DNA of 50,208 bases from Massalongia carnosa (lineage: Eukaryota), in the NCBI GenBank assembly GCA_965645245.1, contig OZ287067.1, positions 3,720,001 to 3,770,208 on the forward strand, written 5' to 3'. The translations under genes were made by a program, and so were the position numbers. The notes beneath the pieces were generated by a model. That model searched no databases. It was not told the origin of the DNA and saw nothing but the letters and a program-made list of their open reading frames with translations. This document shows, piece after piece, positions 1-50,208 of the stretch. Every line of letters begins with the position of its first letter. The stretch's first letter is position 1.

Positions 1-63
1 TTGTAGATGTTTTGATGATTTTCAACTGATGTTTACCTTCTTATTTACAAAAAAAGGGGAGAA

Positions 64-512
64 TGTTTTGAAGTTCGCGACTCAGCCCTACGGTATCTCA
101 CTAAGCCTATTTAAGGTGGCTGCCAAATTGCCAGACAAAGGGATACCGATCTATTTAATAGGCCGGGCCTTTTAAATGGAATAAGGTTTTTTCGAGGTCT
201 GTAACTACCAATACTGTCAGGACAGCTTTCTATAAGACAGGAACGGTGGCACACTTCTGCAGGGGGTGCGCGGGAAGATACCCTTGCGATAGTCTCAACC
301 GGTCCAATCATGTAATAGCAATTAGTTTGACGAACGTGGCCTGATCAAGGTGGGGCTATAGGATAAACAGCCCTTTGCCAACCTCTTTCGGAGGGCCACT
401 GATCAATCTATTGATTACACTCCACCTACTGCTGTTCCATAGCGACTCCTATTCTATTGTCCTACCACTACTGTAGAGCCATATAGTCACACTATTCGTA
501 TTTCGCCTAACA
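64..512 (+). repeat. Probable 5' LTR of Gypsy A
   Basis: TGTT...AACA termini, 40 bp upstream of the gag ATG (553). No second copy in the window to confirm the boundaries. Confidence 0.55.
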
Positions 513-940
513 TATTGATCAGTCTTAAAACGAAGAACGGTCCGACTACGATATGGCACCACGAGGTCGTCCTGCTGCATCTGCTAGAGGTAACCCCATT
601 ACCCAACCTGAAGGAACTGACTATTCTTCTACAACGCGTACCTCTGGCGAGGGGCCTGGTAATGACCAGCGACTACCAACTATGGAAGATATACGACAGG
701 AGTTGGATGATATCAACGACCAGCGCGCCCGAGCCCAATTGGCAACTAACCTCGAAAAGGCCAGGGCCGAACGTATAAGAGGGACAGTAGACACTAGTCT
801 TATGGGTTATAATGCTCAGTGTGACTGCTAATAGATTGATAGGTGCTAAAGCTAAAAGCTTATTCCCTGAAGATGGGAATCGAGCTTTCTATATACCCCT
901 TGGGGTCCTATTTACTAACTACTTGTCTGGTTACCTGTCT

Positions 941-1085
941 GCCTTGTTGCCTTCAGCTGAGGTCTAGTAGATAGCCTTGCTGCCTTCAGCTGAGGTCTAG
1001 CAGATAACCTTGTTGCCTTCAGCTGAGGTCTAGCAGATAGCCTTGTTGCCTTCAGCTGAGGTCTAGCAGATAGCCTTGTTGCCTT
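941..1085. repeat. 33-bp tandem repeat, ~4.5 copies, resuming at 1431
   Basis: Unit GCCTTGTTGCCTTCAGCTGAGGTCTAGCAGATA. Confidence 0.9.
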
Positions 1086-1430
1086 TGTCATGGAGTGACT
1101 GGGCACCTGCCAGTAAGTTCATTGAATCAACCTTAGCTTCTTGAACGAAGCACTAGCCGGTTAGCCGATCCGAAAGGAACTAAGCTTAATCCGGTTCAAA
1201 GGTAAGTGTTCCGACTATCAATAGTGTCATGGCGATAGTTTCATGCTAGGGACTTGGGGAAATTGGATCAACGGCTGGATTGGGACTAGTTCCGTTCGCC
1301 AGAGTCTTATACTCGCCCACGTTGGATTTTCTGTTTCTTTTCTCCTTGTCGAACGTCTTGTCCACCTAGCTAGACAATCAAGTAACACGTTTGCACTACC
1401 TGAATTCCTACCTGACCTCGCACCGTGACA
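1086..1430 (+). mobile_element. Solo LTR family X, copy 1
   Basis: TGTCA...TGACA, TSD GCCTT. Homologous to 44340-44730 and 48608-48961. Confidence 0.95.
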
Positions 1431-2577
1431 GCCTTCAGCTGAGGTCTCCTAGGCGTCCCAGGCCTCCCATGAGATCGAGGCTTATCTGAATAGCTTCAGT
1501 TGCTGCCTATCAAACTGGTAAGGCTGATTGCTGATGGCTTAGTATTGCTATCCGCCTTATCATGACTAAGCATCCGGATTATCAGTCACCCGGTCTTCTT
1601 GGGTGAGTCATCTCAGGAGCTAGCGCAGTCCTGTATTGCCGCGCTATTACAGAACGAGACGCTGGTTTCCCAACAGAACCTCCTACTATGACAATACCTA
1701 TCAGAGCAAAGGAAGTGGACCCTCTTAGTCTCGAAAAGTCCTTTAAAGTTGCTGACCCTAAGCTTAACACGGGTACTAATCAGAAGGACTATGAGACCTT
1801 CATTAGAGAATGTCAACGGACGTTCGAGACTAAACCCATCACTTATGCGACTGACAGGGCAAAGATTCTCTATGCTGAGAACTTTATTGACGGCACCCCG
1901 GCGAATGACTGGCATCGCGAAAGACCAACCCCAGACCAACCCTCCTATACGTGGGAACATATGACTCACTTTTTACAGGAGAAACTCAAACCCAAACACC
2001 TCCGACTATTAGACATATGCGGTCAATTAAAGAAGCTTAAACAACGTCCGGGTCAATCTGTCTCGGAATTGGTTTCTTACTTGGAGACTCTCGAAGATCA
2101 ACTACCGGAAAGGCCTTCGGAGTCACAAAAGCATAGTAACCTCTTACATTCCCTACATGACTACTTAGAACGAGCTATTATTTGCGCCAACTCACAAGGT
2201 AAGAATCGTGTAGAGTTGATCGAAGCCGCACGAGTGGCCGAGCGGGTGGAGCCGAAACCCGACTTTCTTCGCACCACCTCTACTAGAACACAATATCGTT
2301 CTGAAAATGGAGAGAGATCGTCACGGCCGTCGTACGCCCGGCGATCCTCTACCTATATGAGAACCACCTCTTCTAAACCCGATGAGCCCAAGAACGCTAA
2401 CACGACATAGGCTGTTGTTACTCGGCCTAATTCCAAGAGGCCTCGTGAAGAAAATTACGATAATTTTGGAATTACATGCTGGAATTGTAACAAGAAAGGT
2501 TACAAACGCTCCGAGTGTAGAGCACCATCTCGAAGGTCGGGAAAAGCCTAGAGCCAATCGATGTTGCCTCGATTGTT

Positions 2578-5500
2578 TTGACTCGCAGACAAAGAGGTGA
2601 AACGGTAAAACATCTATTCACTGTAGTGACATTATACATTGATAAAGTACTTCTGCAAATACGCGCTATGATCGACTGCGGTTCTACTTGGAATTTCCAT
2701 TCCCAAATAAAGGTGAAGGAGGCTGCCTTACGAATCCCTGTCGAGTCCCCACCGCCGTCGGAATTGAAGACACTGGATGGAACGCCTCTATAAACTTATC
2801 ATAATCACACTCTACAAGTTGGAGTCGTTGATGATAAGGGTGTAGGGGTACGAGCGGATCAAACGTTCGTAGGTGCTGACATGTTTGGCGTTGATATGAT
2901 ACTGGGAATGCCCTGGCTAGATCAGGTTGACCCGGTTATCCGCTGGCATGAGCGCAAAGTGTTCCATGTTCGTCCATCGGAAAACGAGGACGGTCAGGCG
3001 TGTCTGCATGAGGTCTATGACCTTGAGACTGGTGAGCCTGTAGTCGAGCGGACACAAGTCCCTCGAAGTAATACTTCCAATAGTCATCCAGATATAGCGG
3101 TAGTGGACTCCCAGGGGATACGAAGGCTGTGCGTAGAAGAGGGAATACAAGCATTTCTTCTTAATGTTCAAGATCTCGACCTAACGGGAACAGTAATTGG
3201 TTCTGTGACTGAAGTACCAACTGAAATCCCTTCCAAATATGCCGACTATAGTGATGTGTTCTCCAAAGAGAAAGCACATAAACTACCGGGACATGGACCT
3301 CATGATCATGCGATTGAGACCGAAGGAAACATTCCCTTCGGGCCTATTTATAATTTATCACTGACAGAATTAAATGCACTCCGTGAGTATTTGGACGAGC
3401 AATTAGCTAAATTTTACATAGTTCCAAGCAAGTCCTCGGCTGGAGCACCAATATTATTCGCGAAGAAAAAAGATGGTGGCCTGCGACTATGCGTCGATTA
3501 TCGAGGTATTAATGCAGTAACGATCAAAAACCGTTATCCACTCCCATTAATTCAAGGATTAGTTGAAGTGTTGATAGGAGCGCTGATCTTTACCAAATTC
3601 GACATTCGGGACGCCTTCAACTCTATACGCATTAGAGCCAGCGACGAATAGAAGACCGCGTTCAGATGCAGGTACGGTCACTACGAATATCTAGTAATGC
3701 CTTTTGGGTTAGCGAATGCACCTTCCACGTTTCAGGCGTATATTCACGAAGCTCTAAGGGAATACCTGGACGTATTCGTAGTAGTGTATCTGGACGATAT
3801 TTTGGTGTTTTCTAAAAAAATCGAAGAGCATGCAAATCACGTTCGAATGATACTCGAGAAGCTTCGGAAATATAATCTGCATGCGAAACTCTCCAAATGC
3901 CTTTTCGATAAGTCCGAGATTGAATACTTAGGATTTATTTTGACTCCAACGGGCATAAGAATGGACCCCTCTCGCATAACGACGATAACAAACTGGCCAG
4001 AACCCAAAAATCATAGAGACGTACAAGTCTTCTTGGATTTTGCGAACTTCTATAGACGATTTATAGACGGGTTTTCGCGGATAGTAACTGCCCTTACTAC
4101 CCTTCTCAAAGGAGGAAAAAGGGGTTAATTCGACGGCCAGTTTACGTTCACAAAGGAAGCCAAGGAATCCTTCGAAAACTTAAAACTTGTTTTCACGACT
4201 GCTCCCATGCTATTGTACATCGACCCGAAGAGGAAAATCCAATTAGAAACGGACGCCTCAGGAGTCGCGATTTCTGCAATTATATCACAGTTAGTCGAAG
4301 AATCCGGACGCTGGCATCCTATCGCCTTTTGGTCAAGGAAAATGGCCCCAGCTGAACTCAATTATGGAGTGGGCGAAACTGAGATGTTAGCGATCGTCGA
4401 AGCATGCAAGCAATGGCGACACTATCTTGAAGGGGCAATGCATCCCATTCGTGTGATCACCGAGCACTGCAACCTTCGTACGTGTCTCACCACCAAGAAT
4501 TTATCGCGAAGAGAAGCGCGATGGTGGGAGAGACTCTCTAGTCTCGACTTGGTAATTGAATACTGACCAGGGTGCTATAATCCTGCGGACGGGCCTTCAA
4601 GTCGTCCAGACTATGCTGGAAATGAACCCAACTTGTCTCATCAAGTCGGTGCAGTAGTTTCCAGTGAAGCAGGGGAGCCTCTAAGTATTCGACAGGGGAC
4701 AGAAACTCGAAGAAAAGTTCGAGACGAAGAAGTGGGTGGTTGCGTCGATAACCGGCATCCCTGTAACTGCTCCTAGGGGAAATGTTATGGAATGGGAGCC
4801 CACTGTTAATAGCACCATTGTACATGGATTCATAGAACCTGAATCTGTTAACGGAACTGATTATGAATCAGGGGACTCTTCCGTTGATGAGACCGAAAAT
4901 GGTCCAAGCGCGCGTTCCTTGCTGGCTACTGAAGGGACTGAGAATGAAACTCTCGAGGTTCTTGGAGCAGTAAGAAGAGTTAAGGAGAAGAGAAAGTCTT
5001 CACCTAAACTGGACGAGGGAAAGGCCGATTCGAAGACTACAGAGTTCCAACTCGTGGAGACATCCGAGAAGGAGTCTCGAATTTCTCTAGAACAATCAAA
5101 GGAAGTTTCAGAGAAGGACTAAGCCTTTACTGCTCTACCGCTCGAGTTACGCACCGTCCTTCTGGCACTGCAAGAGTCTGATCAACTCGCGCAGTAGAGA
5201 CGGCCCCTTGCCGCCTCGTCGGCACAGTGGGAGCAACACAAGAGGGAGAGTTTGTATGGAACGCTGGAAGTCAACAAAGGTGTACAAAGTCACTCGCAGG
5301 TAGATACCCTGGCATTGGAAGGGAAACCGCGGGGATATAATAAAGACAAAGAAAAACCTTTTTCATATAGAAGACGGCCTTTTATGCAGAGACAATAAAT
5401 GGTACGTACCTTCAGGCATATTGAGAGAAACGCTACTGCGACAGAATCATGACGACCCCAATGCGGGCCACTTTGGAGTTAGGCGGACAGTGGAATTAAT

Positions 5501-7029
5501 TCAAAGAAAATAACACTGGCCTAAAATGCGAAGAGATATCAAATTGAATATCCAATTCCTACCAGCACAATGAACACCTATCAGTACGATCAACATAGCA
5601 CCTACGGCTGTCCTAAATAGACAGATCATCTACGGAAACCCGTAGATGCCGCATTAGGCTTAGTCCCAAGATAAGATAAGATCACCTCGCTTAGAAGGGG
5701 TTGACCAGTAATAGGAAAAGATTGCTGCCTAGCAACTCTTCATCCTTAACATCACGGTCATATATATCTTTATTATTATATAGCCATATAGCCATAGTCA
5801 TATACCTATTTCAACATATCAAAAGTTATGTCGAATCCTGTACTCGTTTTCATCAGGTCAAGGCTCCAAGACATAAGCCTTACGGAGAATTGGTGTCGTT
5901 GCCAATCCCCCAAGGACCTAGACAAAATTGGACAATAGACTTTATAACCGACCTTCCGCCAAGTATTCGGCGGGGGCAAGTTTATGACTCTATCCTGGTA
6001 ACGATAGACAGGTATACGAAATTCTCTCGCTACATACCTGCACGAAAGGACTGGGAAGCTGAGAACATGAGCGATATCCTTGTCGAAGAAATATTTACCA
6101 AATTCGGTATGCCAGTATCGATTGTAACAGATCGGGGAAGTCTTTTCACCTCCAAATTCTGGTCGCACTTATGTTATTAGCTCCGAGTACGGATCAATTA
6201 TAGCACAGCCTTTCATCCTCAAACCGGTGGGTAGACGGAGAGACAAAACCAAACCTTAGAACAGTACCTGAGGTGTTATGTAAACTATCAGCAAGATGAC
6301 TGGTTATATTGGTTACCAATGGCTGAGTTTGCTTACAACAATAGCTTGCACAGCGTCATCAACATGACACCGTTCGAAGCAATGTTCGGGAAGCCCCAAA
6401 GTGGGAAGATAGTATTCTCGAAGCAAGGGAGAACGAGACCCCAGCAGCTCGTATTCGAGCGGTGAAAATGCTGAAACAGAGAAAAGTTGCGGAAACTTCT
6501 CAATGAGGCTGTAAACTCTCAAGCTAAGTTCTATAATGAAAACCATATGCCCAAGACATATAAAGTAGGTGAGAAAGTTCTGCTGAGCTCTAAAAACATC
6601 AAGTCTACTAGGCTATCCAAGAAATTAGATTATAAATATTATGGACCATATGAGATAATAGATCTCGTGGGGAAGAATGCTTACCGCTTGCGACTACCCA
6701 GCTTACTGAAGGGAGTACATAATGTATTTCATGTCTCCTTGTTAGAACCCCACAATATAGATCCAAAAAGAGGATCAGAAGAGCCTCCCGCAATAGAGGT
6801 CGCGGGGGAAGAGCAGTGGGAAGTAGAGAAAATCCTAGACAGTAGGATTTATTATGGTAAACTCTAATACTTAGTGAAATGGTTAGGCTACTCAGATACA
6901 GATAATCAATGGTTACCAGTCGAAGACATGGAAGGATCTCAGTACCTGATTAGAATATATCATCAGCAATATCCAGCAAATCCTGATGATTCTCACGTCA
7001 AGAAAAGACGGAAGAGGAAAAAGAAATGA
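2578..7029 (+). pseudogene. pol: Gypsy A pol (PR-RT-RH-IN-chromo), fragmented
   Basis: ORF pieces starting at 2578, 2881, 3697, 4207, 5701 and 6487 carry LRLCVDYRGIN, MPFGLANAP, YLDD, IDFITDLP and VFHVSLLE. Confidence 0.92.
5542..5816. mobile_element. 275-bp solo LTR-like insertion in the Gypsy A integrase
   Basis: TATCA is duplicated (5537-5541 and 5817-5821). Ends are AATTGAA...TTCAACA. Removal restores WPKMRRDIKSYVESC. Confidence 0.75.
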
Positions 7030-7807
7030 GAGGGGATAAAGATTCAAAATCTAAAATTTCATTCTATCTAACGGCCGTCATATCCCTTGCTAACGCTCTG
7101 AAAAAAGCAAATCACTCCTCCATTGACCTTGTAGCCATCAAGGTCAATCCCGTCCCATTCTTTACACGTATCCTCGTGAGGAGGGAAGGCAACACCGCGC
7201 GACCCGCGAGAGGCCGGAGAATGCCTGGTGGGGGGAGGAGCCACACGGGAAGGAGGCGCACGCACACCATCTCCTGAAGACCCGCGATAGGCCGGCGAGC
7301 GCGAAGCAGAGCGCGAAGCCGAAGTTGACCCTCCCTCTATATAAAATCCGGACGAGCTCTCACCACCCGACGAACGCCCATTGGGTTACAAAAGACAGAA
7401 GGCCGACCGGAACGGGAAGGAAGCGACCGCAGGGGCGGAGGAGCCGAGGACGGAGACACAGAGGACGGCGCAGAGAAGAAATTGATATGGCCTCACCAAC
7501 CGCAAGAGAACGAGCTGAAGACCGAGCAACAGAAGGGGAATCGCCAGGAACACGTACTTCCCTCAGACCAGAAGGCGGAAGACGTCTTCCACTACCGCGA
7601 GGTAGTGGGGAATCCCCGAGCTCATCAGGGGACAAGGAAGGGGCAGAAATAACACGGTGTTCTGGAGTTTTGGGCATTAGGAATGTGCTTGTAGAAGGGA
7701 GAAAGGAAAGAGAAAGATGGGGAGTTTTATGAGAAGTGGGGGATTATTCACACATTCTTCACAGCTTGAAAAAACCGTTTCCACCATATAGCTTCCTTGG
7801 CGGTCCG

Positions 7808-8255
7808 TGTCATGAAATCGAACCAACCCGATCCAGAATCAATCCCGCAGATGAATCTGACTAAGCTCCCGTTACTCTATTCAGCTTAGTCAGAATCTCA
7901 TTAACTAAATCGAGTTTAGACCCCTCCCAACGGCTTCAGGTCAAAGCTGTACCATCACCATCAAAGCGTACCAACGACAGGAGAACCTCATCTCCACCTT
8001 TTATCGTCAAACACCTCGTCAAACCTTCGTGCCGTACGTCTCCTAATAGGGGGAGATGAACACTGATCGAATCTTCATGCAAAGGGGTTCGAGACAAATA
8101 TAAAAGAAAGGACAAGTTAATTAGATAGTTGACTCCTTGTCCGACGTCTTGTATAGCAATCCATCACCTAGCTATAGCCTTATTAATAAAGACATCTTGA
8201 TCACCCAATCCAATTCCTAGGAACATTAGTTCCATCCCCTGCCCAGTCCTTGACA
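7808..8255 (-). mobile_element. Solo LTR family Y (448 bp) in the Copia B RNase H
   Basis: TSD GTCCG. Reverse complement of 29919-30366. Removal restores LSRT|AKEAIWWKRFF. Strand is given relative to the other copy only. Confidence 0.95.
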
Positions 8256-10058
8256 GTCCGAGAAAGGCCTAACAACTCGGCTTCAGTGCTCGATGTGGTG
8301 ACCGTGGCTTGTTTAGCTGCTCGGCAGTCTATTGGTCTACCATACAGCTGAAAAAGGTAACCATCGGAGCTTCTTCGAGTCAACTCATCATCAGCAAACG
8401 CTGCATCGCTAGCACACATCAGAATATCAGTTTTCTGATGACCGATATATTCTATTGCCAGGTTTTTAGTCCCATTTAGAAAAGCAATAACCCGATCGGC
8501 CGCAGACAGATGATCCGGGCACGGGTTTTGTAAGAATTGAGCTAATTTTGCAGTTGCAAATGCTATATCGGGCCGGGATATTACCGCTGCGAAGATCAAT
8601 GAACCTACCCGTTGCTGGTACGCATATATACGTTGACTGTCTGCTTTTTGCTCGTTTTCATAGGCTGGAGGCACCACTGTCAGTGGTGTTTTCGCGGTTT
8701 CCCGGTGCTGATTAAATTTCGCAGCCATTTTGGTAATGTATGAGTCCTGACATAACCATATCTTCTTATTTGCCCGGTCTCGGGTAATCCTTATACCGAG
8801 AAACCATTTCAATTCCCCTAGAGCATGCATTTCGAATCGTTTCAGGAGAGCTTTCTCAAATTCTCAAAATTTGTCCGAATTATTGTTCCTGCGTATGACC
8901 ACAATTTCATCGACATAGAAGCATAGGATAATCCACTCATTGGCAAATAGACAATTGACCCCTGGGACTGGCGCTAGTCCGAGTTCCTATAGGGCCATGG
9001 TTAGGAGCTTATACAATAGAATCGGTGCATGTTTTAATCCGTACAGAGCTTTTCAAAGCTTCCAACAGTATCCGGGCTTGTCAAAACCTTCTGGACACTC
9101 ACAAAAGATTTCCTCATCAATCGGGCTATTTATGGAAGCACTGACCGCATCATACTGGTAGATATCGAGGTCAAATGCAGCTGAAATAGCCATTAGAGCT
9201 CGAAACGTTCTCGCCGCCAATGTTGCAGCATACGTATCTTGCTGAGTCATCTGAAGATCTCCTCGTACACATAGACGGGCCTTGAATTTCTCAACATAGC
9301 CGTCCGTGTCATGCTTATACTCAAATACCCAGGTGAGTGGTATACGGTCCTGTCCCTGAACTTTTTCCACTAGCTCGTACGTACCACGCTTTTCAAGCTT
9401 GGTGAGCTCTTTGATGGCCGCTAGCTGGAATTGCTGCGAAAAACGGTGATGGAGCATCTACCTCCAATATCGGGGCTCTACCGGGATCTCATCCCGATGG
9501 AATTTCTTCAAGGTTCCGACCTGTGGCCGTTCTAGGCCGACCGAAAACGCTGCATGGGACGGGCTTAACTTGCTGACTGATGCCAGCGCAATTGCATATG
9601 CCTGTTTCCTTTATCTAGTGTTCCTGGCAATTGATTCATCCGTTGTCTCTACCACCCGAGGCGTCCGTCTCGGCCTAGCCGACTGTCTCGGCAGGCTCGG
9701 TCCGTCCTCGGTTGATTGAACACCTGGCATTCCTTGAACGTCCGGCTCGGAGCTTATTTGAACGTCCGATTGCAGAATCTTTTCCAAACCATCACGCTCC
9801 GGTGTCTTTTCAGGGGTAGGTAAGTGAGGATTCTTTTCCATATCGGTAGGAGGAAACATCGTCTTTTCTGACGTTTCTGTTTCACTAGGTTGATTGGTTG
9901 TTTGGTCCAATCTCGGACCTACCTCCTCATCGTCTTGCTCAATCATCACTCCTGCAAAGGATGTTTCGGGCACTTCCAAAACCTGAATTACGTTTTTCAC
10001 GGTTATGTTTAATAAATGTCCTATATCGAGCTCATTGGGCTCATAGAATCTTGTCTTA

Positions 10059-10275
10059 CCGTCGACTGCAAAAGGTCGGTCGCGACCCTGAATTTGGGAC
10101 CACACATCAAATATTTACGCGAAAATGGCAAAATGCCGGCAAAAATCTGAAAACTACCCTCACCGCCTACATGCCAATGAAGTCGTACTACTGGTCAGTA
10201 TTGAAGCGATATGTAGATTAGTATATGTATATGCCATTCCCCGTCTTTTTTCCCTCCCCCCTCTGCCATTCTCCA
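10059..10275 (+). repeat. Left TIR of the Tc1/mariner
   Basis: CCGTCGACTGCAAAAGG...CTCTGCCATT is the inverted match of ~13530-13738. Confidence 0.93.
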
Positions 10276-10290
10276 TTTTTTACCTCAGAT

Positions 10291-12480
10291 ATGAAACTTC
10301 GTGAACCGAGAGCAAAAAGATCAAATTCCGGCCACCCCCCGGCTGGAAAAGAGCCTTTCAAAGGTAAGAGAATCAAACTGACTTAGGGAGGGCCGAGAGC
10401 CAGAGCCATTGTCGCCGCCGGCATCGATGAAGCCTCGCCGGAATCGACGCCGGCTCCTCCCAAGCCAAAGCCTCTCCTCAAGTCAAAGCCCCCCTTCAAG
10501 CCAAAGGCCCCCCTCAAGTCAAAGGCCCCTCCCAAGGCAAAGGTCCCTCCCAAGCCAAAGGCCCCTCCCAAGTCAAAGGTCTAGCCTCAGCAGTTAAAGA
10601 CTTTCGAATCGAATTATTATAGTCCCCTTGTCATTACGGAGGATCTCCGACGACTGGACGGATGAAGACGGGAAGCAGAGGTGGCAGGGTCAGTGGAGAA
10701 AGGAGAACGCGATGAAAGCTGTAGATGCCGAAGATGATGCCGAAGATGATTCCGAAGATGATGCCGAAGATGATGTCGAAGATCTCAATGTGCCTAGTAA
10801 CTCGATTGTCAGTAAGAAGTCTAGAAAACCAAGAAGAAAGGAACCCTCCCGTTTATCCCCTTCGCCGCTGCCTCCGACGGTAATCAAATATCTACTAAAT
10901 GTGAAGATGTCGTATGAGAAGCACGTCGTTTTCGAGACGGTGATTCTATACGAAGTCAATTCAACTACGTCGAAAAGATTCTTTTCGAGAAGCTACACCG
11001 GGGACATGAGTTTAAAAGCCGAGACGTATGCGAATTCCAAAATGTATGCTTGTCATTTGGTCGATATCAAAGCGACCGTATTATGGAATGGAATCAAATC
11101 GCATGAAAAATCAGCTCTCATGTTGATCGAATCCTGGCAGCCCATTGAGGAGGTTCTAATTCATTTAGAATACAGCAGCATTCGAAAGAAAAGCTTCGCG
11201 GTTGATCTTATTTTCAACTTCAGTCGTACCAGAGATGGCGTCACTCCTCCCGATGATCCTATTGCTGCTGCCACAGCTGTCGCCACCAAGAAATTGGGAA
11301 CCGCGACCATGAAGCTGCAAAAAGAGATGGAGGAACGAGCCATGTTGCAAGGCATGACGGCCAAAAGAATGTCCGAATTGCAAAGTCTGCATCTCTGTTA
11401 AAAACGCGCATGTAGGAATTTCGGACAGTACTGTTGGAATGATGAGACGAAGAATCAGCATTATCCTCTCAACAGTGCTCATTTCGTGACCTGGAATAAA
11501 GCACTAGATGATGGAATTTCAGGCGTTGATTCTCGAATACCTCCACCGAAGATCAGAGAGAATTTATTCTCCCTGAATAAAGGTAAGAAAAAGACTGAAT
11601 CATCATCTCCAAAACAGGAAACCTCGTCTCAGGAAATGCCCTTTAGAGGTGGGCATTCCATTTATCAACATCCCATGTATCAACACCACTCGTACCAAAT
11701 CCCCCACTCGATATTTCCCCCCTCGTCATTGGCATTCCCCTCGACATTTCCCTCGGCATTCCCCTCGGCATTTCCTCACTCGGCATTTCCCTCCCGGCAT
11801 TTTATCCTTCTCAGTATGCTCCTTCTACATTACCTGACTCGAGAAGAGCCCTTGAGGAAACGCCGTTGGATTGGAGATATTCGAGATCATCAAGAAGCAG
11901 TCGAAGCGTGAGTCGATTTCTTCCTCTCCCCTCCGTCGCCCGCAGCAGTCCAGTGGAAGAAGATCTGGAAGACTATGTCAGTTGGCTTGTTCCAATGAAG
12001 CCTCATTTGAAAGGAGTGCTTACCAACGCCTGCGATCGATTGATGGAAGATGGGTACGATCTGATGACCGTTCAATCCTTGAAAGGCATCGAGCATCAGA
12101 CGTTCTGGCAGGAGCTAGGAATTCCTCCGGGAATCGGGATTCAACTGGCGCGAGATGTCAGTAAATTTGGAAGAGGAATGTCTCGGCAAATGCCTTTGCA
12201 AATGTCTCGACAAATGTCTCGACAAATGTCTCGACAGATATCTCAGCAAATGCCCCCGCCTCCCCCTCGGCGTCAACGCCATTTACCGACATCGCAAATG
12301 GCCACTCAGGCGGTCACTCAGGCGGTCACTCGGGTGGATAAGGGGATGGAGGATGGGGAGGTGGACGGGGGCGGGGAGGTAGGATCTGGAGTGAGAGATA
12401 CAATTGAGGAAGATGAGACGCATAGTCTAGAATACGATTTTGCCGAAGATGAAGATGAGGATTCGATACTATGTATCTAA
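10291..12480 (+). pseudogene. Second (cargo/accessory) gene of the Tc1/mariner, unknown function
   Basis: ATG at 10291 (MKLREPRAKRS). Features are Pro/Lys repeats, an acidic patch, a C-x4-C-x6-C-x8-H motif at ~11396-11463 and a C-terminal helical domain. It is broken by TAG/TAA stops and at least two frame changes. Confidence 0.7.
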
Positions 12481-13525
12481 TCAGATTGAAATGGTGGGAT
12501 ACTGAATTCCAGCCAATCTAAATAAATTTCCCGGGTCTCCTATTCTCAGATCTTTGACTGAATCCGGAAGAAATTGTCCGAATCCCCCATACTCCTCCGT
12601 GTACGAAAGACTCATTTCTCTATTCCGTCGAATCCATGCCTTTAGCAATGCAAACGGCGTTTCAATTGGATTGAAATATGGAGAATAAGGAGGTAGTCGT
12701 GCCAAGGTGACGTTGGCTGTCACGCACATCTGAATAAGCTCATGATTCCAATGAATGCTGGCATTATCTATTCCTAAAACAGATCTAGGACCTCCATTGG
12801 CAGTCGTCTGAGGAAGAACCTGATTTCGAACGAAGTCGTTGAAAATTTCGGCAGTTATGGAGCCCTGATGCACCTCCCAAGCTATATATCCATCGACGGT
12901 AAATGCAGGAAGAATGCTCCATCTCTTTGACCTTTTCAAATCCTGAATCATGATTGGAGGGACGCCTGCCTGAGCCCATCGGTGTCGTCGATTACCTAGT
13001 CAGAAAGTCAGAAAAATGACGAAGATGGGATAAAAGATGAGATAGGAAATAACCGGTTCTTTCGCAAGCTGCACTTTCGTCCAAAAAGATCAATTGCTCT
13101 GCTGTCCATTCTCCGAGTCTCTGCATCCATCCATCTCGAAGGCCTTGATTTCTTTGAGCTGCTTGTTTGATCACCTTCTTTCGATTCCAACCAAGCCTTT
13201 TTAGGGCACGACCAACGGTGGTCTCATCTGCAGAGATCTGAAATTCGTCCCAAATGAACCAGTACATTTCGTCCAGATAGGCATGCGGACGTTGCTCCAG
13301 ATATTTCAGAAGTTCAATCTCATGAAATTGACTGAGTTTACGAGGGCGATGTCCAATTGACAATTGAGGTAGAAGCACATCTCCAAAATGAGTCCAATTA
13401 CGTCTCATTCGTTGAATCTGTCTGATGCCAACACCAGTAACAGATTCAATTGTCTTATTGCTGTCACCTCGTACCAAACGAAGCGTGATTGTCTCACGAA
13501 GGGTCTCACTGAGAGGGGGGGGCAT
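12481..13525 (-). CDS. DD34E transposase with N-terminal HTH and one 58-nt intron (12996-13053)
   Basis: Motifs FLDES, IDNASIH and LPPYSPYFNPIE, with 34 residues between the second D and E. A GT..CTGACTAG intron joins ACERTG|NRRHRWAQ in frame with ORF 12481-12951. Confidence 0.9.
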
Positions 13526-13529
13526 TTTG

Positions 13530-13738
13530 GGAAAATGGCAGAGGAGAGAGGGAAAAAAGACGGGTAATGGCATCTACATATACTAATCTACAAGTCGCTT
13601 CGATACTGACCAGTAGTACGACTTCATTGGCATGTAGGCGGTGAGGGTAGTTTTTCGGATTTTTGCCGGCATTTTGCCATTTTCGCGTGATGTGTGGTCC
13701 CAAATTCAGGGTCGCGACCAACCTTTTGCAGTCGACTG
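13530..13738 (-). repeat. Right TIR of the Tc1/mariner
   Basis: AATGGCAGAG...CCTTTTGCAGTCGACTG, inverted copy of the left TIR. Confidence 0.93.
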
Positions 13739-14441
13739 TATCAAACATTACATCCCTGGTCCGGATGACTTTCATGCGGCTGGGAATCCATATTCGAAAG
13801 TTGTTAGTGGAGTCGTACCCCACCAGGTATCCAATAAAAGCCCTTGGTTCGAGCTTCTCTTTCCTGGGAACCACCTGATTCAGCGGGAACGCTCGACAAC
13901 CATACGGCTGCAGGTGAGATAGTTTCGGTTTTTCCCCGGTTAATTTATCTATTGGTGTTTTCCAACCTAGCATCTTCATCGGGGTCCGGTTATTTAGATA
14001 ACCAACCGTTTTGAATATTTCTGGCCACATACTAGCTGGCAAATTTGCTGCTATGCGCAGGGCCCGCGCTCGGATCACCAGTACCCCCCCAGATCGCTCG
14101 GTTTGACCGTTTTGTGCTGGAGTATATCGGGCCGATCTTTCGGTAGTGATACATCTCATTTTCATGATCTCGGCGAATTCTAAGCCAAGGGTTCGCTCGT
14201 CGTCTGTTCGAAAAAACCGAACGGTCTGATCGTATCTAGTCTTGGTCATTTTCAGGAATTCCTTGATCACCCCTAGAGCATCATTATTTAGAGTATGAGT
14301 GAAGACGAAGTCCATACTTGTATAAAAACACCTGAAGTGGCTCACCCAGTTGTCCCCGTTGTATGCTTCAGTCAGCTGAATAAGGTCATACCCTACTCGA
14401 CCGAGCGGAAAATTCGCTGGCTCTTCCTGTCCCGAACTTCT

Positions 14442-14612
14442 TGTGACGAAGCGAGATAGTGAATAGATTTCTACCATTGCGCCACCTGTCCTTCCCGACC
14501 AAAAGGCACAGTACTTAGTCCGCAGACCAAGCTCTATTCTACTATAACTGGGACTCCTGCTATGTTCGCTGTAGGTCCTGCCGTCCGCACCACGCTTGGT
14601 CGAACCGTTACA
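14442..14612. mobile_element. 171-bp solo LTR in Copia B
   Basis: TGTGACG...CGTTACA, TSD CTTCT at 14437-41 and 14613-17. Confidence 0.9.
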
Positions 14613-16524
14613 CTTCTCGAGATCAGGTGATGGGCTTTGGTCAGCGAGCATGTCTCGCATTGCATCGTATTCGGTGCTGACTCGGGTACTGTTACCTTAA
14701 CTCCATCTACCCCCTTTTCGAGGTGAGAAATTGTTTCCGGTCCAGGATGACCGAGCATCTCGTGCCACTCTTTTCCCGTCGCTATCAATTCCGGTTTCGG
14801 ACTGGTACTGGCCGCAAATGCTCTATGCGGCCTTACCGTTGGTGGGTTGTCTTCTATCACCCAATGGCCCCCTATTTGCTTTGTGCGGCAGAACGTCTTT
14901 CCCTTCTGATGCAGATGAGAATGTTCGGTGTCCCAGTGAACCCCCTTCTTTGTTAGCTTGCTTAGGCACACCAAATTGGTGAAAAATCCTGAGGATAGCG
15001 CCACATCTAGAAGCCTGATTGGCACTGGCCCATGAGGTCCTTGTGCCGTAATATCTACCGTTCCATATCCATCTATGCTATAAACGGTTTTTCCGGCCAT
15101 GAGCTTGTCATCAGTGTTTGCTATACGCGTCAACTGAAACCGATCCGGTTCATTGTATACATGAATATCTGTTCCGCAATCCAGGGTCCAACAGTTGACC
15201 AACCTATGTGGCTCCGGTTCGGAAGCAACTGCAAACGTTGAAAACGATCTAGGTTGTGCGGCAGGCAAGATCGAGACTGATGATCCGGCAGGCACTATCG
15301 AAACTGCAAATGCTGCAGGATCGGATTTTTCTGAAGACGATTTCTCTTCCTTTCCGACTTTTTCGACTTGTTTTGCGTGCTTATCTCGGACCGACTTGAT
15401 GATCTTATCTAGCCGATGATTCTTAGCTAGCTTTTCTTCTATTATTTTCTCAATGCTCTTATCCGGGGTCCACCCCTCTAGCCTCAGGTCCTTGAGCAAA
15501 TAGTAGCAATCCTTGAAGCGGTGCTTCTTGCCACATATGCACTTCTTCTCGGAATTTCCTTGGTCCGAGTTAGATCCCTGAGCTGATTTTTGACTCATTG
15601 TCGAGTTCGATTTTTCTTGATCTGATTGGTCAGATCCTTGAAATGTTGCAAATGCCGAATGGGTAGCCCCCTTGCTATCTAGGGCCCTGGCGGTTCGCAA
15701 ATGATTCCGGAATTCTTCCAGAAGATCCCTTATCGAGAAATCTTCCTCATTCCGATGAATTTTATACTGTAATATGGCCTCTCTGCCGGCCACAAACGAA
15801 CCGTCTACTGTCCTCAGCGCATTCAAGAAATCATAAATGCATCTATGTCCCTGAACGTCCGGAATTTTCAGTCTATCCGCTTCTGCATAGACTTTCTCCC
15901 ATTCCAACAACCAGTGATCCAGTTGCTGACTCTTGGGGGCACGTTGTAGGTCCTTATATTTCCGAATAACTTCGAGTTCTCGGATCCGGTCCGTCGGTGC
16001 AAGCCTCTTCTTTAGAGCTGATAACTTCTTATATATCGAGTCCTGTCCCCTGAGATATAACAAATTGGTCCGATCCACGGTGGTCAATATATATGCTTCC
16101 AGGTTTTTTAGGGCTTCGGTCTTCTCCCGATACGTACGCAAGTCTTCTCTATGATCCTCTCTTCGCAATATCAGATCCCGTCGCCGTCCCTCGGTTAAGT
16201 CCTCGGATGACACGGCACCTGCTTTCATGGAAGAGAAGGTAGGGGTAATGGGTCTGATTAGCTCGTCTGGCTCAGGTTTCGCCAGGTCTACATAGTGCTC
16301 GATTCCACCTCGCTTGGCCATGGACTCCACGATAAGGATCCATTCATCCCAGTCACCGGACTCCTTGAGGACTACCACGATTTTCTGACTAGAAGCGGGC
16401 AAGGTAGAGAGAGACATCTTCTGTTCGATTGTCCAAAGAAGATGGAAGAAGTAACAATAAAGGTCAAGAAGAACTTGGGGATACTGATCGATGAATGCAG
16501 CGATTAGGAAGCCAGGCTCGTAAC

Positions 16525-16737
16525 TGTCGGACCGTTCTTATTGATCTGGAACATGATGTTCTCCTTGTCTATCTAAACTGGAAATTCTAGCTAGCTATAT
16601 AGACCATTTCGCCACATTCTTTCATAATCTCGATATCTTCCAGCCACTTCTATTTACTAATAGATCATTAGTGATCCGGAACCCATGCGAGGTACATTGC
16701 TTTGAAATCATTGAGTATTAGAAATCAGATATATGGC
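16525..16737 (-). repeat. Inner part of the Copia B 5' LTR
   Basis: Starts TGTCGGA adjacent to the PBS. Interrupted at ATGGC by Gypsy C. Confidence 0.75.
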
Positions 16738-16978
16738 TGTAAGGTTATTGTGACAGGCGATGGGAGGGAGCCCTATAGGGCTATGGCATGCGAGGATAGA
16801 ATGGATAAACTGACAACTAGCTATCTATAAGACCCGAAACGACTAATATATACCCCTCTCTGATGTCCTACTCCTAAGAAATTCCTATCCTGATAACTCC
16901 GATGACGCGTTGTCAGGGTCTAGACGTTCTGTCCCCGATCGAGGCGAGGATCCTCGTCCCCGTGTCGAGACCCTGACA
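16738..16978 (-). repeat. Gypsy C 3' LTR
   Basis: TGTAAGG...CCTGACA, near-identical to 35774-36014. Confidence 0.95.
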
Positions 16979-17030
16979 ATTGCCTCCCCCCTTTATATGG
17001 CGACGTCCTCGTTGCCAACGTGTGATCATT

Positions 17031-20000
17031 TTAGCCCTCGATTTCTTCTCGAATGTGTGCAGTCTTTTTCTCGCCCGCTTCTTTCCTCGTGTTTCTTTCT
17101 TTCCTGATCGTAGCTCCGTTTGGTTTATCGGGATTTTTCTTGTGAAAGGCCCGGACAGTAGCTTGACATGTGGTCAGGTTGTCTAAGGGTCCCCACGTGC
17201 AGTCCTCTATCCCGAATTCCGTCCATTTTACCAAGTACTCGACTCGTCCGTTTGTTGTTCTTCGCGAGTCTAGAATTCCGTCTACTTCCCATGACTCGTT
17301 GCCGGCATCTTCTACTAGCAGTTCTGTGGCTGGCGGTCGATTTTCCTCTCCCTCGCGAGGATGAAACGATTCTATCAGATTGACGTTGAACACCGGGTGA
17401 ATTCGAGATCTTGATGGCAGGTCTAGTCGATAAGCCTGTCTTCCTATTTTTTCGACTATTTCGTAGGGTCCGTAGCGACGAGCCTCCAATTTCTTTGATG
17501 GTTTTTTGGTCTTGATGTTCTTTTCGTTTAACCAAACCATTTCTCCTACATTATAACTTTTTGGAAGTCTCTTCTTATTATAATGAGTCGAGTACTGAAC
17601 GTTTGCCTCGGCACGGCGATATTTCAGTTCCTCGCGGAGGTTGCTGAGATGCTCTGCGTGTTCTGTAGCTGATTGAGATTCTTTCTCGTGTTTTTCTATC
17701 GCAAACTCCATTTTTGGATATCTTCCAGTGATTATAAAAAATGGTGTATGACTGGTTGCCGTATGTTTGCTGTTGTTGTATGCGAATTCTGCGGTGGCGA
17801 GTAGTTTTACCCAATCATCTTGTGTACTGTTGCAGAAAGCACGGAGGTCGGCTTCTAGAGTCTGCTTCTGCCGCTCAGTCTGACCGTCGGTTGATGGATG
17901 AAAAGCGGTACTGAGTTTTCGTTTTATCACCAGGTGATGACAAAGCGAGGTCCAAAATCCTGACGTGAATAAGCTTCCTCGGTCTGTGATTATGTCGTCT
18001 GAAATGCCGTGATAACGAACTATTCGATCGAGGAAGATGCTCGCGAGGTCCGAGGCCTTCATCGTTTTGCGACATGGTACGTAGTGAGCCATTTTGGATA
18101 ATTTATCCACTATAACCATTATGCTATCGAACGACGTGTTCCATGTATCAAGACTTGAGGGCAAGGCCGTTATGAAGTCCATGGTTATGCTTCCCCATAT
18201 TCGTTTTGCGATTAGTAGTGGCTTAAATTGTCCCCATGGTTTATGTCTAAGTGTCTTGTTTTGCTGACAAGAGTGCCAGGTTTGACAATATGTTTTCACA
18301 TCTTTTCTGATTGATGGCCACATGAAGACTCGTTTGATTAAATTCATTGTGCGTGTCACTCCTAGATGTCCTACTATCATATCATCGTGATGTCGGCGTA
18401 TAATTCCTGTTCTCAGACCATTAAAGTCGGGTACGTAGATTGCATTATCGAATAGAAGAATATTATTCGATCCTTCACTCCACCGACTGAAGCGGGCTGA
18501 TGTTTTGGGATTCTTTGATGATGATGTCCAGTGCTTGCGTACAGTTTGTACTTCCTCGTCCCTGTTTTGCTGTGTGCAAATTTCTTGTACGAGGTCCTCG
18601 GAGGAGTCTTCGGTGTGTCTCGTTGTGCCTATGTTAATGCTATTGAGTCCCTTATTGAGCTCTGTGTCTTGAGTCTCTGAGATTTTGAGTCGTTTAGAGT
18701 TGTTTCCTATGACGCCATCTATCGAAGTGTCTTCCTTTGTTTTAGAGGTGTTTGCCCGCGAGGCCCTCGCCTCGGTGTCCTCGCCTTCGCTTACTCTGTC
18801 CTCGTGTCTGCTCCCGTTCGTGCTTGAACGTCTGCGTTTCGTCATTGTGCTTTATGTGTCCTCTTCCTGTCTCCCTAGATGTCCTGATGTTCTGGTGTAT
18901 TTTCCATTTGACCCAGATTTTGCCTGACCTTTTGACCCGTCCCTTGTTCTTTCGAACTTGGGGTGTGACTGTGTCGCGTCCACAATCACACGTGGTCCCA
19001 CGAGGACCACTTGCTCGAGTTCCGCTGATAGGAGACTCTGCGCTATCGCCGAGGCTTCTTGCCTGACACCGCTGATGACCTTGCTAACACCGGCTTGCTC
19101 AATGCTCGGTGTCAGCACCTTTGAGGGTTGATCAAGCCCTTTACCCAAATGTGCCCTTTGAAGACCCTGAGCTACCTGTTGTAGACGTTTGGCCTTTCCG
19201 AAGGGGTGAATTGGTTTTCGAACTGTTGTGTCTCCTGTCGGCTTCTTCTTGGCTTTCATCGCTGCACTGGTCATGATTGCTAGAAGTGGTCCTCGCGAGG
19301 TCGAGCGCTCGCCTCGGGGTTTGCTGCTGAGAATGTCTTTGAGATAATTTAGGCTAGCGGTGTCTTGTGAAGTATCCTCATTGTTTCCTTTGTAGTCGAG
19401 TCCATCCGCTGGATTTGCTGTGCCCTTCTGGTATGTGATTCTAAAATCAAATGCTGTCAGCTTGTTTGCCTATTTGACTTGCCTTCGTGAAAGTTGTATG
19501 GTTGTCATAAAATACTGTAGATTTGCATGATCGCTTATGACGCTGATTTTGTATAGGGCCCCCTCCAAGTAGTGTCGCCAATGGGTCATGGATAATACGA
19601 TTGCTAGCAATTCCTGGTCGTGGGTCCCGTAGTTCCGTTCCGCTGTGTCCCATTTCTTGCTCCAGTATGCTACTAGTTGCCAATGCTTCTCCGACCCTTC
19701 TCCGTGTGGTTGAGAAAGGACAGCTCCCCCTGCATCGTCTGAAGCGTCTGTCTCCACTCTTATAGGTTTCTTAGGGTCGAAATGTCGCAGCAACGGCTTT
19801 TTCGTAAAAATCGCTTTGAGTTTCAGGAAGGCTTCCTCGGCTTCTTTTGTTAGGCCGAATCATTGCTTTGTTTTCCTCGGCTCTCCTCGCGAGCGTCCTC
19901 CCGAGGCAGTTTATTTGCCTCGCTCGTCTTATGTGCTTTCTTCTTTCTCTTGCCTGATCCCGTTTTGAGCAGTTCTAGTAGTGGCGTTGCTGTACGTGCG

Positions 20001-21530
20001 TAATTTCTTACGAATCGTCTGTAAAAGTTGGTGAATCCTATAAATATCTGAATGTCTTTGACTGATTTTGGTATGGCCCATTCTAGTATTGCTTTGACTC
20101 GTTCTTCCTCCATACTAATTCCATTTTCGCTCACGATGAATCCTAGAAAGGACAACTCAGTCTTGAAGAATTCGCATTTAGATAGTTTGAGGTATAAATT
20201 GAGTTCTTCGAGACGCTTCAGAATATTTCGGACGTGTTCTATATGTTCCTCACGTGTCTCGCTGTAGATTAATATATCGTCTAGATAAACGAGAACGAAT
20301 ATGTCTAGAAATTCGGCGAAGGAGCGATTCATAAACGCTTGCCAGGATGCGGGTGCGTTCGTTAATCCGAAGGGCATAACTAATATTCGAAGAGTCCGAA
20401 TCGGGTCAGGAATGCTGTCTTCCATTCATCTCCCATTTTTATTCGAAGTCGATTGAATGCATCCTTGATGTCTAACTTTGTAAACCATCTTGCGCCTCCT
20501 AATTGATCTAGGCTTTCAGTTATCAGCGGTAATGAACATCGATCTTTGATGGTGATATTGTTCAATCCTCTGTAGTCTATACAGGGTCGAAGGCCTCCGT
20601 ATTTCTTTGGTCGAAAGAGCATCGAGGCTCCAGCCGAGGATTGTGAGTGTCGTATGAGGTCTTCTCGGAGATGGTCTTGTAGGTATTGTTTTTGAAAATG
20701 CAGCTCCGTTGATGATAGATTGTACAGGGACACAAATGGTGGTTTCTTTCCGGGTTCGATGTTGATAGCGTGATCCCATTGTGAGTGTTCGGGTAATGGC
20801 TTATCCTTTCGATTGAAGAGTTCCCAAAAATCCTGAAGTTCTGTTGGCAGAGGGTCGATAATTTTTGACGAGGATGATTTCTTATTGAGTTCGTCCTCGG
20901 TCTCCTCGGTCTCGTCCTCGGCGTCCTCGGTTTTGTCCTCGTTGTTGTTTGAGAATTATGGAATTGATAGCGGAGTAATTATCTGTAAAAGTGCGCCGAG
21001 TAGGATAGGACACCGTATGTTTAGGGCTGCTAGTGTCGGGAAGATTTTTGCCTGTATCGAATTGATATGTTCTGGATACGATGGTAGTTCATATCCTCTT
21101 TGTCTTTTTGTTTTTCTTCTGTGCTGGCATGCCTGAATCCTCCATCGCAGTCTCCGTTTTTTGAGGTTATACTCTGGGTCGTGTTTCTCGAGAAATGGTA
21201 GTCCTAGCATGATATCATTTGGTGCGGTTCCGGCTACAATATAAGTGTCGGTTGTTTCTAGTTTATTGTTTTCGTATCGCAGATAGAAGCTTTTAATTCG
21301 ATTGACCCGACCAACTTGATGATGCTTCCATCAAAGTTTCTTCCTTGAGCCTGAAATCGTTTTATTTTTGCCGTAAGATCTAGCTTTTGTAGTAGTGAAA
21401 GAGTGATAATATTGACTTTAGCGCATGTGTCGGTGAATGCATTAGCCTTTATCGATTGACTGTCCTTTGACTTTAAGTATACGTGGAGTTGAATAGGGGA
21501 GGCGCTTGTGGTTTCTACTCCAGATTGTGA
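17031..21530 (-). pseudogene. pol: Gypsy C pol, frameshifted fragments
   Basis: ORFs 20956-21210 (PR end), 20380-20733 and 19850-20425 (RT), 19470-19793 (RH), 17031-18845 (IN and chromodomain). Confidence 0.9.
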
Positions 21531-21646
21531 CTCATCCTCCTCGTCGCTCCTCGGCTGGGGTTTCTGTCTGTCGGAATTGTTTGCCGACTGCGGTATTTCT
21601 CGTATTTCTCCCCCCGAGGTTATGATTTCCAGTAGAGAGGGGTCGT

Positions 21647-22047
21647 CTACTGAGCCCAGCCTTTTCTCTGTTCTTCTCTAATCGGTAGTAGATAAGGGTT
21701 GGAATCAATGTTCGTCGACTGGTGTTTGTTGATCCGAGGATCTCCTCCTCTATAGAACCATCCTGTTTTGCATTCCTCCATCCGATGTGGGCCTTTACCA
21801 CACTTGATACATAGTCCCGCCTGACGTCTGCGATCTTTCTCCTCGTTTGGCACTTTGTCCGATGCGAGAGTCCTGTCGTTTTCCACGGATTTGGGTCTCA
21901 AGTCCATTGGCCTCGATGAAGGCCCGCTTCGTTTTTCTCCTCGGAAACCTCCTATAGTGTGATCGTATGATGGCTGTCCTTCTTTATCATCCCGTCTATT
22001 CTGTTGAGAGGTGTTCTTAGTCGGGTCTCTTTCTTCCAAATAATCGA
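21647..22047 (-). pseudogene. gag: Gypsy C gag, C-terminal part
   Basis: Zinc knuckle CIKCGKGPHRMEEC. Joins across the Copia D insertion as MAESELI|DYLEERD. Confidence 0.85.
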
Positions 22048-22479
22048 TGTTGGATACCAACCTATGGCGCTAGACATTATTATGGTCACGTGTAACAGTA
22101 AACCTATTCCGGTATGCGGCACGCATCCTGGACTAGGAGGATTTTCAGACCTTAGAAGTAGAGTCATAGAATCATTAATATAACAACAATGAATAACCTC
22201 ATACTTCTACAGGTTATGAGCCCGGCCAGCGCATAAGCTCATTAATCTTCGCTAGCGACAGGCCACAAATACCCCACACCCCCCAGAGCAAAGCACCTAG
22301 AACGAAGAACTTCCTACCCGAAAAGGAGGAATGGTGTGAGGCGGGAGGGTTAAGACCACTTGGCTACTAAAAGGAGCCAATTCTGAAATGGCGGTGTGGA
22401 ATCAAGCCAATGCGCCTGCCCACCTACCACAATATATAGGAAGAGTGCTACGCCCACATACTGAAAGAATACGAAGTAG

Positions 22480-22755
22480 AACGCTCATATACCAAAGGCT
22501 ACGAGGCAAACGCTCATATACCAGACGGCTACGAGGCGAAGACGCTCATACGAAGCAGAACGCTCACATACCGAAGGCTACGAGGTGGAGAACTTGCTCA
22601 TATACCAAAGGTTACGAAGCGAAGACGCTCACATACCAGACGGCTAGGAGGCGAAGACGCTCATACGAAGCAGAACGCTCACATACCGAAGGCTACGAGA
22701 CGGAGAACTTGCTCATATACCAAAGGTTACGAAGCGAAGACGCTCGCATACCACA
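22480..22755 (+). repeat. Higher-order tandem repeat in the Copia D 5' leader
   Basis: About 10 subunits with a GCTCAYA(TA)C core, organised as a 115-bp unit (starts at 22510 and 22625). Confidence 0.85.
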
Positions 22756-23551
22756 ACAGCTACAAGGCAACCCACCTTCCTACAACCCAAAGGCGTTGAG
22801 AACTCTTCGCCCAAAAAACCACTAAATGTCAGACCGACGAGAAGAGCAGGAGAAGGCTCCCCGCATCATTCTCCAAGGCTCCGAGAACTATACATTATGG
22901 CGATCCTACATTCTGGGAGAGCTCAAGCAGAAAAACTGCGCCTGGGCAGTCACCGGAAAGCCAGAGTCAACGAAGGAGTCCGTCAGATCGGACATCATTG
23001 TCATGGAATTACCTCGCACCCTCCCACGTTTCCTGATCGGGTTAGTATTTAACAGGCTCTCTTGCCGTGAAACCTGCCCTGCATGTTGAATAGAACCGTG
23101 GCCCGTTATTCCGAACTATCCTGAAACCTCGCCCCATGTGTTCAGACGTTCTTCCGCTGCCTTCAGTGCACTCCCAAACTCCTATATCCCGAATCCAATC
23201 TCAACGTCTCCACTATCCAAGCCTACGACTGGGATTGCCCAGCAGAGAGAGATTGCTTCGGCATGGAGAAAGGCGGAACAGGTCAAAGCGATCATGGTTA
23301 GGAAATTAGAACAGGAACAGAGATGAGGGCAAGTCAAGAATAGGGGAGTTGGAAGCCATGGCTATAAAACCTATGTGGTTTCTCAGGTGTTTGGAGCTCT
23401 TCGTCGGACGTCTTGTATACTATCCCTAGACCTAGCTTTCTAAATAGTAACTCTTGTATATCTCCCTATCTGGACCTTGTCCGTGACATTACGTCCGACC
23501 TACATTCAAGTGTTTCTTTGTTTTCTCTTTCCCCTATAACGATTGTTAATC

Positions 23552-24766
23552 ATGTCTTTTCAAGAAGAAACCGCAAATCTGCCTCAGGAACCTGAGGTAG
23601 CCCAAAAGGAGCGAGAACATGTCAGCAATAACCCGGACGAGTTCATCGCCGCCTATCGAGACCTGGAACGACAATTAGCTGAGATTCGAAACGCGGTTCC
23701 TCCAGCCATTAATCAAACGTCTTCCAACCCATTATTGGCAACCCCGTCATCAACTCCTTCTCCTTCCGTTCCGAGCTCCCAGCTGGCCGCCATTATAGAA
23801 CAGCTAATGAAACGACCAGCGTTTCCGCCCAGGTCCGAGAAACTTCCTGACATACCGGAGTATGACGGTGACGAGGACAAACTCGATGCTTGGGAACAGA
23901 ATCTAATTCAAAAAATGCACATTAACCATGACCGATACTTTTCCGATGAGGCCAAGATAGCTTATGCGGAGAGCAGACTCACCATCAGCAAGCGAGCCCA
24001 TCTGCTCATGACTCCCTACCGGATAGATGGCTTATGCCGCCTAACCTCTTTTTCGGACTGGAGAGCGAAACTTCGTCTGGCCTGTGGTAACCCCTTCGAG
24101 CAAGAGGATGCCCGTAAATATTTGCGAGACACCCTGAAACAGGGTAACCTAACCTTTGAGGAATATTACAACCTTTTCTCTCAGAAGAAGGAACGATCTA
24201 AAATGGAAGACGCCTCCCTCATCGATGCGATGAAGGCCAACATCAACTATTCCACCCAAACAGCGGCCATCCATTATCGAGTCCCCGGAACCAATCAGGA
24301 GCCCGTCACCTTCGACGAACATGTTGCAATGTGGGCCCAAACGGATCGAAAAATTCGTCAAATCAGGCATATCTCGCCACGCCAAGCCTCTGGAGCCTCA
24401 ATTAGCAACTCCTCAACTAAAAAGGGGGCATCCGTCGCCACCACCACTGCCGTTGTCAGGAGTCCTGCCCCCCGCTCCTCCACGATCGTCGTCGCTCCAG
24501 CCGTCACCCCTGCTGCGGTTCCTTCTCTTCCCGCAGGGGATCCGATGGACCTCAGCTCCGCCATGGCCGCTGTGAAAGGCCAAAGCCTGAAAGTCCCCGG
24601 AGTCAAGGAAATCTGCGAGCAATGGAGACTATGCTTCTACTGTAAGCAATCGCACCCTGGGAAGACCGCAATCGACTGTCCCAACAAGAAGGCCCCGTCT
24701 ACTATTCGGTCTCTTGTCCTTTACAACGACTCCGACGCCTCTGAGGATGCAGCGGGAAAAGCCTGA
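23552..24766 (+). CDS. gag: Gypsy E gag
   Basis: Open frame with DPMDLS and knuckle [16 protein letters not shown]. Ends at the slippery-like GGGAAAA just before TGA. Confidence 0.9.
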
Positions 24767-27700
24767 GCCCCGTATTCAGTCGCATACGAGGGCTTCAAAA
24801 GTCTGATTTATTGATTTCTGCATGTCTCCTTTCTGCATCATTTTCACCCCCCCTAATGTCCAACGCTCGTTTTTCTGCAGCGTCCGCTTTGACCTTGTTT
24901 GAAAACGATGAAACTTTCAAAGATAGCCATATGGTTGTCTCATGTATATTACGTCGTCTGCAAGCAAGGATAAGAGCTTTAATTCTCGTGGACTGTGGTG
25001 CATCAGGTTACTCATTCATCGATAAAGAATTCGCGCACCTTCATCAATTCCCCCTTCACCCCCTTAAATACCCTCGCCGACTCCTAGGTTTCGATGGTCA
25101 GCCTGCTCTGACCGGAAACATCACCCATGTGGCAGAAGTAACCATGGATCTCAATGGACACATAGAGAAACTGTTCCTATATGTGACCGGATTAAGACAT
25201 TACCCCATCGTCCTAGGACACCCATGGCTGCGTCGACATGGCGCTATCACTAACTTCGCCAATAATACCCTGTCATTATCCTCCCCATTTTGCCTAGCAC
25301 ATTGCTGTCCCGGCCCCGTAATGGTTCATTCAACCACCGCCGAGGAAGAACAGTTCCTTATGCCTGCCGAAAGTCAGAAGGTATGGGAGACTAAAGATCA
25401 AGAAACCATTCTGCAATCTAGTCAAACAGAACCATCGAAATTTGACTTTCAGGCTGAAGACGGTCCCAGTCGAATCCTAACCGCCATGCAAAAAGGCGTC
25501 TCCCCTAGGATCCGATACCGGTCCGGGAGCTACGTTCGTTTAGCACCTCGCTTACATACCTCAAACCCCCTGCCCAGTAAACTAACCGCGGTTGAATCCG
25601 CACCAACCAACCCAGCCCAGCTTCGAGTCAGTGAGGTGAGCGCCGGCACATTCGACCGCCTCGCAAGACAGAAGGACCACGAGATATTCAGTATCTCCCT
25701 CCAAGAAATAGACCGGTTCTTAGGTATAGAATCGCCTTTAAAACCCCCTAGCCCTAGCTCCAGGTCATCTATTAAGTTAATAGCAACCCAAGTTTTCCCC
25801 CCTTTTAACACTAAGGCCTGTCTAAGTGATAAGGACATGCACCTAGCCATTTGCAGAATGCACAATGAACTCACCCTAGAAACCTCCGTCACTCAAGAAG
25901 AACTTGAGCACGTTCGGCAGCAAAAGAACGTTGACCCGGCACCTCTGCTTCCAAAGCAATACCACAACTACCTAGATGTCTTTTCCAGAAAGGAGTCCGA
26001 TAAACTACCGGAACACCGCTCCCATGATCACGCCATCGTCTTAAAAGAAGGTTTTCAACCACCTAATCAAGCTCTTTACGGGATGAGTCGTGATGAGATC
26101 CAGGAACTTCGTCGTTATCTAGATGAGAATCTCACCAAAGGATTCATTCGATCTAGCCGCTCACATGCAGCCTCCCCGGTTATGTTTGTTAAGAAGCCCG
26201 GCGGAGGACTTCGATTCTGCGTCGACTACCGAGGACTAAACGCTGTCACCATAAAAAATCGTTATCCAATACCTCTAATCACCGAGACCCTCAACCGTTT
26301 GTGCAAAGCCAAGATATTTACCAAGTTGGATATTATATCAGCATTCAATCGCCTGAGAATCAAAGAGGGAGACGAAGAACTTACTGCTTTCCGGACTCGT
26401 TTCGGTCTCTACGAATATCTTGTCATGCCTTTCGGTCTGTGCAACGGACCTGCCTCGTTTCAACATTTTATCAATGACACCCTGAGGGAATACCTAGATA
26501 GATTCTGCACCGCGTAGCTAGATGACATCCTCATCTATAGTGATGACGAAATCGAACATGACCTACATGTAAAACAAGTCCTTGTCAAACTCAGAGAGGC
26601 CGGACTCCAAGCGGACATCACCAAGTGTGTCTTCGGAGTCACCGAGGTCCCCTATTTGGGTCTCATCGTCACTACTAAGGGAGTCAAGATGGATCCTGCC
26701 AAGATCGATACCGTCATCAATTGGCCTGCGCCCGTTAACGTTAGGGATGTTCAAAGCTTTCTAGGATTCGCCAATTTCTACAGGCGTTTCGTATTTGGGT
26801 TCAGTAAAATAGCCTCGCCGTTGACGAACCTAACCAAGAAGGGAACGAAATTCTCCTGGACTAGCGATTGTCAGCAAGCCTTCAATACGATGAAAAAAGC
26901 ATTTACCTCCGATCTTATTCTCATGCACTTTGATCCAGACAAGAAAATCGTGGTCGAAACGGACGCCTCCGACTTTGTATCGGCGGGTATCCTATCGCAA
27001 TATGATGAAAAAGATATCTTGCGTCCCGTCGCATACTTCTCGAAAAAGCATAACCCTGCCGAGTGTAACTATGAGATCTATGACAAAGAACTCATGGCCA
27101 TAGTTCGAGCTTTCGAGGAATGGAGACCTGAACTAGAAGGCTCCGCCCAACCCATCGATGTTATTTCAGACCATAAGAACCTGGAATATTTCACCTCTAC
27201 CAAGCTTTTGAGTCGGCGCCAGGCCCGATGGAGTGAGTTTCTATCTCGCTTCGACTATAAGATAGTCTACCGACCTGGGAAAGCCGGCGGTAAACCGGAT
27301 GCCCTAACTCGACGGTCAGGAGACCTCCCTGAAGAAGGGGATGAAACCGATGAGCGGAACTCATTTCAGCATCAGACGATACTGAAAACGCATAACCTAG
27401 ACGACGGAGTAGCCGAGAGCTTCAATGCAACAGTGGTTGGAACCTCCCCAGACCCCATAGTGCTCGCTCCTGCTATTCTTGATCAAGAACAAGATCTTGA
27501 CGAGGATGATGACACAGAGACGGATCATGAAGATCCCCAACTAGATTTAGTTACTGATCAGCTAAACCCCGACAATGACCCAATGGACGTGGCCACTCAG
27601 GACCTTTGGAACCGAGCCCTGGATAGGGATAAGTTTTCACCCCGTGTTCTAGAAATGCTTCGAAACGGATCGAGATATCATAGCGGCATACAACTAGCAG

Positions 27701-29139
27701 AGTGCGAAGACAGAAATGGGATTTTGTACTTCAGAAATCGACAATATGTACCCAAATCAGATAGCCTTCGCCTAAGAATCCTACAACTCGCTCACAATAG
27801 TGTCGCAGGTGGACACCCAGGCCGTGCCAAATGTTATGAACTCATCAGTCGCTCTTATTGGTGGCCTAGCATGCACAAAACGGTGCAACGATTCGTCAGA
27901 AACTGCCATGTCTGCAAAAGAGCCAAACCCTCCCGTGAACGTTATCAGGGGTGGCTTAGGCCCTTACCTCCACCTGAGCGTCGCTGGCGCGATGTTGCTA
28001 TGGATTATGTCGGACCCCTCTCGGCCAGCACCTTCATGGGAATCACCTATCGGTACATTCTAGTTTTCATAGATCGCCTAACCAAGATGCGCCATCTGGC
28101 TCCAGTCACATCCATGGAAGTCGAAGAAGCCGTAGATGCCTTCTATCAGAATGTATGGAAGCATCATGGCCTACCTGATGTTCTCGTATCAGATCGAGGT
28201 TCGCAGTTCGTATCGGAACTATGGGAATTGCTGTGTAAGCGGCTAAAAATCGACGCACGGTTGTCCACCGGATACCACCCGGAAACCGATGGCCAGACAG
28301 AACGAGCCAACGCCTCCATGGAGCATTATCTTAGAGCCTATGTCAACCATATGCAGGATGATTGGGCCAAGTGGCTACCAGGCGCTGAATTCGCGGCTAA
28401 TAATACGGACTCTTCCACAACTCTTGCTTCGCCATTTCTAGCAAATTCTGGTCAACACCCCCGTATAGGATTCGAACCCTCCGAGCCTCTCCCGACGGAC
28501 ATTACCGCTCAAAGTCGAAATAATCTGATCGCAGCTAATAAGTTCGCGGACAGGATGAGAGACTTAGAAACTCATCTTCATGATGAAATGTTAATCGCTC
28601 AAGCCATCTATGAATCCACTGCCAATGCAAACCGCCGACCATGCCCCCGCTATAAAGTGGGTGATATGGTATGGTTAAACACAAGGAATCTTCAAACAGC
28701 GAGACCCACCGTCAAGTTAGACGATCGAAACATCGGACCCTATGCGGTCAGTCGAGTTTTCTCAAACCCTCTAGTGATACAATTGGAGCTTCCTCCTGGT
28801 GTCAAGATCCACCCAGTTTTCCATGCAAACCTTCTGCAGCATGAAGCAGATGACCCCCTTCCTGGCCAGCATCCCGCCCCTCGTGAACCTGTCGAAGCAG
28901 AAGACGGACAGCGAGAATGGTATGTGAACAGCATATTGAACTCCAAATACGACCGACGATTTCAACCTCCACTCCTTCAATATTTCGTTAATTGGGAAGG
29001 TCATAATCCCACATGGGAACCTTTCAATTTCCTAACCAACTGTCAGCAAGCTCTAAACGAATATCATCAGGCTTACCCCACAGCTGCCGGACCACATCAC
29101 ACCCCTTGCAATCTACCCCGTTGCCGCTGCCAGGAATAG
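24757..29139 (+). pseudogene. pol: Gypsy E pol (-1 frame relative to gag) with a single TAG at 26515
   Basis: Motifs [40 protein letters not shown] and chromodomain WYVNSILN. ORFs 24811-26517 and 26656-29139 are in the same frame. Confidence 0.93.
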
Positions 29140-29918
29140 TAGCATCGCAGGAGCTCCGCCTTGAAGAGGGACCTACTGTCATGGAATTACCTCGCACCCT
29201 CCCACGTTTCCTGATCGGGTTAGTATTTAACAGGCTCTCTTGCCGTGAAACCTGCCCTGCATGTTGAATAGAACCGTGGCCCGTTATTCCGAACTATCCT
29301 GAAACCTCGCCCCATGTGTTCAGACGTTCTTCCGCTGCCTTCAGTGCACTCCCAAACTCCTATATCCCGAATCCAATCTCAACGTCTCCACTATCCAAGC
29401 CTACGACTGGGATTGCCCAGCAGAGAGAGATTGCTTCGGCATGGAGAAAGGCGGAACAGGTCAAAGCGATCATGGTTAGGAAATTAGAACAGGAACAGAG
29501 ATGAGGGCAAGTCAAGAATAGGGGAGTTGGAAGCCATGGCTATAAAACCTATGTGGTTTCTCAGGTGTTTGGAGCTCTTCGTCGGACGTCTTGTATACTA
29601 TCCCTAGACCTAGCTTTCTAAATAGTAACTCTTGTATATCTCCCTATCTGGACCTTGTCCGTGACAATCATAGCCATGGGCTTCAAACCCACCGAAATGA
29701 CGGCCCAAGTACTCTGGACTGCCCTCTCCACCGAAATTAAGGAGCACCGAGCCTCCCTGAGCAAAGCGGAGGGCATCATCAAAAACTCGGTAGCCTCTAA
29801 ACACCAAGCAGCTATCGAGGGCAAAGAAGCCAAGGAAATGTGGGAAACCCTACAAACGAAATTTCAGCACATCTCTCCAATGAGCATCTCGCGACTCATC
29901 CTGGAGACCACCAAATTA

Positions 29919-30366
29919 TGTCAAGGACTGGGCAGGGGATTGAACTAATGTTCCTAGGAATTGGATTGGGTGATCAAGATGTCTTTATTAATAAGGCTAT
30001 AGCTAGGTAATGGATTGCTATACAAGACGTCGGACAAGGAATCAACTATCTAATTAACTTGTCCTTCATTTTATATTTGTCTCGAACCCCTTTGCATGAA
30101 GATTCGATCAGTGTTCATCTCCCCCTATTAGGAGACGTACGGCACGAAGGTTCGACGAGGTGTTTGACGATAAAAGGTGGAGATGAGGTTCTCCTGTCGT
30201 TGGTACGCTTTGATGGTGATGGTACAGCTTTGACCTGAAGCCGTTGAGAGGGGTCTAAACTCGATTTAGTTAATGAGATTCTGACTAAGCTGAATAGAGG
30301 AACGGGAGCTTAGTCAGATTCATCTGCGGGATTGATTCTGGATCGGGTTGGTTCGATTTCATGACA
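29919..30366 (+). mobile_element. Solo LTR family Y, copy 2, in Copia D gag
   Basis: TGTCA...TGACA, TSD AATTA, reverse complement of 7808-8255. Confidence 0.95.
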
Positions 30367-31552
30367 AATTACGACTATCGGACTGCACAGACATTCACGA
30401 ATATTGCAGCAAATACCAAGAGGCCTACGACACTGTGTGCGGCCTCATTCCCAATGATTCCGAGATCCCCGCAAAAAGAGCTGAGGTACTCCTGCAGGCA
30501 GGACTGCTCACTGGGATGGGAAACGAAAACTCGGGGATCGTCTCTATGATGAAGACAGAGTGGAAAATGGGGAACACAAACATCGCCAAGAGCACTAAAA
30601 AGCTTATCCGGTTTGCAGAAATCAGGAAAGAGAACGACCAAACTCCAGGACAATCCGGCACACCCAAACAATCGGCACTCTTCACCTCCAAACCACCAAA
30701 GCCTAGTAATCGAGCACCCCCGGGGACCTGCACAAACTCAGATTGCATCAAGAAGGGAAATACACAGCACTACACAGACCGTTGTTTCTTGAGATAACCC
30801 GAACTTCGGCCAAAACACTCGCTGCACCAGATGAGAACAAAAGGCTCTAGGCAAAACCTCCAAAGCCAGACAGAGAGCCCTTCCGAGACCCCGTCCCGCG
30901 AAAGTTGACAACCAAAGGTGCTAGCGGTCAAAAGGCCGAGAGACGCTTCCTGGCTGGTTGACAGCGCGGCGGACGTGCACGTGTGCAATGATCGAAGCTT
31001 GATGACTGAGTACCACGAAAAGCCTACCCGGATCGGAGGCTCAACTGCAGATGGGGTTTCACCAGGCCGTGGAAAGGTGCGCCTTCGCCTCAGCCTGAAA
31101 GACGGTCCCGAAGGAGTGATCCTGAACCTGAACAACGTGTTTTTACCTCCCCACAGTCCTTCTAATCTTGTCAGCCTCGGCCTTCTTAACATTCATGGAA
31201 TTTTCTATGATAATGAGAACGAGACACTCTATGATAGAAGAACAAAGGAAACCCTGGCTTACGCCGAAAGGTGGAGGACCAGCTTCCTTCTTCACCCTCT
31301 CAACCTCTCTGTCTCTGCAACTCATCTAAAGCAGATCGACGACAACACGTACGAGTTGCCACCACACGCCTACAGGACCACCACCTCATCAAAACTACAT
31401 CTCACCACCTGGCACAAACGACTCGGCCACGTCAACTTCCCCTTACTGAAGCAACATCTCCACAAACTGGAGATCGACTACGTGGACGACTCAGAAAAGT
31501 ACGTGTGTGACAGCTGCCAACGTGAGAAAGCCACAAAAATCTACAACCGCCA

Positions 31553-31807
31553 TGTGACGAGGCGGCAACGGGGGGGCCTATTCAGGTGGTGAAGGTGGTG
31601 GCATTGCTAGCTATGACTATACTAGATAGACAAGACGAACACAAGGAAGAAAGCATCAATTGCTGCAGAGATTTTCCATGTAACTCCCGGAACCCATTTC
31701 CTTACCTGAATGCGGTTAGCTCCCCACTAAGGCTAACGCGATACCTAAAACATTTAGCGTGTCGGGAGGTATCGCTTAGCAGAGCATCTCGCGCTCACAC
31801 CATGACA
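31553..31807. mobile_element. 255-bp solo LTR in Copia D
   Basis: TGTGA...TGACA, TSD CGCCA. Removal restores KIYNR|HEPQKRA. Confidence 0.92.
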
Positions 31808-34159
31808 CGCCACGAGCCTCAGAAACGAGCAAGCGAGTCGTACCAGTTTATACACACAGACCTAGTAGGTCCCATCAACCCTGTTGGTTTTGGAGGGGAG
31901 AGAAACTTCTTCACATTTACGGATGACTTCACGCGATATACCGAAGTGCACACTGGTGCCTGGAAAAGCGATTTGTTCAAATATCTCAAGACCTTCTACA
32001 ACCTCTGCAAAACCAGGTCACACAAGGAGAGACCAGTCGAACGCCTAAGTTCAGATTATGGATCAGAACTGCAGAGCAAAAGGGTAGAGGAATGTTTTGC
32101 GAAGAAGGGCATCACTTTTGAACCCTCAGCACCGTACTCTCAGGAACAAAACGGCGGCGTGTCAGAACGAATGGGAAGAACCATCATGGATATGACAAGA
32201 GCGACAATCCTAGAGGGAAGCCTTGATGACGAGCTGTGGCCTGAAATTGTTCTTGCGATGACATACGTCAAAAACGTTCGTCCCACGAAGGCTTTAGGTG
32301 GAGAAAACCCCTACAATGCACAGCAGAAAATCCACCCAGATATCCAACACTTCCGAGTGTTAGGCTCGACAGTGTACGTTCTCCTACGCGAAGAGGAACG
32401 AGCCTTAAAGTCTGAGAAGTGGAACCCACGAGCCTTAAGCGGTATTCTTGTTGGATACGATGGTCATACAATCTACAGAGTCCACATCCGAGAACAGAAC
32501 AAAGTCATTCGCATCAAAGATCTCAGAATCTTTGAAGACTACGAGGCCAAGACGTTCACCGAGCTTCCTGAATACAAAAACACTCCCACCTTCTCAGGTT
32601 TCTTACTCTCCGATGACGATGACGAGGCGACGAGTGACACACAGATGTTGGATGTAGGCCGAAAGTCCAACAATGCAACAGGTGCCAGCGAGTCAACTCC
32701 CAGTAAAGTAACCCCTAGGAAGGGCCGAAAGGTCACTACTAGAGATGAAAATACTGAGACAAGGAAGTCTCGGCCTGGCCGAACGATAAGGCCTACACAA
32801 AAGGCTCAAGATCAAGATCTGAGAGTATATCTCAGCAAGCTGCTAGACCTTGACTGGGAACACAGCTCGGAGGAAAAAGCAAACGCGTTCCTGACAAACA
32901 TCGTATGCGATGAGGACGGCCATGACGCAGACGACGACCCATACACAATCATGACTTCGAGGCTCATTCAGGCCAACGCCCAAAGTAAAGGAGACTACGT
33001 CCTTGCCACCCAATTATATATCGAAGAACCTGAGTCATACAACAGGGCAATGCAATGACCCCACGCCTCGCAGTGGGCACAGGCAATGAAAGAAGAAATA
33101 GACTCTCTACACGAAAACAAGACCTGGGTTCTCATACCAAAGAACGAGATGGAGTCAGGTCATCGACCTCTAGGGGGGGGAAGTGGGTGTACAAGGTCAA
33201 GCGTGATGTCGAAGGCAAGGTATCTAGATTCAAAGCCAGATGGGTTATCAAAGGGTACCTACAACAGTTTGGTGTTGATTTCGATCAAACCTACGCATCC
33301 GTAGTGAAGCCAATGGCCTTCAGAACCCTGTTCGCCCTTGCCGCCTTCTTCGACCTTGACATCGACCAGATGGACGTAAAAATGGCTTTTCTCTATGGCC
33401 TCATTGATCAACTGATATATATAGAGATTCCAAAGGGAACTGAGACAGAAGCCACAAAGAATATGGTTTGCAAACTGTTGAAAGCTATCTACGGCCTCAA
33501 ACAATCTCCCCGCCTCTGGTACGAACGCTTTTCAGCCTTCCTCCTCGAGAAACTAGGCTTGAAACGCATCCACGCAGACCACAGTATATTCGTATCGGGT
33601 GCACGGCTCAAAGGTCCCGTACTCAGCGTCTTCGTAGATGACATCAAGATTATGGCACACAACCCAGTATTCCATGCCAGGACCAAACACATCGATATCC
33701 AGCACCATTACATCCGAGACGAGGTGGAGGCAAAGAGAATCGAGTTGCCCTACGTGCCAACTGGGGGGATAATCGCCGACGGCCTGACGAAGGCCCTAAC
33801 GCACGTAAAGTTCCACACCTTTGTCGAACAGATGCAGATGACCTAGAGCCAAATCAGCACAGCCACACTACCTGGAGCCACAACCTACCAATGAACCGAT
33901 GCAACCAACAGCTGCTGATTCTTCCAGAAAAACGAGATAAAAATCGATTCGTTAGCGTGGGCGATTCTTACGTAACTAGCGCATAGCTTGTGGGGGGTTG
34001 TTGGATACCAACCTATAGCGCTAGACATTATTATGGTTACGTGTAACAGTAGACCTATTCCGGTATGCGGCACGCATCCTGGACTAGGAGGATTTCAGAC
34101 CTAGAAGTAGAGTCATAGAATCATTAATATAACAACAATGAATGCCTCATACTTCTACA

Positions 34160-35420
34160 ATCGATGAGTTCAGATTCTGCCATGTTTGCTACTTGATATG
34201 CTGTTAAAGGAATTATGCTCGGCTTTCGAATTTTTCGAACGAAGCGGATTTATAAAGCTGTCTCGTTGTCGTCTTGGAGTGGCAGTGTGCTTTGAATCCG
34301 CTCGAGGGCGTCCCAGTATTCCCGAGCTGTCTGATAGAGGCCTTGTCTTACCTCGAGCCACGTTTGTTGTGCCTTTAACATGATGAGATGTGGGTCTCCT
34401 CGGCATTGTTCGATCACGTTAAACAGCTCCTCTAGTATTGGTTGTGACATTCCGAGCTTGGAATGGTCCCATCGTCGATCCGCCCTACCCCCGAGGAACC
34501 CCTCAGCGTAGTCAATCTTCTCTCGTTCGTCCGTTATCTCCTCCTTGTACAGATTTGCTCTTATGTCTCCTTGTACAGATTTGCTCTTATGTCTCGTTTG
34601 AACCGTTTCAGGTTTTGTTTGAAAACGGCTGGATCAGACTCTTCTCCCGTGACCTCTTTGGGCTGTTTAAGTTTCAGCCCTGACTTCTTCCTCGCTCTAT
34701 TGAGCATAGCCTCCTCGCTTGAGTCCAGTCGATCTGAACTGGTTCTCTTTGCTGACTTGGAAGGGCGAGTTTTGCTGTCCACGGATGTGTTCGGCTGGCG
34801 AAAAAGGTCGAATTAGCGGGTAGAGATAATAGGTTTCGTAATTCTTCCTCTTTCAATGCATTTTCCTGCCGTAATTGAGCTCTCTCGATCTGAAGAGTCA
34901 GTATTTTCTGACGGTTCTTCTCTTTTTGTTTCTCCTGTTCTATTAGCTCAATTTCTTCCTCCGTCGATAATTTCCTGTTATGAGCCTGCCTGAGCCTATC
35001 GTCGAGCTTTTGCCGCCTTGAGTATTCCATGTCTCTCTGTTGAGTCGCGTCAGCCATCTCCTCGTCTGATATTGCCTTACCCCTGTTCCTCTTAGCTAGT
35101 CTTGTGATCTGGTCGCTGAGATTATCGATCAGCTGTGTATCCTGTACCTCTTGCACTTCATGTGTCTCCGGCATCTTCCGTAGCTCTTCTGGTTGATCTG
35201 TATCTGATAGGCTAGACGAGTCGGATGGGCTGATCGGTCGTGCTCTTCCCCTTTTGGGATCTTCCTTATCCTCGTCGTCCTCATCTTTCTCGGGAGTATC
35301 CTCGGGTCGTCTTTTCGTGGTTCCGTGCTCTATGAGATTATTCCTTGCAGAGTCCTCGATCTCTTTGTCCGATCTGGTGAGCCTCGCTGTTGCCATTGCT
35401 CTAGTCTGGCGGCCTGCCAC
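34160..35420 (-). pseudogene. gag: Gypsy C gag, N-terminal part
   Basis: ORF 34674-35420 plus frameshifted pieces downstream of the C 5' LTR. A ~26-bp tandem duplication lies at ~34535-34595. Confidence 0.75.
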
Positions 35421-35773
35421 TAATTTTCGGTCGCTTGACTCGTTGATTGGTAGTGGATGACACGAGCGTGAGGATGGTAGGGTTGTGGATTGGGGCTGTC
35501 TATGTTTTCGTTGCGCTGAGGCGAGCTCTCAGTCGACGATCCTCGGTGTATCCTTGGGTTCGTTCTCGCGAGGTGTTGTCGGCAGTGGTGTAGTGACGAA
35601 CAGGGGATCTCTGATGAGGAGAAGATGTCGAATATTGTAGGGCCTCGCTCGATTTCCTGTACACGAATTTGCGATAGGCGTTGGACGAAGGAAAAAAAAA
35701 ACTTCGAGGCGACGATGTGATCTTTTCACCCCTCCCACAGACTGTCACCCCCTTCGGGGAAAGTTGTCAAAAT

Positions 35774-36014
35774 TGTAAGGTTATTGTGACAGGCGATAGG
35801 AGGGAGCCCTATAGGGCTATGGCATACGAGGATAGAATGGATAAACTGACAACTAGCTATCTATAAGAACCGAAACGACTAATATATACCCCTCTCTGAT
35901 GTCCTACTCCTAAGAAATTCCTATCCTGATAACTCCGATGACGCGTTGTCAGGGTCTAGACGTTCTGTCCCCGATCGAGGCGAGGATCCTCGTCCCCGTG
36001 TCGAGACCCTGACA
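35774..36014 (-). repeat. Gypsy C 5' LTR
   Basis: Matches 16738-16978 with a few substitutions. Confidence 0.95.
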
Positions 36015-36639
36015 ATAGCTGTAATAGGGTAGGCCTAGTATGCGTTCGTTGAACGTAAGACTGGCCTATGTGGCTATGTGGGATACGTACAGCCAAAACA
36101 ACCACCAAGACAATAAGGTCCCGCCTAACCCAGTTAGGCATAGTGTGGGGACTTAACTTATTATGGAGGTGTTTTCGTAGTACACGAAGTATCCCCTCGC
36201 CTCGCCTCACCTCCCCTAGCTCACCTGCCTAGTCTTATCTACCCGTGTCTTTCGGTGTCCGAAGTATTTCGGAGTCCGAAAATACCAGGTAGTATGGGCA
36301 AGGTATGGAAGAAGAGCTTAGGTTATGGATTGTCCTATCCTATATAGATCAATGATCAAGCACTTCAAAAGCCTAGCATTTAGTCTACCCTTTGACCCGA
36401 CCCTACCTATTTTGTACCTCTATTGTGACCATCACGTTGTGTAGCCCCTGTGGATCCCATCTTCCAGTAGTGAATGCCTGCTGGGAGAAGGTCTCCCCGT
36501 TTCAATTCTAATTGCTCTATATATCTCCGGATTAGCACGATCCGGTGGTCGCAATAAGGGTGCTGCTTTTTACCGCTTTCGCCATCCAGCACCATTTGGC
36601 CTTTCGTCGTTCAGGCCAAACTTCCTCATCGATTCTTCC

Positions 36640-37892
36640 ATGGCCACCCGCAGCCAGTCCGCTGCAATTAGGGCCTCAATGGATCCTTCTCTCCTCGGCA
36701 CCTCCGGTGCTTCAGCTAAATTCAGCCAATGCATCTGGTGCTCCGCCGTCTAATGGCCCCCTTCCTGTCGGCCCGCACGGCTCCTCCCGTCCTTCCTCTG
36801 GCACGTCAGCTACCACAGTGACTCTGACTGCCGAGCAATGGGCTGCTATCCAGTCTACCCTGGACCAAATCAACCAGGGCCAGGGCCGAACTCCCTCTCG
36901 GTCTGCTCGCCGATCTCGATCGGCCCCACGATCTCCTCGGGCACCCCAGTCGCCTGAGAGGTCATCCAGGCGGAATAGTCATCATACCCGCCGGGACTCT
37001 CGCTCTCGCTCGCCCGGCCATTACCATCGCCGCCGGTCACCTTCGTGTGACTACTCAAGCCGCCGTTATGACGGCGCCTCTCGTCCCTTACTGAAGCCCA
37101 AGGTTTCTGCCATATACAAGGGAAGTAGTCACAAGGAGCTGCATGAGTTCGCTCGTCAGTGTCACGAGTACTTCAAAAACTGCACGGGCGCATCCCGATG
37201 ATTCTTCCTCCGTCTCTTTCGCGGCTTCCTTTCTTCGCGGAGAGACTGTTGGCCATGTATGGTCAGAATACGTCCAGACATTGCCGCTTGATTACGACCC
37301 ACCCTGGGCCGAATTCTCAAAGGTCCTCTGGGATGACCTTGGCAACGAGAAGACCTTCGTGGACAAAACCTGGGGAAAGTTCTTTAGTTTTTTTCAGCGC
37401 CCTGGAGACAACGTACGCACGTTTAGCGTACAGCTTCAACAATTGTGCTCCGTTCTTCAGGAGTATGACCTTCATTTCCCCCGCGAGTCCGACATGATTC
37501 GCCGCGCTCGAAATGCTCTGCGTCCTGAGATTAAATCAGCCCTTTACAACATGGTTGACAATGCGAGCACCTACTCGCAATTCGTCGCTCTCGCAATGCA
37601 GGCCGAGGCATCCGTTAATATGCACACCTCGACCAAGAACTCCTCACATCGCGACTCTCGTCGCGATAAGTCAAGGGATGCCTCGCAAACTCGATCGTCG
37701 AAGACTCAGGGTAAGAATCACAGACGTGGCAAGGGTAACAACAAGCCTACCGAATCTTCCGGCACCTCTGCCAACAAGACGCCTGCCACTGGCGCCAACG
37801 CAGAGCCTCCTGCCGAAGTCACCTGCTATAGATGCGGTGAAAAAGGGCATATCTCTACCCACTGCACCAATCCTCCCAAGCCAAAAAACTAG
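36640..37892 (+). pseudogene. gag: Gypsy F gag, frameshifted
   Basis: RS-rich N-terminus and knuckle CYRCGEKGHISTHC. Ends AAAAAAC TAG. Split between ORFs 36545-37201 and 37143-37892. Confidence 0.85.
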
Positions 37893-37918
37893 CTGTCGCC
37901 GGCGTTACTTCCGAACCG

Positions 37919-40900
37919 GTGACTGACCCTAGGGAGGCAATTGCCAAGCATGCGCCCCGTTTGCAAAGAGAACCCTATATGTTGTACGACATGCAGATGG
38001 TGAAGGATCTTTCTAGTCTGAAAGCCTTGATCGATTCTGGTAGCGAAGTCAATGCTATCGCTCCAGAGTTGGTTCGATCTTTAGGTCTTCCGACCCTGCA
38101 TACCAATTGGGGTGCAGCTACGATAGATGGCTCTCGGTTGACTACCCATGGCATGGTGTTAGCCAAATTCTCTGTTGATGACAAGCTCGAACGAACTCGC
38201 TGGTTTGAGGAGACTTTTCTAATAGCAAACGTCTCTCATGATGTTGTGTTGGGGATGCCTTTTCTGAAACTCGGCAACCCGGACGTCCACTTCGCTGAAG
38301 GGTCTCTCACTTGGAGAGATTATTCTGTCTCGACTTCTTTGCCGACCGAAAGGCGCATTGAGTTAGTTGAGCCGGAGACCTTCGCAGAGGATGCTCGGGA
38401 TGATAAGTCCGCTTGCTTTGTCGTACAAGTAGCCGCCATTCTTGATGCGTTGGACGACGCTAGGCGCGTGAACCTACAGGCTATTTCGACTACAGAGGAG
38501 ATCAAGCTCCCTGTGGAATACGCCGATTATGAAGGGGTATTCTCTGCGGAGAAAGCTGACGAGTTGCCGTCGCTGACCCCGGATGATCACAGAATCGTCC
38601 TAGAGGAGGGCAAGTCGCCTCCTCATGGGCCTATCTATAGCCTCGGTCCCACGGAGTTAGAAGCTCTAAGGGGTTATATCGAAGTCAACCTCAATAACGG
38701 GTTCATCAGACCGTCGACTTCTCCTGCGGGGGCGCCTATCCTCTTTATTAGGAAGCCCAGCGGAGGATTGCGGCTATGCGTCTACTACAGGGGTCTCAAC
38801 AATATAACGATTAAAAACCGTTACCCCCTGCCGTTAGTAGGCGAGGCCCTAGATAGGCTCGGCCGAGCGAAGGAGTATACCCAGCTTGATCTCATCCATG
38901 CGTACCATAGGGTGCGAATAGCAAAGGGAGACGAGTGGAAGACTGCCTTTCGAACTCGCTATGGCCATTTCGAATATCAGGTTATGCCCTTTGGGCTTTC
39001 CAATGCACCAGCGACGTTTCAAGCTTTGATTAACAAGGTACTCGCTGAAAAACTTGATGTTTTTTGCATTGTCTATTTAGACGATATTCTCATTTACACT
39101 GGAGAGACTGGTTCAGCGCACACTGATGCGGTTAAGTTGGTGTTTGAACAGTTACGAAAGCACGGCCTGTATGCCAATTTGCAGAAGTGCCGTTTCAGTC
39201 AGAAAGAGGTTCGCTTTCTTGGGTATATTATTTCACCTGAAGGTATTCGGATGGAGAATGATAGGATAGAGAGCGTGCGCAGCTGGCCTAGACCCCAGTG
39301 CGTTCGCGATATTCAAGTCTTTATAGGCTTTGCCAATTTTTACCGCCGGTTCATCAAGGGGTTCAGTAAGATCGCTAGGCCTTTGACCGCGATGCTGAAG
39401 ACGACGGGCCCTAAGATGCCGAAATTGGACTCGTTTCTGACTGCTGAGGCGTTAGTAGCGTTCGATCAACTGAAGGGGGCCTTTGTCACGGCCCCAGTCC
39501 TCAGGCATTTCGATGCGGAGCGACATATACGCGTGGAGACTGATGCATCTGGGTATGCCATCGGTGGGATACTATCACAAAAGGACGATGAGAGTCATTG
39601 GCATCCAGTAGCCTACTTTTCTAGGAAGATGATTCCCGCGGAGTGTAATTATGAAACGCATGACGCGGAGTTGCTGGCCATTGTCGAGGCTTTTAGGCAT
39701 TGGAGGCATTATCTAGAAGGCAGCACTCATGAAGTCCTAGTTCTCACCGACCACAACAACCTAAAACGGTTCATGGATACCAAACGACTCGGCGGACGCC
39801 AGATCCGTTGGGCGCAGGAGCTCTCCCGGTATAACTTTCGGATTGACTATCGTCAGGGTTCTCACAACCCCGCACACGCCTTATCTCGCCCCGCCCAGGC
39901 TGAGACGGATGACGATGAGTTAATAGTTGAGAATAGGCAGATATTGCACCGCTTGCAGGATTCTTTGCTGTTGAACGAGCCCGTGACCATTCGGGCCTGC
40001 AAGGCATTAAGCCAACCTAAGAAGCCCCGCGAGCGTGACTACTCGCAGGGGTATAGGAAAATGATGTTAAAGGTGATTATCTGTGGGACTGCGGTGGTCC
40101 CGGACCTCGTCAAGTCATGGGCTGTTATAAGGGCAGTCGTGGCTGAAGAGGGTCCCTACACTGCAATCGGTTCATTACTTCCACGTCTTCCTGAGTTGCT
40201 TGCGGAAGACAAGGGCGCCCAGGCTGTACGGAAGAGGCTAGCTACCTCCGAAGTTAATGCGTTTTCTGGTGTTTCGGGCGAGCCCTGGAAGGAGTCCGGG
40301 GATGTCTTATATTATGAAGGCAAGCCTTATATCCCCGAGACGTTACGAACTGAGCTAATGGCGCGCCATCATGATGACCCCTTGGCGGGGCCTTTAGGCA
40401 TTGAAAAGACCCAGGAGTTGCTGACTCGGAAATACCACTGGGACACTATCAAGGTGGACGTTGAAAAGTACGTGGATGCGTGTGACGTATGCATGAGGTC
40501 GAAGTCGCAGCGGCATAAGCCGTATGGGAGTCTCCAGTCCCTGCCGATTCCCTCGCATAAGTGGAAAGACATTACGATGGACTTCGTTACAGGGCTCCCG
40601 CGCAGTTGCGACAGGCGTGGAGTAGGATATGACTCCATCCTCGTCATTGTTGACTGCCTGGCGAAGATGGTCCATTACGAAGCAGTGATGAAAACGCTGA
40701 CGGCTGAAGGCCTCGCGGAAGTAATTATGGATTCGGTCGTGAGATACCATGGGCTCCCTGACTCTATAGTTACAGACCGTGGCTCCCTGTTCACATCGCA
40801 GTTCTGGCCCTCGCTGTGCTATTTTGTTAGCATTAAGAGGCGTCTCAGCACTGCTTTTCACCCACAAACTGAAGGCCATACAGAGCGTCAGAATAGCACG

Positions 40901-41707
40901 TTGGAGGCGTACCTCCGGTCCTTTGTCTCATTCGAGCAGGACAACTGGGTGCAGTATCTGCCCATGGCTGAGTTCGCCTTCAATAACTCCAAGCACTCTA
41001 GCACCGGGTTGACTCCTTTCGAGTTGAACTGCGGTTATAATCCGCGGATGAGCTATGAGGATGAGCTGGAGCCCCGTTCGCGGTCTAGGGCGGCGGGGGC
41101 TGAGGTCGCGGAACTCAAAGAGCTTATGGACCTGTGCAAGGCAAACCTTAGAGGTGCACAAGAGTCTCAAGCTCGCTACCATAACAAGGCTACAAAGGAT
41201 CGTGTGTACAGCCCCGGCGAGTCAGTTTGGTTGGATGGCAAGCACTTTAACACGAAGAGGAATAGGAAGCTTGGACACAAGTTCCTAGGTCCATTCATGG
41301 TTATTGAGCCGATTGGCAAGCAAGCCTATCGCATCCAACTGCCGCCGCGTTGGCGAATCCACGATGTCTTTCATGTGTCTCTTCTGGAGAAGAATGGCAC
41401 TAAGAAGGGGGGAGTCGATAAAGAATTAGCGGAGCAGATAGAGTTCAATGAAAATGAACCAAAGGAGTACGAGGTCGAGAGTATTCAAGATTCGGCTGTC
41501 TATGCTAGGGAGTCGGAGGACGGGAGACCTGTAGGGCTTTATTATCTGATCCATTGGAAAGGATACCCTGAGTCTGAGGATAGCTGGGAACCGTATGCGG
41601 CCATCAAGCATTTACGCAAGATGGTGAGGTTATTCCATAGGATAATCCTTCAAAATCCACCGCAAGCGGAACCCCAGTCGATTCAGGTCCTCCACGTCCT
41701 CCTCTAG
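37919..41707 (+). CDS. pol: Gypsy F pol (PR-RT-RH-IN-chromo), open but with altered conserved residues
   Basis: 1262 aa with LIDSGS, YLDD, ETDASG, TMDFVT and YEVESIQD. Substitutions include CVYYRG, LAGPLG (HHCC His lost) and EGHTERQN. Confidence 0.92.
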   Translation: MTDPREAIAKHAPRLQREPYMLYDMQMVKDLSSLKALIDSGSEVNAIAPELVRSLGLPTLHTNWGAATIDGSRLTTHGMVLAKFSVDDKLERTRWFEETFLIANVSHDVVLGMPFLKLGNPDVHFAEGSLTWRDYSVSTSLPTERRIELVEPETFAEDARDDKSACFVVQVAAILDALDDARRVNLQAISTTEEIKLPVEYADYEGVFSAEKADELPSLTPDDHRIVLEEGKSPPHGPIYSLGPTELEALRGYIEVNLNNGFIRPSTSPAGAPILFIRKPSGGLRLCVYYRGLNNITIKNRYPLPLVGEALDRLGRAKEYTQLDLIHAYHRVRIAKGDEWKTAFRTRYGHFEYQVMPFGLSNAPATFQALINKVLAEKLDVFCIVYLDDILIYTGETGSAHTDAVKLVFEQLRKHGLYANLQKCRFSQKEVRFLGYIISPEGIRMENDRIESVRSWPRPQCVRDIQVFIGFANFYRRFIKGFSKIARPLTAMLKTTGPKMPKLDSFLTAEALVAFDQLKGAFVTAPVLRHFDAERHIRVETDASGYAIGGILSQKDDESHWHPVAYFSRKMIPAECNYETHDAELLAIVEAFRHWRHYLEGSTHEVLVLTDHNNLKRFMDTKRLGGRQIRWAQELSRYNFRIDYRQGSHNPAHALSRPAQAETDDDELIVENRQILHRLQDSLLLNEPVTIRACKALSQPKKPRERDYSQGYRKMMLKVIICGTAVVPDLVKSWAVIRAVVAEEGPYTAIGSLLPRLPELLAEDKGAQAVRKRLATSEVNAFSGVSGEPWKESGDVLYYEGKPYIPETLRTELMARHHDDPLAGPLGIEKTQELLTRKYHWDTIKVDVEKYVDACDVCMRSKSQRHKPYGSLQSLPIPSHKWKDITMDFVTGLPRSCDRRGVGYDSILVIVDCLAKMVHYEAVMKTLTAEGLAEVIMDSVVRYHGLPDSIVTDRGSLFTSQFWPSLCYFVSIKRRLSTAFHPQTEGHTERQNSTLEAYLRSFVSFEQDNWVQYLPMAEFAFNNSKHSSTGLTPFELNCGYNPRMSYEDELEPRSRSRAAGAEVAELKELMDLCKANLRGAQESQARYHNKATKDRVYSPGESVWLDGKHFNTKRNRKLGHKFLGPFMVIEPIGKQAYRIQLPPRWRIHDVFHVSLLEKNGTKKGGVDKELAEQIEFNENEPKEYEVESIQDSAVYARESEDGRPVGLYYLIHWKGYPESEDSWEPYAAIKHLRKMVRLFHRIILQNPPQAEPQSIQVLHVLL

Positions 41708-42680
41708 CGAAGAAATCGACGTACTCCGCGCTGCAGCCGGACTCCCCGCCTGGCCCTGTCGATGAGGCTTTGCCTTTAACCTCGCAAGTGGGGGTCGACT
41801 TGGTAACACCGCTGCGTCTAGGACGTCCCACGAGGGGTCGTCGGCAGTTAGGTATAGATGACGCTGGCGCGGCTGGGACGGTCCATACGCGCAAGAAGCC
41901 GCGAGTCTGGTCCTAAGGGACAGGCGAAGAAGTCCAATGCTGCGGCATTGGCAGTGAGTATGTAAGTCGGTGCCTAATGGCCGGAAGGGGCTGCATACTC
42001 ACAAGGGGACCGTCGGCGCAGTGGATCATTCGGCTAGGCCGTACCTGTCATGACAGCGATGCCTTTTTGCCTCTGTCCCAAAGGGTCAGAGGGTTTTTAT
42101 GGAGTTGTCTAGGTACGCACCCTAGGTCGTCATGAGGCTATCTTTTGCAGTGCATGTCTCGGATGGGACTCGACCATAGGAGGGAGGCAGTTGTAATAGG
42201 GTAGGCCTAGTATGCGTTCGTTGAACGTAAGACTGGCCTATGTGGCTATGTGGGATACGTACAGCCAAAACAACCACCAAGACAATAAGGTCCCGCCTAA
42301 CCCAGTTAGGCATAGTGTGGGGACTTAACTTATTATGGAGGTGTTTTCGTAGTACACGAAGTATCCCCTCGCCTCGCCTCACCTCCCCTAGCTCACCTGC
42401 CTAGTCTTATCTACCCGTGTCTTTCGGTGTCCGAAGTATTTCGGAGTCCGAAAATACCAGGTAGTATGGGCAAGGTATGGAAGAAGAGCTTAGGTTATGG
42501 ATTGTCCTATCCTATATAGATCAATGATCAAGCACTTCAAAAGGGTAGCATTTAGTCTACCCTTTGACCCGACCCAACCTATTTGTACCTCTATTGTGAC
42601 CATCACGTTGTGTAGCCCCTGTGGATCCCATCTTCCAGTAGTGAATGCCTGCTGGGAGAAGGTCTCCCCGTTTCAATAGC

Positions 42681-42731
42681 ATAGAAAAAAATAGTATCTG
42701 AGAGATCGAGGCCCTGGTTATTAGTCCGAAA
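42681..42731 (-). repeat. Probable outer part of the Copia B 5' LTR
   Basis: Follows the last ATAGC and ends TCCGAAA, one mismatch from TCCGACA, the inverted match of TGTCGGA at 16525. Confidence 0.55.
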
Positions 42732-43064
42732 TCACGTGCTTTTCCTTCAACAGGATCTTACTCCGGGAATTGGCTTGAACCACGGTCTATTAAAATCGAC
42801 AATTTAATGTATCAAAGATTGTCCCGTAATTAATTTAGGTTTGCGAACAGTATTTCAAGTAACGAAAGATTTTTGGAAATAACTGTCGAATGAATCTGTT
42901 CTTCTCATCGAATAACTTTTACATGAAGCTCTAATGGTCTGGTCGGCAACGGGACTCGCGGAAGAGATTCTCCTTTCTCCTCTTTGTTTCCTCCTCTTTG
43001 TTTCCGAGCTAACATTGTTCCTGAAGCCGACACCTCTAATTCGAATAAATATCATCTTAAATCA

Positions 43065-45017
43065 TGTCAGCTCCGGTTCAAACTCTCTGACATGTATATG
43101 TAAGAGAACCTGCGTCTTTATTTCCAAGTCCAATCCCTAGGCAATACGAATTTCTCCAGGCACCCGTTCACCATCGCAAATAATGAATCAACTTTCGTCA
43201 TCCAGCTTACGCCCCTGATGATAACATCCTGTTCACGTTATATGCTTGGGAGCATGACGAAGATGGAATACACCATGGCTTAGCAGACGGCGCATGTTCT
43301 ATATTCGCAGGCAATTGTACCAATGGTTACTTGAGCAGAACCTGCGAAGGCGAGCATGGCGAGCGCATCTTGGCTTCCTAGGACGACGTTTTGCCTGCCG
43401 CGATCGCAGACTATTACTTTTATATTCCTTATCCCTTAGGTACGTATTGCGCATTCAAACGTTTAATCATGAGAGGTGAGAAGCAACTGAAACACAACAA
43501 CTGACATCATGAAACTCCTCGTGCCAGACTCGTCGGTGCCTTTCAACAATGAATCTCGATCGCCTTATCGATGGCCGGTCGTGCCCACCTTTCAAGACTG
43601 GACTTTTCCGAGAGATCTGCCAGAGACCTGAACGCGGTGCAGGCGTATTCAAGACGCAGGTTTGAATACTATCTCACAGTCCAGTTTGACGGCAGCGATA
43701 CGCCAACGCGATGTCACATGTCGTATTACGGCATTTGAGAGTGGTACGGAAGTTGCACACTTGATCCCAGAACACGAAAGACAATGGTTTCTGTCAAATT
43801 TCATGAGCGAATGGAATTCTTTCTTGACGCTAGATCCAGGAAACCTTCTAAGAGATGCCGGTAATGCGGTCTTGTTGAGATCCGATACGCATAAGTCTTT
43901 CGATCAGCGCAGATTTGTATTCTTCCCTAAAGACTCCGACGGCTTTATGCTACATATGCTAGAACCAAGTTCGGATATTGGACAACTATATCATAGTACT
44001 CGTCTCAGCATTACCCAATGCAGTTTGGAGTTCCTATTTACGAGGTTCGCCTGGTCTATATTTCCTTTCCTGTTAGGATTCCTCAGTAGATCAAGGAGCC
44101 GACTAGTTTCTCGGTTGAAAAGGGACACAGGCGAACGAGTTGTTGAGGAGATCACGAACGCGGTCGTGCTTGGGAGACAAGCAGCGGCTTCCCGCAGCAA
44201 CAGTCCTACCAAACGATTCAGGGTGGCCGCAGATTTAATCAATGAAGATGCCGAGTACGACTCGGAACATCAACGAATTCGTGGAGAAACGAGTGCTAAA
44301 TCCTTATTTGATTATACATTGCCTACTCTTGAAGACGATTGTCATGGAGTGACTGGGCACCTGCCAGTTATTTCATTGAACCAACCTTAGCTGCTTGAAC
44401 GAAGCACTAGCTGGCTAGCCGATCCGAAAGGAACTAAGCTTAATCCGGTTTAGTCAGGGCAAAGGTAAGTGTTCCGGCTGAAGGTAAGTGTTCCGGCTGA
44501 AGGTAAGTGTTCGGACTGTCAATAGTGTCATAGCGATAGTTTCATGCCAGGGACTTGGGAAATTGTATCAACGGCTGGATTGGGACTGGTTCCGTTCGCC
44601 AGAGACTTATACTCGCCCACGTTGGATTTTCTGTTTCTTTTCTCCTTGTCGAACGTCTTGTACACCTAGCTAGACAATCAAGTAATACGTTTGCACCATC
44701 TGAATTTCTACCTGACCTCGCACCGTGACAACGATGACAAAGTCGAACAATTAGAACGATATCCCTATGATCACAAAAGAAAATGCGCTCTATCTACGTG
44801 GCATCCTGAAAATGAGAAGATTAATGATATAGACAAAGAAAGTGGCTACATTGAAGAGCTTCGGCAAGACGCACTTGCACAGCAGAGACCAGCAGGGTAT
44901 AATCCACGGCCACCACCACATGACAAGCATAGACCTGCGAGAGAAGAGCTGGAATTGATGGGCGTGGAGATATTCTCTGACCTAGAAGATGATAATTTCC
45001 TCGACCATGTCATGTGA
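43065..45017 (+). pseudogene. Fungal HNH-type (HNH_2-like) nuclease gene, decayed and split by a solo LTR
   Basis: Core RDVTCRIT..EVAHLIP..NAVLLRSDTHKSFD. Upstream DGIHHGLA..ACSIFAGN and VPTFQDWTF. The C-terminus resumes at 44731. The start is approximate. Confidence 0.78.
44340..44730 (+). mobile_element. Solo LTR family X, copy 2
   Basis: TSD ACGAT. Internal 19-bp unit AAGGTAAGTGTTCCGGCTG is expanded to ~3 copies. Confidence 0.95.
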
Positions 45018-45924
45018 AGCTCATTTTCTCGCAATTGAAAAAACCAAGATGGCTTTTCCGCAGCTCGTACGACAGAGGCTGGGAAAAATTCATCAGCATT
45101 TGGGAGACCGAGGAGGAGAGTGTACATAGTTGTCAGGGCGATTTGGTAGGCAGTCATGCGGCCTAATGACTCATATTGCTTTTGGGAAGGCATTCTTGAG
45201 TTGTCGGAGGCGAGAAAGAGAGAAGGCAATAATTCAATAAAGGCTTTATCGAAGTATCTGTCAGGGTCCTGGCCTGACCCGACATGCTCTGGTAGTCACG
45301 GGACAGCGTGACTCCCCTAAGCAGTAGCGCGCGTCGCTTGACTGGCTAACGCACCACGGTAGATTATTTTCAGGGGTTCAGCGATGATTATTCTTTTTTT
45401 TCCTTCCTTGTAGTTAAATTCTAGTTCATAGCTACTGAATAATATCAGCGCAAGCTGCCTGACATAATTTAACTACCTTTAATGCTTATTAGAACTCTTC
45501 CAGTCTTCTAAAACTTTCAGTACATCTAGAAAGGGACAACGACCTGCTCCTTTAGCTTTCCAGAACGACCACTCGTGAGAATCCGAGCTGGTTCTCACTC
45601 CAGAACCTTTAAAACCTCCAGAATCGAAAGACAGAGCTCTTTCACCTCCAGAGCACAGTCATGAGTTCGAAAACTCCCCTGACTGCTCATGAAATCGGAA
45701 TCAGGGGTGAAGGTTAGAACACAAGTAGTGGATTTTTTCGGCGCAATCGATCGGCAAGGACTTCAATCATCATTCTCATTCAATCGTTTACCATTGTAAG
45801 CGTTGATGGTTGCATTGTGATGATTCAAATAGGATAAGTCATGTCACTAAACTCTGCCGGAGCGCCATACCGCGCTAACCGAATTCGGGTTTTTTCCTGT
45901 ATTTCACATGCGAATCCTAATCCT

Positions 45925-47243
45925 AACTACGAGAAGTGATTGATCATGCGATGATATGAATAATATGATCATGCGATGAGATCATGCGATGAGTAACTTA
46001 GACCTGTCATTGATTTGATATTCTTAGCTACCGTTCTTTTCTCGTTTCACCTACCGCGCTAACCGAATTAGGGTTTTTTCCTAAATTCCTCATCTCTAGA
46101 ACTTCAACTGCTCAGCGTCACTCTTCCTCGATCATGCCTTCTACGGAGTCATTGAAAAAATTATGTGGTAGTCCTCGAAAGTACTCTACTGCTGATGAAG
46201 CTGCAGCGGCCAAGAGACGGCAGAGTCAAGGTTATTACCACAATCAATCGCGCCCAGTTGGTCTTGCAGGTCCCGTCGACTTTGTGCCTACGAGCCTCTA
46301 TCTACATCCGATATCCCTCGCGACAGCCTGCCAGTCATTGGTCTGCGAAGCAGCCTCCACATACCAATCCCTCCGGGTCGCGATATAGCGGAAGACTGTG
46401 AAGAAGAGCTTGAGCCCGAAGCATACTAAGGATAATCCCCCTCGAACTGCAACTCCAAATTCCCTACACGAGGAACCCGAAATCGTTCAACAAGTTGAGA
46501 AAATACGCACAGAGGAGGTGACGGATACTGAAGACGCAGACTATGATGTGGAGGTCATGGCACGCTTGGAAGAGTCGGCAGTCTATCTCGAGGCAGCAGC
46601 AGCGCTCTAGGTACTACGAATTGGGCAACAAGAGAGGTAGGAGAGTAGCAAGGCCGGGTCACCGTATTCTGACTACGCCGACCAGCAGTTTAGTGATTTC
46701 AAATCAGCAGCACCTAGAAACAACAGCACACTAATTCATAGTCCACCGGATACAGATATACAACAGGGCAGTTCACCGCATACTGCAGATACATGACACA
46801 GTCACAGCAGGATTTCCAAGGCTCAGTCAAGTAGCACCTGTAGTAGACGTAGGACTTCGTTCCCAACGCCGATAAACACGCTATTATCATGGATGAAGCC
46901 CATGACAGGTGTCGATTCTAACCCTACTTCGCCCACTTCACGCCTATCTCCAAGCATTGCTATATCTACACCTCCGCCCTCGGATTTTCATTAACCTGCT
47001 GGATCCGTCGAAGCACCACCACCCGTGCCTTCAAGAAAACCCCCCCTAGGCCAAAGTCCACAACCAGCAGTACAGCAGGTACCGTGTAGCGCGCAAAGTG
47101 CCCACATCGGAAATCTAAGTCCCGATTAACTAGAGAGCACATCCACTAAGCTGACCAAGCAGCTACGTAAATTCCGGAGCTGTACTCATGAGCAGAATAC
47201 CGAAGCCGCTCGCTAGCATGAAGAAAACTACCAACGCGGAGGT
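45925..47243 (+). pseudogene. Duplicated subtelomeric unit, copy 1: unknown gene remnant (ATG 46134) with upstream region
   Basis: Aligns by eye with 48190-49604 (TAACTACGAGAAGTGAT, ADEAAAAKRRQS, EEPEIxxQVEKIRTEEVT). Multiple stops. Confidence 0.75.
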
Positions 47244-47673
47244 ATGCAAGCGTTGTTGGTTGAGTTGTGATAGATAAATGTAAGGTGTCCTTTATAGCAC
47301 GTCGACCTAGATAGAAATCTAATAGGGATTATGTACGAAAACTAGTAAGATGAAGAAAGAAAGCTATGTACAGATCGCCGGTTAATAAACACTCATACCC
47401 GTGCTAAGCCTAATGCAGGTTTTCATCACCGTCGTTGAACTGCTCATACCACGCGTGTTAATAATATCGCTACAAGCAGTGCTAAATCCGTTTTCGGTTA
47501 GATAAGTTGAATAGCACTACGTCATGTGTTGCCTGAGGTTAGAGCGTTGTAATCCGTGACATCCTTGAGAATTACATGAATTGGAAAGGCGGTCGTGTAA
47601 CTAACTCGATTCTGCAGGAGCACATTGCCCAATTGAGTTTTTTCCTGATTTTTAGTAACACTTAATCCCGACC

Positions 47674-48162
47674 TGTCACGGACAAGGTCCAGATAGGGAG
47701 ATATACAAGAGTTACTATTTAGAAAGCTAGGTCTAGGGATAGTATACAAGACGTCCGACGAAGAGCTCTAAACACCTGAGAAACCACATAGGTTTTATAG
47801 CCATGGCTTCCAACTCCCCTATTCTTGACTTGCCCTCATCTCTGTTCCTGTTCTAATTTCCTAACCATGATCGCTTTGACTGTTCCGTCTTTCTCCATGC
47901 CGAAGCAATCTCTCTCTGCTGGGCAATCCCAGTCGTAGGCTTGGATAGTGGAGACGTTGAGATTGGATTCGGAATATAGGAGTTTGGGAGTGCACTGAAG
48001 GCAGCGGAAGAACGTCTGAACACATGGGGCGAGGTTTCAGGATAGTTCGGAATACCGGGCCACGATTTTATTCAACATGCAGGGCAGGTTTCACGGCAAG
48101 AGAGCCTGTTAAATACTAACCCGATCAGGAAACGTGGGAGGGTGCGAGGTAATTCCATGACA
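47674..48162 (-). mobile_element. Solo LTR of the Gypsy E family
   Basis: Reverse complement of 22999-23488 with several differences. TSD CGACC. Confidence 0.96.
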
Positions 48163-48189
48163 CGACCTGATTCAAGTGATCAAGTAATG

Positions 48190-49604
48190 TAACTACGAGA
48201 AGTGATCATGCGATAACTAGCTTAGACCTACCATTGATTTTAAATTCTTAGCTGCCGTACAGGTGGATTTTATTGATGTGTTCTAGTATCGTGTACCGCG
48301 CTAACCAAATTAGGGTATGTTCCTGAATCCCCCATGTTCAAGAGTTATCGCGGTCGCTAGTCATCTCTAAGACCTCGACTGCTCAGCGTCACTCTTCCCC
48401 AATCATGTCTTCTCCGGAGCCATAGAAAAAACCAGGTGGTAGGCCTCGAAAGGACTCTACTGCTGATGAAGCTGCAGCGGCCAAGAGACGGCAAAGTCGA
48501 GGTTATTACCACAATCCTTCGCGCCCGGTTGGTCTTGCAGGTCCCGTCGACTTTGATGCCTACGAGCCTCTACCTACATCCGATATCCCTAGCGACACCC
48601 TGCCTGCTGTCATGGAGTGACTGGGAACCTGCCAGTTAGTTCATTGGATCAACTTTAGCTGCTTGAACGAAGCACTAGCCGGTTAGCCGATCCGAAAGGA
48701 ACTAAGCTTAATCCGGTTCAGTCAGGGCAAAGGTAAGTGTTCCGACTATCAATAGTGTCATGGCGATAGTTTCATGCTAGGGACTTGGGGAAATTGGATC
48801 AACGGCTGGATTGGGACTAGTTCCGTTCGCCAGAGTCTTATACTCGCCCACTTTGGATTTTCTGTTTCTTTTCTCCTTGTCGAACGTCTTGTCCACCTAG
48901 CTAGACAATCAAGTAACACGTTTGCACCACCTGAATTACTACCTAACCTCGCACCGTGACACCTGCAATTGGTCTGCGAACCAGCCTCCACATACCAATC
49001 CCTCCGGATCGCGATATAGCGGAAGACTGTGAGGAAGAGCTGGAACCCGAAGCATTCCTAACCCAGAACAACCCTCCTCGAACTGCAAGTCCAAATTCCC
49101 TGCATGAGGAGCCCGAAATCATTCGACAAGTTGAGAAAATACGCACAGAGGAGGTGACAAACACTGAAGACGCAGACTTTGATGCGGAGGTCACGGCACG
49201 CTTGGAGGAGTCGGCAGCCCATCTCGAGGCAGCAGCAGTGCTCCAGGCACTACGAATTGGGCAACAAGAGAGGCAGGAGAGCAGCAAGGCTGGGTCACAG
49301 TATTCTGACTACGCCGCCTAGTAGTTCAGTGATGTCGAATCAGTAATATCTAGACACAACAGAACATCGATTCATAGTCCACCGAGTACAGATATACAAC
49401 AGGGCAGTTCAGCGCATACTGCAGATACAAAAATACAGCATACCGCGTAGCGCGCAGAGTGCCCACATCGCAAATCTGAGCCCTGATCAACTAGAGAGCA
49501 CATCCTCTAAGCTGGCCAAGTAGCTACGTAAATTCCGGTGCTGCACTCATGAGCAGCATACCGAAGCCGATCGCCAGCATGAAGAACACCAACAACGCCG
49601 AGAT
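48190..49604 (+). pseudogene. Duplicated subtelomeric unit, copy 2 (ATG 48405), truncated at the telomere tract
   Basis: MSSPEP*KKPGGRPRKDSTADEAAAAKRR. Carries a solo LTR at 48608 and lacks ~280 bp present in copy 1. Confidence 0.75.
48608..48961 (+). mobile_element. Solo LTR family X, copy 3
   Basis: TGTCA...TGACA, TSD CCTGC. Confidence 0.95.
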
Positions 49605-49733
49605 GAACAAGAATAAATTAAAGGGAGGAGTAGAGTAAAAGTAATGATAAGTTTAAAGGTAAGGATAAGGGTGAGAGTAAGGGTGAGGATAAGAGTAGGG
49701 GGTGAGAGTAAGGGTAAGGATAATAGTAGGGGG

Positions 49734-49907
49734 TTAGGGTTAGGGTTAGGGTTAGGGTTAGGGTTAGGGTTAGGGTTAGGGTTAGGGTTAGGGTTAGGGT
49801 TAGGGTTAGGGTTAGGGTTAGGGTTAGGGTTAGGGTTAGGGTTAGGGTTAGGGTTAGGGTTAGGGTTAGGGTTAGGGTTAGGGTTAGGGTTAGGGTTAGG
49901 GTTAGGG
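49734..49907 (+). repeat. (TTAGGG)29 telomeric repeat
   Basis: Perfect 174-bp hexamer array, G-rich strand on +, preceded by ~125 bp of degenerate purine-rich hexamers. Confidence 0.98.
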
Positions 49908-49959
49908 TCAGCGGGCTCTAGGACGCGACCCATACAGTGAACGGGAAAAAATCGCCTGG

Positions 49960-50208
49960 TCAATTGTAGTCGCTACCAAGGGTATTAGAGGGTTTGTTGA
50001 TCAAGTCCTCAACACTGAAGAGTACCTGAGCAGTTTTGGAGACTCCACAGTGCCTTATCAGCGCCGTCGCATACTGCCATCTCGCGCTGAAGGTGAGTTG
50101 CCATTTAACATCAAATCTCCGCGATACGAAGCTTACCACCGTGCCAAACTGGGTTTCCCCCAAATCATTTGGCAGGTCGAAGTACGCAGATTCCTTCCAC
50201 AAGAGCAA
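49960..50208 (-). CDS. Possible C-terminal end of an unknown gene running off the window
   Basis: Open for 82 codons from the window edge with globular-looking composition and no recognised motif. Confidence 0.35.

What the first reader, a model, noticed from the sequence alone, without database searches (positions are those of the whole stretch)
10059..13738. Two-gene Tc1/mariner: convergent genes each starting at the inner edge of a long TIR, with abutting stop codons
Seen: TA-flanked element with ~215-bp TIRs. The transposase ATG (13525, minus) and a second gene's ATG (10291, plus) each lie within ~5-15 bp of a TIR's inner end. Their stops touch with zero spacer (TAA 12478-80, then the transposase TGA at 12481-83), so the two genes fill the whole element. 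Known: Tc1/mariner elements normally encode only a transposase. Inference: each TIR acts as an inward promoter, the second gene is an integral component rather than random capture, and the 3' ends of the transcripts must overlap, allowing dsRNA or autoregulation. This is my best candidate for an undescribed system here.
Basis: partly seen in the sequence, partly recalled or inferred. Interest (0 to 1): 0.78.

Follow-up and report, generated by a model that had tools for sequence, protein, structure and literature searches.

The report
Two-gene Tc1-like transposon, decayed copy
This is a worn-out copy of a jumping gene that, unusually for its class, carries a second conserved gene of unknown function facing its transposase gene, a pairing also seen in a distant relative.

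Summary
The element is real. It spans 10059-13738, is flanked by TA, has ~210-216 bp inverted ends, and cutting it out in silico restores the copia integrase frame it interrupts.

The minus-strand gene is an intact Tc1-type DD34E transposase with one 58-nt intron.

The plus-strand "second gene" (10291-12480) is broken in this copy by three in-frame stops and two frameshifts. Every related fragment from the same genome that crosses a lesion reads through it.

The touching stop codons are specific to this copy. 13 of 16 related fragments end five codons earlier, which implies a 15-bp spacer.

ORF2 is nevertheless a genuine protein family of about 600-800 aa with no Pfam match. It has two confidently folded regions and relatives including a lichen fungus protein.

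In one distant relative, ORF2 and the transposase lie tail to tail and overlap by 57 codons. The background maximum was 15 across 13,837 pairs.

ORF2 is therefore an integral partner, not random filler. Promoters in the inverted ends, double-stranded RNA and ORF2's function remain inferences. The closest architectural parallel is maize MuDR.

The parts
10057..10058 (.). TA target-site duplication, left
   Evidence: In-silico removal of the element plus one TA restores the host integrase frame.
10059..10274 (+). Left terminal inverted repeat (~216 bp)
   Evidence: It is 91% identical to the right end over 215 columns, with an 8-bp indel at about 10109-10116.
10291..12480 (+). ORF2, about 729 codons, a pseudogene in this copy. 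Ancestrally it was one intronless ORF that probably ended at 12465.
   Evidence: Lesions: TAG 10384-86, TAG 10582-84, frameshift ~10645, TAA 11399-401, frameshift ~11797. All related fragments that span a lesion read through it. The start at 10291 fits the basic N-termini of the full-length relatives.
10880..11239 (+). ORF2 central alpha/beta domain (strand-strand-helix-strand-strand-helix-strand)
   Evidence: In the AlphaFold model of sister-subfamily protein P0074, residues ~80-205 have block pLDDT of about 80-95. Window coordinates were assigned by hand from the translation, using the alignment.
11288..11575 (+). ORF2 long helix plus a small Cys3-His hairpin/helix unit. The Cys/His codons are at 11396, 11411, 11432 and 11459.
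   Evidence: The motif W-C-x4-C-x-N-x4-C-W-x-D..H..L..W is nearly invariant in alignment A1. Block pLDDT is about 86-94 over P0074 221-300.
11944..12174 (+). ORF2 C-terminal helical domain (SSPV ... PGIG.QLA..VS.(F/W)GR)
   Evidence: 51 relatives at E<=1e-3; alignment A4; block pLDDT 94-97 over residues 11-70 of the model. The fold matches with the lowest rmsd are SAM domains and RadA/RAD51C N-terminal domains, but all have E>1.
12481..12995 (-). Transposase exon 2 (catalytic part, includes the TGA stop at 12481-83)
   Evidence: Pfam DDE_3 at E=3.4e-18; 145 relatives. In alignment A5, D76 and E111 leave 34 residues between them, which is the DD34E spacing.
12996..13053 (-). Transposase intron, 58 nt, GT..AG
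   Evidence: All 11 of 11 contiguous relatives align on both sides of the gap.
13054..13525 (-). Transposase exon 1 (helix-turn-helix DNA-binding part and the first catalytic Asp)
   Evidence: Pfam HTH_33 at E=1.8e-5 (24.7 bits against a cut-off of 25) and HTH_32 at E=1.2e-3. The frame is open.
13530..13738 (-). Right terminal inverted repeat (~209 bp)
13739..13740 (.). TA target-site duplication, right
9611..14660 (-). Host of the insertion: the integrase region of a Ty1/copia-type retrotransposon, split by the element
   Evidence: Pfam SH3_retrovirus at E=6.6e-20 on the ORF at 13506-14660. A 467-aa frame is restored after in-silico excision.

Best explanation
The feature is a decayed copy of an autonomous two-gene DNA transposon of the Tc1 (DD34E) branch of the IS630-Tc1-mariner group. 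It inserted at a TA inside a copia retrotransposon. The family carries two convergent genes that together fill the space between ~210-bp inverted ends. One is a 328-aa transposase with one intron. The other is ORF2, an intronless gene of about 725 codons for a protein with a basic, low-complexity N-terminus, a central alpha/beta domain, a Cys3-His unit and a C-terminal helical domain. Shown: ORF2 travels with the transposase, is conserved as a protein family far beyond this genome, and sits tail to tail with the transposase in a distant relative. Inferred: ORF2 is a nuclear nucleic-acid- or chromatin-binding accessory factor that acts together with the transposase, for example in end recognition, transpososome assembly or nuclear import. 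This would resemble the second proteins of MuDR, PIF/Harbinger and CACTA elements. Also inferred: both genes are transcribed inward from the inverted ends, and because the stops are only 0-15 bp apart their 3' transcript ends overlap. In this copy ORF2 is dead (three stops, two frameshifts). The transposase frame is open but has Tyr at a nearly invariant Asp. At most, this copy could be moved by proteins supplied from other copies.
For: - Boundaries and TA duplication are proven by the restored host frame.
- The transposase has DDE_3 and helix-turn-helix domains, DD34E spacing and a verified intron.
- The ORF2 lesions are specific to this copy. Fragments spanning them read through in 3/3, 3/3, 3/3, 12/12 and 4/4 cases.
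- P0073 and P0200 (475 aa) run from the central domain to the C-terminus without a break.
- The junction between the inverted end and ORF2 is kept in 2 other copies (P0005, P0017).
- Sister subfamily B has three 584-aa copies that differ by 5-6 residues. Identity to type A is uneven: 27% in the N-terminal disordered part, 55% in the central domain, 66% in the Cys3-His region and 77% in the C-terminal domain.
- Full-length relatives of 593-806 aa share the whole architecture. One is KAL8738313.1 from Brigantiaea leucoxantha, on a 3407-bp contig.
Their last 57 codons can be encoded on opposite strands of one DNA. The next best of 13,837 pairs gave 15 codons, and 5 shuffles gave at most 9.
- The P0096 stop falls about 98 codons after the end of the ORF2 C-terminal domain. 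The window family's consensus stop lies about 96 codons after it.
Against: - No DNA of any other copy could be fetched, so physical linkage within inverted ends outside the window rests on protein fragments, contig-length coincidences and one antisense-overlap case.
- No full-length type-A ORF2 was found. The longest fragments are 475 and 536 aa. Meanwhile 13 of 18 transposase exon-2 fragments are uninterrupted. So ORF2 may decay faster, or may not be needed.
- No function is shown. There is no Pfam match at E<=1 in any recurrent way, no significant fold match and only one marginal PDB sequence match.
- No expression, promoter or small-RNA data were available.
- Repbase and Dfam could not be consulted, so the family may already be catalogued.
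- dN/dS could not be computed.
Confidence: 0.6

Rival explanations
1. ORF2 is a passenger. A host or foreign gene was captured once by a Tc1-like element and has been carried since without any role in transposition.
For: - No function or interaction is shown.
- All type-A ORF2 fragments seen are broken, while most transposase exon-2 fragments are not.
- ORF2 diverges faster than the transposase between subfamilies A and B: about 56% against 83% identity.
Against: - A useless passenger should not stay open through about 44% amino-acid divergence, nor keep its domain order in relatives of about 20-25% identity.
- The tail-to-tail geometry is kept in a relative whose transposase is only 61% identical.
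- ORF2 (2.2 kb) is a mutational target about 4.7 times larger than exon 2 (0.47 kb), so more breaks are expected in any case.
Confidence: 0.15
2. ORF2 is a counter-silencing or self-regulating factor rather than part of the cutting machinery. It could resemble the accessory proteins of VANDAL Mutator elements that evade epigenetic silencing. Alternatively, the convergent overlap itself could be the regulator, through antisense RNA or dsRNA.
For: - Convergent genes with a 0-15 bp spacer, or a 57-codon overlap in the relative, make antisense transcripts very likely.
- In MuDR, antisense transcripts arise from failed termination between the two genes (PMC3440606, passage read).
- VANDAL accessory proteins are cited as silencing evaders in PMC12973397 (passage read).
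- The ORF2 termini are fast-evolving and disordered.
Against: There are no small-RNA, methylation or expression data, and ORF2 shows no similarity to any known silencing suppressor. The conserved Cys3-His unit and helical domain are equally compatible with plain DNA binding.
Confidence: 0.2
3. The two-gene appearance is an artefact: a nested insertion of an unrelated sequence, an assembly chimera, or chance ORFs in filler DNA.
For: The plus-strand reading is fragmented in the window, and the ORF2 pieces have no Pfam match.
Against: - There are no internal repeats or second target duplication inside the element.
- The same ORF2 occurs in many copies and reads through every window lesion.
- The family has 51 relatives at E<=1e-3 and two confidently folded regions.
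- Excision restores the host frame exactly.
Confidence: 0.03

Closest known systems
Tc1-like (DD34E) elements of the IS630-Tc1-mariner group
   Same: TA duplication, terminal inverted repeats starting CAGT-like, a DDE_3 catalytic domain with 34 residues between the second Asp and the Glu, and an N-terminal helix-turn-helix region.
   Different: These elements typically encode a single transposase, as stated in PMC13469147 (passage read). Here a second gene of about 725 codons takes up 60% of the element.
Maize MuDR (Mutator superfamily)
   Same: Two convergently transcribed genes, a transposase and a second protein of unknown function. The inverted ends are ~215 bp and hold the promoters, and antisense transcripts arise from failed termination between the genes (PMC3440606, passages read). 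The geometry matches the window element almost point for point.
   Different: The transposase superfamily is different: DDE_3 here, not a MULE transposase. The duplication is TA rather than the 9 bp of Mutator (that figure is recalled, not from a call). A sequence relationship between ORF2 and MURB was not tested. Promoters in the ends are shown for MuDR and only inferred here.
Dici elements of Diutina catenulata (PMC13469147; bioRxiv 10.1101/2025.11.06.686975)
   Same: A fungal element of the same superfamily, about 4 kb, flanked by TA, with more than one coding sequence. Its authors call this unusual (passages read).
   Different: Dici has three coding sequences with the transposase in the middle, a 143-146-aa unknown protein and a transposase relic. 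Its transposases are 432-478 aa and group with Gambol/Hiker. No Dici sequence was in hand, so no sequence comparison was made.
PIF/Harbinger and CACTA two-protein transposons; ciliate TBE/Tec
   Same: The transposase is accompanied by a second element-encoded protein. Direct transposase-accessory interactions are reported for PIF/Harbinger and CACTA (PMC12973397, passage read). TBE/Tec are Tc1/mariner-related elements with three ORFs (PMC7325037, passage read).
   Different: The transposase families, target duplications and accessory proteins differ. ORF2 matches no Pfam family at all, whether Myb-like, zinc-finger or recombinase.

Membership tests
IS630-Tc1-mariner group, Tc1-like DD34E | TA target-site duplication | tested here: met
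   TA lies at 10057-58 and 13739-40. Removing the element plus one TA restores a 467-aa host frame.
IS630-Tc1-mariner group, Tc1-like DD34E | Terminal inverted repeats | tested here: met
   10059-10274 against 13530-13738, 91% over 215 columns.
IS630-Tc1-mariner group, Tc1-like DD34E | DDE transposase of the Tc1/IS630 type with 34 residues between the second Asp and the Glu | tested here: met
   Pfam DDE_3 at E=3.4e-18, 66 bits against a cut-off of 28.6. D76 and E111 are nearly invariant in A5. The first Asp lies in exon 1 in a D-E-S motif that aligns in 11 of 11 relatives.
IS630-Tc1-mariner group, Tc1-like DD34E | N-terminal helix-turn-helix DNA-binding region | tested here: inconclusive
   HTH_33 scores 24.7 bits, just under its 25-bit cut-off. 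HTH_32 scores 19.7 bits against 33.7.
IS630-Tc1-mariner group, Tc1-like DD34E | Single transposase gene (typical, not strictly defining) | tested here: not met
   A second conserved ORF occupies 10291-12480.
Mutator/MuDR | MULE-type transposase | tested here: not met
   The Pfam scan of both transposase exons found only DDE_3, DDE_1 (weak) and helix-turn-helix models.
Mutator/MuDR | Two convergent genes, each beginning at the inner edge of a ~215-bp inverted end | tested here: met
   This is an architectural likeness only.
Mutator/MuDR | Promoters inside the inverted ends | not testable with these tools
   There are no expression data, and the promoter scanner offered is for bacterial sigma-70.
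PIF/Harbinger | PIF-type DDE transposase plus a Myb-like second protein | tested here: not met
   The transposase is DDE_3. ORF2 and 39 relatives show no Myb or any recurrent Pfam family.
SAM / helix-hairpin-helix fold (ORF2 C-terminal domain) | Five-helix bundle superposable on SAM domains, with a significant score | tested here: inconclusive
   The matches with the lowest rmsd are SAM domains (Scm, Caskin, ASK3; rmsd 2.8-5.4 A over 53-73 columns) and RadA/RAD51C N-terminal domains. All have E of 1.8 or more. There is no SAM hit in Pfam.
Dici family | Transposase clustering with Dici; three coding sequences | not tested
The architecture differs according to the paper's description.

The most novel reading that the evidence does not exclude
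ORF2 defines a previously unnamed, ancient accessory-protein family that co-evolves with a lineage of Tc1-like transposases across fungi and is needed for their transposition or their escape from silencing. That would make this the first Tc1/mariner lineage with an obligate second protein and a MuDR-like design, with promoters in the inverted ends and convergently overlapping transcripts. Tc1/mariner elements are the textbook case of self-sufficient one-gene transposons, so this would be an independent, convergent invention of the two-protein strategy.
Probability: 0.35. Interest if true: 0.7.

Novelty: new variant of a known kind. Interest (0 to 1): 0.55.

Why it matters
Tc1/mariner elements are used as the model of minimal transposons, with one gene and no required partner. 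Their wide host range and their use as genetic tools rest on that simplicity.

A conserved lineage that always carries a second protein would show that this superfamily, too, has evolved accessory factors, as Mutator, Harbinger and CACTA have. It would also add an uncharacterised protein family, with two confidently folded regions and no Pfam entry, to the list of transposon-encoded proteins.

The tail-to-tail layout with a 0-15 bp spacer, or a real overlap in one relative, offers a compact natural system for asking whether convergent transcription regulates a transposon.

For genome annotation, relatives of ORF2 labelled 'hypothetical protein' in fungal genomes are probably transposon genes and should be masked as such.

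Tried and rejected
- **Introns as the cause of the broken ORF2.** Rejected. The only GT..AG pair around the first stop is 23 nt and shifts the frame, and related copies read through every lesion.
- **DD35E signature.** This was my first count and it was wrong. Alignment A5 gives 34 residues between Asp and Glu, so the signature is DD34E.
- **Whole-model fold search of P0074 against PDB.** It returned only weak hits of beta-grasp type (bacterial superantigen C-terminal domains, a PB1 domain) at E of 0.01 or more and rmsd of 7-10 A. I do not treat these as meaningful.
- **PDB sequence-profile searches.** A4 gave one marginal match to a segment of Lon protease (E=0.0014), probably chance. A1 gave nothing.
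- **ESM Atlas.** It returned only unnamed 'hypothetical protein' clusters from eukaryotes at scores of 0.90-0.91. These are leads, not evidence.
- **Scan of bacterial and archaeal genome contigs with ORF2 profile A3.** 44 pattern matches, none confirmed. The first attempt with A2 failed for lack of a conserved stretch.
- **Complex prediction.** I submitted the transposase as two chains split at the intron, plus ORF2 of sister subfamily B (residues 78-505). The result was no verdict (score 0.30 against a mark of 0.34). The tool did not use the alignments and did not run the controls. This says nothing for or against binding.
- **Direct repeats inside the inverted end as transposase-binding sites.** Only short, weak repeats of 10-18 nt were found. 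This was not pursued.
- **P0053 (Tudor/Agenet repeats).** I dropped it from the ORF2 family as a low-complexity match.
- **Literature.** Seven full-text searches found no description of a fungal Tc1-like element with this second gene. One search failed on syntax. Repbase, Dfam, subscription journals and bioRxiv supplements were not searchable.
- **Not possible.** dN/dS, inverted-end searches across fungi and direct co-linearity checks therefore stayed undone.
Full report
**Observation.** The window holds one copy of the element. Its ends are inverted repeats at 10059-10274 and 13530-13738. They appear as three collinear arms of 53, 37 and 134 nt at 91-97%, as one 215-column match at 91.2%, and carry an 8-bp indel. 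TA lies on both sides. When a script removed 10059-13738 plus one TA, the minus-strand frame of the surrounding sequence became one 467-aa ORF. Part of that ORF matches the SH3-like domain of retroviral-type polymerases. The element is therefore a precise TA-duplicating insertion into the integrase region of a copia-type retrotransposon.

**The transposase.** On the minus strand, exon 1 (13525-13054) and exon 2 (12995-12481) are separated by a 58-nt GT..AG intron. Eleven of eleven relatives that are contiguous across this point align on both sides. Their matches break at 13052 (13049 and 13055 in two of them) and resume at 12996 (12993 in one). The product is 328 aa.
- Exon 2 matches Pfam DDE_3 at E=3.4e-18.
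- Exon 1 matches HTH_33 just under its cut-off, and HTH_32 weakly.
- In a 50-sequence alignment the second Asp and the Glu are 34 residues apart, the canonical Tc1 signature.
- The frame is open, but the codon at 12676-78 encodes Tyr where at least 90% of the aligned relatives have Asp. One other copy type, P0077, shares this Tyr.

**The second gene in this copy.** From ATG 10291 to TAA 12478-80 the plus strand is not one open frame. It is interrupted by:
- TAG 10384-86
- TAG 10582-84
- a frameshift near 10645
- TAA 11399-401
- a frameshift near 11797

A search with the 257-aa middle piece found five clusters at 85-99% identity, all from Mb-sized ENA contigs. Together with their members and two further clusters, this gives 37 distinct fragments of the same ORF from contigs of 15 different lengths. 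One of them, P0007, is the window's own.

Mapped back on the window, every fragment that spans a lesion reads through it: 3 of 3 at each of the first three lesions, 12 of 12 at TAA 11399, and 4 of 4 change phase relative to the window at about 11797. P0073 and P0200 (475 aa) run without a break from the central domain to the C-terminus.

The ancestor was therefore one intronless ORF, and the window copy is a pseudogene. No full-length type-A ORF2 turned up. The longest fragments are 536 and 475 aa, in a search that admitted proteins up to 1411 aa but scored only the 8000 best candidates.

**The abutting stops.** Of 16 type-A C-terminal fragments, 13 end five codons before the window's TAA, one ends as the window does, and two end further upstream. 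The window has a sense codon (Ser) and P0073 has Tyr at the position where the majority stop. Of 18 transposase exon-2 fragments, 16 reach the same C-terminal position as the window. The family-typical distance between the two stops is therefore 15 bp. The zero spacer is a by-product of a lost stop in this copy. Either way there is no room for two separate 3' untranslated regions.

**ORF2 is a real protein family.** A full HMMER scan with the C-terminal 204 aa found 51 proteins at E<=1e-3, 14 of them at E<=1e-10. I dropped one, P0053, as a low-complexity match to a Tudor-repeat protein. Eight relatives of 593-806 aa align over the whole length and share:
- a basic N-terminus
- a central domain
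- a nearly invariant W-C-x4-C-x-N-x4-C-W-x-D..H..L..W motif
- an SSPV motif
- a C-terminal block ending PGIG.QLA..VS.WGR

One relative is KAL8738313.1, a hypothetical protein from a metagenome-assembled genome of the lichen fungus Brigantiaea leucoxantha, on a 3407-bp contig. Others sit on contigs of 2.4-5.0 kb, roughly the size of the window element. That is suggestive of collapsed repeats but proves nothing.

Neither the three window ORF2 pieces, nor 18 proteins of the family, nor 39 members scanned at E<=1 match any Pfam family in a recurrent way.

An AlphaFold model of P0074 has two confident parts:
- residues ~80-310, with strands and helices in the order strand-strand-helix-strand-strand-helix-strand, then a long helix, then a small hairpin-plus-helix around the Cys3-His motif
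- residues ~423-500, made of helices

The rest is predicted to be disordered. Fold searches gave nothing significant. The C-terminal domain superposes best on SAM domains and on the helix-hairpin-helix N-terminal domains of RadA/RAD51C, but all of these have E>1.

**Is ORF2 tied to the transposase?**
- Within the genome, exon-2 fragments of the window type come from 15 contig lengths, and 12 of these are shared with the ORF2 fragments. This is consistent with linkage but weak, because the contigs are chromosome-sized.
- Two fragments, P0005 and P0017, begin inside the inverted end and continue into ORF2, so the junction is the same in at least two other copies.
- A sister subfamily B exists. 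Its ORF2 cluster has 6 members, three of them 584 aa long and differing by 5-6 residues. A transposase type that is 83% identical to the window's occurs on overlapping contig lengths.
- Identity between ORF2 types A and B is 27% in the N-terminal disordered part, 55% in the central domain, 66% in the Cys3-His region, 54% in the linker, 77% in the C-terminal domain and 63% in the tail. An ORF that stays open through this much change, with its best-folded parts best conserved, is under purifying selection. This is an inference; dN/dS could not be computed without the DNA.

**A distant test.** P0029 (ORF2 type; 42% identical to the window in the C-terminal domain) and P0096 (transposase type; 61% identical) are both reported from a contig of 356,187 bp. 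P0029 has an unusual 80-residue extension after its acidic patch.

I asked whether one DNA could encode the end of P0029 on one strand and the end of P0096 on the other. It can, for 57 consecutive codons. The run begins exactly at the last residue of P0096 and ends exactly at the last residue of P0029. Five shuffles gave at most 9 codons, and positive controls from the window gave full-length runs. A screen of all 13,837 pairs (101 ORF2-type against 137 transposase-type proteins) found this pair at 56 codons and nothing else above 15.

The two genes are therefore convergent and overlapping in that organism. The transposase stop falls about 98 codons after the ORF2 C-terminal domain, against about 96 codons to the consensus stop in the window family. 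A second contig-length coincidence, P0238 with P0123 at 71,736 bp, has no overlap and could not be tested further.

**How it most likely works.** Shown: a Tc1-type cut-and-paste element with a TA duplication, and a second gene that is inherited with it and conserved as a protein. Inferred:
- ORF2 is a nuclear protein. Its basic N-terminus carries a Lys/Arg-rich stretch that recurs in relatives.
- ORF2 binds nucleic acid or chromatin through the Cys3-His unit and the helical domain.
- ORF2 assists the transposase, as second proteins do in MuDR, PIF/Harbinger and CACTA elements.
- Each gene is transcribed inward from its inverted end, and the transcripts overlap at their 3' ends.

The alternatives are a counter-silencing or self-regulating role, or a passenger without function. 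They are not excluded.

**Comparison with what is known.** By membership, the element is a Tc1-like DD34E member of the IS630-Tc1-mariner group. By architecture it is nearest to maize MuDR, which has two convergent genes, ~215-bp inverted ends holding the promoters, and antisense RNA from failed termination between the genes (PMC3440606, passages read). It is not a Mutator element.

Multi-gene elements of this superfamily are rare but recorded. Dici in a yeast has three coding sequences, which its authors call unusual (and the preprint; passages read). The ciliate TBE/Tec elements are another case (PMC7325037, passage read).

Surveys of fungal cut-and-paste elements that I looked into describe single-gene Tc1/mariner elements or do not mention second ORFs (PMC5751038, PMC3441728, PMC4188875; term searches within the text only). 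Seven full-text searches found no description of this ORF2 or this pairing. Repbase and Dfam could not be checked.

**Verdict.** The claim of an intact second gene is wrong for this copy, and the touching stops are an accident of decay. The central idea, a two-gene Tc1/mariner element in which the second gene is integral, holds up and extends well beyond this genome. It is a new variant of a known kind (a transposon with an accessory gene), of moderate interest.

Noticed in passing
window 10225-10290 and 13526-13573: Both genes have in-frame upstream ATGs inside the inverted ends (10231 for ORF2, 13573 for the transposase). These would add nearly the same hydrophobic 16-20-aa leader to both proteins. 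Full-length ORF2 relatives start at the position of ATG 10291, so this may be only a by-product of the shared end sequence.
   Followed up: partly
window 12676-12678 (minus strand): The transposase has Tyr where at least 90% of 50 aligned relatives have Asp, in the S-P-D-x-N-P-I-E block just before the catalytic Glu. One other copy type (P0077) shares the Tyr. It may be an inactivating change.
   Followed up: partly
window 12521-12526: An AATAAA lies on the plus strand about 40 nt after the ORF2 stop, inside the transposase coding region. It may or may not act as a poly(A) signal.
   Followed up: no
window 10452-10597, 10724-10783, 11716-11781, 12177-12272: ORF2 contains four short in-frame tandem repeats with periods of 18, 12, 12 and 12 nt. 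They encode Pro/Lys-rich, Asp/Glu/Ala-rich, Phe/Pro/Ser-rich and Ser/Arg/Gln/Met-rich stretches. All lie in regions predicted to be disordered.
   Followed up: no
window 14534-18845, 23543-29139, 31586-33058, 37919-41707: The window is a nest of retrotransposons. It holds the copia-type element that hosts the insertion, a second copia-type integrase, and at least three Ty3/gypsy chromodomain elements. One of these has an uninterrupted 1262-aa pol ORF.
   Followed up: partly
window 43662-44390: A 242-aa ORF matches the HNH_2 endonuclease domain at E=2.2e-8. Its context was not examined.
   Followed up: no
protein P0046 (not in the window): A 491-aa relative combines part of Pfam DUF7924 at its N-terminus with the ORF2-type C-terminal domain. 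This could be a fusion, or two neighbouring genes read as one.
   Followed up: no
proteins P0023, P0033, P0036, P0039, P0050, P0069 (not in the window): Several short relatives of the ORF2 C-terminal domain are rich in Lys, Asn, Ile and Phe at positions where intact members have other residues. AT-biased decay of repeated copies in other fungal genomes would look like this.
   Followed up: no
window 10068-10079, 10121-10139, 10232-10281: Short repeated motifs lie inside the left inverted end: GCAAAAGG/GCAAAATG-type and TGCCATT-type, 10-18 nt long. They are possible protein-binding sites but too weak to call.
   Followed up: partly
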